IMG/VR virus record: IMGVR_UViG_3300031741_000002
Location: 1-55,017 of that record
Length of the DNA stretch: 55,017 bases
Source: a virus
Taxonomy: Duplodnaviria; Caudoviricetes
Reading direction: 5' to 3' (one strand)
A program made the position numbers and the translations under genes. Shown piece by piece: positions 1 through 55,017 of this stretch. The notes below the pieces were generated by a model that saw only the letters and a program-made list of their open reading frames with translations, was not told where the DNA came from and did not search any database. Every line of letters starts with the position of its first letter. Position 1 is the stretch's first letter.

Positions 1-127
1 CGGCTTTGCCATATAAATACAATCTATACCGCACGGGCATTCATCACAGACCAATGTCCCATCACCGAATAAAGTATGACCATTTTTAACCCAACTAGGC
101 ATCGCAATCACCCCATGTATGACAATG
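1..127 (+). repeat. Terminal direct repeat, left copy (probably assembly overlap)
   Basis: Identical to 54891-55017; 127 is a common assembler k-mer size. Confidence 0.95.
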
Positions 128-1114
128 GAACCAGCCACGAATATACTGTTCTATTCGGGTAATTTTACCAGAAGAGAAGTAAACTTTCCCTATTGGAGTT
201 CTCGCAATCAACGGGTCGTGAGCAGGAAGAGCCGTGACTTGTTGAAACGCTGGTGATCCGGTTGCATCTGTTTGAACATATATTATACGAGTGCCGGGTA
301 TGGTTGTTGTATCATCAGCAATAGTTTCTATTACGTCATTTACCCCGAAGTCTCCACCTTTAACAAGAACAGAAGTTTCAGAAGCAAGCATTATATCGAA
401 TGGTTCAGATCCAAAGTTGTTCCAGACCGGTCCAACATGCTCTTGTATAATAGTTATAACACCATCTCCGTCTACATCAATTTTACCTATCAATACCTTT
501 CCACTAAAGTCCGTGCTGGGTGATGCTGGACGATTGATAAATTCAAATTCCTTATCACTTAACCTTAAAAATACGAATACATTCTGGGTAATTGGAATTG
601 AGTCCTGTTTAGTAACTGGTACAAATCTGTTATTCTCAACAACATATCCAGATACACTTAAAGAAGTATTTGCTCCGTCAAGTATTCTCACGGTATTGGT
701 ATCGTCTATCTGTGTTATTTTAAAATATCCATTTCCAAGACCATTTGCAACATTACTGCCGCTAGTTATAGATTCCATATCAATCTCAAGTTTTCTATTC
801 CCCGGTATGTTTGACGGCAGAACGTAATACCTTTTGGAAGCTAAATCTAGGTCTGTGGTTTGCGGAGTAGCATCACGAACCATTTGTTCCTCAATAAAGT
901 TCTTGTTTATGAACGCCCATATAATATTATTCAGCACTCCTTGAGCTTGAGCAGTTTTAAGATACTCAAATATTTCCTGAGTAATCTTATTGTCCTGGAG
1001 TTTTGACAATGCAATATTAGTTTTCTCAAAAGCATTTCTAACATTCTCGTCGATCATTCCCTCAGTGCTCGGAAGTCCACGCTCTTTTTTTGGTGTTGGT
1101 TTTACGGATGGCAT
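95..1114 (-). CDS. Putative tail/virion structural protein
   Basis: 339 aa beta-rich; lies after the nozzle-like gene; its stop overlaps the ATG of the next gene across the origin. Confidence 0.55.
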   Translation of the reverse strand: MPSVKPTPKKERGLPSTEGMIDENVRNAFEKTNIALSKLQDNKITQEIFEYLKTAQAQGVLNNIIWAFINKNFIEEQMVRDATPQTTDLDLASKRYYVLPSNIPGNRKLEIDMESITSGSNVANGLGNGYFKITQIDDTNTVRILDGANTSLSVSGYVVENNRFVPVTKQDSIPITQNVFVFLRLSDKEFEFINRPASPSTDFSGKVLIGKIDVDGDGVITIIQEHVGPVWNNFGSEPFDIMLASETSVLVKGGDFGVNDVIETIADDTTTIPGTRIIYVQTDATGSPAFQQVTALPAHDPLIARTPIGKVYFSSGKITRIEQYIRGWFHCHTWGDCDA

Positions 1115-1116
1115 GC

Positions 1117-1347
1117 TTAATCTCCTGTTTTACCCAATTCATCGCATAGTTCTTCTAGTTTAGTAAAGCTATTTTTAATTTGAATTTCTGCTTTATCTAT
1201 ATCGTCAGCCAAAATTTTGAGAACATTTGTATTTAATGGTTTTTTAGAAAGTTGAGTATTAAGCATCAGACACAACCCATCTCTAGTTTTTGTCATGTAA
1301 TCTATTTTCGCGAATAATATCTTTCCTTTTAATTCACCGACATTCAT
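1117..1347 (-). CDS. Hypothetical protein
   Basis: 76 aa, AGGAG RBS, tight packing. Confidence 0.6.
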   Translation of the reverse strand: MNVGELKGKILFAKIDYMTKTRDGLCLMLNTQLSKKPLNTNVLKILADDIDKAEIQIKNSFTKLEELCDELGKTGD

Positions 1348-1478
1348 AATTATTCTCCTGTTTTAGTTATTATCATACCGTTTAGATATTCTTTTCTCGA
1401 CGACCAGATCGCCGCAATGGTTTATATTAAACCAAAAATCATAGTACCACTCTTTGATTAATTTCCATATATTGCGCA

Positions 1479-3236
1479 TTAGATTTCCTCCCCGGAAGTA
1501 GCAAGAACCATTGAATCCACACGATATGCGCTAGTTATTTTAAACTGCCATTCAAGTTCGTTGCGCAAAATAGGTATTCTCCGCGGATTATTGTCAGTGA
1601 TTGTCATAGTTAAGACACTTGAACCATCGGCAATGAACTCTACCGTTACAGGATAGTCCGCAGCTATCACTTTTATCATGTTAAATGACACTATTTTAGC
1701 CATTACAAACACTTTACTCTGCCATTCTGCCGAGCCACCACCGGAATAAGTCGTAATAAATCCCTCATTTACGTCAACAATGATATAATCACCGCTTCCA
1801 GTAAGAGCAATATACTTATTATTGTACTCCGCAGCAATAAAACCGGATGGAACAAGAGCCAGCCAGTCAGATTGACGGAAAGTTTTTCTCGTTACAATGC
1901 TAAATCCGGCATTACTTACCATGCAAAGTCCATCATCGGAAGCATAAAATACATTTCCATCAATCTTAACGACACTTTGTTGAGCTAAACACGGCTGATT
2001 AAATGCTAATTCTACCGGCAACATATTCGCAGGATCATTTCCAGCAAACATGTGAAGCTTAACATCAGTCATAACAAGCAAAGCATTTCTTCGGGAAGCC
2101 ATAGCAATGATTGTATCAGGAACATTTACCGCGTTTGTATACTGCCAGGTTGACGGCAAGTACGGATCACAGAAATAAATATCTTTTCCGCTATTTACTG
2201 CCATGAATCCACCGGAACACAATGTTAGATTGTCCGGGGTATCAGGAGGATTACCAAATGGAGGCATTATTTCAGCAAGGTCAGCAGTATCAATATCATC
2301 ATCAAATGTTGCTGCGCCAGCCAAAGCATCACCAACAAAGTAAAATCCTGCCGCTTCTTCAACTCCTGCAGACCGATAAATTCTAACTGTAACCATACCT
2401 GTCGCCGTTGGTAGTGTAGTAAGCTGGATTATTTCACCAGGATACCGCGTGATTATTGCAGATAATTCAGATGGTGGCCCCTCTGCTCCGGTTGCATCAA
2501 CAAATCTATAAACATAGTAATTATCTTTAATCGAGTCGATATACTTGTTTGTGATTACAAATTGTATGTCATATCCATCTCTTGTGAATGGAAGTCCACC
2601 CGGATTATCCACAGGGAAAGTATCGACTATTGTATAATCCTCGATGAAATACCGCGATACAATCTCATTCTTATCACTTCGTATCTCAATGTTTGTTCCA
2701 TCACTAGGGCTTGTGCTAAATGAATCAGGCAGGGATTGTTCTTCGTTAATTTGTAATTGGTAGTAAGGATTCTGATAATATATCTTTGATGTTGCACTTG
2801 CTTCACCTGGATAGCGGAAAACTATCAACTGTGTATCTGCGGTGTCGCCATCGTCGAGGCTTATAAACTCCATTTCAGATTCATCACCAAGCGCAGCAAG
2901 GATTAATCCAACAACATCCTCAGTTATAATATTGTCAAATACGCTTACAGACGAGCCGACCGGAGCAGCAGGAATAGGAAAAACAGCGGTTCCGGTACTT
3001 ACAGTAAGTGGACCAGCTCCATCAGTCGAGTATGATCTATCGAATTGATCGTCAACAATAGGTCCTTGAACGGTAAATACTCCGAGATTATCAACTGGAA
3101 GAGTAACATCGCTAAGGGGCAATATCTTTCCACCGAGTAATTCAACATTCTTTGCTATTGTTGCTGCATCATCAGGAAGCATCTTGTCTGCATAACGTGG
3201 CATTATACCTTTGAACTGTGTAAATTCTATTTTCAT
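1479..3236 (-). CDS. Tail nozzle / tail tubular protein B-like (stabilisation protein)
   Basis: N-term MKIEFTQFKGIMPR, YVYRFVD..GAEGPPS, RIYRS, YASDDGLC and WQSKVF motifs typical of podoviral nozzle proteins; start moved to the ATG at 3236 with AGGAG RBS. Confidence 0.7.
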   Translation of the reverse strand: MKIEFTQFKGIMPRYADKMLPDDAATIAKNVELLGGKILPLSDVTLPVDNLGVFTVQGPIVDDQFDRSYSTDGAGPLTVSTGTAVFPIPAAPVGSSVSVFDNIITEDVVGLILAALGDESEMEFISLDDGDTADTQLIVFRYPGEASATSKIYYQNPYYQLQINEEQSLPDSFSTSPSDGTNIEIRSDKNEIVSRYFIEDYTIVDTFPVDNPGGLPFTRDGYDIQFVITNKYIDSIKDNYYVYRFVDATGAEGPPSELSAIITRYPGEIIQLTTLPTATGMVTVRIYRSAGVEEAAGFYFVGDALAGAATFDDDIDTADLAEIMPPFGNPPDTPDNLTLCSGGFMAVNSGKDIYFCDPYLPSTWQYTNAVNVPDTIIAMASRRNALLVMTDVKLHMFAGNDPANMLPVELAFNQPCLAQQSVVKIDGNVFYASDDGLCMVSNAGFSIVTRKTFRQSDWLALVPSGFIAAEYNNKYIALTGSGDYIIVDVNEGFITTYSGGGSAEWQSKVFVMAKIVSFNMIKVIAADYPVTVEFIADGSSVLTMTITDNNPRRIPILRNELEWQFKITSAYRVDSMVLATSGEEI

Positions 3237-3238
3237 GG

Positions 3239-3370
3239 CTACTTCTCCTTGCATTTTGGGTTCAAACATGTCCATCTTAATCGACCGTTCTTGTCTATAT
3301 TTGAAATCATATCGCCTTTGCATCTGTGGCATTTAGCGGTATGGGTCATTTGCCTGCTGTAAATTTCCAT
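3239..3370 (-). CDS. Small zinc-ribbon protein (43 aa, not in ORF track)
   Basis: AAGGAG RBS; MEIYSRQMTHTAKCHRCKGD...WTCLNPKCKEK. Confidence 0.55.
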   Translation of the reverse strand: MEIYSRQMTHTAKCHRCKGDMISNIDKNGRLRWTCLNPKCKEK

Positions 3371-3448
3371 GATAACTCCTTTGCTCTATATTACCGCCAT
3401 TATGGCTATAAACCCGTATTTTACGAGCCTTTTTGCTGTATATTAATA

Positions 3449-4954
3449 TTAAACATAGCCTTTCCACCCTACTTGTTCCTTGAATGTTACGTTTGTTTTA
3501 GCTCCAACTGAATTTTTTATAGTTTCGATCATATCTCCATCTGCTCCGAGTCCGAAGTATTGACAAGCATCCATTATATGTGAGAACTTATCCTTTTTTG
3601 GCATATCTTTAAAGCGTTCTTCTCCGACTACTGCTATTCTTTCAAACTGATAACCACCGAGAAATCCTTTTCTAATCATAACACATGATGGGTCAACTAT
3701 CAAGCCGGGAAGATCATTTGCTATTCTTTTAGTCATAAAGTCAATCATTACTTGACGGCGATCATAAAAGCTATTAGTTGAGGCAGGAACAGTTTTAATT
3801 CCTATCTTACATAATTCATTGATACATGTTTTAGAATCTACTTGAGACCGTTGTTCGCCAGCAGGGTCACCGATGGATATAATTGGCATTCCATTAAATT
3901 CCGCGAGTATGGCAGGTTTTACAATATTTGTCGCGAATCCTTTTACATCCATATCAAAGGCTATTATTTCTCTAAGTATGCGCATTTGTCCTTTATCAAG
4001 CTGCCCGATAACACAAGCCGGGGTTAACCCGAAATCCCACCCTAAGAATATAGGCAATCCTCGTCTTATCTCCAACGGAACCGGCGAGGAATGTACAGAA
4101 TCGATATAAATGTCCTTAAATACAGGTTTTCCAGTAAATACCGCGCCATATTCTCCCAATACATGAACTTTTATCCATTCGGGATCTACTCCGTTAATCA
4201 TTTCAGTCCAGTATTTATAACCTTTTGGTTGATGTTGAACGTTTTCAGCAAGTGGATTAGGCGAATACCAACCATTTTTCATGATTAAAGCTCCTGGTTG
4301 ACGGAAGAACGACCAGCCCAAAGGCTTCTCTTCTTCTGCCATTCTAAACCACCAATGATCGTTATCGGGTGGATTTGTATCCATAATCAGACCAGAATAG
4401 TACAAAGGTATATCTTTTTGCGCACAATCGGATATATATTTATCAGAGAAATGTTTCTTGGGTGGAAAGCGGCCTGTCCTGGAATAAGCATCAACAACAA
4501 TACTCTTGCTCAATTCCTTTGCTTCATTAATCCAAATACCTGTGAGTTCTAATGACAATAATTTCTTGGCATCATCAGGCCGGTCAATAGCAATGAACCA
4601 TATATCAAACTCAATACTCGTTCCGTCTGGCAAATCCTTTTGGTATAATCCGCGAATAGGTGAATCATAAACTATTTTGCAATCTTCATCTGGAACCCAT
4701 TCCTGCCAAGTTTTAATAGTCGTAGTCTTAAGTTCTCCATAGGTATTACGAACCGCAGCCCAACGTGAACGCCGAACTTTATCTTTTCCCGGTGGCATAT
4801 TTATTGCTTTCATTAATATTTCAGCTACACAACCAACAGACTTACCCGAACCGATAGGACCCATGATCCCTCGGAAGCTTGAATCGCTGTTATGAAACCT
4901 CGATATTGTGTCCGAGGCTTCGTATGTGATTATGTTGTGTTTTTCTGAAACCAT
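3449..4954 (-). CDS. terL: Terminase large subunit
   Basis: Walker A MGPIGSGKS, Walker B GIWINEA, MDTNPP, nuclease GWDFG and SHIMDA motifs. Confidence 0.95.
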   Translation of the reverse strand: MVSEKHNIITYEASDTISRFHNSDSSFRGIMGPIGSGKSVGCVAEILMKAINMPPGKDKVRRSRWAAVRNTYGELKTTTIKTWQEWVPDEDCKIVYDSPIRGLYQKDLPDGTSIEFDIWFIAIDRPDDAKKLLSLELTGIWINEAKELSKSIVVDAYSRTGRFPPKKHFSDKYISDCAQKDIPLYYSGLIMDTNPPDNDHWWFRMAEEEKPLGWSFFRQPGALIMKNGWYSPNPLAENVQHQPKGYKYWTEMINGVDPEWIKVHVLGEYGAVFTGKPVFKDIYIDSVHSSPVPLEIRRGLPIFLGWDFGLTPACVIGQLDKGQMRILREIIAFDMDVKGFATNIVKPAILAEFNGMPIISIGDPAGEQRSQVDSKTCINELCKIGIKTVPASTNSFYDRRQVMIDFMTKRIANDLPGLIVDPSCVMIRKGFLGGYQFERIAVVGEERFKDMPKKDKFSHIMDACQYFGLGADGDMIETIKNSVGAKTNVTFKEQVGWKGYV

Positions 4955-5077
4955 TTAATACTGCTCCTGAAAAGCCTTTTCTGCTTTTGTTAGACATTTA
5001 TCACATAGCGTATAAATTGATTTAAATTTTTTTCCACAATCATCACATTTTCTTACAACTGGCTCTCTTTTATTCAT
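4955..5077 (-). CDS. Small zinc-finger protein (40 aa, not in ORF track)
   Basis: MNKREPVVRKCDDCGKKFKSIYTLCDKC...; fills the terS-terL gap exactly. Confidence 0.55.
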   Translation of the reverse strand: MNKREPVVRKCDDCGKKFKSIYTLCDKCLTKAEKAFQEQY

Positions 5078-5078
5078 A

Positions 5079-5768
5079 CTACTCTTCCTCCTTAGGTTTG
5101 ATTATAAAATTGTAAGTTGTAGGAACTGTGCCCTTGACATCTATTTCTGATTTATCTTTCCATCCTTGATTCTTAAGTGCAAATATTGCGCCAGTCGGAG
5201 CTTTCCCTTGCAAGATTTGTTCGTAATGTTTCTCCATATAAAGCATTGCTCTTTTTACTATGTAAGAAAAACGGTTATCTTTGTTCTTATAATCATACAT
5301 ACTTTGCCTTGATTCAAAACCAAGAAAATATGCTAGTCCGCAGATAGTAGGAATCTTCTTTTTGTATAAAACTCCATCGGTAGTATAACAGGTTTGTTTG
5401 TCAGGACAATCATCAATATATAAATCTATCATTATTACTAAATCATCTGGACTTGTAAATATTGGTGGTCTACCATTCCCCACACTAAATATATTGTTTT
5501 CCACAAATTGTCCTTGCTCATTTCTTCCACACTCTGCAATAACTTCATCTTTATCATCATTTCCCTTGGTACAATCACCTTGCCCCTTTGCTTTCGCACC
5601 CTCTACGCCCTGTTTAAGAGCATCGTTTTTTGTAGTTTCCGCCTTTTTAGCCTTATTCTTAGCTATTTTGGTATTCTCTGCCCTTATTGAAGTTTCTCTA
5701 AGTTTCTTATTCTTCTCCGATTGCGCTGGCGTTTGGTTCATCGCTGATTCTATAATTGGTTTATCCAT
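5079..5768 (-). CDS. terS: Terminase small subunit (DNA-packaging gp3-like)
   Basis: GRPPIF, PTICGLAYFLGF, GAIFALKN.GWKD motifs; upstream of terL. Confidence 0.88.
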   Translation of the reverse strand: MDKPIIESAMNQTPAQSEKNKKLRETSIRAENTKIAKNKAKKAETTKNDALKQGVEGAKAKGQGDCTKGNDDKDEVIAECGRNEQGQFVENNIFSVGNGRPPIFTSPDDLVIMIDLYIDDCPDKQTCYTTDGVLYKKKIPTICGLAYFLGFESRQSMYDYKNKDNRFSYIVKRAMLYMEKHYEQILQGKAPTGAIFALKNQGWKDKSEIDVKGTVPTTYNFIIKPKEEE

Positions 5769-5823
5769 GGTATTTACCTCGCTGTTTGCTATTATTTACT
5801 GCCGTGTATAAAAAAAATCAACC

Positions 5824-6156
5824 TTAAAGCTCATTGTTTAGGCTTAAAGGCTGTTTAATAGGTATTTTCGTGTGTTTCTTATTCCATCGATCAATAAGAG
5901 CTTGTTCATAAAACTTTAACTCTTCTGGAAGTATTGGCGTTCGCATTTTATATAATACTTTTTTCGCTCCATCCCCATATTTCTTAACTGCATATCGTAT
6001 AAGTCTTTTCCGGTTCATCGCTTCATCATGCCTTGCTGCTTCAAAATCATAGTCTGCTACATACGTTACTAAGGCAAGTTCTCTTATTTCTATGAATGAT
6101 AAACTTGTTTGCCGTCTCATTTCTTTCAGTTTGGAATCTAATTTGGGTATCGGCAT
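5824..6156 (-). CDS. Hypothetical protein
   Basis: 110 aa, AGGAG RBS. Confidence 0.6.
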   Translation of the reverse strand: MPIPKLDSKLKEMRRQTSLSFIEIRELALVTYVADYDFEAARHDEAMNRKRLIRYAVKKYGDGAKKVLYKMRTPILPEELKFYEQALIDRWNKKHTKIPIKQPLSLNNEL

Positions 6157-6179
6157 ATATTTACTCCTATATACAAAAA

Positions 6180-6227
6180 GTGTTATCTCGTTTTAATGAG
6201 TATAACACCGTTTATGGTAAAAGTAAA
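6180..6227 (-). promoter_or_regulatory. Putative sigma70 promoter with overlapping inverted repeat
   Basis: Minus strand TTTACT-17-TATACT with extended TG; inverted repeat GTGTTATCTC / GAGTATAACAC at 6180-6208. Confidence 0.5.
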
Positions 6228-6257
6228 GTTTTTTAGTTGATTTTCTTTGATTATGGG

Positions 6258-6344
6258 TTATTGGAAGAGGTCTGGATGTTTCATTATTGAGGCAGGCTCC
6301 TGATATTCAAATGGTATATTCCAAAAGTCCAACTCCTTTCCCAT
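6258..6344 (-). CDS. Small protein (28 aa, not in ORF track)
   Basis: AGGAG RBS; MGKELDFWNIPFEYQEPASIMKHPDLFQ. Confidence 0.4.
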   Translation of the reverse strand: MGKELDFWNIPFEYQEPASIMKHPDLFQ

Positions 6345-6389
6345 CCCACCATCTCCTATTTAAATACGTTAATTATTGGTTGCTTTACT

Positions 6390-6707
6390 TTAAAATATTA
6401 TATTCTTTGCCATTATGTGTTGTTTGGGATGAAGCTTTCTTCTGCTCTTTAAAATTTTATCAGCCTCTTTTTGTTCGCACTCGAAGCATATATTGCCATT
6501 GAACTTATATGATTCTTTTGTTTCTCCACATTTCATACACTTTTTATCTTTAATGTTAAATTTTTTTTTATCCCTAGATAATAGCCATCTGCAGTTTTTG
6601 CATGTTACCATTTGCGAGCAATGCGTTGACTCTAAACATGTTGAATTATATGTTTTGTTGCATAGAATTTCACCATTATAATAATGTATCACTTTCCCAT
6701 TCATCAC
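6390..6707 (-). CDS. Cys-rich zinc-finger protein
   Basis: VTCKNC, CMKC and CFEC motifs. Confidence 0.6.
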   Translation of the reverse strand: MMNGKVIHYYNGEILCNKTYNSTCLESTHCSQMVTCKNCRWLLSRDKKKFNIKDKKCMKCGETKESYKFNGNICFECEQKEADKILKSRRKLHPKQHIMAKNIIF

Positions 6708-6810
6708 TTCACCCTCTCTTTAAGTATTATTACCGGTTTAGTATCCTTGTACCGCTTCCACTTCATGACTTGCTTTGAATAGAAGAGGCTTTGTATTAGC
6801 CTTAGTAGTT

Positions 6811-7917
6811 TTAGCATGGGGTGTCCTGGGGTAAGTTGCAAATCCATTGTTCATATATCCTATGTGCTACTTGTGCCATCATAATTGGAGGTACTGACAT
6901 GCCACAAAGGTATTTGTAATCAATCGAAATAAAGTTATAATCATTAGGAAATGTTTGGGCTAGTATAATTTCTTCATTGTTTAAATATCTTCCTGGCTCA
7001 ATACATGATCCATCGGCTGAATTGCTGGTTATTGAATAGCATGGTTTGTTATCTGATTGATACATTTGAGAAAAATATCCACGTTTACCATCTATTCTCT
7101 CTTTTGTTTCACCCATACATGTTTCGGCTTTATCTCGTAATTTAAAATATTTTAATAAACCTTTGCATAAAGGTCTGTCTATACCGGTGGTTTTTATTTC
7201 ATTAAATACTATTTCAGGTTCATTAATTTTTAAATCAATGTATGGTATCTCATTAAACATATCTTCATATTCAAGGCTATCTGCTAAGTCGTTCCTGATG
7301 GCTATAAAGAATACACGTTCACGTTTTTGTGGTACTCCCATAGTTGAAGCATTGAGTAAATTAAAACAAGGTTTATATCCGGCATTAACAAACGCATCAT
7401 GTATTTTATATAGATATTCTTTGGCTGATCCCTGCATTAACCCTTTTACGTTTTCTGCGACTACAATTTTAGGTTGAAGTTCTGCCGCTAAGTCTATGAA
7501 GTCAAAAAATAATGTATCTAAAACTTGGTTTGATTGTCCCTCTCGGAACTTTTTATCTTTTCCCCAATCTTTTTCACGATTACCAACCATTGAAAAACTT
7601 GAACATGGTGGGGATCCATCTAATATATCTAGGTCATATAATTCAGGTGGTAAATCTTTGCGTTGTTTGAAGTCTTGGATAGGTTCAACGTATTTAAGTT
7701 TTGGATCGTGATTAACATCATAACATTCTGCCATGCGTTTATCTATTTCATTGTAACCCAATACATCATATCCAGCTAACTTATATCCCATAGTAGAGCC
7801 ACCACCACACGCAAAGCAACTGAAGACTTTACTACCGTGATATTCTATACCTGGCGCCGGATAGCCGTCAGATAATTTCCATTCATAGCTGAATTTGTGA
7901 TCTTTCATTCTGTCCAT
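6811..7917 (-). CDS. DNA (cytosine-5)-methyltransferase
   Basis: Motif I FACGGG, motif IV GSPPCSSFS, motif VI AENV, motif VIII PQKRERVF, motifs IX/X (AQTFP, GMSVPP). Confidence 0.93.
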   Translation of the reverse strand: MDRMKDHKFSYEWKLSDGYPAPGIEYHGSKVFSCFACGGGSTMGYKLAGYDVLGYNEIDKRMAECYDVNHDPKLKYVEPIQDFKQRKDLPPELYDLDILDGSPPCSSFSMVGNREKDWGKDKKFREGQSNQVLDTLFFDFIDLAAELQPKIVVAENVKGLMQGSAKEYLYKIHDAFVNAGYKPCFNLLNASTMGVPQKRERVFFIAIRNDLADSLEYEDMFNEIPYIDLKINEPEIVFNEIKTTGIDRPLCKGLLKYFKLRDKAETCMGETKERIDGKRGYFSQMYQSDNKPCYSITSNSADGSCIEPGRYLNNEEIILAQTFPNDYNFISIDYKYLCGMSVPPIMMAQVAHRIYEQWICNLPQDTPC

Positions 7918-8009
7918 TCTCCGCTTTTTATAGTTTTGTTATTCTTATATTGATTGTGTCCGCAGGAATGAAGTCGAGTGTGGTCTGCTTTTAGCATGGT
8001 GAAGTTCCT

Positions 8010-8777
8010 TTAATTTAATATTCCATGTGCGAATTTAACCACTCCTGGAACTTGTCCGTCTCCAATGGCTTTTGCCCTGTGAATCCTATCGGGTACATCA
8101 TTATTTTTTCTAATAATATCGGACTCATGTAATGCCCGAGATACTGTTGATTTTCTTCCCCTAATACTGCACAAAGCATCTTCCCATGTTTGCCGCTGCG
8201 CTCTGATGGTGCTAGCAATCTCAATGGCTTGTGGTCTTGGCTTTTTGTTGGAGTTGGCAATAATAAACAATCTACACCTTTTATGATTTGCCCCGGCGAT
8301 GGTAGCTGGAATAACTCCCCATTTAGCATCATACCCCATTGAGGTAAGTTCTTTGAGTATTCGCTTAAGTCCTTTATTAATGAGATTTGGTGAATTTTCA
8401 ATAAGCACTCTTGTTGGTCTGATTTCTCTAATAACTCTAATTCCCTCTTCGTATAGTCCGCTTCTTTTCCCGTCCAATCCTTTTCCGTCTGGATTTGCCG
8501 CGGATATATCTTGGCAAGGGAATCCCATTGATACCATGAGTTGCATTTTGATTCGTCGCATGATTTCAAAATAGCTTCGACACTCTGGATTATCAACTCT
8601 AAATGTTGTAACATCGTCCCAGATAGGGCATCTTGGGAATATTCCATCTCGCTGTCTGGATAGCAACATCTTTTTTCTGGAACTTTCGTATTCGACAAAC
8701 CCGACAGGAACATATCCTGAGAGCATGCTTCCCAAGACTCCTCCCCCGCAACCTGTAAATAGTGCCAACTCATACAT
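8010..8777 (-). CDS. DNA (cytosine-5)-methyltransferase, alpha polypeptide (no in-frame motif IX)
   Basis: LFTGCGG, GFPCQDIS, IENS, HKRCRLF, motif X RAKAIGDGQVP. Confidence 0.88.
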   Translation of the reverse strand: MYELALFTGCGGGVLGSMLSGYVPVGFVEYESSRKKMLLSRQRDGIFPRCPIWDDVTTFRVDNPECRSYFEIMRRIKMQLMVSMGFPCQDISAANPDGKGLDGKRSGLYEEGIRVIREIRPTRVLIENSPNLINKGLKRILKELTSMGYDAKWGVIPATIAGANHKRCRLFIIANSNKKPRPQAIEIASTIRAQRQTWEDALCSIRGRKSTVSRALHESDIIRKNNDVPDRIHRAKAIGDGQVPGVVKFAHGILN

Positions 8778-8782
8778 TTCAA
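8015..8782 (-). CDS. Overlapping alternate-frame ORF, putative MTase beta polypeptide (TRD plus motif IX); true start uncertain
   Basis: 255 open codons; LLPTP and MSPILLEKIMMYPIGFT (motif IX-like); M.EcoHK31I precedent. Confidence 0.65.
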   Translation of the reverse strand: MKCMSWHYLQVAGEESWEACSQDMFLSGLSNTKVPEKRCCYPDSEMEYSQDALSGTMLQHLELIIQSVEAILKSCDESKCNSWYQWDSLAKIYPRQIQTEKDWTGKEADYTKRELELLEKSDQQECLLKIHQISLIKDLSEYSKNLPQWGMMLNGELFQLPSPGQIIKGVDCLLLPTPTKSQDHKPLRLLAPSERSGKHGKMLCAVLGEENQQYLGHYMSPILLEKIMMYPIGFTGQKPLETDKFQEWLNSHMEY

Positions 8783-8868
8783 CCCCTCTTACTATTGATT
8801 ATCAACATTAGCCCGAATAGCCATATCCCTATTACTGCGTATGTTAGTCCTATTGTGAAAGTAATCAT
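8779..8868 (-). CDS. Small membrane peptide (29 aa, not in ORF track)
   Basis: MITFTIGLTYAVIGIWLFGLMLIINSKRG; ATGA overlap with the upstream gene. Confidence 0.5.
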   Translation of the reverse strand: MITFTIGLTYAVIGIWLFGLMLIINSKRG

Positions 8869-9308
8869 TTTTTCACCTTGCTTTTGGGTTTACCAATTAT
8901 TTGTTTCAACTCCACAACCAGCGCATCCATTTCAACCTTACACTTTGCCGCGATTGCCAAATATTTAGCCTTAAGGTATACTTTGCGTTCTTTCTTGGTG
9001 TAGTAGACTATTTTGATATGCTTCCGTTTATAATTTTTGGGAAGCTTTGACATTGGTTGAGCGTTTTGCTTAAAATCTCCGCCACCCCTGTATACCCACC
9101 CTTTACGGTTATCCTTGCTTCGTAATGATCCGAATGACATAGGATTGATTGCACGTTGCTTGTAATCCTTGATTTTGTTATCCAGGAGCTTAATGTCGCG
9201 CTCCATGTCCGTAATAATAAGCTGTTTCGCAAATGGAATCATTTTCTTCTTGGCGGATACATTACTGCATAATAGAACTACGATTAATACTGATAGTAGA
9301 GTTTTCAT
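8865..9308 (-). CDS. Basic hypothetical protein with signal peptide
   Basis: MKTLLSVLIVVLLCSNVSA leader; AAGGAG RBS. Confidence 0.65.
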   Translation of the reverse strand: MKTLLSVLIVVLLCSNVSAKKKMIPFAKQLIITDMERDIKLLDNKIKDYKQRAINPMSFGSLRSKDNRKGWVYRGGGDFKQNAQPMSKLPKNYKRKHIKIVYYTKKERKVYLKAKYLAIAAKCKVEMDALVVELKQIIGKPKSKVKK

Positions 9309-9310
9309 GG

Positions 9311-9613
9311 TTACTCCTTTGGTTTAATGTTTCTTGTCTCTAGGATTTTGCCGAGTGATATTGTATAATAAATTACCCTTGGTTCAGCTCCCCATTTTAT
9401 AATCCCACATGTTGTAAAAATATCTTTTGCTTCAATATCAAAACTAGGCTTATCTTTGCCATATCCATTAGTAAATCTTACAATATCGAACTTTTTATCG
9501 AACAGTCTATTTCTCCAGTACAGTTTTCTTTCCCTGTACTCCTCTGTCTTTTCTCCAGACAGTATCATGTCAAACCATTTCTTTTTTAATGTCAAGTGTA
9601 ATATTTTTTTCAT
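9311..9613 (-). CDS. ASCH/PUA domain protein
   Basis: LHLTLKKKWFDMILSGEKTEEYRE...FTNGY signature; start set at MKKIL. Confidence 0.85.
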   Translation of the reverse strand: MKKILHLTLKKKWFDMILSGEKTEEYRERKLYWRNRLFDKKFDIVRFTNGYGKDKPSFDIEAKDIFTTCGIIKWGAEPRVIYYTISLGKILETRNIKPKE

Positions 9614-9614
9614 A

Positions 9615-10541
9615 TTATTTAACCTCTTTAAATTTACCGTCTTTGAGAGTATAATAAACATTTTCTTTTATATGTTTACCATCTACTTTTCTCATTTTAG
9701 CAAAAAACTTATCTGTATCATGATCATACTCGGTTAATACAAGATAACAGCCTAATACGCCTTTTACTTTACACTCATTGCCATTTGCTACCGCTACTGA
9801 ATTTTTACCATTAACAGCAGACGTTGAAGAGTCGCCCGATGTAGCAGACGTTGAATAGTAGCCCGATGTAGCAGACGTTGAATAGTTGCCCGATGTAGCA
9901 GACGTTGAATTGTCGCCCGATGTAGCAGACGTTGAAGAGTCGCCCGATGTAGCAGACGTTGAATAGTTGCCCGATGTAGCAGACGTTGAAGAGTCGCCCG
10001 ATGTAGCAGACGTTGAATAGTAGCCCGATGTAGCAGACGTTGAATAGTCGCCCGATGTAGCAGACGTTGAAGAGTCGCCCGATGTAGCAGACGTTGAATA
10101 GTCGCCCGATGTAGCAGACGTTGAATAGTCGCCCGATGTAGCAGACGTTGAAGAGTCGCCCGATGTAGCAGACGTTGAAGAGTAGCTATCACTAACTTTA
10201 CTTTTTTCAAATATAAATTCAATACCAGCTTTAATAATTGCAGGGATAGTAATTTTTACACCAACTCTTAATTTTTTAGTGCAATACTTTACATTATCAT
10301 CTGTATCGCATTTATCCAGAGCCTCAATTGTTGTAAATTCGTTATTGTTTTTTGGTGGATAATATTGAAATACTGACAACGGATTAGCGCAAAAGTGCAT
10401 ACCGTTATTGCATATACTGGCGTTATCCTCTGTGAAAACTGTATTTTCTTTGTACTTTTTAGGCTTATTTCCTGGGCTACATACTAATCCTTTTGAATAG
10501 CCCTTGAATCCTACCATTACTACTTTTTCTTTTTTCATCAT
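9615..10541 (-). CDS. Phage repeat protein (DUF7666-like N-domain plus 9-aa solenoid repeats)
   Basis: GFKGY, GMHFCANPLSVFQYY, 13 STSATSG repeats, C-term VDGKHIKENVYYTLKDGKF. Confidence 0.8.
   Translation of the reverse strand: MMKKEKVVMVGFKGYSKGLVCSPGNKPKKYKENTVFTEDNASICNNGMHFCANPLSVFQYYPPKNNNEFTTIEALDKCDTDDNVKYCTKKLRVGVKITIPAIIKAGIEFIFEKSKVSDSYSSTSATSGDSSTSATSGDYSTSATSGDYSTSATSGDSSTSATSGDYSTSATSGYYSTSATSGDSSTSATSGNYSTSATSGDSSTSATSGDNSTSATSGNYSTSATSGYYSTSATSGDSSTSAVNGKNSVAVANGNECKVKGVLGCYLVLTEYDHDTDKFFAKMRKVDGKHIKENVYYTLKDGKFKEVK
9816..10186 (-). repeat. 27-bp coding tandem repeat, 13 full units plus 1 partial
   Basis: Plus-strand unit GACGTTGAA(n)(n)GT(n)GCCCGATGTAGCA with variation confined to two codons. 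Confidence 0.95.
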
Positions 10542-10581
10542 CTCACCTTATTATTTAAGTTATCATCACCTGCATATAGTA

Positions 10582-10609
10582 ATTATACCCTCATTTGTCG
10601 ATATGTCAA
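10582..10609 (-). promoter_or_regulatory. Leftward sigma70 promoter
   Basis: TTGACA-16-TATAAT on the minus strand. Confidence 0.8.
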
Positions 10610-10660
10610 GAGCTAAATGTATTTTTTTACATTTTTTTCCATTTTTTTCCACATTTGCTA

Positions 10661-10689
10661 TTGACAATGCTTGTTTTGTAGTGTATTGT
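10661..10689 (+). promoter_or_regulatory. Rightward sigma70 promoter (divergent pair)
   Basis: TTGACA-17-TATTGT; three 10-bp phased T-tracts upstream at 10621-10650. Confidence 0.7.
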
Positions 10690-10720
10690 AGTGGTATAAA
10701 CTAAATAAGGAGTTGGTAAG

Positions 10721-11044
10721 ATGGAACGGATCATTGGATTCAAAAGGTTTAAGCAACATTGTAATAAAAGAGAGTACGGCATTTGCCAAACTTTATTTAA
10801 TGGTAACAATAAATGCCAATGGGATGAAAAGAAAAGCAAATGCGCCGAAGCAAACTGCCCTGTATTTAAAAGACTTAAGAAGGTGGAAGTTTGCCACGTT
10901 AGAATCTCTGATACAGACCAAAGACTACCGGGCGGAGCTCAATGCGATGATAAAATAAAAGGTGCTGAACCGTTCGGTATCTGGATTGACGAAGCAGCAT
11001 CAATTTCTAAAATCCTATTCAATAAACGTAATCAAAAAGGATAA
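10721..11044 (+). CDS. Cys-rich hypothetical protein, first gene of the rightward block
   Basis: TAAGGAG RBS; 107 aa. Confidence 0.6.
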   Translation: MERIIGFKRFKQHCNKREYGICQTLFNGNNKCQWDEKKSKCAEANCPVFKRLKKVEVCHVRISDTDQRLPGGAQCDDKIKGAEPFGIWIDEAASISKILFNKRNQKG

Positions 11045-11047
11045 CAC

Positions 11048-11533
11048 ATGATAATCACGGATAAAGAAATTCTCAAGCAAGTTTCAGAGCCAGCAACACT
11101 CGATGAAGTTGAAGATATTGTTTCCCAGATCAGGACTGCATTACCTACTGCATGGACTGCCGGATGCGGACTAGCTGCAATTCAAGTTGGCATTCCTAAA
11201 CGTGTTGGGTATATCCGTGTAGCTGATCTAGAGCTAATCTTGGTTAATCCTAAAATTACTTATCGCAGTGATGCAATGGATAAACTGGAAGAGGCATGTT
11301 TAAGTATCCCCAATAAGAAGTTTACTATCAAACGGCACTTCATGGTAGAAGTCATGGTAAATAGCTTTACTGGCGAAACTGATGAATTTACTGGTTACGT
11401 TGCTCAAGCTATCCAACATGAAATAGACCTCATGGACGGCAAGCTTATTGGTAATAAAGTTAAACGCATTATCAAGTCAGATAAAACAAAGAGTGCTAAG
11501 AATCGTGCTCGTAAATTGAGGAAAGGGAAATGA
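11048..11533 (+). CDS. def: Peptide deformylase-like protein with degenerate metal site
   Basis: GCGLAAIQVG, LVNP, EEACLS, QHEIDLMDG (canonical QHExDHLxG). Confidence 0.88.
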   Translation: MIITDKEILKQVSEPATLDEVEDIVSQIRTALPTAWTAGCGLAAIQVGIPKRVGYIRVADLELILVNPKITYRSDAMDKLEEACLSIPNKKFTIKRHFMVEVMVNSFTGETDEFTGYVAQAIQHEIDLMDGKLIGNKVKRIIKSDKTKSAKNRARKLRKGK

Positions 11534-11655
11534 AAACTCTATCCGTATTATTAACACTCGCCACTATCGCCGGATCATATTGGTATCTTCCATGTTTGTT
11601 GATTGCCATAGTTCCAGCATTATTCGCAGTTAAACAGTTTGACATTAAATTTTAA
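11530..11655 (+). CDS. Small hydrophobic protein (41 aa, not in ORF track)
   Basis: MKTLSVLLTLATIAGSYWYLPCLLIAIVPALFAVKQFDIKF; ATGA overlap with def. Confidence 0.5.
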   Translation: MKTLSVLLTLATIAGSYWYLPCLLIAIVPALFAVKQFDIKF

Positions 11656-11672
11656 CCAAAGGAGTAAGTAAA

Positions 11673-11861
11673 ATGAGTTGTAAAATATGTAGTAAGAGTA
11701 GTTGTTGTCCCTCTTTTCATTCCAGCGAAGTACAAGCCCATCATGAAAAATACGCAACAATGGACGCTGCTGAATTAAGAAGTGAGTGTGTTGATAAAGA
11801 CAACGAAATAGAAGACTTAAACACTGATATAAAAGAATTAGAAAAACAGTTGAGCAACTAG
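11673..11861 (+). CDS. Small Cys-rich/coiled-coil protein
   Basis: AAGGAG RBS; MSCKICSKSSCCPSFH. Confidence 0.65.
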   Translation: MSCKICSKSSCCPSFHSSEVQAHHEKYATMDAAELRSECVDKDNEIEDLNTDIKELEKQLSN

Positions 11862-11892
11862 ACAAGCAAATTTTAATAACAAAGGAGGCATT

Positions 11893-12048
11893 ATGTCAGA
11901 AAAAAAGAAAAAAACAGTAAAAAATCTTGTTGTCAGTATTGATTCTCACAAAAAAGTGAAAGAGCATTGTGATAACAAGGATATTAAAATGCAGGGCTTC
12001 GTTGAACGTATAATTGAAGCATGGTTTCAAGAACACACAGCAAACTAA
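11893..12048 (+). CDS. Putative ribbon-helix-helix DNA-binding protein (51 aa, not in ORF track)
   Basis: AAGGAGG RBS; KNLVVSIDSHKKVKEHC..KDIKMQGFVERIIE matches a beta-alpha-alpha pattern. Confidence 0.6.
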   Translation: MSEKKKKTVKNLVVSIDSHKKVKEHCDNKDIKMQGFVERIIEAWFQEHTAN

Positions 12049-12072
12049 TATTAACCCACAGGAGATTTACAG

Positions 12073-12318
12073 ATGGCTTACGATCACATTCAAAAAACAT
12101 GTTACAATGCGTTCATCAATAACAGTAATTTAAAAGAGGCTGACGAATCCACGACCATCAAAGAGTTTGATATGGATAGTTTGGATGAAATGAGAGTTCT
12201 CCTGGAGATCGAAGAGGATTTGAATATTGAACAACTTCCTGACGAAACCATTGCGGACTGTACCACTCTTGGCGAACTTATCGCTAAAGTTAGAATATTA
12301 ACCGGACCAGTAAAATAG
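12073..12318 (+). CDS. acpP: Acyl carrier protein
   Basis: 81 aa acidic; DMDSLDE phosphopantetheine-Ser motif, IEEDLNI and TLGELI. Confidence 0.82.
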   Translation: MAYDHIQKTCYNAFINNSNLKEADESTTIKEFDMDSLDEMRVLLEIEEDLNIEQLPDETIADCTTLGELIAKVRILTGPVK

Positions 12319-12421
12319 GTAATCAATATGAGTTTATTCAACAAAATAACAAAGCTGGTTAAAGAGGACTTTCAGAAAAAGAAAGTTAATAAGAAAAAGA
12401 AACAACAAGAGGATATTCCAA

Positions 12422-12781
12422 ATGAATAAGACTTTGTATTTATCTGAATCAAAGGCAATACATCCAGCAAAAGACGAAACTCAATATTTATTTCTCTGTG
12501 CTGATGTAGATGTAGATTTGAGTGATATGTCATTTACAACCGAAAAAGTTTATCATTCAAAAGAGGTATATACTACAATTCACTCGATGAAATGTGGTAG
12601 ACCTATCGAAAAAAGCATTGAGCAAGTATTGAAGCGTGAAGAATATCCAATCAATATGAGTTGTTTTTCCGCTGAATCTCAAGCTTTTATTGGAAAGCTT
12701 ATAGAGGAAAGCGTTGAATCAATAACCGAAGAAGAAATAAATGAATGGGTTGCTGATGCAAAGATGCAAAGTCAACTTTAA
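12422..12781 (+). CDS. Hypothetical protein
   Basis: 119 aa, GAGG RBS. Confidence 0.6.
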   Translation: MNKTLYLSESKAIHPAKDETQYLFLCADVDVDLSDMSFTTEKVYHSKEVYTTIHSMKCGRPIEKSIEQVLKREEYPINMSCFSAESQAFIGKLIEESVESITEEEINEWVADAKMQSQL

Positions 12782-12807
12782 TTAACCATAACAAATAAGG
12801 TGTTATT

Positions 12808-13710
12808 ATGAATGAAGAAATGCAAGAAGTAGTAGTAATGGAAAAGGGCGAAGTTCAATCCCTAAAGGAAATTCAAGGACAAGTTCAGATCGTCCAAGAG
12901 GCCATGAAATCGGTTATGAAGAAAGGATGTCATTACGACACTATCCCCGGATGCGGCAAAAAACCTGTATTATTAAAGCCGGGTTCAGAAGTCATATTGT
13001 CAATGTTCCGAATAGGAGCTGACCCAATCATTGAAGATTTAAGTGATGGAACCGAATTCCGTTATCGCGTTAAATGCCGTGGTTTTTATATCCCTACCGG
13101 TAACACGGTTGGATATGGTGTTGGCGAATGTTCTACTGCCGAGAAAAAATATGCTTGGCGCGCTGCGGTATGCGATGAAGAATATGACGAAACCGTTGAA
13201 ACCCATAGGCGCAAATATTGGTCTAAAGGTTATAATGACAAGAGCGCGACCTGTGTTAAGCAAATTCGTCAAACTCCTGCAGACATTGCGAATACGGTTC
13301 TCAAAATGGCAAAGAAGCGCGCGCAAATTGATTTATGCCTGACTACCACCGCTTGTTCTGATATATTTGTCCAAGACTTAGATGAAGAAGCTGTTCAAGA
13401 GAACGCTCGTCAAGATGGCGGAGCTTCCTATCGGAAACCACAGGCACAGCAACAATCAGCTTCACAATCGCAGGAGCGGCAACAAAACACGGCTCCGGCT
13501 GGTGATTGCATAAGCGAAAACCAAGCGAAACGCCTATTTGCTATCGTTATGGGTCAAACCGACAAGCCAGATGGATACACAAAAGAGTTTGTTGATGCTT
13601 GGCTTTTTGCCACTTATGGTATTAATCGCTACGAAGAAACCAAAAGAAACGTATATGAAGAAATTTGTAATCACGTTTTAAATACAACAATTCCGGCTCC
13701 AGGAGCATAA
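12808..13710 (+). CDS. Putative single-strand annealing/recombination protein
   Basis: KPVLLKPGSE, GVGECST, NTVLKMAKKRA core; Gln-rich linker; C-term ISENQAKRLFAI; adjacent to exonuclease. Confidence 0.65.
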   Translation: MNEEMQEVVVMEKGEVQSLKEIQGQVQIVQEAMKSVMKKGCHYDTIPGCGKKPVLLKPGSEVILSMFRIGADPIIEDLSDGTEFRYRVKCRGFYIPTGNTVGYGVGECSTAEKKYAWRAAVCDEEYDETVETHRRKYWSKGYNDKSATCVKQIRQTPADIANTVLKMAKKRAQIDLCLTTTACSDIFVQDLDEEAVQENARQDGGASYRKPQAQQQSASQSQERQQNTAPAGDCISENQAKRLFAIVMGQTDKPDGYTKEFVDAWLFATYGINRYEETKRNVYEEICNHVLNTTIPAPGA

Positions 13711-14276
13711 TGTTAATCCTAAACAAAGATAACCATGAATACAGGTATAATGGGGTAGTTATCCCCTCTGTGTCAGAAATTCTTGCAGGAGCCGGACTAA
13801 GTAATTTTAGCATGGTGAATGCAAGAATGCTTCAAATAGCCCAAGAGCGCGGTGAGTTTGCTCATTTAGCTTCTGAGTTGTTTGATCGAGGTACTCTTGA
13901 TGAATCAACGGTTGATCCTGAACTAAAAGGATACCTTGATGCTTGGAAATCCTTTGTTTCTGATTATAACCCAAAATTCAAGATGATAGAAGTAAAACTC
14001 TGCAATCTTGATTTGTGGTTCGCTGGTACTCCGGACAGACTCGCAATAATTAAACGTAAACAAATTATAATCGATATTAAGACTGGGGTAAAATCTATAT
14101 CGCATGAAATTCAACACGGCGCGTATTCATTGTTTAAGGAAATGAAGAACGCCAAACAAGCATGGACTGTCTATCTTAAAGATGGTTCATATAAATTAGA
14201 GATTCACGACTTAGAGAACGGACGGAAAATCTTTCTGTCTGCTCTTGATATTCACAAATATAAAAATAGAGGATAA
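13710..14276 (+). CDS. PD-(D/E)xK exonuclease
   Basis: PSVSEIL, RGEFAH, FAGTPDR, IIDIKTG, Q..AY. Confidence 0.85.
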   Translation: MLILNKDNHEYRYNGVVIPSVSEILAGAGLSNFSMVNARMLQIAQERGEFAHLASELFDRGTLDESTVDPELKGYLDAWKSFVSDYNPKFKMIEVKLCNLDLWFAGTPDRLAIIKRKQIIIDIKTGVKSISHEIQHGAYSLFKEMKNAKQAWTVYLKDGSYKLEIHDLENGRKIFLSALDIHKYKNRG

Positions 14277-14282
14277 ATAATC

Positions 14283-14753
14283 ATGTCAAACGAACTAATG
14301 AAGCAAGAATTACAACCGGCATTACAGAACGCAAACGAACTCGTAATCAACGATCAACTATCATACGGGCAGGCTGGTGAAATGCTCAAGACGGTTAAAG
14401 CTCTCGCTAAGAAAGTTAAAGAAACTTTTGATCCTATTTGTGAAAAAGCCAATGCTGCCCACAAGGAAGCAACCGGCAAGCGCAAAGAGCACCAACAGCC
14501 ATTGGTTGATGCCGAAAAGCTTATCAAATTAAAGATGCTTGAGTATTCCGGCGAGAACGAAGTCCAGAAGATTGCCGGAGTTTCAATATCGGATAATTGG
14601 GATATAGTTATTGAGGATGAATCAAAAATTCCTCGTAAATATATGATACCGGATGTCAAAACATTAAAGAATATTGCTAAAGCCAGCAAGAACACTTTAA
14701 AGATTGCTGGTATCAAATTCGTCAACAATCGTAACATGGCTACAAGGGTATAA
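14283..14753 (+). CDS. Coiled-coil phage protein (gp157/Gam-like C-terminus)
   Basis: IEDESKIPRKYMIPD...IAGIKF motif; recombination-module context. Confidence 0.6.
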   Translation: MSNELMKQELQPALQNANELVINDQLSYGQAGEMLKTVKALAKKVKETFDPICEKANAAHKEATGKRKEHQQPLVDAEKLIKLKMLEYSGENEVQKIAGVSISDNWDIVIEDESKIPRKYMIPDVKTLKNIAKASKNTLKIAGIKFVNNRNMATRV

Positions 14754-15164
14754 ATGCCAGAACTCGGAATAATCATTAGAGGATTTAGTAAGGGAGACAA
14801 GCTTGTTCTTTCAACATGGGAGCAAGAAGTTCTGAACCAAACCTTAGAAGCTAATCAAGGAAACCTCGAACTGGTTCTTCGGAGGCACGATCCAGAACGA
14901 ATAATAAGTCAGAACGATATGTATTGGGTAGTTTTAGGATACATGGAAGATTACACGGGGCATTCAACAAATGAACTACACAAGATTTGCAAGCATGAAT
15001 TTAACAGAGGTAAATCAACTACAAAACTTAGCAAAAGAGAATTTTCTAACTATCTGGAAAGAACAATCGTATTAGCTGCCTCTTTAGGGGTTAATATTCC
15101 AGACAAAAAAAGAATTGATATAATAAAGGAGCAACACGATGAAAAAGCATTTCAAAAAACATGA
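14754..15164 (+). CDS. NinB/DUF1367-like protein
   Basis: R..SQN.MYW, ELHKICK, STTKLSKREFSNYLE. Confidence 0.7.
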   Translation: MPELGIIIRGFSKGDKLVLSTWEQEVLNQTLEANQGNLELVLRRHDPERIISQNDMYWVVLGYMEDYTGHSTNELHKICKHEFNRGKSTTKLSKREFSNYLERTIVLAASLGVNIPDKKRIDIIKEQHDEKAFQKT

Positions 15165-16227
15165 CGGATTTAACGCCTGCCACGGAAAACGAAAAGATAA
15201 TTCTACTGAAAAGTGGCAGGATGTCAAATGCGGTAACTGTAAAAAGAATGGACAATATTTACAGGCTCGTCAGGATAGCCCGATAGACCACCCTAATTTC
15301 CGCAAAGCATTAGCGGATAAGGTGGATATGAAGCTGGAAGTAACACAGGCGGAGTCACTACAGGCTCAAAAAATTTGTTTCAGTTGTGGAGTTAAATGGG
15401 CTCTTACTGGCAAAATTGTAAAGGTCGCTTACCCGTTTTTTATTATATCGACATACACTCCAACATCCATTTATGCGCCGGCGTGGGCTACCCTTAGGGA
15501 TATATTTGATAATAATAGCTCTAAACAATTCTCATTCAAAGACGACTGTTTCATCGATGATGTTGAAATATTAGTCGATAAACTTAATGTTTTATCTGGA
15601 TGTGGTAAGCATTTAGCTGAGTTTTTCAAGTGCTTAAATAAAACCTGCTCTAATGTTGAAGTGCATATTTCTGATGAAGATATTAATAGAGGTAAATCCA
15701 AACACCTTTTCCCTGGATGGTATTATGTTTCAAATATGGGCGAATTTGAACTCTCCATTCTTATAGCAGAAAATGGATTAAATAAATATCGCATCGAAGA
15801 ACCAGTAGAACTCTCCGCCTGTGGACGTACACTTGACGAGTTTATGGCGTGTGTTGATGATGATTGTAATAATGTTGAAAACTGCCACGTTGTGCCATAT
15901 AATATAAACTGGATTCTAACATTTTCGGCAGACAAAGGCGAATTAATAAACAATATTAAAACTAATGGACTACAAAGTTACCGCATTAAAGACACCAGAG
16001 AACTTGATAAGGCCGTTGAGCGACTAGCTGCTCTACCCACTCCTCAAATCCAATACACCATAACCGAAGAGCAAATGGACGAGATCCGGCAGATTATCAA
16101 AATAGGTCAAGACTGTAAAATGGATTTTGTTGATGATCTTCAAAAAATGAAAGATGCCGCGTTTAGGACTAAGGATATTTCATTATTCCGTTTAGCTAAA
16201 ATATTTGACAAAATAGAGGGGAAATAA
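15139..16227 (+). CDS. Hypothetical modular protein with internal duplication
   Basis: LSGCG...NGLNKYRI and LSACG...NGLQSYRI repeats. Confidence 0.65.
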   Translation: MKKHFKKHDGFNACHGKRKDNSTEKWQDVKCGNCKKNGQYLQARQDSPIDHPNFRKALADKVDMKLEVTQAESLQAQKICFSCGVKWALTGKIVKVAYPFFIISTYTPTSIYAPAWATLRDIFDNNSSKQFSFKDDCFIDDVEILVDKLNVLSGCGKHLAEFFKCLNKTCSNVEVHISDEDINRGKSKHLFPGWYYVSNMGEFELSILIAENGLNKYRIEEPVELSACGRTLDEFMACVDDDCNNVENCHVVPYNINWILTFSADKGELINNIKTNGLQSYRIKDTRELDKAVERLAALPTPQIQYTITEEQMDEIRQIIKIGQDCKMDFVDDLQKMKDAAFRTKDISLFRLAKIFDKIEGK

Positions 16228-16228
16228 A

Positions 16229-16441
16229 ATGAAATCAGCCGAACTTAAACAACTGGCAAGTGATATGATAGCGTTTTGTGAGGATAATAGATCGTGCGCT
16301 GGTTGCCCTGGAAGTGTGCATATAGAAGAGTTTAAAGGTACTCTATGTATTGTGAGTGGATTTGCGGATAACGACTGCAGATTGACCCTGCCGGAGATAA
16401 TGCTGGCTATAACTGAATTAATAGGCGGACATAATGAGTAG
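16229..16441 (+). CDS. Small Cys-rich protein
   Basis: GAGGGG RBS; overlaps the next start. Confidence 0.6.
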   Translation: MKSAELKQLASDMIAFCEDNRSCAGCPGSVHIEEFKGTLCIVSGFADNDCRLTLPEIMLAITELIGGHNE

Positions 16442-16754
16442 AGTTAATATTAAGGCATTAGAGAAGCGGTTAGGCGGACTTTCTAAAGAGCTATGCAGGC
16501 TCAAGGCTGGCGGAATATGTGCGAAGTGCGGAAACTATGGGATTGAGGCTCACCACGTTCTAAGTTGCAATTACAAGCGGTGGCGTTGGAGTCAAGAGAA
16601 CCTTGTTTGGGTATGTCGCAACTGTCATAGAGAAGAACACGACTACGAGCCTACAATAACCAATGAATTAGACCGCAGTTATAAAATCTGGAGTTATCCA
16701 GAACTTCAAGAGCTTGAAAAATCGATTAAACAACAAATAAATGAATTGAAATAG
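16434..16754 (+). CDS. HNH / NinG-like nuclease
   Basis: CAKCG, EAHH, ENLVWVCRNCH. Confidence 0.78.
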   Translation: MSRVNIKALEKRLGGLSKELCRLKAGGICAKCGNYGIEAHHVLSCNYKRWRWSQENLVWVCRNCHREEHDYEPTITNELDRSYKIWSYPELQELEKSIKQQINELK

Positions 16755-16755
16755 T

Positions 16756-16783
16756 TTGACAAACATGATTTGTGGAGTATAAT
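16756..16783 (+). promoter_or_regulatory. Sigma70 promoter upstream of the replication genes
   Basis: TTGACA-16-TATAAT. Confidence 0.75.
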
Positions 16784-16812
16784 ATGGATAGTATTAACAA
16801 AAGGAACGCGCT

Positions 16813-17007
16813 ATGCGAGAAGAAATAACCAAAATCTACAACCGCCAGACTGCAAGATGTTTGTCTGATATTCAAGAACTTTATGATATTCCTGCGATGG
16901 TTACGGAAAGAATTAAAAAAGCTATTGAGTATACCGCTAAAGATGTAGATAAATTAACGCAAGGAGTCCGCAATGGATCAAAAAGAGAAATTTCAGGAAA
17001 TAAGTAA
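16813..17007 (+). CDS. Hypothetical protein
   Basis: AAGGA RBS, directly after the promoter. Confidence 0.6.
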   Translation: MREEITKIYNRQTARCLSDIQELYDIPAMVTERIKKAIEYTAKDVDKLTQGVRNGSKREISGNK

Positions 17008-17383
17008 TAGATATATTCCCTATGATGAGCAATTAAAAGATAACCGCTGGAAAAAGAGATCCGCAGAAATACAACTCAAGGATAAATTTCATTGTCGTAT
17101 TTGTGGTACTGATTCGCTATCCCTAAATGTCCACCACCTTAGATATATTAATGGTTTAAAGGCGTGGGAATATGACGATAACCTACTAATGACCGTTTGC
17201 TGGTCATGCCACGAAAAAGACATTCATGGTATCTTTAAATGTGTTGATTACAGCCCTTGTGTTTGTTCTATGTGTGGACAGGCTATTGTTAATAAGAATT
17301 GCAATACCGTAGACCGTATTGGTGATTATTATAGATTTGATATATATTGTGATAACTGCCAAAATAAATTAGAGGTGCTATAA
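16973..17383 (+). CDS. HNH endonuclease family protein
   Basis: QLKDNRW, CRICG, LNVHH, WEY, VCWSCH. Confidence 0.8.
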   Translation: MDQKEKFQEISNRYIPYDEQLKDNRWKKRSAEIQLKDKFHCRICGTDSLSLNVHHLRYINGLKAWEYDDNLLMTVCWSCHEKDIHGIFKCVDYSPCVCSMCGQAIVNKNCNTVDRIGDYYRFDIYCDNCQNKLEVL

Positions 17384-18156
17384 TGAATTGGTTAAACCTC
17401 GAAATAAAAAAACTTACTTCTCACGAATTTTTAGGTAGCGAGCCTACCGAAAGAGCCTCATGGATATGTCTATTGCGTTACTGCGCTCAGCAAGAGAACT
17501 CTGGAACAATAGAAAATTGTAAAGATTGGGGCGAGCGCAAGTGGATGCAGTTAGTTGGCATTACAAAACAAGAAGCAGACGAAACAACGCAACTATGGAC
17601 TTGGAAAAATAAATCTTTGGTTACTTGGGGATATCCTATTTCTCAAGAGTGTTCAGTAAAGGCAAAGAGAGAAGCTGGTAAACTATACGGTAAAGGTAAG
17701 AGTAATAGTAAAGGTAATAGTAATAGTAAAGGTAATAGTAATAGTAAGGATGAGCTATCGGTGAGCAATAAGCTTAGCAATAGCTTAGCTAATAGCTTAG
17801 CTAACACAAAGTATTCTATTTCTGAAAGATTAAAAGACAAAATGCCGGCCGAATATAAAGAACTTTTTTTATCGTGGCTTGGAGTATACTTTGAAATACA
17901 TGGCAAAATGGTAGAAGCTTCACAGGAAGCACAATATAGGAAGTTAATTGACATTCCTAAGAGACACCGCATTAAGTGCCTTGAAGATGCAATAGCTGGA
18001 CAATGGAAAAATATTAGAAATGTTGTAGTTGAAGATAATGGCGGTAAACTTTCAGAAAATGACGAATTATTAAAACACGCCGAAAATATGCCAACGCAGT
18101 TTGATGATGATTTTGTGGAAAATACACCCAAAGATATGCCGGAGATTAAATTATGA
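17383..18156 (+). CDS. Putative replication initiator
   Basis: Precedes the primase-helicase; N-domain, central low-complexity repeat linker and small C-domain, as in lambda-O-type initiators. Confidence 0.55.
   Translation: MNWLNLEIKKLTSHEFLGSEPTERASWICLLRYCAQQENSGTIENCKDWGERKWMQLVGITKQEADETTQLWTWKNKSLVTWGYPISQECSVKAKREAGKLYGKGKSNSKGNSNSKGNSNSKDELSVSNKLSNSLANSLANTKYSISERLKDKMPAEYKELFLSWLGVYFEIHGKMVEASQEAQYRKLIDIPKRHRIKCLEDAIAGQWKNIRNVVVEDNGGKLSENDELLKHAENMPTQFDDDFVENTPKDMPEIKL
17691..17804 (+). repeat. Iteron-like tandem repeats, candidate origin
   Basis: 3 x 18 bp TAAAGGTAA(G/T)AGTAATAG, then about 3 x 11-12 bp AATAGCTTAGC(T). Confidence 0.55.
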
Positions 18157-20003
18157 AAATAGAAGAACTAAAAGAGAGAATAGGTGATTCAGCACAGGAT
18201 ATTATTGTATCCGGCATGACTCTTGAGAAAAAAGGCACAGCTTATGAATGTCCTTACCGTGATCATAAAAAAGGTAAATCCTTTGCTGCTCAATGGTATA
18301 ATCAAGGGTTTCACTTTAAATGCCATGATTGCGGACGTTTATTTGATATTAGTGATTATGCCGCAACGCGCGGAGATAGAATGCAAATACTCCATGACTT
18401 AGCTAATGTTGAATTTAAAAAGTTTGAATTTAAAAAGATTGAGCCGGTAACAAAAGAAAAATCTCAAAGTGGAATAGAATACTTGGTACAGCGTGGAATT
18501 TCAAAGGAAACCATAAAAGAATACCATATAACCTGCGATGAAAAATGGATTTGTTTTAATTATTGTTTGCCTGGAGATGGTGGGCTTGTTAAAATAAAAC
18601 AAAGAATTATAGGGGAATGTCAAAATGGGGAGAATAAATATACTGCTCCGGTAGGTGGACAAAATATATTGTACGGAATGCACCTTTTAAAGACACAGAA
18701 ACTACTAGCTATATGCGAGGGAGAGATTGATGCACTATCGTTGCGAGAGTGCGTTAGAATGGCTCAAAAAGACGATTGTATACTCTGCTCCAGCATTCCA
18801 TCTGGCTCTAAAAGCTTCGGATGGATTGATATTTGCCGAAATTGGCTCGATTCTTTCGATGGAATAATATTGGTTCCCGACTCAGATAAAGCAGGGAGTG
18901 AATTTTTAGAAAAAGCAAGTGAATTACTAGAGGGGTATAATTTATCAAAAATAGAACTTCCCACAAATGATGTAAATGAGTATTTGAGAAGTGCCGATTA
19001 TAATCCGGTAGAAATATTTGGATTGGTTAAAGCAATATTGCCAGAGATTAAGGGTATTAAAAATAGTATTAAAGTTGGAAAACATAAAAAGAAAAAGTCT
19101 ATTGCAACCGGATATTTAACGCAGGATTATAATGATTCAGGTTATAGGATGGGATGTTTGTCTCTTTATACCGGCCGGCGCGGAGAGGGGAAAACCACCT
19201 ATACAAGACAGGGATTAATAAGTGTAGCCAAACAAAAAGAAAAATGCTTTATGTTCTGCGGAGAAACGACCATTGAAAGCGAAAAAAATAAACTCGCCAG
19301 ATTATGTGCCGAAAATACTGAAATATCATCTAGTCAAAATATAGGTGGCCGGATAGAGTATTATGCCAGCGATAAAGCATTAAGCAATTTTAATGAACTA
19401 TATGGTGAATATATTTTATTATCCGACTGCGAAACCATGAAACAGGCGTTCCCGGAACTAAAGAAAAGCAGCAAGACATTATTTGACAATTTATTGCTTG
19501 AGATGAAAAAACTTGCTCGATCATTTGGAGTGAGAATATTCATACTCGATAACCTTATGGTGTTCTGTAATAATATGGGGCAGGGCAAATTCTCGATGCA
19601 GGAATATATTGCGGCTAATTTAAAATCATTTGTAAATGAGTTCGGCGTACATTGCTGTCTGATAGCCCACCCAAAAAGCGGAGAGGGTTATCAAAAAATA
19701 TCTGGCGCACAAGAAATAGAAAATATTGCCGACTCTATATTCCGCTATGTTCGTATTGATGAAGAAATAGTTAATAAGTTGGCAAAAAAAATGCCTATAC
19801 ACACAAGAGATAGAATATCGGCTATGTTATTAACCGAAAAAGTTAGGGATGATGGTTCAAGTATAATATCTTTTCTTGAATGGGATTCCAAGAGAGGCGC
19901 AGTATATGACTTGAGCTTAATGCACCAGGCAAGTAATTATGAACAAGCAGGGTTTTGGACTCGCCAAATAGGACAATACACACAAACAGACCAACCAAAA
20001 TAG
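18153..20003 (+). CDS. Primase-helicase (T7 gp4/Twinkle-like)
   Basis: Zn-binding CP..DH..CHDC, TOPRIM CEGEIDALS and PDSD, Walker A GRRGEGKT, ILDNL, IAHP, ISGA. Confidence 0.9.
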   Translation: MKIEELKERIGDSAQDIIVSGMTLEKKGTAYECPYRDHKKGKSFAAQWYNQGFHFKCHDCGRLFDISDYAATRGDRMQILHDLANVEFKKFEFKKIEPVTKEKSQSGIEYLVQRGISKETIKEYHITCDEKWICFNYCLPGDGGLVKIKQRIIGECQNGENKYTAPVGGQNILYGMHLLKTQKLLAICEGEIDALSLRECVRMAQKDDCILCSSIPSGSKSFGWIDICRNWLDSFDGIILVPDSDKAGSEFLEKASELLEGYNLSKIELPTNDVNEYLRSADYNPVEIFGLVKAILPEIKGIKNSIKVGKHKKKKSIATGYLTQDYNDSGYRMGCLSLYTGRRGEGKTTYTRQGLISVAKQKEKCFMFCGETTIESEKNKLARLCAENTEISSSQNIGGRIEYYASDKALSNFNELYGEYILLSDCETMKQAFPELKKSSKTLFDNLLLEMKKLARSFGVRIFILDNLMVFCNNMGQGKFSMQEYIAANLKSFVNEFGVHCCLIAHPKSGEGYQKISGAQEIENIADSIFRYVRIDEEIVNKLAKKMPIHTRDRISAMLLTEKVRDDGSSIISFLEWDSKRGAVYDLSLMHQASNYEQAGFWTRQIGQYTQTDQPK

Positions 20004-20013
20004 GAGAACGACC

Positions 20014-20358
20014 ATGAGTAAGCAATCGGCAGAAATCAATCGGCTAAAAGAAGTAATTCAATCAGAGGCATTAAAGAACTGTAAAAAGCGTGAAAAATTA
20101 CATTTGAAAGTAGTGGCGCTTCGTAATAACACAATAGAGGAAGCCGAAAAGCACAAAGTTCTTATAAATCACGCCATTAAGCAGCACCAAATTGTCAGTA
20201 ACGACTTGGGTAAAGTTGAAAAGGAACTCATTATGCTGCGGAATAAGTTTGTTGACTTGGTAAAAAATCGTGATGGATATAGATTTTGCGCTATAATGTT
20301 CGGCATTTTAACATATATGTTTATTTTGCGGCATGTATATAAAATGTTTATTGAATAA
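20014..20358 (+). CDS. Coiled-coil protein with C-terminal hydrophobic segment
   Basis: AGGAG RBS. Confidence 0.6.
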   Translation: MSKQSAEINRLKEVIQSEALKNCKKREKLHLKVVALRNNTIEEAEKHKVLINHAIKQHQIVSNDLGKVEKELIMLRNKFVDLVKNRDGYRFCAIMFGILTYMFILRHVYKMFIE

Positions 20359-20387
20359 AAAACCGCATACGTTTTAAAGTATGCGGT
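20357..20387 (-). terminator. Intrinsic terminator (possibly bidirectional)
   Basis: ACCGCATAC-8-GTATGCGGT followed by a U-tract on the minus strand. Confidence 0.8.
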
Positions 20388-20503
20388 ATATATCATCTTT
20401 GTTATTCTATATTCTGTTGGCTTAGTGTAGGATTAACTCATAATTGGCTCCCATATTTAGTTATTCGCGTTTATCTTTCACTTGATGCAATCAAGCACCT
20501 TAA
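20357..20503 (-). ncRNA. Candidate ~145-nt small RNA / minigene transcript
   Basis: Bracketed by its own consensus promoter and terminator; only very short ORFs fit inside the transcript. Confidence 0.5.
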
Positions 20504-20509
20504 AACTAT

Positions 20510-20538
20510 ATTATATATCCTGCAATTAAATTTGTCAA
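20510..20538 (-). promoter_or_regulatory. Sigma70 promoter of the small transcript
   Basis: TTGACA-17-TATAAT on the minus strand. Confidence 0.75.
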
Positions 20539-20549
20539 TAGGTATTAAT

Positions 20550-20577
20550 AAAAAAGATCCGGCTTTTACACCGGACC
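20550..20577 (-). terminator. Intrinsic terminator of the head/tail block
   Basis: GGTCCGGT-GTAAAA-GCCGGATC followed by TTTTTT. Confidence 0.75.
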
Positions 20578-20611
20578 AGGCAAAAAAGACCACGACAGTC
20601 TCATAAAATAT

Positions 20612-20872
20612 TTACATGAATTTTAAATCTCTCAAGACGGAGAAGTAATATGTTCCCAAACCTTGCGTGCCAACCGTAAAACCAGTATTAATTGTGATTA
20701 TATCATTAATAACAAGAACAATAACCTTGACTATGACATCAGGCTTGCCTTTTTCTTTGACAGTCTTAATTGTTGTGGTCGTGGTGCTAGACTTATCAAC
20801 AATACGAATATTATTACATCCAGCAAACAATAAACTGATACATAAAACCATCATTAAAAGTAAAAATTTCAT
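20612..20872 (-). CDS. Small lipoprotein (possible spanin-like lysis accessory)
   Basis: Signal peptide with lipobox LFAG-C; next to the holin-like gene. Confidence 0.55.
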   Translation of the reverse strand: MKFLLLMMVLCISLLFAGCNNIRIVDKSSTTTTTIKTVKEKGKPDVIVKVIVLVINDIITINTGFTVGTQGLGTYYFSVLRDLKFM

Positions 20873-20885
20873 ACAGCCTCCATTG

Positions 20886-21125
20886 TTATTTTTTGAAAAA
20901 AGCTATTGATGCTGAGATAACTCCGACCACAATAGTCATAACCGTAAATCCTATACCGGTCATTATTCCCCAAGTTTTTCTTGAAGTTTCAATCTTAAGA
21001 ACACGATCAGAGATTTTAAGAATATCTTTTAATAATCCATCATCTCCATTTATTCCAAACAGCACAACTTCTTGCCGTTTACTACGTTCGTTTATCTCAA
21101 TTAGCAATCTCTCTTGTTTAGTCAT
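20886..21125 (-). CDS. Holin-like protein with one C-terminal TM helix
   Basis: Coiled N-terminus, hydrophobic C-terminus ending in KK. Confidence 0.5.
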   Translation of the reverse strand: MTKQERLLIEINERSKRQEVVLFGINGDDGLLKDILKISDRVLKIETSRKTWGIMTGIGFTVMTIVVGVISASIAFFKK

Positions 21126-21655
21126 TAGTCCGTCTCCTCAATTTTATTAGATATTTGATATTCTATGCTTCGATATAATTCCATTTTTTCAGGATCACAT
21201 TCAGGTCTATCGCTATAATAAATTTCAAAGTCAGGCGGTAATTGCTTGTCTATCCAGAACGCATCTGAGCCTGCGCCGGCTAAACACATCTCATAAATAT
21301 TATTTCTGCGGTATCTGAAAGATTCAAACCATCCGGCATAGTCTTTTATTTGTAAATCAACATTCAAATCAAACCAATGATCTGACAACTGCTTCCAGGC
21401 GAGACCATCCGCAACACTAGGGAAGTACATAGGGAAAGTATACATCCAATCATGACAATGCGATCCAGGGTTAATATTCAACCCCCAAACTGTATCAGGA
21501 GTAACATGATAAGAAATGCTTGTTTCTGAACCTACGCCATTTGCTACTTGTTCGACCAAATCGGGGCGATGAGATAAAGCCCATTTGTAATCAGGGGCGA
21601 TATTTAAAGCAAGCCTTAATGTTTCAGCTTGGACTTTTCCGATTTCCATTAACAT
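21125..21655 (-). CDS. Phospholipase A2-like / DUF1353-related protein
   Basis: NGVG...PDTVWGL.I...SHCHDWMY...SDHWF pattern with an HD dyad. Confidence 0.5.
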   Translation of the reverse strand: MLMEIGKVQAETLRLALNIAPDYKWALSHRPDLVEQVANGVGSETSISYHVTPDTVWGLNINPGSHCHDWMYTFPMYFPSVADGLAWKQLSDHWFDLNVDLQIKDYAGWFESFRYRRNNIYEMCLAGAGSDAFWIDKQLPPDFEIYYSDRPECDPEKMELYRSIEYQISNKIEETD

Positions 21656-21732
21656 TTGGTTTCCTCTATTGATAGTGTTTTGACTTTCGTTTTACTCAGC
21701 CTCATTTTCATAGTCATGTTATGCTCCTTTGT

Positions 21733-22716
21733 TTATGGTGTAACTGCTGGATATAAATTAGGTGCGTTTGATGATGCAATACCTGATGAAGAAAATCCGG
21801 TAAATGGGTACGGCGTAGACCTTAATGTCCAATTTATCCCATCAGGGGATGTAGCAACCGCATTATGGGCGGAAACCGCTCTACCTACTGCAACAAAAAG
21901 AGTTCCATTCCACGCAACAGACCTAATTACATTTAAAGGATTTGTTCTGCTTGTCCACGTTATGCCGTCAGGGGAAGTAGCTATAAGCGCTCCATTCGCC
22001 CCTACTGCAACAAAAAGAGTTCCATTCCACGCAACGTCATACGCACTACTGGTGAACGGATTTGTGCGCGAGGTCCATGTTATAGCATCAGGAGAAGTAG
22101 CTATTGCATAATTACGTGTATCGTTTCCTACCGCGACCCAAAGTGATCCACCCCACGCGGCTTTATAGCCATCGCTATCAAACGGGCTTGTTCTGCTTGT
22201 CCACGTTATGCCGTCAGGGGAAGTAGACATTTTGCTAGCGCCAGTTCCAAGCGCTAACCAATACGAGCCATTCCATGCAATGCCACGACAACTTGACCCT
22301 GCCCATGTGAATAAACTTGTTCTGTCGGTCCATGTTATACCGTCAGGGGAAGTAGCTATTGCTCCTGTTCCGTCAGTATTGATAGACGTTCCACCCGCAA
22401 TCCAGTATGAGCCGTTCCATGCTATATCATTAATAAATGTTATAGGACTTATTCTGTTAGTCCATGTTGTGCCGTCAGGGGAAGTAGCTATACCGCCAAG
22501 CGAACCAACAACCCAAAGTGAGCCGTTCCATGCGGCACACGATCCATAACTTCCTGTAAGTAAACTTATCCTGTTTGTCCATGTGATACCGTCAAGAGAT
22601 GTCATTATCTGAGTAACACCAGTAAGAGTGTTACGGCCAATCGCTACCCAATCAACCACTTGCGCAACCATCACCGCCCCCTTATTCGCAACTCGTCTGT
22701 AAAAGTTTATGCTCAT
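21733..22716 (-). CDS. Beta-propeller (Asp-box/BNR-like repeat) protein, putative receptor-binding
   Basis: 7 x TS(P/L)D(G/A)xxWT and recurring AWNGxxW/F repeats. Confidence 0.75.
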   Translation of the reverse strand: MSINFYRRVANKGAVMVAQVVDWVAIGRNTLTGVTQIMTSLDGITWTNRISLLTGSYGSCAAWNGSLWVVGSLGGIATSPDGTTWTNRISPITFINDIAWNGSYWIAGGTSINTDGTGAIATSPDGITWTDRTSLFTWAGSSCRGIAWNGSYWLALGTGASKMSTSPDGITWTSRTSPFDSDGYKAAWGGSLWVAVGNDTRNYAIATSPDAITWTSRTNPFTSSAYDVAWNGTLFVAVGANGALIATSPDGITWTSRTNPLNVIRSVAWNGTLFVAVGRAVSAHNAVATSPDGINWTLRSTPYPFTGFSSSGIASSNAPNLYPAVTP

Positions 22717-22781
22717 GTTATGTCCTTATGTTAATAGTTTCTATGGAGCACACCCGAGGATGCACTCTAAGAAAACACTAA

Positions 22782-23528
22782 TTACAGGTCTTTAAGCAAG
22801 TCTATAATAGTTGCTCTCATATCTTCATAGACGTACTCACGCTTAGTAACACCCTCAACAGTAGTTTTGACTGTTTTGGCATACTTACGTTTTAGTTTCT
22901 TGAGCATTTTCTTATAATCCACTTCCGAAACTTCTGCTTCATCTAAGTCAATATCAGTAAGAATATTGAATATCTTATTAGCCCGAGCAACAGATAAACG
23001 CCTACCAAGTAGTACTTGACTAGCTAAAGCAAACTGTTCAGCTTTAGTGCCAATGTTATACATTGAAGCATGATAAGAAGCTTGGTATAAATTACCACCA
23101 TCTTTAAATGCTGGTACTGCTTCATCATAACGTTTTAAAGATAGGTAGCAATGTCCAAGATACCTTTTAGCCCGTCTTCCTGTGCCTGTTAAACATAGGT
23201 CTAAAGCAGACTGGTAGTCTCTAACCGTATTATGAATGACCTGCACTTTTCTCGCCAGTATTAAATCAGTATCAGTAATACCACAGATAACAGCCTCAGC
23301 ATCTACCATAGTTTTAACCTGTTTTGTGTTGAGATTATCACGTCTTGCTTTGGTAATTGTTGAATAATAAAATTTAGCTTTTGATTGATTAGTTACATCA
23401 GCCCAATAAGCGATAATAGCATCATTGTCTTTAGTTGCTTTTACAGCTTTCCATTCAGTTGCGTTGTGAAGCTTTGCGTAACTTGCGATAGCCATTACAG
23501 CTAACAACATTGTGAGTAAGAATTTCAT
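22782..23528 (-). CDS. Signal-peptide protein with TPR-like segment
   Basis: MKFLLTMLLAVMAIASYA leader after a GGAG RBS; YLGHCYLSLKRYDEAVPAF. Confidence 0.65.
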   Translation of the reverse strand: MKFLLTMLLAVMAIASYAKLHNATEWKAVKATKDNDAIIAYWADVTNQSKAKFYYSTITKARRDNLNTKQVKTMVDAEAVICGITDTDLILARKVQVIHNTVRDYQSALDLCLTGTGRRAKRYLGHCYLSLKRYDEAVPAFKDGGNLYQASYHASMYNIGTKAEQFALASQVLLGRRLSVARANKIFNILTDIDLDEAEVSEVDYKKMLKKLKRKYAKTVKTTVEGVTKREYVYEDMRATIIDLLKDL

Positions 23529-23529
23529 C

Positions 23530-24903
23530 TTATTCTCCATTTGTGACATGCCACTCGGATTGAGCAACGTTGTCGGTTATGTTAGGTGGATAGTTGCCAT
23601 CGCTACCATCGCCTGATAAAGTTATTGTGCCAGCGAATCCAGCATCAATAAACCTTTTTTCTATTCTTGCAATAATACTTCTGTTCTCCTGTTTAGTTTT
23701 ATGTGTATTGTTTCTGCTCATGTAATAGGGCACTTCACCCACTACAACGTTTATCAAAGGTAATGAAGTCTTCTTACGGACAAAGTTCATTACACCTTTA
23801 GCATAACTATTGCCAACTCCACAATTTACTGTAATCACTCCTGACATGTTGGCAGGGATATTATAAGCTACATCACCATGCTTTCTTGTTTCAGAGTTAT
23901 AGTCAAAGTAAACTTCACCAAATAGCAATATCTTTTTATTACCCTTACGGACTTGCTGTAAAGTGTAGTTTGTCCAGCCTTTTTCAGGTTGGAATAAGTG
24001 TCTGCTACTTCTACGCCAGCCTAATACAAAGCCATCACAGACTTTAGCCAGTTCCTGTAAACGTTTACCATACATTTTGGACGGCAGATAGATTGGAGTG
24101 TGTATTGATTCTTTACCACCAAATGTGAACCAAACTTTATATCCAAGCTTCTTAGCTATCTTAATTCTTTTTATCAGAGGATTAGTTCCACCACCTCTCC
24201 AACAAGCTAATACAGCGTTATAACCCATCTTCTTAAAATACTTTAGTTCGGCTCTAAGGTTTTTCTTATTGCCACCTTTTCGTATCTCAGAAATCATCTT
24301 TAGCTTAGTATCTGTGAATGGTATATATTTAATAGTCTTAAACTTCTTCTTATTAAACGCTTTCCATTTCTTGAACATGCTTCTGTTCTTTTTGCGGAAA
24401 CCTTTATCACCTGTCTTAGTGTAACGGTCTTTGATAAAAGAGGTGCTGGATTTGAACGCCATGTATTCATCAAGTGATGGCTCAAGAATCTTAGCTGTTC
24501 TTATTCTCTTTGTTTTCATCATCACTGTGTTGACTGTATTCATTCTAGCCATCAAGGCTTTGATGACATCAGCTTCGTTCACTACCGCATTATCTGTTCC
24601 GAGTCCTAGTGAATCTAAACTAATAGTGTTCGTACCAATAAGAATAGAGTTAATATAATTAGTATCAATAGTTGAAGTACCAATCATCTGATTATCTATT
24701 GTAAGTGTGGCGATATCTTCAGCTGTAAGAGAAACGTTCTCTATCATAGTTGGATGAACTATTTCGGCAAGTACTAGTGTAGGCAAAGCAATTACCGCCT
24801 CGTTCTTTAAGTCCATTGCATCAAGTTCTGCTTGTGTCGGCAAATCTTCTTGTGCAAATAAACCTAAGCTACACATCATTAAAATTAGTATTAAGTATTT
24901 CAT
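23530..24903 (-). CDS. Signal-peptide protein with possible TIM-barrel glycoside hydrolase-like domain
   Basis: MKYLILILMMCSLGLFAQ leader; ELKYFKKMGYNAVLACW...AKKLGYKVWF resembles GH clan-A beta1-beta2. Confidence 0.5.
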   Translation of the reverse strand: MKYLILILMMCSLGLFAQEDLPTQAELDAMDLKNEAVIALPTLVLAEIVHPTMIENVSLTAEDIATLTIDNQMIGTSTIDTNYINSILIGTNTISLDSLGLGTDNAVVNEADVIKALMARMNTVNTVMMKTKRIRTAKILEPSLDEYMAFKSSTSFIKDRYTKTGDKGFRKKNRSMFKKWKAFNKKKFKTIKYIPFTDTKLKMISEIRKGGNKKNLRAELKYFKKMGYNAVLACWRGGGTNPLIKRIKIAKKLGYKVWFTFGGKESIHTPIYLPSKMYGKRLQELAKVCDGFVLGWRRSSRHLFQPEKGWTNYTLQQVRKGNKKILLFGEVYFDYNSETRKHGDVAYNIPANMSGVITVNCGVGNSYAKGVMNFVRKKTSLPLINVVVGEVPYYMSRNNTHKTKQENRSIIARIEKRFIDAGFAGTITLSGDGSDGNYPPNITDNVAQSEWHVTNGE

Positions 24904-24904
24904 A

Positions 24905-25429
24905 TTATCTCCTTACCGTTCCGACTGTCATTGAAAAGACCCATTGGTCTTGCCAGCCATTTGTTCCCTCAGCAGTTGTATCAACATCAATTTGAGCATT
25001 TACTGTTGTCGCATCCGTAACCTGTAATCTCACTAATATAACATCACCTGATTGTACTCCAGCAGGATTAAAGTTGTAACTCCCAAATATTGGAATCGGT
25101 TTCGTAAAATCTATTACCCATGTGAAACTTTCTAAATTATTTACTGTTTTCCATTTCGTTCCTGATGAGTATTTCCATTGCAATAAAGCCTGTTGGATAG
25201 GTGTTCCGTTGGTTACACTCGGCACCATCTTAACGCATATTGTCGCTGGTATATTCTGCGTTCCTGCTTCTGGAACTGTTACCGTTGGATAACCAGCACT
25301 AAAATCAGGCGTTATATCCGTTTCGTTCACAGAAGTAAAATATACCACCTGCCAATCGGTCGCCGTAAACCAACAAGCACTTGCATAAATGGTTGCCGTT
25401 AAAAATAATGCTGTTAAAAACTTTTTCAT
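24905..25429 (-). CDS. Signal-peptide beta-sandwich-like protein
   Basis: MKKFLTALFLTATIYASA leader; AAGGAG RBS. Confidence 0.65.
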   Translation of the reverse strand: MKKFLTALFLTATIYASACWFTATDWQVVYFTSVNETDITPDFSAGYPTVTVPEAGTQNIPATICVKMVPSVTNGTPIQQALLQWKYSSGTKWKTVNNLESFTWVIDFTKPIPIFGSYNFNPAGVQSGDVILVRLQVTDATTVNAQIDVDTTAEGTNGWQDQWVFSMTVGTVRR

Positions 25430-25438
25430 ATTTGCTCC

Positions 25439-26272
25439 TTAATCTGTTGTTACTGTCCAGTCCCTAGACTGTAAAGTTGCTTTATCTGTTATTCCTTGTT
25501 TTGTTGGCGGTGCTGATGGTGTTTGGTTATTGCTTTCATAAGTTCCATTAGATACTCCAGCAGAAACTAAATCGGCTAAAATTCCGTTAATTTCCGAGGA
25601 TGTTAATGAGTTGCCGTGGCAATATAAATCAGTCAACGCTGTATTCGTACTCACGTCTAAGGATGTTAATGAGTTGCCGTAGCATGATAAATAAGTCAAC
25701 GCTGTATTCGTACTCATGTCTAAGGATGTTAATGAGTTGCCGTAGCATAATAAATAAGTCAACGCAGTATTCGTGCTCACGTCTAAGGTGGTTAATTGGT
25801 TGTCGTGGCAATATAAATAAGCCAACGCTGTATTCGTACTCACGTCTAAGGATGTTAATGAGTTGCCGTAGCACCATAAATAAGCCAACGCTGTATTCGT
25901 ACTCACGTCTAAGGATGTTAATGAGTTGCCGTGGCAATATAAATCAGTCAACGCTGTATTCGTACTCACGTCTAAGGATGTTAATGAGTTGCCGTAGCAT
26001 GATAAATAAGTCATTGGAGCATTACCAGTTCCACTAAAAGTAATAGTTCTAGTTCCTGCCGAACCATAATTTCTATGAACAGCAACATTTGAGCCTGTCA
26101 TTGCAAAATCTTCCGCTATTGTACCATCTCCCCAATCTACCGTTAATGTAGTGCCGTTAGCTGAGATAATGTCAAAAGTTGGGGTTATATCAGTAGTAAC
26201 AAAATTAGTAACAGTAACAATACTTCCCCCACCCCCACCACCAACCAACCTAAGCGCATCAATAGCTCGCAT
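25439..26272 (-). CDS. Leucine-rich-repeat protein with PKD-like N-domain, putative receptor-binding
   Basis: VDWGDGT motif; 21-aa LRRs of the form LTSLDVSTNTALxxLxCxxN. Confidence 0.85.
   Translation of the reverse strand: MRAIDALRLVGGGGGGSIVTVTNFVTTDITPTFDIISANGTTLTVDWGDGTIAEDFAMTGSNVAVHRNYGSAGTRTITFSGTGNAPMTYLSCYGNSLTSLDVSTNTALTDLYCHGNSLTSLDVSTNTALAYLWCYGNSLTSLDVSTNTALAYLYCHDNQLTTLDVSTNTALTYLLCYGNSLTSLDMSTNTALTYLSCYGNSLTSLDVSTNTALTDLYCHGNSLTSSEINGILADLVSAGVSNGTYESNNQTPSAPPTKQGITDKATLQSRDWTVTTD
25597..26012 (-). repeat. 63-bp coding tandem repeat, 6 full units plus 1 partial
   Basis: Near-identical DNA units. Confidence 0.95.
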
Positions 26273-29022
26273 TATACCACCGCCGTTTTGCTGTTCGCAA
26301 ATGTTATGACTCCGCCCACGTTGCCGATTGCGACTAGATAAGTTCCTGTATCTCCAGCACCTATAATTGCAATAGCATTTATTGTTACGGTTGTGGCGTT
26401 TGCGTTATCAATTTCGATAACTAGCCAATCACCCTCTCCGCTATTTGTCATTGTAAGTGAAGTAATTGGAGTTGCAACAACTGTCGCTATTTGCTGATAA
26501 TCGCCTCTGCTAAAATCAAGTGAAACTGCTCCGCTTTCTGAGCCCTCGTCATATTCAACAGAACTATGCTTGTGATATGCGGAAGCGTTTGTATTACTAT
26601 CTTTTGTCAATGCAGTAATTGCGACCGCTGAAAGTTCGGGGATTATCATTGAGTAGTTAGGATATGTGCTTGCGTAATAATCTGAAAGTGCTACCCAAGT
26701 TGAACCTGTGCTATTGTATAGTGTTCTGATCCGAGTATAGTAATTAACACCTGCTACTGCAGTTTGTAACGCAAATCTTATATGATTATTGTAGTACGCT
26801 TTAATCGCCCCACCTGCGGGCATTGCCACCCAATCCGTGCCGTCGAATAGCTGAATGTTTGCTTGAGAACTTGAAGTATTAAAACTTTCAACAAGCGTGT
26901 CGTAAGTTGCATCGCTGTATATCTGCAATTCAAAGTGTAAGGCTAGTTCTGAGTTGTTATTAGGGATATTTGCTTCGATGTACATTGCTTGAGAACCTGA
27001 GCCGCTTGCAGGGGTAATATCTAAATACCAAACATCAGAACCCTTGTATGTGAGTATACCTGTATCGTATTGAGCAGATAAAGCGTTGCTTCCTGCCGAA
27101 ACTCCGTTGACCGTAACGCCTGTTGCACCTGTGATAGTCGTAACACCTGCGGCAATCTGCTTGACTGCGATAACCGAACCGATAGAATAAGCCACGGAAG
27201 CGTGTAGAGGTACTGTCAGCACGTTTGTAGAAGCGTTTGACATTGTTACCATCTTGTCATCATCCGTTAAGACAAGCGTATAAGTCGTGCCTGTTTGGTC
27301 GTTGAAAACAATATCGCTAGAGCCAGCATTATCATCAACATACTTTTTAATAGACTGCTGGCTGGCTAGTTTGGTGGGACTATCGCTTGCCATATCATCT
27401 TCATCTAAAAAAGCATCACCTGTAATGGTACCGTTGAATGCAGGGCTTGTTAAGGTTTTGTTAGTCAATGTATCTGTAGTTGCTTTACCAACCAAAGTAT
27501 CATTAGAAGAGGGCAATGTTAAGGTATATGATGTCGCTCCAGATACAACAGAGGCGAAATAAGTTACTCCAGTCGAAGTTCCTTTAACTGCTAATTTAGA
27601 TGTATCATAAGTTTTTAATCCTGTTACACTCTGAACATCTGCAAGGACCATATCCCCACTACCAGCAACCGTATCATATAATAATTTTGCAGATGGGTAT
27701 TCAGTATCAGTTGAAGCGCTTGAGATAGATGTTACCTTATTGGCCACATCTTCTGCCGTGAAGCCTAGATCATCTTGTTTATTATTAAAAGTATTCCAAT
27801 CAGCAGAAGTAAGATAACCTGATTGTCCAGTTGCGGCGGTTTTTACCAATATTGTAACATTACCAAGAACCCCATTCGTTCCTCCCGTAATTGTCAATAC
27901 ACTTGATGTTGATTCGGTTAAATTTCCACTTGCTAAATATGCAGCAGTTCCCAAAGTTCCGCCTGTTCCGATATTCAAAGTTGATGTATCGGTACCGGTG
28001 AGTGTCAAAGTATTTGAAGCAGTAAATGTTTTTCCATCAGCAACGGTTAAAACCGCAGATGTAGCCGGAGCTGTAATTGTCAATTTATTAATACTTGTAG
28101 CGGTTGCAACTCCTAATATCGGAGTAACCAATGTTGGAGAAGTAGAAAATACTAAATTTGTCGAACTTGTGCCAGTTGTTCCGGTCGCATTCGTTAAATA
28201 ATTTAATTGCGTTCCAGTAGTCGTTACTGAAATCGCGCCTAAAGTAAAAGGAGTTGCCAATGTTACGGTTCCGGTAAATGTAGGACTCGTAAACATGGTT
28301 GCTTTTGATTCATTCGTAACATTACCTAAATTAACTTCGGTTGCAGTAACCACATGAGGATTGCCGGTAACGAGCAAAGTATGGTCGTAAGCAATCTTAC
28401 CACGATCTCCACGATAAGCAGTTACGGATGTTTCACCTAAAGCGAGATTGCTCTTAGCGTTGAATGTATTCCAGTCAGTTGATGTTAAGTATCCAGATTG
28501 TGCGGTTGCGGCGGTCTTGACTTGTAAAGTTACATCGCCAAATGTAGCAAGCCCTCCACCAACTATTGTTAAAATATTAGAGGTATCTTCTGTTAAATTT
28601 CCCAAACTATCATCATAAAGAGGAGTTCCGCCATAACTAGAATCATCAACTGCCGGAATATTCTTAATAGGAATAAGCGTATTTAAAAGTATATTTGCAT
28701 TATCATTATCCTGAATCAATATATTAAAGTTGTCCGAGTAGCTATCACTTTTACCTGCAAAAATAGCGATTAATTCAGATGAATTTAAATTCATAGGGAA
28801 AATAGCATTTCCACCAGAAAATATAACCGCAGCGGTTGCAACGGTATTGCCCTCGTAATCTATCGACATAAGGGTATTAGCTGAAATAATACTATCAGTA
28901 AGTTCAAAAACAGCTAAATCAACATAATCTCGCTTATTCAACGGGTCAGGTTGCACAGTAAAAGCCTTGCTAGGTATATCAATATAAAGTGTTACATTTA
29001 AATTCCCCATGATCTCCCCCAT
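26272..29022 (-). CDS. Tail fibre protein
   Basis: Thr/Gly/Ser-rich; mosaic fibre motifs (GYLTSTDWNTFN twice, TSPTLVTP, TLTNKTLTSP, QTGTTYTLVL). Confidence 0.82.
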   Translation of the reverse strand: MGEIMGNLNVTLYIDIPSKAFTVQPDPLNKRDYVDLAVFELTDSIISANTLMSIDYEGNTVATAAVIFSGGNAIFPMNLNSSELIAIFAGKSDSYSDNFNILIQDNDNANILLNTLIPIKNIPAVDDSSYGGTPLYDDSLGNLTEDTSNILTIVGGGLATFGDVTLQVKTAATAQSGYLTSTDWNTFNAKSNLALGETSVTAYRGDRGKIAYDHTLLVTGNPHVVTATEVNLGNVTNESKATMFTSPTFTGTVTLATPFTLGAISVTTTGTQLNYLTNATGTTGTSSTNLVFSTSPTLVTPILGVATATSINKLTITAPATSAVLTVADGKTFTASNTLTLTGTDTSTLNIGTGGTLGTAAYLASGNLTESTSSVLTITGGTNGVLGNVTILVKTAATGQSGYLTSADWNTFNNKQDDLGFTAEDVANKVTSISSASTDTEYPSAKLLYDTVAGSGDMVLADVQSVTGLKTYDTSKLAVKGTSTGVTYFASVVSGATSYTLTLPSSNDTLVGKATTDTLTNKTLTSPAFNGTITGDAFLDEDDMASDSPTKLASQQSIKKYVDDNAGSSDIVFNDQTGTTYTLVLTDDDKMVTMSNASTNVLTVPLHASVAYSIGSVIAVKQIAAGVTTITGATGVTVNGVSAGSNALSAQYDTGILTYKGSDVWYLDITPASGSGSQAMYIEANIPNNNSELALHFELQIYSDATYDTLVESFNTSSSQANIQLFDGTDWVAMPAGGAIKAYYNNHIRFALQTAVAGVNYYTRIRTLYNSTGSTWVALSDYYASTYPNYSMIIPELSAVAITALTKDSNTNASAYHKHSSVEYDEGSESGAVSLDFSRGDYQQIATVVATPITSLTMTNSGEGDWLVIEIDNANATTVTINAIAIIGAGDTGTYLVAIGNVGGVITFANSKTAVV

Positions 29023-29609
29023 ATAGTCCTTGATGATTCAGTTTTTATTCTATTTTTAGAAGTCCGGGCTTGTCGGAAGTTTTCAACTTTCATATTTCCT
29101 GCCGCCCTTGTAAATTCACGATTGCAAAGATCATATTGTGTTAAATCAGTATATGGTTTCATTGGCTGTTTATACATATCAGCTTTTGCCGCCGCCAATA
29201 TCGCCTCAAACCAGCGGTCGAAGAAAGGATTGCTTAATTGTTCAGCATTAAGTTCTGGAATCATAGAAATAACAATCACCATGCCGTCAGTCTCACTTGA
29301 ACTAGGTGCATTTTGTAAAGTTATTGACAATCTATCATCGGCAACCGTATAATCATCTTCCTCAAGGTCATATTGTGAGCCGTTTATATTTACGGAAACA
29401 ACACGAAGCATTATCGCATCATAGGAATCGAGAGTAAAGGTATATGTCAATTCGTCTTTATCGCTATCCTGAGTATGAGTAGACCGCCAGCCGCCAGTTT
29501 CACGACACCATCGCCTTGCACCCAAACGAACCGATTGAACTATTACCGCTTTAACAGCTCCGGTCATGTATGGTTGAATAAGTGGATATAAATCATTTAA
29601 TAGTTCCAT
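28998..29609 (-). CDS. Head-tail adaptor / tail tubular protein A-like
   Basis: 203 aa; ARRWCRETGGW and AILAAAKADMYKQPMKPY; synteny. Confidence 0.65.
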   Translation of the reverse strand: MELLNDLYPLIQPYMTGAVKAVIVQSVRLGARRWCRETGGWRSTHTQDSDKDELTYTFTLDSYDAIMLRVVSVNINGSQYDLEEDDYTVADDRLSITLQNAPSSSETDGMVIVISMIPELNAEQLSNPFFDRWFEAILAAAKADMYKQPMKPYTDLTQYDLCNREFTRAAGNMKVENFRQARTSKNRIKTESSRTIWGRSWGI

Positions 29610-30556
29610 TACTTTCCGACCTCCTTATTGTATATTGATAAAAATAAAGTTGCCAGTTTTGCATCTTCCTTGACTGCCAGAACACCCTCATAGGCAGTAA
29701 AATTTATAATTGCGTTTTTAACTATAATAGGTAAATCAATAATTCCATCTACTACTACGGTTATTTCTGAATCCCTTAACAGTCCTGTGTCAGTCAAATA
29801 AGCATCGGGACGATCCCTAAATACCGCCTGAATTCCATTATTAATGCCATCTAAAAGAACAGTTTCAGGATAAAAATACAAAACAGTACCCAGGTTATCG
29901 TAAAATTCCTTTTCATAGCTCTGTGATAAAGCTGGATTATCTTTTGAATAAATATCACTTAACGCATAAAAATAAACTGCATCAGCGAAACTATCTCTTA
30001 TTGTTGATATAGCCAAAACGGTTCCGTCATAAGCATAATTAGCATCAATGCGTTTACTTTTTACGGTAGATATAGCCGCAGCGATACTTGTAGATATGTT
30101 TGTGTCGGTATAAAAATATAATGCAATCTCTAATTCGTTTTGGTATTGAGCATCATAAGATTGTGATAAAGATTTATTATTAGGAGTCAACCCTGCATCA
30201 TCATCATAAGCCCTAGCGAGAGCATAAAAATATAATGCAGTTGCGAACCCATCACGCACAGAGCCATCCGGAGAGATTGCATCTGCGCGCTTCTGTTTAA
30301 TATTGGCGATACCATCTTGGATATAAGTAGACAAAACTCCATCTGACCACCTATAAGTCGCGACAGTATCACTAAGGGCAATACGCACGTTAGACAACAC
30401 CGCACTAGCACTAACAGCCGTAAACGTAGACTGAAATTTCAACTTGATCCTTGTCAATATATCAGCAGAGACAAGAAGCACAAAAGTTGCAGAGCTAACA
30501 GGATTAGATCTGAGCTTTAGTTTTACGGTATTAATAACTGCGCTTGCATTAAACAT
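29609..30556 (-). CDS. Adaptor-like protein (DUF6682-like) with internal triplication
   Basis: RIALSD...RWSD...DG...RADA pattern, repeated three times. Confidence 0.6.
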   Translation of the reverse strand: MFNASAVINTVKLKLRSNPVSSATFVLLVSADILTRIKLKFQSTFTAVSASAVLSNVRIALSDTVATYRWSDGVLSTYIQDGIANIKQKRADAISPDGSVRDGFATALYFYALARAYDDDAGLTPNNKSLSQSYDAQYQNELEIALYFYTDTNISTSIAAAISTVKSKRIDANYAYDGTVLAISTIRDSFADAVYFYALSDIYSKDNPALSQSYEKEFYDNLGTVLYFYPETVLLDGINNGIQAVFRDRPDAYLTDTGLLRDSEITVVVDGIIDLPIIVKNAIINFTAYEGVLAVKEDAKLATLFLSIYNKEVGK

Positions 30557-30562
30557 TTTTAT

Positions 30563-31009
30563 TTATTCCTTATCTGGTTCGGAAAATTCAAGAGCAAGAA
30601 TAGCTATTACTAAATCAGGCTCTTTGCCTTTGTGAAACTTCTGCGGAGCACTATCAATCCCTGCTAATAATGCTGCTTCCATTAATGGTTTTCGGCCCAT
30701 GTGTATAAGTTCTTGTTCACGTTCAGTTTTTCTGCTACGACCGGACATAACCTTTGCTTCGAGTTCCATAACGTAAACACTAAGATTAGAAATTTCTCTA
30801 TCCTTTTGGATAATAGTCTGTTCAAGGGCTTCGATACTTTTATTCATATCGCCAGCCTCGATGCCACTGCCAATAGCAATGCCGTTTTTAGTACACACTA
30901 TAAATTTTGGATTTTTTGCTTCTATATCAGTATATGGAAATATACACTTGGTTACGCGATGTTGTAGAAATCTTTGATTGTCGTTGGTTTTTGCTTTTTT
31001 TGCATTCAT
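30563..31009 (-). CDS. Hypothetical protein downstream of MCP
   Basis: 148 aa, central coiled coil. Confidence 0.65.
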   Translation of the reverse strand: MNAKKAKTNDNQRFLQHRVTKCIFPYTDIEAKNPKFIVCTKNGIAIGSGIEAGDMNKSIEALEQTIIQKDREISNLSVYVMELEAKVMSGRSRKTEREQELIHMGRKPLMEAALLAGIDSAPQKFHKGKEPDLVIAILALEFSEPDKE

Positions 31010-31036
31010 AATAATTACCTTTGTTAATTTATGAGT

Positions 31037-31070
31037 AAAACTTACTCCGCGCTATCTAACACGGAGTAAG
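31037..31070 (-). terminator. Terminator after MCP
   Basis: CTTACTCCG...CGGAGTAAG stem followed by TTTT. Confidence 0.7.
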
Positions 31071-31084
31071 AACGGATTTAACTC

Positions 31085-31996
31085 TTATCCTCTAGTCCAA
31101 ACTGCGGCACCAAAAGATTCCGGTTGACAAACCAAGTACCCGTACACATGCAGTCCACGGTAATAATCCGTGAATTGATGCTCAGAGGTTACTTTTTCGC
31201 TGTTAATCAAAAGCTGCGTTGCGAATGTTAGGCTATCCTTGTGACCGAAAATAACATTTGTCTGTGTAGCATCATCACCACTCGCGAGAGTTGCAACTGT
31301 ACGCAGGTTATTACTTTTATAAATGCTAAATCCAGAAAAGTCACCAACTTTACCTTTACGCAAAGCACTTTTATCATCACCAGAAGTATTAGCGGCAAAC
31401 GCATCATTCGGAATCAGAATAGAATGAGCCCATGATGGAAGAATCAACCAGCGATCTTCTACAGGAACGTTCTGTTCATCAAGAACAAGTTGTAAGTCAG
31501 TAATACTTTGGACAATGTTCAGCGCCGTAATTGAAACCGGAGCTGCAGCAGTACCCAAATCAAGATTACCACTGATAAGACCGGCACCAGTACCGGAGTT
31601 AGCGGCAGGCGCATCAGAATAGATGTCTGCATAAACACCCTGTTCGATGGCAATTTTCATGTCTTTACCAGCCGATTCAGCAAACTTCGCTACGAATGGG
31701 ATGTCTGACTGTTTAACTTCTACGTATTCCGCAGGAAAGTTAAAATATTTAGCTTTGTCGATGTCCAGATCGATCAATGCTTTTGTTGGTTCATCAATTT
31801 CGAGATCTACACCAGGAGTATAGTCGCGAATAGTGATATGCGGGGTGATACGAACTTTGACAACGTTACCTTGTTCTTTTATTTCGCCCTCGTAATTGGT
31901 ATTAGCAATCATTGAGAGAGTTGTAGAAGCGTACAAAGCCGCGACCATCAGAGACGACCACACTTGTGGTATAAATGCTGTTGAATTTAAAGCCAT
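31085..31996 (-). CDS. Major capsid protein
   Basis: FIPQVWS, NTNYEGEI..QGNVVKV, VPVEDRW, RGLHVYG motifs; follows scaffold; followed by terminator. Confidence 0.9.
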   Translation of the reverse strand: MALNSTAFIPQVWSSLMVAALYASTTLSMIANTNYEGEIKEQGNVVKVRITPHITIRDYTPGVDLEIDEPTKALIDLDIDKAKYFNFPAEYVEVKQSDIPFVAKFAESAGKDMKIAIEQGVYADIYSDAPAANSGTGAGLISGNLDLGTAAAPVSITALNIVQSITDLQLVLDEQNVPVEDRWLILPSWAHSILIPNDAFAANTSGDDKSALRKGKVGDFSGFSIYKSNNLRTVATLASGDDATQTNVIFGHKDSLTFATQLLINSEKVTSEHQFTDYYRGLHVYGYLVCQPESFGAAVWTRG

Positions 31997-32028
31997 AATT
32001 GACCTCTTTCTATTGTATTAACCAGATT

Positions 32029-33138
32029 TTATTGGTTCATTAACTGGTTAAGATATTTGGTTTTTTCTTTCTCATACACTTCCTCGGTAATTTTACCTTT
32101 TTGAAGCTGCATAGAAAGTTTTTCGATGTAATCAACTGCGAATGGCTCGTCCTTAACTATAGGAGCACTAGGAGTATTAACACTGTGTGGAAAAACAGCT
32201 TTTGGCGCAGGAGTTGCCGTAATAATCGGAGCCTCTGCAGCAGGCTCAGGTTCAGGATTATCCATTGGGTGTTTTCCTTTCCAACGACCATCTTCAACCA
32301 TTTGCATCTGGACATCCCTTAATAGGTCTGCCGCCGCATTATTGTCATTTTTACTAATAGCCGAATCAAGAATTTCCTGCGGAGTAAAGCCACGATCTTC
32401 GTAATGTTGCATTGAAAAATCATATTGAGGTTGTTTTTTCATGGAAACAGAATCAATATAGCCATCAGAAACTAATAAGCTATCAAATGCCTGTAATCCA
32501 GTATTCACAACAACTTTTGCTTTAACTGCGAGTTGTTCACGAAGAGGACGGGTAGCATCATCAATAGTTGATTGAAGCAATCCTAAATCTTCTCCATCAA
32601 AACCCATATCCGCGAATTTCTGCTTAGTCTCATCAGTAAGGGTATAATCTTCGACAGGGATATTAACAGGAGGAGCATCAAGCTTCCCTTGTAGTATTTT
32701 ATTAGCATCCTTGTAAAAATCAATAACATCATCTTTCGACTTAGCTATTTTTATTAAACGAGGAATTTCCGCGTCGTATTTACCTTTCAATGACAAATAC
32801 ATTTGTTCATAATTAGATGGAGTTTCAGGAATTACTTCCTCAGCCGTTTCAACTACCGGTTTAACTTCCAACTTTTTATCAACAACTTCTTCCACTACTT
32901 CCGTCGGTTCTTTAACTTTAAGAGTATCGACAGTCTCGGCATTTTCAACAATCGCAGGAACAGGTTCAGGAATAACTTTAGGCGCAGGCTCTTTTTTACC
33001 AAAAGTCTCTGCATCTGATTTAACAGCATCCCTTAAATTGTTTTTTACTGCGTCTGGCAATCCATTATCGTCCAAAATAGAATCAATAATTTTCTTACCC
33101 TCTGCTTCTTTTGCCGCTGTTTTTTCTAATTCAGCCAT
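32029..33138 (-). CDS. Capsid scaffolding protein
   Basis: Acidic, low-complexity; YLSLKGKYDAEIPRL; directly upstream of MCP. Confidence 0.72.
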   Translation of the reverse strand: MAELEKTAAKEAEGKKIIDSILDDNGLPDAVKNNLRDAVKSDAETFGKKEPAPKVIPEPVPAIVENAETVDTLKVKEPTEVVEEVVDKKLEVKPVVETAEEVIPETPSNYEQMYLSLKGKYDAEIPRLIKIAKSKDDVIDFYKDANKILQGKLDAPPVNIPVEDYTLTDETKQKFADMGFDGEDLGLLQSTIDDATRPLREQLAVKAKVVVNTGLQAFDSLLVSDGYIDSVSMKKQPQYDFSMQHYEDRGFTPQEILDSAISKNDNNAAADLLRDVQMQMVEDGRWKGKHPMDNPEPEPAAEAPIITATPAPKAVFPHSVNTPSAPIVKDEPFAVDYIEKLSMQLQKGKITEEVYEKEKTKYLNQLMNQ

Positions 33139-33177
33139 CTTTTACTTCCTTGCCGGGTTCTTTCGAGTATCCAGCGT

Positions 33178-33519
33178 TTATTTTACCGGGCCGTTTTGGG
33201 TATCCGGTTGGTGTTTAAGTTTATTAATTATTTTCATATACCATTTTACTTTTACAACTTCTTTTACTACAGGAGCAATAGGTTCTACATAGTTATCTGC
33301 TCCATCTTTAGGATCATCATTAAAGAGTTTGTATGTTTCTCTTATAGCATGACAACGACCTTTATATACGTTTGTCGCATTGGTATCAATTTCATTTTCC
33401 ATAATTTTATGGTGCATATTCAATTCACGCTTGAGGACATCTTTCATAATGTCAGCAAATTTATGACCTTTTAAAAGTTTAAATGCTTCTCTTTCTTTAG
33501 CTGTTTCAAGTTTAAACAT
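33178..33519 (-). CDS. Small head-module protein
   Basis: Between portal and scaffold; YKGRC motif. Confidence 0.65.
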   Translation of the reverse strand: MFKLETAKEREAFKLLKGHKFADIMKDVLKRELNMHHKIMENEIDTNATNVYKGRCHAIRETYKLFNDDPKDGADNYVEPIAPVVKEVVKVKWYMKIINKLKHQPDTQNGPVK

Positions 33520-35680
33520 TATTCGGGTTCTCCTCTATTGCTTGTGGTGCTTGTTCTTGTTCAGGAGCCGGCGGAGCGTTCATTATACCCTGTCCGCCAC
33601 CATTAAGCATTTGGAACATCATCTTTAATTGATCCTCGTCTATAATTCCGCTATCAAATGACGTTTTCAATAGTTCAACATATCCACTTAAGGCTTCATT
33701 TTGCTGTGCTTGATTTTCCATTTCCTCAAGTTTAGTATCATTTGGAAGTAACTGTTCTGGCGCAATGTCATAATTTTTAACAACTTCGCGCATGAGCTTA
33801 ACTAATCCTTTAGGCTCGATCATTCCCATTAACACCTCGGAGCCTAAAATCATCGTCAATAATTCTTGCTGGCGCATCATGGTTTGTTCTTTTATTGACA
33901 TGCCTAATACACCGCGAGTAACTATTCGCATATCCCCTTTTGTTTCGTCAGGAATTTCAGGATCAGCTAAATTTCTATAATAAAGGTCCTCAAGAGGTTT
34001 TTGGATTATTCCACAATCAAAATTAGCAATAACTTTTTTAAATGTTTTGCTTTGTGCATTCATCAGCATTGATAATCCGGTTGCAGTACCGGCCGCGCCT
34101 GTTTGGGCTCCGGCAGCATCACCTTGAGAATAACGAGGAAGTCCAGAAAAATCATCTGCTTCCTTTAAAAACTTATCCATTACTGGTAATAATTGATTAA
34201 GATTTGCGCTTGGTTGATAAAATTCAACCGGAGATTTATTCCCTGCTACTCGATCAGAGCCATGATACAAAAATGATTTTAAAGGAAACAAGTCAAGCGG
34301 ATCTATGCTACTATCAAGAGCATCAACATCAATTATAGACAGTGGGCCGGAAGTCAATGCCATGTTTGTAATTAATGCTCGTCTAGCTGAATTTAGTCCA
34401 TTCTGAGCAGAACGTACTTTTCTGGGAAGAGATCCGCCCCATACAGAATCTAAATCGTTTTCATAAGAAGCGGTATAAAATTGTTTTCTATTTAACGCAT
34501 TGGTATTTAATTCAGCAAAGATAATATAATTTCCTATTAAAATTGCATGTATCGCATATTCAGCTAAATCAGTAAAATCTTCTGTCATGCCCCAATCTTT
34601 CAACATCTTTCCAGGAACGTTTCCCCAATACTCATAACCCTCTATAACGCCAGATGAAACAGTTCCGGTATATTCCATATCGGAATCATCATACCGACTT
34701 GCTTCGACATTATCGGTTACAGTAGCATCCTTTTCAACTAATCCAGCACCGCCAAATTCAGTTAAAGCTTCGTCAATCTTAGAAGAATTATATCCCGGAG
34801 TATCCCTTAATGAATATATTTCCGCGCGATTATAAGAAACTTTCATAAATAATGAATCGCGGTTTAAGTCTTTATTGTTCCTTGATGGATAAGCATGAAA
34901 TGGAGATACTCTTTCCCATTGGATTAAATCTTTATCTTCCTCTACAAGTTTACCACCACAAAATCTAGCAGTCCGTTCTTTCCTGACAGTTGCTCTCATA
35001 AAACAGGCTGGATATGTACAGAAATCTTTTGCTACACCCTCAACTACCTGCCAAAACCCACCCTCTTCAAGCTGATCGTCCATTTTCTTCTGCATTGCCT
35101 CTGCTCGCTTCTTAGCCTCGTCGTTTACCAAGGCGGCGTAATCATGGCGCATGTCATTACCGAGCTGATAAGCATCCGCAGCATGAAACTGTATACCCTC
35201 TGCTTCCCATCGTTGCATTTCCTCTATGGATAACTTTGTTATTTCAGCATAAATCTTTTCAGGTAGGTCAGGTTCCGATGTAGGTTCAATCATCCACGGT
35301 CTATCACCAGCTTGATAAACTATATCGAACAGCATAGCATGAGCAACATTTATCTTTGCTTCCGTTAATGGTTGATAATCAGTACACCCAATGCCAGTTT
35401 TAGAATAGTTATTTACGGTTACTTCATCATATTCGCTTCTTGCTTGGAGTTTACATCTTTCAATTTCTTGTTGAACTAATGCTTTCTCAAATTGGTAAGA
35501 ATTAACAGTATTTCGTATATGAGCAGCAAGCAGACTTAAGACTTGTTCAGATATTCCGGCAGGCTCGGCAACAATAGTGCTCGGTTTAGTCTCTTCCGAT
35601 GGACCAAACAAGTCCTGTACCTTTGAATTTGGATCTGGTGTAACCATGTTTTCCATATCGTCTTTCCTATAAAATTGCAT
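33512..35680 (-). CDS. Portal protein (likely start at 35648)
   Basis: PWMIEPT..P, RVSPF..YP, SVWGGS, NMALTSGP, GTATGLSMLM motifs. Confidence 0.9.
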   Translation of the reverse strand: MQFYRKDDMENMVTPDPNSKVQDLFGPSEETKPSTIVAEPAGISEQVLSLLAAHIRNTVNSYQFEKALVQQEIERCKLQARSEYDEVTVNNYSKTGIGCTDYQPLTEAKINVAHAMLFDIVYQAGDRPWMIEPTSEPDLPEKIYAEITKLSIEEMQRWEAEGIQFHAADAYQLGNDMRHDYAALVNDEAKKRAEAMQKKMDDQLEEGGFWQVVEGVAKDFCTYPACFMRATVRKERTARFCGGKLVEEDKDLIQWERVSPFHAYPSRNNKDLNRDSLFMKVSYNRAEIYSLRDTPGYNSSKIDEALTEFGGAGLVEKDATVTDNVEASRYDDSDMEYTGTVSSGVIEGYEYWGNVPGKMLKDWGMTEDFTDLAEYAIHAILIGNYIIFAELNTNALNRKQFYTASYENDLDSVWGGSLPRKVRSAQNGLNSARRALITNMALTSGPLSIIDVDALDSSIDPLDLFPLKSFLYHGSDRVAGNKSPVEFYQPSANLNQLLPVMDKFLKEADDFSGLPRYSQGDAAGAQTGAAGTATGLSMLMNAQSKTFKKVIANFDCGIIQKPLEDLYYRNLADPEIPDETKGDMRIVTRGVLGMSIKEQTMMRQQELLTMILGSEVLMGMIEPKGLVKLMREVVKNYDIAPEQLLPNDTKLEEMENQAQQNEALSGYVELLKTSFDSGIIDEDQLKMMFQMLNGGGQGIMNAPPAPEQEQAPQAIEENPNNV

Positions 35681-35787
35681 TCATTATACTACCTGCAAAG
35701 TAAAGCATAGTGAAAACATTATCAACTTAAAAGAACAACGTTTCACCTTAAACAATGTTAAATGTTTACTTTTTTATAGAAATTCTC

Positions 35788-35816
35788 TTGACAAATCCAA
35801 GTATAAGTATTATTCT
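35788..35816 (+). promoter_or_regulatory. Putative promoter of the accessory block
   Basis: TTGACA-17-TATTCT. Confidence 0.55.
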
Positions 35817-35859
35817 AAGACATAATAAGGTTAGATTAATTTTAAAATGGAGCCGAAAG

Positions 35860-36759
35860 GTGAACCCCAAGCGGAAAAGGATTTTATTTCTTGTAGACAA
35901 CAAGAATTGGTGTTGGACTACTCAAGCAAGAAGTATAGCAAAACATCTTCCAGAATACGATTTTTCAATAGTTCCACAAAAAGAATTTTCCACTCATTCC
36001 AAAACATTATTAGCTGTATGCGACCTCGTTTACATGCGTGGCTATCCTGATATTTTCCTAAAAAATGTAGGAATGATTAATAAACCTTTTATATGGACAC
36101 TATCTACCGGTGGAGCTAATCTTGATACGCGGATAGAACAATCTCGCAAATACAAAAAAGTTTCCTCTGCATGTGTTACCCAAAATCTAGTTGCCACAAA
36201 GGCAGCGAAGAAAGCAGGATTCAAAAATGTTACTCTTATTCCATGCGGTGTTGATACAGTTAAATTTTCACCATCTGATAAACATTACGAGTATGTTGTA
36301 GGATTTGCCGGGAATAGCAAAGGTAATCGCGGAGACTTAAAGGGTTCATTATTGGTTAAAGAAGCCTGTGAGCAATTAGGAATTCTATATCGCGAAGTAA
36401 ACCTTGATAATAAACTTACTCCTGACGAAATGCCGGACTTTTACAGATCATTGATGATATATGCTCAACCGTCAGAAGCGGAGGGCTGTTCAAATAGTGT
36501 TTTTGAAGCAATGGCATCAGGTATTCCATGTTTAATAGTAAAAGGTGTCGGTTATCATGGCGAAGCCTGTGAACACGCCAAGAATTGCATATTCGTTGAA
36601 CGCAACGTTGATAGCATAAAATATTTTATCCGCCAATTAATCGGATATAAGAAAACATACAGTAGAATATCAAAAGAATCACGCATATTTGCAGAAGTCC
36701 ACTCATGGGAATCAATTATAGGTAAATATAGGTCAATTATAAAAAAGGTTATTAAATGA
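35860..36759 (+). CDS. Glycosyltransferase, GT-B fold (GT4-like)
   Basis: IPCGVDT..F, VGFAG, KG, PSEAEGCSNSVFEAMASGIP (EX7E); GTG start inferred. Confidence 0.88.
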   Translation: MNPKRKRILFLVDNKNWCWTTQARSIAKHLPEYDFSIVPQKEFSTHSKTLLAVCDLVYMRGYPDIFLKNVGMINKPFIWTLSTGGANLDTRIEQSRKYKKVSSACVTQNLVATKAAKKAGFKNVTLIPCGVDTVKFSPSDKHYEYVVGFAGNSKGNRGDLKGSLLVKEACEQLGILYREVNLDNKLTPDEMPDFYRSLMIYAQPSEAEGCSNSVFEAMASGIPCLIVKGVGYHGEACEHAKNCIFVERNVDSIKYFIRQLIGYKKTYSRISKESRIFAEVHSWESIIGKYRSIIKKVIK

Positions 36760-36956
36760 ACACTAACGAGAGTCAAACGCTGGCGAGGGATATGAAATGC
36801 CATTGTACAGGATTTATTGTATGTTTCGCAAATCCCACCGACTGTAGGTATCACAAACAATGTGTAAGACTTAAACATATTCCAACTTATTATACTTCAA
36901 CAAGCGAACTAGCAAAAGAACTATCAAAACTTAAAACAGGAGCAGACCATGAGTAA
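36756..36956 (+). CDS. Small Cys-rich protein
   Basis: Overlaps neighbouring starts and stops. Confidence 0.55.
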   Translation: MNTNESQTLARDMKCHCTGFIVCFANPTDCRYHKQCVRLKHIPTYYTSTSELAKELSKLKTGADHE

Positions 36957-37119
36957 ACTAGAGAAGATAGTTGAGGATATGATTGAGGAAATGGTTGAGC
37001 AATGCCCACGTTCGTACTGCGACGATTGCGAATATAAATGTTTCTGCACTGGAGATACAAGAGAAGAACAACTAAAGCTAACCACCACCCAAATACTAAC
37101 AGAACTTAAGGAGGATTGA
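36949..37119 (+). CDS. Small Cys-rich protein (56 aa, not in ORF track)
   Basis: AGGAG RBS; CPRSYCDDCEYKCFC. Confidence 0.55.
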   Translation: MSKLEKIVEDMIEEMVEQCPRSYCDDCEYKCFCTGDTREEQLKLTTTQILTELKED

Positions 37120-37122
37120 GAG

Positions 37123-37548
37123 ATGATAGATAGATACTTATTTAGAGGTCGCAGGATTGATAATGGCGAGTGGGTTATTGGCTGTTATCTTGATAGGTCG
37201 TGGGTTTTTGGTGGTGATGATTATTTTATTTTAGTCAAAAACGAATCATACGGAAATGAGGGCAATCCATGCGTTGAAATAACAAAACATAAAGTAGACC
37301 CCGAAACAGTCGGTCAATGCACAGGGCTTGATGTTCCTTTATTCGAAAACGACAAGTTTGAGCTATCTAGCGGAGAAACATTAATTTGCGAATATCACAA
37401 CGGGGGTTTTGGATGGTGGCAATACAAGGGTGAGAGCTACCAGTATTTTATAGGATTTTCAGATCATAACTACTTAAAAGAAATACTTGAAAAAATTAAA
37501 ATCACAGGCACAACACACGACAATCCAGAGGAGGCTATCAGTGAGTAA
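37123..37548 (+). CDS. YopX family protein
   Basis: FRGRRIDNGEWVIG, VDPETVGQCTGL, FENDK, HDNPE. Confidence 0.85.
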   Translation: MIDRYLFRGRRIDNGEWVIGCYLDRSWVFGGDDYFILVKNESYGNEGNPCVEITKHKVDPETVGQCTGLDVPLFENDKFELSSGETLICEYHNGGFGWWQYKGESYQYFIGFSDHNYLKEILEKIKITGTTHDNPEEAISE

Positions 37549-37693
37549 CAACGATTTATGGTGCGACAGATGCGGAAGTCAACATCACCCGATGAATTGT
37601 CCATTGGATAATGTAAAGCATGGCAACCGCACTCGCAGGAAGCCAAAACCGCGCAAGATAACCAAGTCCAAGATTATTAGAGGGGGGAAGTAA
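37541..37693 (+). CDS. Small zinc-knuckle basic protein
   Basis: GGAGG plus GTG start; CDRCGSQHHPMNCP. Confidence 0.5.
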   Translation: MSNNDLWCDRCGSQHHPMNCPLDNVKHGNRTRRKPKPRKITKSKIIRGGK

Positions 37694-38526
37694 TGAAAAT
37701 ACTACTAACAAACAGTAATCCACTATCAGAATGCTATCTTCGGTACATTGAAGATCTTCAAGCTTCTGATAAATACGATGCAATTACGACTACCGAGGAT
37801 ATTAGAGCGTTCCCGGATTATCTTGAACGATATAAAAACCTTTTAGTAATTGAACGCGGCGATAGTGCTGAAATCAGGAACCGTAAAGTAATTGCGCATC
37901 CAAGCGTTACTACTTTCGTAAAAATGTATTCATATACGGACTTAAAATATCATAATGATCCGTCAATAGGCGGACGAGTATTTTTAGAAACACTTGCAAC
38001 GGAAGAAGAATTTAAGGAACATGCTAAATTACCACTGCAGGTATCAGAAAAGGATTTTGCCAAAATACAATTTGGTTTCAACTTCCTGCATTATACCAGG
38101 CTTGAAACATTATTTGAAATGCTTAAGAAAACTGAAATTAAAGATACTCTTGAGCGACCTATTGATTACTTCTTTGCTGGTACTGTGGAATACAATAAAG
38201 AAAGTATCTCTGGTAGATTGATTTCCGCGCATCGTGAATCATGGATAAGGTCAATTGAGCAACATAGAGAAAAAGGTTTTAATGTTGAAGTACACCGCAG
38301 CAAGAAGCTTAATTTTACACAATTTGTTGACAAACTATTGAATACCAAATATATTGTATCACCTTTCGGTTGGGGTGAAATGTGTTATCGAGACTATGAA
38401 GCTGAACTATGCGGTTGTACAGTTGTTAAATCGTTTCATCACCCAATATCAGCATATCCGCGTGGCGAATCTCTCGTTCACGATAAAATTAATGAACATA
38501 ATGTAATCAAGGAGTTATTGAAATGA
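37693..38526 (+). CDS. Glycosyltransferase-like (exostosin/GT-B C-domain)
   Basis: RPIDYFFAG, TKYIVSPFGWGEMCYRDYEAELCGC. Confidence 0.65.
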   Translation: MKILLTNSNPLSECYLRYIEDLQASDKYDAITTTEDIRAFPDYLERYKNLLVIERGDSAEIRNRKVIAHPSVTTFVKMYSYTDLKYHNDPSIGGRVFLETLATEEEFKEHAKLPLQVSEKDFAKIQFGFNFLHYTRLETLFEMLKKTEIKDTLERPIDYFFAGTVEYNKESISGRLISAHRESWIRSIEQHREKGFNVEVHRSKKLNFTQFVDKLLNTKYIVSPFGWGEMCYRDYEAELCGCTVVKSFHHPISAYPRGESLVHDKINEHNVIKELLK

Positions 38527-38723
38527 GTTTATGCAATCACGAATTTAGACCTCGATATAACGAGGGCGAAATAGATGGCGGTCAATTATATGATATTCTA
38601 AATATGATATTGCCTAGTAATATTACAAAAACTATTACCGCAGCGAAATCTAAAACATATATCCACGATATTTGTATTAAATGTGGTAAACTTATAAAAA
38701 AGGAGAATCAAAACAATGAATAA
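38523..38723 (+). CDS. Small zinc-finger protein
   Basis: CNHEF...CIKCG. Confidence 0.55.
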   Translation: MSLCNHEFRPRYNEGEIDGGQLYDILNMILPSNITKTITAAKSKTYIHDICIKCGKLIKKENQNNE

Positions 38724-39300
38724 ACTAAAAGTAAGTTTTCCGTATCCGACAGTCAAACCAAGTATTGAGAAAGACTTTACAAATGGTAGACCGACCGGAT
38801 GGTGTAATGGTGTCAATATTGGCATGTTCGAGGAAATAATCACTCCTGAAATGAAAGTTATCATTGATGGTGGCTCATTCATGGGTTGTTCAGCTTCTCA
38901 TTTTCTGGAACTCGCGCCTAATGCAAGTATTATCTGTATCGATCATTGGAAAGGAAGCATTGAACATCAACAAAGGGAAGATGTGAACGAACTATTTGAA
39001 AAGTTCATTGTCAATATGTGGGATCATAAAGATAGAGTATTCCCTGTTCGTAAAGATTCTACCGTAGGATTATTGGCAGTCAAGGCGGCAGGAGTTGAAC
39101 CGGATCTAATCTATATCGATTGGAGCCACGACACAACAAATGTCATAAATGATATTACAGAAGCATACAAATTGTTCCCTGATGCGATTATCTGCGGTGA
39201 CGATTACACATGGCCTAGCGTTAAAAAAGCCGTTCAAATAATGATTGATACTCGCGGATTTGAATTTAAAACGTATGAAACTTGCTGGAGGTTGTTGTAA
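38716..39300 (+). CDS. Class I SAM-dependent methyltransferase (Methyltransf_24-like)
   Basis: IDGGSFMGCS, CIDHW, DLIYIDWSH, CGDDY.W..V. Confidence 0.85.
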   Translation: MNKLKVSFPYPTVKPSIEKDFTNGRPTGWCNGVNIGMFEEIITPEMKVIIDGGSFMGCSASHFLELAPNASIICIDHWKGSIEHQQREDVNELFEKFIVNMWDHKDRVFPVRKDSTVGLLAVKAAGVEPDLIYIDWSHDTTNVINDITEAYKLFPDAIICGDDYTWPSVKKAVQIMIDTRGFEFKTYETCWRLL

Positions 39301-39548
39301 TGGCTAAATACATGAAGAAACCTGTTATCATTGTTGATGCTATTCAATTCTCAGGATTCAATTTTGTTAAATGCAAAAAGTTTATCGGCGGTAAAGTTGA
39401 TAACACCTTGAAGTATCCGAATATTATTACTCCATCGGCGCAAACGGAAGAAGTCGTTAAAGGCGATTGGATTCTCAAGGATAGACTCGGAAATCTCGCA
39501 ATAATGAAACCTAAAATGTTTGCAGCTTGCTATGAGGTGATAAAGTGA
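39300..39548 (+). CDS. Conserved phage protein (KKPV family)
   Basis: MAKYMKKPVII.DAIQF...GDWI...KP.MF..YE. Confidence 0.75.
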   Translation: MAKYMKKPVIIVDAIQFSGFNFVKCKKFIGGKVDNTLKYPNIITPSAQTEEVVKGDWILKDRLGNLAIMKPKMFAACYEVIK

Positions 39549-40180
39549 TGAATTACAAAGATTTTATGAAGAAAACAGTCAAAGAAGCCGCGGCATGGAG
39601 AATATTCATTGTCCTGTATGGCTTCTGTGAATGCTACGGTATGGAAAAGTATCTTCATTGGTACTCGGCAGTAAATAGGCTAATCGACTTCATAAACGCC
39701 TTAAAGCTTCCAGATGATATAAAACTCAAGACTCTGGATATATCCGCCGGTATGGGATTTTTGCCATTCGTGCTAAAGGTTGCTGGACATGATGTTTCTC
39801 TTACGGAAGTATACGATGAGAAAACCAACATATACCATAATGCGTATAAAATCTTAGGATTGCCGCTTGCAATAGACTTCAAGTATCCGCAAAGTAAATT
39901 TATAGCGTTACCGAGTGAATGCGGAACCTATGACTTGATTACTGCTGTTGCTGTTGCTCCTATGTCAAGATGGAATAAAAAGGATTGGGAATCATTCATT
40001 ATAAACTGTTTTGAGCACATGCCTGTAAATGGACGGCTAATAATTTCGCCAAATAAATCACCAGGGAAGAAAGCATTAATCGAATACTTACACGAACTTG
40101 AGGGGTTCGGGCTATTCTATTTTACCAAAAACGTAATCGAAACATCTAAATTTGAAGCATTCGAGATAATTAAAATTTAA
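39545..40180 (+). CDS. Class I SAM-dependent methyltransferase
   Basis: TLDISAGMG, YDLITA, GRLII. Confidence 0.75.
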   Translation: MMNYKDFMKKTVKEAAAWRIFIVLYGFCECYGMEKYLHWYSAVNRLIDFINALKLPDDIKLKTLDISAGMGFLPFVLKVAGHDVSLTEVYDEKTNIYHNAYKILGLPLAIDFKYPQSKFIALPSECGTYDLITAVAVAPMSRWNKKDWESFIINCFEHMPVNGRLIISPNKSPGKKALIEYLHELEGFGLFYFTKNVIETSKFEAFEIIKI

Positions 40181-40198
40181 CCAATAAGGAGAAGTATT

Positions 40199-40606
40199 AT
40201 GTTTATTTCAAATAGAGTAAAGGGAAAGCTTATTGAAGTACTACAATTTTATCAAGAGGATATTAACAAGTTAGAATCAGAAATCAAATTAATAAAAGCG
40301 GATAAAGGTCGCAATGACGAATTACTAAAAGAGCTGCAAAGGCAACTAGGTTGCGGCATATCTCACGAAAGCGACCCTTTGCTGGTATATTCTAGTCCAG
40401 ACCCATATCAATTTTGTGTAATTACGATTCCGCCAGAAGAAAGATGTTCTGTTTGCGGAAAAGTTTTAAGAATGTTTGAAGACCATGAATCAGCAGACAA
40501 AAGACGGTCAGAGTTATTACTCGAAAAATCTGAACGATTCCGCCAAAAAGCAGAAAAACTCGATCCATCATTAAACCCTCCAGGAACAAAGAGGAAATCA
40601 GTTTGA
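40199..40606 (+). CDS. Hypothetical protein
   Basis: AAGGAG RBS; coiled coil plus CSVCG. Confidence 0.6.
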   Translation: MFISNRVKGKLIEVLQFYQEDINKLESEIKLIKADKGRNDELLKELQRQLGCGISHESDPLLVYSSPDPYQFCVITIPPEERCSVCGKVLRMFEDHESADKRRSELLLEKSERFRQKAEKLDPSLNPPGTKRKSV

Positions 40607-40630
40607 CAATTCGACTTTAACAACTATAAT
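40603..40630 (+). promoter_or_regulatory. Sigma70 promoter
   Basis: TTGACA-16-TATAAT. Confidence 0.78.
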
Positions 40631-40637
40631 AATTTAT

Positions 40638-40711
40638 GGGGAACGGTACTCGTTGACATCTTACCTTATTTAAGTTTCAACTTCCCCCAGGAAACAACGA
40701 TGCCGTTTCCC
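40638..40711 (+). ncRNA. Candidate hairpin regulatory RNA with anti-RBS loop
   Basis: Begins at the predicted TSS; 11+6 bp stem with 2 G-U pairs; 39-nt pyrimidine-rich loop. Confidence 0.55.
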
Positions 40712-40737
40712 TCTTTAACCAAAGCCAAAGGAGTATT

Positions 40738-41226
40738 ATGTTTACAACAATAGTCGATTTAATGGCAATTTTATATCTCTTTATAATCCTGTTTATTCTT
40801 GTCCGCAAAAGAAAAGAAAAAAAGAAAGGCGAAGCAATAATTAACGGGTATTTAGATGATCCGGATATCCCTAAGAATGTAAAATTACAACTTAAAAATA
40901 GCCTTGGTTCTGATTATGCAGGGAAAATTCACGATGAACTATATGTTGATCCGTTACAGCAAACTACATATCGCGCGCATGAGACTATCCAGCAAGCCAA
41001 GGATGGAATTATCAGGGAAGCGATAAATCATGTTCTCGGTACCGATAAATGGGAGCTGGACGAAGTTAAGGGTAGATGTCAGATGGTTTCAATTGAAAGA
41101 TTAGAAAAATTTACAATGGACGGGAAAGAATTGATTATATTCTATCCACCTACACAGGAGCTTCCGTCAGAGTTATACGGTGTTTATACAGCAACTCTTT
41201 CATTTGAATACATAATACTTTATTAG
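40738..41226 (+). CDS. Membrane-anchored hypothetical protein
   Basis: N-terminal TM helix then basic stretch; AAGGAG RBS. Confidence 0.65.
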   Translation: MFTTIVDLMAILYLFIILFILVRKRKEKKKGEAIINGYLDDPDIPKNVKLQLKNSLGSDYAGKIHDELYVDPLQQTTYRAHETIQQAKDGIIREAINHVLGTDKWELDEVKGRCQMVSIERLEKFTMDGKELIIFYPPTQELPSELYGVYTATLSFEYIILY

Positions 41227-41234
41227 GAGGGATT

Positions 41235-41624
41235 ATGAAAAGATGTAAAACATGCAAAAAAACATTGGATGAAGCTGAATTTTACAAAAATTCTAGCCAT
41301 CTTCATTGCAAAATATGCTATTTAAAAGGAAGAAGAAGTTCATATCATAGCAAAAAAAACAAAAAAACTATAATATGTCCAATTTGCAAAAGCAATGAAA
41401 CCAAAAAAAAATTAAGATATTGCAAAATGTGCCGGTGCCTAAAAAGGAGATTAAATTACGAAAAAAATAAAGAAACCGCACTAAGGAGATGCAAGAGATA
41501 TAGAGATAGACACGGGATCGATATAAACAGAAAGAATGCAGAATATAAAAAAAGAACAAAAATAACAATCTCGACAAAACGATTTTTCCAACTGGCTAAC
41601 ATGGGAGTAATAAAAGATGACTAA
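41235..41624 (+). CDS. Basic multi-CxxC zinc-finger protein
   Basis: CKTC, CKIC, CPIC, CKMC; AGGAGG RBS. Confidence 0.65.
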   Translation: MKRCKTCKKTLDEAEFYKNSSHLHCKICYLKGRRSSYHSKKNKKTIICPICKSNETKKKLRYCKMCRCLKRRLNYEKNKETALRRCKRYRDRHGIDINRKNAEYKKRTKITISTKRFFQLANMGVIKDD

Positions 41625-42171
41625 ACTAACAAAGACCACATCAATGCAAATCGTCAACCTGGTAAATAATGGGGTGGAAAGCTGGATAAAAGCAGGTGAA
41701 TTAATATCTAAAGTAATAGATAATAATCCAAAATGCATGATTAAACTATCTTTAAAAACCGGTTTATCTCAATCATTGCTAAATGCACTTCTAAGAATGG
41801 GCAATAAAACACTATATCCCCATTTAATGTTAAAGGATTCATTAGGGTATTCTAGACTAGAAAAGTGCTCATATGAAGCCCAGGAAAAATATTTTTCTCA
41901 TCCAGTAGACTTACTCGTTGTAAGCAAAGACGGATATGATACACTAAAGGTTTTAATTGAAAACCTAACGAAAAATCAAATTGGACAGGTTTTTAACAAC
42001 GGAGAAATAAGATCATTACCTGCGCAAAGGGCTTATCTTGAATCATTTAAAACATTTAGTGATATAACAGAGGCAAAACTAATATATTCCATAGATGGAG
42101 ACTCTCTTATTATTTTAAGAAAAACTAGATTCTCCAAAAAACAACTTATTAAAATAATAGACTCAATGTAA
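41617..42171 (+). CDS. Hypothetical protein
   Basis: 184 aa; overlaps the upstream stop. Confidence 0.7.
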   Translation: MTKLTKTTSMQIVNLVNNGVESWIKAGELISKVIDNNPKCMIKLSLKTGLSQSLLNALLRMGNKTLYPHLMLKDSLGYSRLEKCSYEAQEKYFSHPVDLLVVSKDGYDTLKVLIENLTKNQIGQVFNNGEIRSLPAQRAYLESFKTFSDITEAKLIYSIDGDSLIILRKTRFSKKQLIKIIDSM

Positions 42172-42195
42172 AGGTTTCATTTGAAATGAGACCTT
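42171..42195. terminator. Hairpin between convergent blocks
   Basis: AAGGTTTCATT...AATGAGACCTT. Confidence 0.6.
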
Positions 42196-42221
42196 GAGTT
42201 TATACATTTAAAAACGCGAAA

Positions 42222-45200
42222 CTATTTCTTCTTCATCAACTCGGAGAACATCTTTCTAACTTCCTCGGTTTTGGATTGCCGTCTTGCCCTGCGGTATTTT
42301 GATCGTAGGATAACTTTGACTTGTTTTCTTTCCTTGCGTGTAGCAATGGTATAAACATTCAGAGCATCCCTAATTGAAAGACGATTGAACGAACTTGCAA
42401 ATGGTGTTTTCCTCGCTTCTTTGCGCAACATAACATAAGAGCGCCGGCCAAGAATCTTAACAGCTTCTTTTACATCAATCTTTTCGCCTTTCCGAATCCT
42501 GTTTATCACAGTACGGCGATATGTTGACCGTTCAAACTTCTCTTGAGTTTTAACTTTATCAGGTATTCTTTCTACAATTAATCTTGTCATTAGCTTTTGC
42601 GCCGGACTTTTACTTAAGTATCCCGGAGCCGAACTTATGCCAGTAATTGAAACTCCTAGATTCTTTAATTTATTACCAGGTGCCGCTTTATTCATTTTTG
42701 CATAGTTCTTTATGGAAAACGGTAGGAAAGCTTCTGCTATATGTTCAACAACTTGTCCAGCTTGTTTCATAAGCGGATCATCCGTATGTCTTACTTCAAC
42801 ATTAAAGTAATCCTTATTCTTTGCTAAGTCGCCCAGTAATCCCCATAACGGGTGCATTTTATGTGTAATGGTTTTCAATGGTTGTTCAGCATAAGCATAC
42901 CAATCTTTCGCGTATGTAGGCAATGACAATCTTTCAGGAGATCCATCAGGATTTGTATTACCGGTTTTTGGGAAAAGATAATCTTTAGCTTCTTCTGGGG
43001 GTTCGCCAGTCAAAGCGTATTGGATTATTGCGCCCAATACGGAATAGGTTACGACTGCCCCTATCGTATAAGCCATTTTTTGACTGAGCCATACATCGCC
43101 CTCTTTAATTCTTTCATTGGTTGTTCCTATATCGACAATTCCGCCGCCGAACTCTCTCCATGACCCTATATTCCACCCAACACTTCTTACTGCCAGCATT
43201 AATGAATCTTTAAGAGTTTTATTCCAGAATAAATTATCATAAACTAACTGACCCATGCGGTTATCTACATTATCCCATGATTGAGTTAATCGTTCCCACA
43301 GTTGATCTTCATCTATTTGTCCATTTTCTGCTCTTTCAAATTCATGTTGAGCAAGTTTAGAGAATAAGCCTATTTTCCCGGTCGGTACATACCATTCCAT
43401 TAATGGCTTTGCTAAATTCTCCATAGTCGCACCGAATAGATTAAAAGGTAATTTCATACTACTCTTCATTTTGGTAAAGGCATCGCCCTTTGATATATCA
43501 GCAAGTGTTTTATTTAGGGCTTTAATTTGTTGATTATAATAGAACGCATCCATTTTAGAACGACCGCCGGAAGCTATAACAGCCTCTACCATTTGCCTTA
43601 ATTTAGGATTTTCAATACTGTCTAATTGTTTTTTATAAGCTTTTCTTATCCGCTGGCCACTCCATACTCTCATAATCGGAGCAATCGGAGTAACCGCCAT
43701 ATCTGCAAGGCCCTTAATTCTTTGCCCTTTAACTTGAAGTTTACGCAATCCCAAGCCAAACGTTGAAGCCATCATATCGCTCGTAACATTCAGCGCATGA
43801 AAAAGACTCAAGGCTAAGTTTGCTTGATTCAGTACATTTCCACCACCACGAAGCATATTATAAGTATTCGCGATTATTTTATTATTATTGCTGCGTAATC
43901 CCGGAGATAAGTAATTATTAAGAATCGTTCCTACTGGTTCAACTGCATAAAAATTACCCAACGTGGTAAATCCTGGAACTTTTATTTTTGCTTCATTTTC
44001 GCCTAAAACTAAGGACGGCTTAATGTCAAGCAATGGTCTTAGGTCTGCATTGTTATTCAGGAACTTTACAAATACCTTTTTGAGATCAGGCGCAACTCTT
44101 TTAAATTCGTCCGGCGCATGAATAAGAGCTTCAAGCATGACAGCTTCTTTTTCGCGACCTTTTCTAACATACTTTTTGAATCCCTCGGTTACTTCTGACC
44201 CTTTATATCTTGCATCTGCCAAAGCGCGCCATTGAGCATCAATTTTTCTACGGTAATCAAGGATTTCCGGTGTAGCTTTTAGATATGTTTTCCCAGCATT
44301 CTTGCCCGTCTTGTGAGTTTTAATCTCTCCGTCATTTCTGCGACCAAGTAAATCATATAGGTTATATCGGTATCCCAATACATGACCTATTTCATGGAAT
44401 GCTACACTTTCAGGAGAAGCTAATTTTGTTCTGACTTCTTCGCCACCCTCCATTCCTGGATACCATTTAGCATACCCAAGGCGCTTACCGCCAAGATTAA
44501 CAAATCTTTTTGCATCAACCCCAAGATGTTCAGCCACGCTCATTAAATCATTTACCATAATTTTATCATAATAATCTTTTTTTGTAATTTCGGGCGGCAT
44601 ATAAACCGTGAATGCGTTATCATTAATTTTAACATAACCCTCTGGAAATGGACTTCTAGCATATACAAATTTGATTTGACCTCGTTCTTTCAAATCTTTA
44701 ATCATGTTTTGAGCCATGATGTACCTATCCATTTCATGCAACTTCAAGAGAACCATGTCTGCAGGATTATCACTTACTAACTCAAGCCCTCGTTCAATTC
44801 CGTCTTTGATCGATACAATGACACGTTTCTTCAAGAATGATTTAGTCCCCTCAATATTCTTTTTACCCATGATCGAGGAAATAATATTTTTAGCTTTTTT
44901 CGGATCTTTCCAAATATGAGGAAAATAATTATCGATATAGTTTTCAAGTTGACCCTTGCCTAAGTTTTGGATAGTATTACGCCGACCGTCAAGTAAATCC
45001 CTGAACATATCCGCTGATTTTTGTAATTCTTTAGTTTTCTGTGGCTTCCCGGTTTCCATGTTGTCTATAAAGTCCAAACTATCCTTTGTGTCCATCCATG
45101 TAAAGGCTTTGTGCATTTTTTCTAAGGCATCAGCAACAACAACGTCATTGTGAGCAAGTTCAGCTATATTCTTGCGTAATATCTTTTTGCCTACCAATGC

Positions 45201-48200
45201 ACCTTTACGCGCGGCAGGAGCTACCATCTTCAATGTTTCATCAATTACGCCAAATTTATTAACCGGCATTTCTTCGGCAACTTTTGAATAATCTGTTTGT
45301 GCTACTTTTTCTCGTTTATCATTTGCGGCGGACTTCTCACTTGATTCAATAGTTCCATATCCGCCTGTTCTTACTTTATTCTTATCATCAATACTCAACA
45401 TAATATCCGGGCTATCGGTCGGAGCCTTGTTCTGCGTGGACTTGATTTGGTTGGGGGAGAATACAGCAAATGTTCTTTTGTCGAATTTATCTAAATGCTC
45501 TATTCCATCATACCCTATGGATTTTAAAAAGTTGCTAGTGCTTTTAAGATTTATATACTCCCAAGCGAAAGCCTGACTATAATCTATTACATTTTGTGAA
45601 TGTTCTTTAATAGCATTTTTTTTATATTCATTAAACCTATCAGTAGAAACATTTTTTTCTTTTATCACATTTCTTAATCTACTAAAATAATCACTGATAT
45701 TTACTACTTTTGCTATTTTCCTATACTTGAAATCAATCGGATTAGAAATCTTAAAATATAATTCCATCACCTTGCCATTTTTTGTGTCGTGTAGACCAGC
45801 GTATTTTATGGCGAAATCTTTATCCTCAGCCCCCCAAAATACACCATCGTTTGCTATTGTAAAATCCTTATCAGTCCCATGATAAACCACCAACGGCTCA
45901 CCCTTAGAGTCAACCACCTTAGAGTCCCCGAACCACTTCTTGAACTGCGGAGTATCGATGGAGAAGCGTACTTCTTTAAGTAGTTTTTTTCCTACAACGT
46001 CAATATCCGAGGAGCCGAATAGTTTTTTAAGTTCATCTGCTGGCATTCTATCCCAAACTTTACGATAATGTTTTGCTTCAATATCTGTTACTGATTCAGA
46101 TACCACAAGAGACGCATATTGTTCTAATGTCTTTTTTGCGTGCGGTTCTAATGTTCTTGCGCCATTCTCAACTTTTGTTAAATGAGCTATAGATTCAGTT
46201 ACGGTATCGCCTTGAGATTTCCAATCAGCAGCTTTTCTACCCATATTTTTAATCTTTTTCGCAAATGCTTCCAATACGCCCTTTTCGTTCCATATAGTAA
46301 AGCCTTTACCGTTAGGAAATTCAACACGGACAATACTATTTTTAGCACCTTTGATTGCTTTTGTTTCAGGAGCTTTTTTAGATAACTCTGTAAATATAGC
46401 AGATAATTCTTTTTTGCTCGGTACGGTTTTAAGTTTTCTTACTTCTGCGTATACGTCGCCTTTTATGTTGGTTTCAATAGTCGGAGTAGTGGATAGGGCG
46501 GATCTTTCCGCTGCTTCCTTTATTCCTTTTTCCTGTTTCCTTTTATCAAATTTCTCTTTTACTTTATCTGCAACTTCACTATCCACCTTGATTTTTGCAA
46601 CATGCTTATCATAAACTTCGCCCAATATCTTAGCTTTCAAACGTGCGAGCTTGCCGTTCACAACATCACCCTTTGCGAGTGGATAAGTTTTACCAGTTGC
46701 ATTATCTCGTACGCCGCCTGGAACTTTATTCTTATCAACCGTGAACCTAGACTTGTGAGCATCGATCCATTCTTGCCGTGATAGTGTCTTTTTGCCCGCA
46801 GGTTCTTTTTTAACAGTTTCCGCCTCAACAACAACCTTTTTAACCTCTTTCTTCTCTACTTTGACCGCAGGGGTTGGCTCTATTTTAGTTTTCTTGACGG
46901 GAGTTGGTTTTGATTTTGGAGTAGGTTTTTGTTCTATTTTGCTTACTCTTTTCCAACTTTTCCCTTTAATTAAATCTCTAACAAGAGAGCGACTCATTCC
47001 TCCAAACTCTTTGCCCGTAGAATCGGTAAACTTAATTGTATTGCCTTTTATGCTCCTTATTGTTACTTCGCCACTCATGTTTGTATTGCCCTGTGGGTCT
47101 AAAACATCTCCAACTTTAAACTCGTTAGCAACGCCCTTTGTTTTGCCTTTTACTGGCTTAACTTCCGCTTTCTTTTCAACCACCGGCGCAATACTCTTAT
47201 TCATAAAATCTTCGCCAGCCTTGATTGCTTGGTCAAGGTTCTTCCCAAATATCTTGCTCATATTGCTGTCTTTCCTGCCGTCAAATATCTTACCCATTCT
47301 TTTGCGAATCTCTTTGAATATCTCAAGGATTTTCTCGTATAGGTTGGCGTCTAGTTCATGTAGATTTTTCCAAAATGATTCATTTCCTGCCTGTTCTTCT
47401 ATTAGGTATGCTCCGAGTTCTTGCATTAATCCTTCCTTGCTTGGTGTTCTTCCTAGTAATTCTGTTATTTTTTTTGACTTTTCAGCAGCCCACGCTTTGT
47501 AATTATCGCCATCGTAGAGTTCTTCTAGTTTGCTACTGAATTTATCCCAAAGTTTAGGGTGTCTAGTTTGAAAAACGTGTGTAAATTCATGGGTTGCGAG
47601 AGATAATGGGGATTTTTCTGCATCAATATTTATAAACACATTACCATTATATTCAAATGCCCCTACGTTTTCTTTACCCATTTTTACAAAAATGACCGGT
47701 GCCTCTAACTCGTCGCCTATTTTTTTAAGACCCTGCGAAATTTTATCATCTCCTACATCTGCTCTTTCTATTTTTAAATTTGGACTACGTTCAATAACTT
47801 CAGCTATGCTTTTGTCAATAGCATCGGGTTTTTGTTCTGGATTGATAGCATTGTCTGCTTGGGGAATTTTTCTGCTATTTTTTTCTTCTACCAGAGAATC
47901 TCTTTCTTTAATCAATTTATTAATCATTGCTTTATTTCCGCTACCATCATCACTATCTATAATCTTATTATATCCATCAATTGTATAATCGAGCGCATCA
48001 TCACTCATGTCTTTAACTTGAATAGTTTTGCCAGGAATAACATCTTCTCTTTCTATTTTTCCCTTTTCCGTTTCCTTACCTTCACCCTCTGCCGGAAACT
48101 CCTGCGCTATTTCATCTTCTGTGATTGGAGTTTCAACAATATCATCAATCGCATCGACAAGTGGTTCAACGGTGTCTATTTCTGTATCAGGAGCTTCTTC

Positions 48201-50135
48201 TTGCGCTACTTCTTGATTATTATACCAGTTTTCAAGCTCTTCCTTGCTCATGTCGTTAATGTCGGGTTCCGTGGTGTCTATTGGTTGAACTACTTCCTCG
48301 GTAATATCAATCGGTTGCCCCTCTTCATTAAATTGTTCTTGTAATTCATCAGGCAATGGAGTTTCGGGAGTAATCTGCTCTTCAACTTCAACAGGTACCG
48401 CTTCATTCTTCTTCGCTCGACCATTAAATAAACTAAAAGGTTGTCCTTTATCAACAGCTTCTTGACGAGCCCTGAGTCTATTTAACTTTTCTGGAGGAAG
48501 TTTCGCGACTTTATTAATTGAGATTTGCTTATTTTCAACCATTCCGTAAAGTTTTTCTGCTTGTTCTTGTCCATAGATAGCATGAATTTCATCTAGTTTT
48601 GATTGAGCCAAAGTTAGAGTATTTTTTAATTTTCTTAATTTTAACCGCTCTGTGGCTGAACGGCGTTTAGGTTTTGATTGTACTATTTCTGCATCATTAT
48701 CTAATATGGTTCTGTTTTGCAATGCACCTGCTCCACCAAATCCCAATCCAAATACATTTCCTACTAAAAAAGCATCTCCTCCACCCTGAGATAAATATTT
48801 AACTATTTCTTTTTGTTTTTTTCCTTTTAGGGTGTATCCTCCCTTTCCGGTTAATGCGTTAGTTAGATTTTGACCTAATTGAGTAACTAATTCACCACTA
48901 CCATCTTGTAATGAAGCTAGTCCTATTCTACCCATTGGGCTTAATATTTTTTTTGTTGTATCTGATTTTATTAATTTTTTTATAGCGTTAGAGAATCCTG
49001 TTGCAATCTTACTTTTTGAAGATTTACCAAGAGCTTTCATTATTAATGGAGCAGTAAACATATATTCACCAATAAATTCAAAAGCAGAATTGCCAAGAAC
49101 ATTAGTAAATTTTTCTGACTCAGTCATAGTTTTGTCATTGCGTACTTCTCCATATTGGTTTCCGGCAACATTCGCACCCATAAATCCAGCACCAGCCAAA
49201 GGGTTTAACATTGTAAATATTATCTGGAAAATCATTTGTGGAGCATTTTCAGCAACGGCATATACTAATTGTTCAGCTCCTTTGGTTGCTCCATCTTCAC
49301 TAAATGTATCTATAATGCTTTTCCCGTTAGAGTATGCCTCTCGTTTGTTATCTGCTAATATTTTATATACATCGGCATCTTGTCTGAAATATTTTTGTAT
49401 AGGCCCCTCTATAACAGGTTGTTTGTCTAACCATGCTCTAGCATTTTCTACAAGCCCTACCTGTTCTTGGTTTTCTTCTGTATCTAAAAAAGCGGCTCTT
49501 CCCTTAGCTGCCTGTTCCATATTTACTCTATTTAGTTTTGTGCGCCATTTATTAAAATCTATAACTAATCCAGGAAGTTCTTTAAGTCCTGCTAGTATAG
49601 AATAACCACCAGCCATAAGTGCTTCTGCCGTGTAGTTCTCTTTTTTATTAGCCATTGCCTCGTCATACGCTTCTTGCTCAGATTGATGTCTAATACTATT
49701 AAACTGATTGTCTATATTGCCACTATTCATCATTTCAATATTTTTTTCTGAGTATGGATCATATCCAATATTATTAGTCTGGTCTGTTGGTTGAACCGTT
49801 GAGCTTGCCTGAATAGGTTGAGGAGCAGATTGAGCAGGTAATACGGGAACAGGTTGCTCTTCTTGAAACATAAAGTCGTCCATTTCGGCATCTATCTCAC
49901 TTTCCAATGGAGCTCCGTAATTTATGTCTTTAGGTTGATCTTCCGGGAAGACTTCGCTAATATCATCATCGGTTATCGGTTGTTCAACTGGGAATACTTC
50001 CTCTATGTCTTTATCGGAAAATGATTCTCCGTATTCAGACATAAAATCATCAACAGGCGGAGTACCTGTATCGCCGTACCGTGCCATAAAGTCGTCAACT
50101 TCTTCTTCTGTTATAGGAACGCCGTTTTTTGCCAT
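42222..50135 (-). CDS. Large polyvalent internal virion/ejection protein (two HExxH zincin-like motifs, ADP-ribosyltransferase-like domain)
   Basis: THEFTH, FHEIGH and FKKWFGDSKVVD..GEPLVVYHGT; Gly/Ala hydrophobic stretch; last gene of the virion block. Confidence 0.8.
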   Translation of the reverse strand: MAKNGVPITEEEVDDFMARYGDTGTPPVDDFMSEYGESFSDKDIEEVFPVEQPITDDDISEVFPEDQPKDINYGAPLESEIDAEMDDFMFQEEQPVPVLPAQSAPQPIQASSTVQPTDQTNNIGYDPYSEKNIEMMNSGNIDNQFNSIRHQSEQEAYDEAMANKKENYTAEALMAGGYSILAGLKELPGLVIDFNKWRTKLNRVNMEQAAKGRAAFLDTEENQEQVGLVENARAWLDKQPVIEGPIQKYFRQDADVYKILADNKREAYSNGKSIIDTFSEDGATKGAEQLVYAVAENAPQMIFQIIFTMLNPLAGAGFMGANVAGNQYGEVRNDKTMTESEKFTNVLGNSAFEFIGEYMFTAPLIMKALGKSSKSKIATGFSNAIKKLIKSDTTKKILSPMGRIGLASLQDGSGELVTQLGQNLTNALTGKGGYTLKGKKQKEIVKYLSQGGGDAFLVGNVFGLGFGGAGALQNRTILDNDAEIVQSKPKRRSATERLKLRKLKNTLTLAQSKLDEIHAIYGQEQAEKLYGMVENKQISINKVAKLPPEKLNRLRARQEAVDKGQPFSLFNGRAKKNEAVPVEVEEQITPETPLPDELQEQFNEEGQPIDITEEVVQPIDTTEPDINDMSKEELENWYNNQEVAQEEAPDTEIDTVEPLVDAIDDIVETPITEDEIAQEFPAEGEGKETEKGKIEREDVIPGKTIQVKDMSDDALDYTIDGYNKIIDSDDGSGNKAMINKLIKERDSLVEEKNSRKIPQADNAINPEQKPDAIDKSIAEVIERSPNLKIERADVGDDKISQGLKKIGDELEAPVIFVKMGKENVGAFEYNGNVFINIDAEKSPLSLATHEFTHVFQTRHPKLWDKFSSKLEELYDGDNYKAWAAEKSKKITELLGRTPSKEGLMQELGAYLIEEQAGNESFWKNLHELDANLYEKILEIFKEIRKRMGKIFDGRKDSNMSKIFGKNLDQAIKAGEDFMNKSIAPVVEKKAEVKPVKGKTKGVANEFKVGDVLDPQGNTNMSGEVTIRSIKGNTIKFTDSTGKEFGGMSRSLVRDLIKGKSWKRVSKIEQKPTPKSKPTPVKKTKIEPTPAVKVEKKEVKKVVVEAETVKKEPAGKKTLSRQEWIDAHKSRFTVDKNKVPGGVRDNATGKTYPLAKGDVVNGKLARLKAKILGEVYDKHVAKIKVDSEVADKVKEKFDKRKQEKGIKEAAERSALSTTPTIETNIKGDVYAEVRKLKTVPSKKELSAIFTELSKKAPETKAIKGAKNSIVRVEFPNGKGFTIWNEKGVLEAFAKKIKNMGRKAADWKSQGDTVTESIAHLTKVENGARTLEPHAKKTLEQYASLVVSESVTDIEAKHYRKVWDRMPADELKKLFGSSDIDVVGKKLLKEVRFSIDTPQFKKWFGDSKVVDSKGEPLVVYHGTDKDFTIANDGVFWGAEDKDFAIKYAGLHDTKNGKVMELYFKISNPIDFKYRKIAKVVNISDYFSRLRNVIKEKNVSTDRFNEYKKNAIKEHSQNVIDYSQAFAWEYINLKSTSNFLKSIGYDGIEHLDKFDKRTFAVFSPNQIKSTQNKAPTDSPDIMLSIDDKNKVRTGGYGTIESSEKSAANDKREKVAQTDYSKVAEEMPVNKFGVIDETLKMVAPAARKGALVGKKILRKNIAELAHNDVVVADALEKMHKAFTWMDTKDSLDFIDNMETGKPQKTKELQKSADMFRDLLDGRRNTIQNLGKGQLENYIDNYFPHIWKDPKKAKNIISSIMGKKNIEGTKSFLKKRVIVSIKDGIERGLELVSDNPADMVLLKLHEMDRYIMAQNMIKDLKERGQIKFVYARSPFPEGYVKINDNAFTVYMPPEITKKDYYDKIMVNDLMSVAEHLGVDAKRFVNLGGKRLGYAKWYPGMEGGEEVRTKLASPESVAFHEIGHVLGYRYNLYDLLGRRNDGEIKTHKTGKNAGKTYLKATPEILDYRRKIDAQWRALADARYKGSEVTEGFKKYVRKGREKEAVMLEALIHAPDEFKRVAPDLKKVFVKFLNNNADLRPLLDIKPSLVLGENEAKIKVPGFTTLGNFYAVEPVGTILNNYLSPGLRSNNNKIIANTYNMLRGGGNVLNQANLALSLFHALNVTSDMMASTFGLGLRKLQVKGQRIKGLADMAVTPIAPIMRVWSGQRIRKAYKKQLDSIENPKLRQMVEAVIASGGRSKMDAFYYNQQIKALNKTLADISKGDAFTKMKSSMKLPFNLFGATMENLAKPLMEWYVPTGKIGLFSKLAQHEFERAENGQIDEDQLWERLTQSWDNVDNRMGQLVYDNLFWNKTLKDSLMLAVRSVGWNIGSWREFGGGIVDIGTTNERIKEGDVWLSQKMAYTIGAVVTYSVLGAIIQYALTGEPPEEAKDYLFPKTGNTNPDGSPERLSLPTYAKDWYAYAEQPLKTITHKMHPLWGLLGDLAKNKDYFNVEVRHTDDPLMKQAGQVVEHIAEAFLPFSIKNYAKMNKAAPGNKLKNLGVSITGISSAPGYLSKSPAQKLMTRLIVERIPDKVKTQEKFERSTYRRTVINRIRKGEKIDVKEAVKILGRRSYVMLRKEARKTPFASSFNRLSIRDALNVYTIATRKERKQVKVILRSKYRRARRQSKTEEVRKMFSELMKKK

Positions 50136-50150
50136 GTTTATACCTTTCGG

Positions 50151-51464
50151 TTATGATCTTAAACTTTTATTATATGCGTATTCTGCTCTTGCTGCCCTAG
50201 TTGATATAGTCTTAAACTCTTTTGAGTTTTTGTCCATACCCTTTTTGACGGCTACTTTATAGGCTAAATCGGCTTTCTCATATTCTGATTTTATTAACTT
50301 GTCGTTTTTTATGACATCGGTGGCTGTTTTTTTTATATTTTTCACCGCTTCTTTAATCGGACCAACTCTACTTTTCTTTAGTTTTCTTGTTTTTTTGAGC
50401 ATTGGGTCTATTGTTTTGCCGCCAGATACAGCTGGTTTTAATCTTTCTGCCAATAAATCACTTACACTCTTACTCTTTTTCTGCTTCTCTAATAATACCC
50501 TTTTATTCTCTGCTTCCATTAATTGTTTTGATCCAGCCTTAGATTTGCTTGCGCCGACTGGCTTTTTGCTTCTTTTGAGTTTTTGCCTTTTGCCCGGTCT
50601 GTTTCTCTCGAAACTCATAGGGTAAGACTTATCTTTTATCGGTTTTTTAGCTTTCTTTGTAAACTTTTCGCCATTAGCGGAAAAGAATTTCTTAGCCGCC
50701 TTTATTTCCGCAGGTGTTGACTTGGGATTGTTAAGAATATCATTTGCCCTGGCCCTGTCTTGCTTAATCTTATTTTTGGCGGAAGTATCAGTTCCATGTT
50801 TATATGGTTCTATTTTGGGTAATTGTTTGTCCGGTTCAAGTAGGGAGTTGGCCTCGGTCCTCTCTTGTATAGCTTTTCTATTAGCTACAACCCTTGAATT
50901 TTCATATTTATCACTTGCCTGCTTAGTTTTAAACGCGCGTTCATCATTAATTTTAGCTTGTTCTTGGGTTGTCTTGTTTTCTAAAGCCCTGTGCATCTTA
51001 TACAATTTCATAATTCCCTTAAGTTGCCCTCTTGACATAACCGTTGGTTCGTCTTTGTCGGTTCTCTGCATATAAAAATTACCGTCTTTACCCATTTCGT
51101 GTGCAAAATATCCATTCAAACCACTTGTTCTTCCTGAAATAACATCTCCAAAATTAACGATTTGCTCAATCGGCATCAATCCAGCTTTATCTTCCCATGC
51201 TTTATCTTGCGTGGCTTGGGCTACTCTGGCATCTTGGGCATCCTGTCTACCCTCTGAACGCTTGGTAATCCTCTGTCTTTCAATGAGAGCATTATCTGAT
51301 TTAGTCTTTTGGTCGTCGCGAGCTGCCTGTCTACCAAGCCTTTCCCTTTTTTGACCAATATAATTAGCCCTCCTTAACTGACGATTATATTTACTATCTT
51401 GAGTACGTTCTTCGTCTCTCTTCCGAGCTTTTGCGCCTCTAAGTCTGCCAGCATATTCAGCCAT
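50151..51464 (-). CDS. Putative internal virion/ejection protein
   Basis: Highly basic and helical; synteny. Confidence 0.55.
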   Translation of the reverse strand: MAEYAGRLRGAKARKRDEERTQDSKYNRQLRRANYIGQKRERLGRQAARDDQKTKSDNALIERQRITKRSEGRQDAQDARVAQATQDKAWEDKAGLMPIEQIVNFGDVISGRTSGLNGYFAHEMGKDGNFYMQRTDKDEPTVMSRGQLKGIMKLYKMHRALENKTTQEQAKINDERAFKTKQASDKYENSRVVANRKAIQERTEANSLLEPDKQLPKIEPYKHGTDTSAKNKIKQDRARANDILNNPKSTPAEIKAAKKFFSANGEKFTKKAKKPIKDKSYPMSFERNRPGKRQKLKRSKKPVGASKSKAGSKQLMEAENKRVLLEKQKKSKSVSDLLAERLKPAVSGGKTIDPMLKKTRKLKKSRVGPIKEAVKNIKKTATDVIKNDKLIKSEYEKADLAYKVAVKKGMDKNSKEFKTISTRAARAEYAYNKSLRS

Positions 51465-51484
51465 GATACTATCTCCGGTTAAAT

Positions 51485-52207
51485 TTAGTATTGAATCTGA
51501 GGTTCTCTTTTAAGAGTTCCCTTATTAGCGGCATAAGCATAAGTCCCTTTCCTTGGTCCTGTATCTCCGCCAGCGGTATATTCGTCATATTCTGCCTGTT
51601 CACTAGATAATCTATCCTGACTCTGATTATATCTATCTTGAAGTGAAGCAGCATTCATTCCTACATTTGCCGCGGCTGAATGAGCTCCGACTGCTTGAGT
51701 GGCAAACCTTTGTCCTAATTGAGCTAAGTCCATATTCCGCAGATAAGATGTATCTTCTGCTTTAATTCGTGCCTTATTCCGGGCTCCTGCTTCTGTTGCC
51801 GCTCTCATTAAATTCATATCTTGAGTAGCACCTTTAAATTTTCCTGATGATGGATTAATGCCAAATCGTGATAATTGTCGAGATTGAATACCGGAAGCTT
51901 TATCAAATGAAGCGTTTACGTCCATTGAGGCATCATCAACATAATCTTGAGGATTGACATCTGCATATCGTTGCGCTGCTTGAAGAGATGGTCCAATAAT
52001 ATCATTATATCTTTTCATCAAATCACTTCCAATTCCAGAAAGAGCGGAACCGGTTGAACTTATATTCTGCCCCATGACTCTTTGCCTTTCTAATCCACGC
52101 CTGAGTTTATTACCGGAAGTGTTTCGTACTCGATTACCACCGTCTTTTGCTCGGCTGCCGGCTGTTTCTAGTCCAGTTTTGCGGCGCATTTCAAATGTTT
52201 GTGCCAT
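51485..52207 (-). CDS. Putative internal virion/ejection protein
   Basis: QLSRFGINPSSGKF motif; Ala/Gly/Gln-rich. Confidence 0.65.
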   Translation of the reverse strand: MAQTFEMRRKTGLETAGSRAKDGGNRVRNTSGNKLRRGLERQRVMGQNISSTGSALSGIGSDLMKRYNDIIGPSLQAAQRYADVNPQDYVDDASMDVNASFDKASGIQSRQLSRFGINPSSGKFKGATQDMNLMRAATEAGARNKARIKAEDTSYLRNMDLAQLGQRFATQAVGAHSAAANVGMNAASLQDRYNQSQDRLSSEQAEYDEYTAGGDTGPRKGTYAYAANKGTLKREPQIQY

Positions 52208-52209
52208 GA

Positions 52210-52941
52210 TTATACCTCATATTTGCATTTATATTTAAATTTATCCATAAGAAAGTGTTCTATCCCATTTTTTAAGCCGATATTATCATATCCTAAAAAC
52301 ATCTTAGCACCGAAATCTAGCGTTGTCCTCTTTTTTGCACATGTTTTACCATCAAACGTTGTTTTAAATAAATCCATTTCAAACATGACACTTAAATAAT
52401 AGTTGTGATATAGTGAACCAGTAACAACTCCTGGGTTCGCGTGAATTTCATCATAGAATATTTTTCCTAATTCTATGAACTTCTTGCGGTTAAGTAAGTT
52501 TGGGCTATGGCTTTCACAGTCAAAACATGTCTTATTTTCCCATTCAAGTAACTTCGCAGTATTCCGTAATATCTGCCCCCAAGGGTTATTTTCCGTATTA
52601 TCTGACATTAATTCTAATCCTCGGCGAAGAGTTGGAAGAGATAAAGCATTCGTTTCTTGAAGTAATACTTGGTCGTCACTCCATAAAACAATATTATCTG
52701 CATTGGAAAGTTCAGCACCAGCCATACGTTTATCAAACAAAGTGATTGCTTTATTGTTCCCGTCATGCTGTTTTATGTTGGTAACACCCTTGATGAAGTG
52801 TGGAACCTTAGCGGTAACAATTATTATATCGCGATAATTATACAGGTTTTCTGCTATTGAACGCAAGGCATAACGAATCTCGAAGTTCTTATTTCCCGAT
52901 CCATCATCATTTAATGGTATTACTATGTCGGTTGTTTTCAT
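52210..52941 (-). CDS. Stealth-like (sugar-1-phosphate transferase-like) protein
   Basis: DIVIP...EIRYALRSI...IIIV, LWSDD, SHSP, SLYHNY. Confidence 0.65.
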   Translation of the reverse strand: MKTTDIVIPLNDDGSGNKNFEIRYALRSIAENLYNYRDIIIVTAKVPHFIKGVTNIKQHDGNNKAITLFDKRMAGAELSNADNIVLWSDDQVLLQETNALSLPTLRRGLELMSDNTENNPWGQILRNTAKLLEWENKTCFDCESHSPNLLNRKKFIELGKIFYDEIHANPGVVTGSLYHNYYLSVMFEMDLFKTTFDGKTCAKKRTTLDFGAKMFLGYDNIGLKNGIEHFLMDKFKYKCKYEV

Positions 52942-52954
52942 ATTAAATTCCTAT

Positions 52955-53260
52955 TTAATCTATGCGCTTCCATTCAATCAGTAACTCGGTTTTGCCATCA
53001 AAATCATCACGAGTAGAATCTCTTTCTGTAATATCCCTGATTTGCATGTCTCCATCTAAGACTATCGACACAAAAGATTCTCCAGTTTTATGCCCATAAC
53101 AATGTGTTCTTGTTATAAGTCCACATTCGTTTAATGCCTTTAATAATGCAATTCTTTTTTTATCAGCCACAAATTTACCAGTTCCAAAATCGACAATCTC
53201 TTGATCTTCTCCTATTTCGTGATGGTGATTGAATTTTTTATATTTATTAGTTTCGTTCAT
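52955..53260 (-). CDS. Hypothetical protein
   Basis: LNECGLITRTHCYGH; overlaps the upstream stop. Confidence 0.6.
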   Translation of the reverse strand: MNETNKYKKFNHHHEIGEDQEIVDFGTGKFVADKKRIALLKALNECGLITRTHCYGHKTGESFVSIVLDGDMQIRDITERDSTRDDFDGKTELLIEWKRID

Positions 53261-53607
53261 ATTCCCTCAATTTCCTTATGTTCACAGTTTACACATACTC
53301 CTGACTTAACTCTATTTGCTACGACTTTAGGATTATCGCAGTCAACCCACGAACCGCAGGAGCTACAGCCTGTTACTGGCTTGCCTTTTTTGCCGTGTTT
53401 GCATTTATTCGGGTCTATCCCATTTCTCAACCGTTTAACCTCTATTTCTATTTCATCATATAATTTACATTCATTACAATTATCTTTTAGTGTTATTTTT
53501 TGATGATAATAACTATTATTATTTAAACAAATATCACCATTATTTATAATATTTTCTTTGGTTTTAAATTTTGTCTTTTTAAATAAATATTTACAAGTCA
53601 TGGACAT
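53257..53607 (-). CDS. Cys-rich hypothetical protein
   Basis: Ten Cys, including GCSSC and CVNC. Confidence 0.6.
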   Translation of the reverse strand: MSMTCKYLFKKTKFKTKENIINNGDICLNNNSYYHQKITLKDNCNECKLYDEIEIEVKRLRNGIDPNKCKHGKKGKPVTGCSSCGSWVDCDNPKVVANRVKSGVCVNCEHKEIEGI

Positions 53608-54992
53608 ACCTCACTCGTTCCATCTGTTCCATTAGTTCCAGCAATTCCACCAGTACCGGCAGTACCACCTAATCCGGATTGTAAACTATTATCGCTGAAT
53701 ACATCACCGCCATCACCGCCATCACCACTTTCTTCTAGACCTGATGATGCTGACCCTGAGTTGCTTCCTGCATCTCCTCCATCACCGCCATTCCCGCCGT
53801 ATCCACCATTCCCACCATTCCCCGAACCATATTTACCACTTGAGCCTATGCCAAATATTATATTTGAAAAGTAACATAATGGACAAAATACAGACCCACT
53901 TGAACCTTGAGAACCATATGAACCTCTCCCATAAGCTGGTCTAGTAACTGGAAAATTGTTATAAACTAAACCACCACCCGAACCACCAGCCCCCCCTTCT
54001 CCAAATCCCCCACCGCCTGAACCCTCACCACCTTTCCTTGTTCCGAGTGTCCAATTGCTATTTCCTGGGTTTCCAGCATCACCAAAAATTAAATCAATAA
54101 AAGAACAAGACAAATAGGTTGCGTTGTACATATATCCTCCATTCCCACCATAGCCACAAGAAACAGATATATAATGATAACCATCGTCTACGACTGTATT
54201 GGCCACCCCATTGCCTCCATTACCTCCTTGTCCAAAGGTTATGTTTTCAAATATGGTATTAATTACACCACCTCCTCCTCCCACATCTACTCTTCCTCCG
54301 CTACCACCGCCTCCACCCCCAACTGTATTCCAATCAATAGTACCAGCCGTACCATTCCCTCCATTCCCTCCATTTCCTAGCAGTATATCATGCACATAAC
54401 TGTTTTCTAATCTTGCTATTATAAGACGCCCTCCACTTGAACCATCCCCACCATATACGCCAACCCCGCTACCTGGGGAGGCTACAAATACATCAGCACC
54501 ATCTATACCATTGATTGTTGTACAATTTTTTACTTCACAATGGCATAATCTTTCTAGGGATATATGAGGACTGGATGCATCTGTATTTATATTTTGAAAA
54601 ATACATTCAAAAAAACGACCACCCCAGATGTTTTGAGTTGTTAATATTAATCCCTCGTAATAAGGGGAAGCGCCAGTTGATGAGGTAATAGTGGCACTAT
54701 TTATACCAACAAGCCTACCATAAAATGTAGTTGCGAAAATACAAGTATGAGTGCCTCCGTTTATTACTATTTTTGCTCTTGTGTCTAAATAACCACTTGG
54801 ATAAGCATCTATCGCATCTTGTAATGTGGCAAATAATATACCGGTTGCGTCAGGCGGTAAAGTTCCTACATAAACCGTAAGAGTTACTGGCGGCTTTGCC
54901 ATATAAATACAATCTATACCGCACGGGCATTCATCACAGACCAATGTCCCATCACCGAATAAAGTATGACCATTTTTAACCCAACTAGGCAT
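53598..54992 (-). CDS. Glycine-rich virion appendage protein
   Basis: N-term CDECPC, TLQDAIDA, many GGxG repeats; ATG overlaps the stop of 95..1114 across the circular junction. Confidence 0.65.
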   Translation of the reverse strand: MPSWVKNGHTLFGDGTLVCDECPCGIDCIYMAKPPVTLTVYVGTLPPDATGILFATLQDAIDAYPSGYLDTRAKIVINGGTHTCIFATTFYGRLVGINSATITSSTGASPYYEGLILTTQNIWGGRFFECIFQNINTDASSPHISLERLCHCEVKNCTTINGIDGADVFVASPGSGVGVYGGDGSSGGRLIIARLENSYVHDILLGNGGNGGNGTAGTIDWNTVGGGGGGSGGRVDVGGGGGVINTIFENITFGQGGNGGNGVANTVVDDGYHYISVSCGYGGNGGYMYNATYLSCSFIDLIFGDAGNPGNSNWTLGTRKGGEGSGGGGFGEGGAGGSGGGLVYNNFPVTRPAYGRGSYGSQGSSGSVFCPLCYFSNIIFGIGSSGKYGSGNGGNGGYGGNGGDGGDAGSNSGSASSGLEESGDGGDGGDVFSDNSLQSGLGGTAGTGGIAGTNGTDGTSEVCP

Positions 54993-55017
54993 CGCAATCA
55001 CCCCATGTATGACAATG
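54891..55017 (+). repeat. Terminal direct repeat, right copy
   Basis: Identical to 1-127. Confidence 0.95.

Follow-up and report, generated by a model that had tools for sequence, protein, structure and literature searches.

The phage genome IMGVR_UViG_3300031741_000002 carries, within a block of accessory genes, a real hairpin element composed of a consensus promoter, a long stem and a loop whose complementarity to the first gene of a leftward operon is specific. We tentatively propose, with a confidence that falls somewhat short of an even chance, that this element gives rise to a c4-like 5′-terminal hairpin RNA, which would block translation of that gene, mainly through its leader and probably as the 5′ end of an mRNA. 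The proposed pathway would start with the host RNA polymerase at the promoter at 40603, producing an RNA that opens with a 17-bp stem (40638-40711), which would both protect the 5′ end and display a 39-nt loop with a single-stranded 5′ half. This half of the loop is the complement of a block B (spacer and start codon) and of an A/U-rich upstream box, block A, of the gene at 10541; a narrower delimitation takes in block B with only the first half of block A. In vivo, positions -28 to +1 of the leftward first-gene mRNA would be paired, so that 30S binding would be blocked and the first gene of the leftward operon would be less translated. The rightward first gene (10721) and gene 37693 would perhaps be weaker secondary targets. 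The RNA, acting as such or after processing, would more likely be the 5′ end of the 40738-42171 mRNA than a terminated small RNA. The geometry of promoter, 5′ stem and open loop with an anti-start-region sequence fits an antisense regulator.

The hairpin element and its genomic setting

The window analysed here is the complete IMG/VR virus record of 55,017 bp, with a 127-bp terminal repeat and a GC content of 37.8%. Recognisable genes encode packaging and virion proteins (small and large terminase, a portal or adaptor protein, an internal virion protein), replication and recombination functions (primase/helicase, exonucleases, a NinB-like protein), DNA methyltransferases, a methyltransferase-domain protein (38716-39300), a peptide deformylase and a polyvalent protein of 2,637 aa with an ADP-ribosyltransferase domain. 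A PHROGs scan that covered 40 of the 67 ORFs recognised neither an integrase nor a repressor, nor any other DNA-binding regulator. With no lysogeny genes in that set, the phage looks virulent and would need no lysogeny-type switch, which leaves unsupported the idea of a first-pass annotation of this DNA that the hairpin RNA stands in for a missing repressor.

From a divergent promoter region, one set of genes runs leftward (from about 10541) and another rightward (from 10721), the leftward operon encoding a DUF7666 protein, methyltransferases and terminase. A second rightward block (35755-42171) holds a glycosyltransferase, the methyltransferase-domain protein and ORFans, and the hairpin element sits within it, between genes 40199-40606 and 40738-41226 (Table 1). 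The coordinate origin of the record may be arbitrary, and no argument from the order of genome entry is drawn. Identical DNA is present in contigs from DNA runs labelled as marine metagenome, three of which may be the record's own source, and none of the sequencing runs listed as containing it is recorded as RNA. Where the contigs of four such runs cover 39800-41700 (two runs span the region in a single contig) there are no differing letters, and hence no natural variation that could be used.

Table 1. Coordinates of the hairpin element, its predicted targets and associated features
Feature	Position	Strand	Basis or remark
Sigma-70-type promoter, TTGACA-16-TATAAT	40603..40630	+	-35 box 40603-40608, -10 box 40625-40630; 12/12 consensus
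Predicted transcription start	40636..40638	+	Purines A40636 and G40638, 6 and 8 nt past the -10 box
Stem, 5′ arm	40638..40655	+	Folding
Loop, 39 nt	40656..40694	+	5′ half (~40656-40671) predicted mostly unpaired
Antisense segment	40657..40679	+	Reverse complement of block A (AACTTAAATAA) abutting block B (GGTAAGATG)
ACTTCCCCC in loop	40680..40688	+	Complementary to the G-rich Shine-Dalgarno region (gene 37693)
Stem, 3′ arm	40695..40711	+	Followed by TCTTTAAC, not a terminator-grade T-run
11-codon frame MSTSTVPHKLL	40624..40659	-	Behind leader-like start region AAGGTAAGATG
Three ORFan genes	40738-41226, 41235-41624, 41617-42171	+	Most likely expressed from promoter 40603
Terminator-like site	42277-42296	+	Terminator scan
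Left leader and start codon, first gene 9615-10541 (DUF7666 protein)	10539..10565	-	Main predicted target
Right leader and start codon, first gene 10721-11044	10698..10723	+	Both blocks; weak candidate target
GGGGGAAGTAATG start region, putative glycosyltransferase gene 37693	37683..37695	+	Possible third target; Pfam hint weak
Perfect promoter of leftward operon	10582..10609	-	Consensus scan
Other four perfect promoters, that of the leftward operon included	10609(-), 16756(+), 20538(-), 29324(+)		Genome-wide consensus scan

The promoter reported by the first-pass annotation just before the hairpin is exact, and the TGA with which gene 40199-40606 ends (40604-40606) falls within its -35 box. 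Perfect TTGACA-N16-18-TATAAT sites occur five times in the genome against 0.05 expected, and at least five were obtained in none of 100 shuffles; all five are taken here as genuine host-type promoters. From the well-established distance between promoters and start sites, transcription would begin 0-2 nt from the start of the stem. If A40636 were the first nucleotide, the RNA would open with the AUG of a six-codon frame (MGNGTR) covering the left arm of the stem.

The stem is made of 17 bp, with 11 bp, a bulged C and 6 bp more, and it does contain the two G-U pairs (G40641-U40708 and U40647-G40702) that had been noted as favouring a plus-strand RNA. Owing to them, the long stem forms on the plus strand only: the isolated hairpin reaches -25.5 kcal/mol, whereas the best minus-strand fold (-21.9 kcal/mol) adopts another architecture in which the loop is not presented. 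In a 105-nt frame the plus-strand MFE is -27.1 kcal/mol (z = -2.57, with 2 of 200 shuffles folding as well), and the hairpin stays in the centroid fold within contexts of 264 and 351 nt, the mRNA context included. When 80-nt windows of both strands are compared, the hairpin comes about 13th after clustering, with z around -3.6, most of the better ones being intragenic by their coordinates. The upper part of the hairpin is weakly paired, with 2+3+4 bp in the MFE structure that are absent from the centroid.

Immediately after the stem comes UCUUUAAC (UCUUUAA). A terminator scan of 35000-43000 called no terminator-like site directly after the stem and none before gene 40738, and the hairpin departs from intrinsic terminators in both its loop (39 nt versus 3-8 nt) and this tail. 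Compared with a terminator-ended, Hfq-type small RNA, the element has its own promoter but lacks its own terminator with a U tail. Gene 40738 shows a strong start region (AAGGAG at 40728-40733, ATG at 40738) only 16-20 nt past the stem. As no terminator follows the hairpin, the RNA likely runs on, and most simply the transcript from 40603 is probably the mRNA of 40738-42171, ending near 42277-42296 and carrying the hairpin at its 5′ end. For the same reason, the discrete RNA of about 75 nt expected by the first-pass annotation is not predicted, and a free RNA of this size would need processing.

Complementarity of the loop to distant start regions

The loop carries the reverse complement of two blocks, AACT(T)AAATAA (block A) and GGTRAGATG (block B), each of which has exactly three copies in the genome when both strands are counted. 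The two co-occur at three places only: on the minus strand at 10561 (left leader) and at 40676 (loop complement), and on the plus strand at 10699 (right leader). This co-occurrence was found in none of 200 dinucleotide-preserving shuffles, a count that is illustrative and not a formal p-value because the block patterns were defined after seeing the data. The blocks directly adjoin in the loop, whereas the left leader has 3 nt between them and the right leader has 6 nt that include AAGGAG. The 3′ end of block B is the real start codon at both first genes. Beyond the blocks, the loop complement aligns with neither leader, nor do the leaders align with each other. Within the blocks, 20 of 20 core positions of the loop complement match one or other leader, and the lone difference from the left leader in block B (A versus G) results in a G-U wobble with the loop. 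Such a likeness, confined to the start region, may be read as selection on exactly the paired part. Neither block A nor block B is present in the other 64 start regions of the 67-ORF gene set. Boxes unique to the leaders of both first genes suggest a common factor acting in trans, and their sole other copy in the genome is the loop, whose complement is more than just Shine-Dalgarno-like.

Pairing energies, in which the cost of opening each of the two partners is added to the energy of the best sub-duplex, were obtained for the 67 ORF start regions of our own gene call, which includes a few doubtful ORFs, and averaged -4.1 kcal/mol (sd 4.1). The left leader ranks first of 67 at -18.6 kcal/mol after this accessibility correction, a value reached by none of 300 dinucleotide shuffles of the loop, and the raw duplex between 40657-40679 and this leader amounts to -25.6 kcal/mol. 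The pairing with 10565-10539 described in the first-pass annotation is therefore borne out. Its companion claims, that the loop is antisense to both first genes and that the two leaders should outrank every other ribosome binding site and the shuffles, hold for the left side only. The right leader does share both sequence blocks, but its energy (-10.4 kcal/mol, tied for fourth of 67) is not beyond chance, being equalled by 41 of 300 loop shuffles. The places between are taken by the start regions of gene 37693 (-14.1 kcal/mol, second of 67) and gene 26272-29022 (-13.8 kcal/mol, third of 67). In an unrestricted raw-energy scan of 10,996 windows of 46 nt the left leader falls in the top 0.1%, level with several coding sites that have nothing to do with it (-25 to -26 kcal/mol); the left-leader pairing thus stands out among start regions, not in the genome at large.

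With regard to the glycosyltransferase gene, ACTTCCCCC is the exact complement of GGGGGAAGT (37683-37691), just before the ATG at 37693. The match to this ribosome binding site that had been pointed out previously is thus exact and belongs to the second-ranked start region, but a 9-mer match of this kind is near chance by our own estimate. The start region of gene 40738, the one available in cis, is outside the best 14 of 67, and the best predicted targets lie elsewhere (at 10.5 kb and 37.7 kb) and not downstream in the same transcript. A small transcript at 20.4 kb gave -11.9 kcal/mol with large internal loops, with no notable pairing. Counting contiguous pairs with free G-U wobble was uninformative, giving more than 100 runs of at least 13 against start regions.

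A broader reading would have the 5′ end of an accessory mRNA throttling the first genes of both divergent operons, and perhaps the glycosyltransferase gene, through a loop that fuses two leader boxes and is unrelated to c4, CI, sar or OOP; we regard it as doubtful. A point against any antisense role is that all the promoters involved are of the consensus host type, so that regulator and targets would fire together, with no timing logic evident.

Relatives and competing explanations

The Rfam search that had been proposed for the hairpin returned no matches at gathering scores across the whole window, and within 40400-40900 at E <= 10 only three chance-level matches to unrelated families appeared, the c4 model (if in the library) remaining unmatched. 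ARAGORN found no tRNA or tmRNA genes in the window, and blastn of 39500-42200 against phage GenBank gave no match. The products of genes 40738 and 40199 (gp40738 and gp40199) showed no relatives in viral contigs. In a clustered set of 5.8 billion proteins gp40738 found only itself, and gp40199 had 11 remote matches besides itself in a set of 1.84 billion representatives, the short high-coverage ones being 29-37% identical. Following the DUF7666 protein led to a single unrelated high-GC contig (L002). The C-terminus of the polyvalent protein retrieved seven related loci with 40-59% identity. All seven lack the accessory block 35755-42171 (none of 15 window proteins matched at E <= 1e-3), and blastn-short gave only 11- and 15-nt matches, with no perfect promoters. 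The primase/helicase led to three contigs (75-79% identity) that have the replication module alone in common with the window and no hairpin.

In one relative (G002), a gp40199 homologue with 30% identity is located in the replication module, and the next gene follows directly, with neither promoter nor hairpin. The leftward first gene of G002, which is unrelated to that of the window, has a leader of like style, AACTTTTTATTGGAGGTAGTAAGATG (AACTT..GG..GTAAGATG), and its rightward leader does not. A start region of this type therefore predates the present arrangement, and the blocks may be inherited start-region cassettes. Exact 20-mer scans gave no matches in viral contigs, one in metagenome contigs, on an unrelated contig (L010) where it reads as coding, and one in species genomes, about what chance predicts for a 20-mer in 596 billion bases. 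Altogether, the hairpin element was found in no relative among viral contigs, metagenome contigs and the seven plus three related loci.

Two serious rivals to the antisense reading have to be weighed, the first of them being that the element is the relic of an inverted duplication. An early promoter-leader cassette would have been copied into the accessory block with its leader inverted, so that the likeness reflects descent, the 11-codon frame is dead or trivial, and no regulation in trans takes place. Cassettes of this kind have clearly been duplicated in the genome, as promoters 40603 and left 10609 have TTGACA-NN-TCGAC in common and the left and right promoters have ACATTT(A)GCTNTTGACA in common, and in that case descent alone could account for the leader likeness. 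The loop complement, moreover, is a textbook start region with its full anatomy (A/U box, AAGG, a 4-nt spacer and ATG), which makes an inverted leader conceivable. The earlier caution that the minus strand could itself be the ribosome binding site of an 11-aa peptide was well placed, since AAGGTAAGATG is followed by the 11-codon frame running from 40659 down to 40624. The like leader style before another gene in G002, as well as the accessory and mosaic character of block 35755-42171, missing from the seven relatives, also agree with such an origin. However, neutral decay should be even, yet all 20 core positions still match a leader while the flanking likeness has gone. A relic would explain neither the bracketing 17-bp stem nor the antisense reading by a perfect promoter, and no minus-strand promoter beyond chance serves the small frame (only 9-of-12 matches, 30 found against 30.3 expected in the region). 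We consider a mere relic unlikely.

The second serious rival is a plain 5′ UTR hairpin acting in cis on the 40738-42171 mRNA, either as a stabiliser or as the target of a processing enzyme such as RNase III or RNase E, whose loop complementarity would be functionless. 5′-terminal stem-loops are known to shield mRNAs from 5′-end-dependent decay, and the geometry fits this role provided that transcription starts at 40636-40638, where the stem begins. The lack of a terminator, the start region of gene 40738 close behind the stem and the persistence of the fold in the mRNA context all speak for it. As for processing, typical RNase III substrates have about 20 bp or more, which the 17 bp found here, under a poorly paired upper part, do not attain. 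T7-type RNase III sites comprise about two near-continuous helical turns with an internal loop and lie between genes; the lower stem considered here is interrupted by one bulge. A role in cis would not account for the unique two-block match to the leaders and the failure of 300 shuffles to reach the left-leader energy, and no comparable stem lies at the start site of promoters 10609, 16756 and 20538, those whose downstream sequence was read. As the whole explanation, a cis hairpin seems unlikely to us as well, although a stabilising role in cis is compatible with the antisense reading and the two are not mutually exclusive.

A third explanation, which we judge very unlikely, is that the motif is a DNA operator, bound by a phage or host protein that blocks elongation just past three strong promoters irrespective of orientation. 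All three copies do lie at about +15 to +45 from promoters 10609(-), 10661(+) and 40603(+), and function in either orientation would account for the inverted third copy. However, a block spacing of 0, 3 and 6 bp is awkward for a rigid protein site, the real start codons at the end of block B in both genes tie the motif to translation, the flanking stem and the plus-strand-only G-U pairs would be left unexplained, and the PHROGs scan of 40 of the 67 ORFs recognised no DNA-binding regulator. Finally, in an invertible segment the 17-bp inverted arms would flip the 39-bp core, so that part of the population would carry the start region in sense orientation downstream of the promoter. This is extremely improbable: the geometry of imperfect inverted repeats flanking a promoter-proximal, orientation-sensitive element is all that speaks for it. 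Against it, the scanned ORFs include no recognised recombinase, inversion would in our reading produce a frame of just 20 codons that is not in phase with gene 40738, and the contigs of the four runs show one orientation with no strand-changing joint, which weighs little since contigs drop rare variants.

Relation to known RNA regulators

The antisense reading finds its closest parallel in the c4 RNA of phages P1 and P7 (immI region). In the account given in PMC12197685, c4 blocks translation by pairing from its loops with sequence around a ribosome binding site, and the element described here would likewise be a phage RNA with complementary sequence in its loop and pairing around a ribosome binding site. 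What the prediction yields in this respect is a loop-displayed complement to -28 to +1 of the left leader, first of 67 start regions and unmatched in 300 shuffles. Another likeness is that, in c4 as here, the part resembling the target gives the impression of a target segment that was duplicated. In contrast to c4, which acts downstream on its own transcript, is cut out by RNase P and serves lysogenic immunity, the hairpin has its predicted targets in other operons at a distance of 30 kb and shows no evident processing signal. The scanned ORFs contain no lysogeny genes, and none of the Rfam families (with c4 among them, provided that the library has it) matches the hairpin in sequence or structure.

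Phage P4 makes its small CI RNA out of the 5′ leader of a longer transcript; CI pairs with repeated complementary boxes in phage transcripts and causes premature transcription termination, not a block of the start codon. The hairpin resembles CI and related immunity RNAs in its position within the leader of a longer transcript, and differs from CI in having start regions as predicted targets and no homology according to Rfam. P22 sar and lambda OOP are short cis-antisense phage RNAs made from strong promoters; they are transcribed opposite their target at the same locus and are in consequence fully complementary to it, and sar covers the ribosome binding site of ant. As with sar, the complementarity of the loop covers a start region, but the hairpin is encoded away from its target and the pairing comprises about 23 nt with bulges. 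To our knowledge, all the phage antisense regulators compared here (c4, CI, sar and OOP) come from temperate phages, where they serve immunity.

Among RNAs of other kinds, Hfq-type small RNAs usually end in a terminator-type 3′ end, which the hairpin lacks. The ompA 5′ UTR offers a 5′-terminal stabilising stem-loop that needs neither a large loop nor complementarity to other mRNAs. The hairpin, too, would put a stable stem only a few nucleotides from an mRNA 5′ end, whereas its 39-nt loop complementary to other mRNAs has no counterpart there. DicF, from the Qin prophage, pairs with the ftsZ mRNA according to PMC12197685, and the base-pairing in trans predicted here would also take place at a translation start region; unlike DicF, a 53-nt RNA with host-gene targets, the hairpin has its best predicted targets among the phage's own genes.

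If only a relic, the element would be a clean case of the duplication and inversion of a promoter-leader cassette within a phage genome. If real as a regulator, it would represent a new variation on c4-like antisense from a loop to a ribosome binding site, trans-encoded and unrelated in sequence to CI or sar. Antisense control of this loop-to-start-region kind would then operate in an uncultured marine phage with no lysogeny genes in its scanned ORFs, far from its target and from inside an mRNA leader. Its portable part would be a 75-nt hairpin plus a 23-nt target box, which lends itself to a reporter assay that does not depend on identifying the host. In the broader reading, if true, an accessory module would be coupled to the core programme of the phage without a protein regulator, the same RNA being messenger and regulator at once.

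A short reading frame in the hairpin and further possible promoter-driven transcripts

A six-codon frame, MGNGTR, spans exactly the 5′ arm of the stem in the predicted hairpin that lies behind the perfect promoter at 40603. If A40636 is the transcription start, the RNA would open with the AUG of this frame. The frame could be a mini-ORF without a leader, and ribosomes translating it would unfold the stem.

Two other perfect promoters were located in the window, together with the features listed below. On the minus strand (20355-20540), a strong terminator lies about 115 nt past the first of them, and the pair would yield a transcript of about 140 nt without a notable ORF, in which AACTAAATA, GGGAG and the start-stop AUGAGUUAA follow in this order. 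This unit, placed between convergent gene blocks, is a candidate small RNA with a fold z of -1.81, and it showed no notable pairing with the hairpin loop (-11.9 kcal/mol). The second promoter points at the start region (29609) of the gene within which it lies, and no plus-strand terminator-like site was found downstream of it as far as 31200. A cis-antisense transcript may arise from this promoter.

Features located in the window
Feature	Position	Strand	Remarks
MGNGTR frame	40636-40656	plus	stop 40654-40656
Perfect promoter, TTGACA-17-TATAAT	20538-20510	minus	
Strong terminator	20387-20362	minus	9-bp stem, then T-run
Perfect promoter, TTGACA-18-TATAAT	29324-29353	plus	within gene 28998-29609 (minus), antisense to it
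27-nt tandem repeat (9-aa repeats)	9735-10267		~14 copies, within gene 9615-10541
63-nt repeat	25534-26100		~7 copies, within gene 25439-26272
Polyvalent protein, 2,637 aa	42222-50135	minus	ART-PolyVal ADP-ribosyltransferase domain, residues 1409-1573

Repeats and other genes

One of the two repeat arrays lies within the DUF7666 gene that is the predicted target of the hairpin loop. The C-terminal 499 aa of the polyvalent protein have relatives in seven viral contigs (40-59% identity). Near its start, the rightward operon includes a peptide deformylase gene and an acyl-carrier-protein-like gene (11048-11533 and 12073-12318, plus strand).

The divergent promoters and a related phage

The two divergent promoters (10575-10700) have in common the sequence ACATTT(A)GCTNTTGACA, which takes in the -35 box and the bases ahead of it, and both leader blocks are likewise common to the two units; the region is therefore a partial inverted duplication. 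In G002, a relative sharing the replication module of the window, a homologue (30% identical) of gp40199, the product encoded just upstream of the hairpin, was found within that module (L013 5776-6787), with the next gene directly after it. The promoter-hairpin does not accompany the gp40199 gene, and the accessory block of the window (35755-42171) is a mosaic. The first leftward gene of G002 encodes a different protein from that of the window, and its leader (L013 1900-1940; G002 ~13918, minus strand) is of the same style, AACTT..TTGGAGG..GTAAGATG; moreover, GTRAGATG is also present upstream of another gene in the G002 contig. Leaders of this type seem to represent a start-region cassette that recurs within this group of phages.
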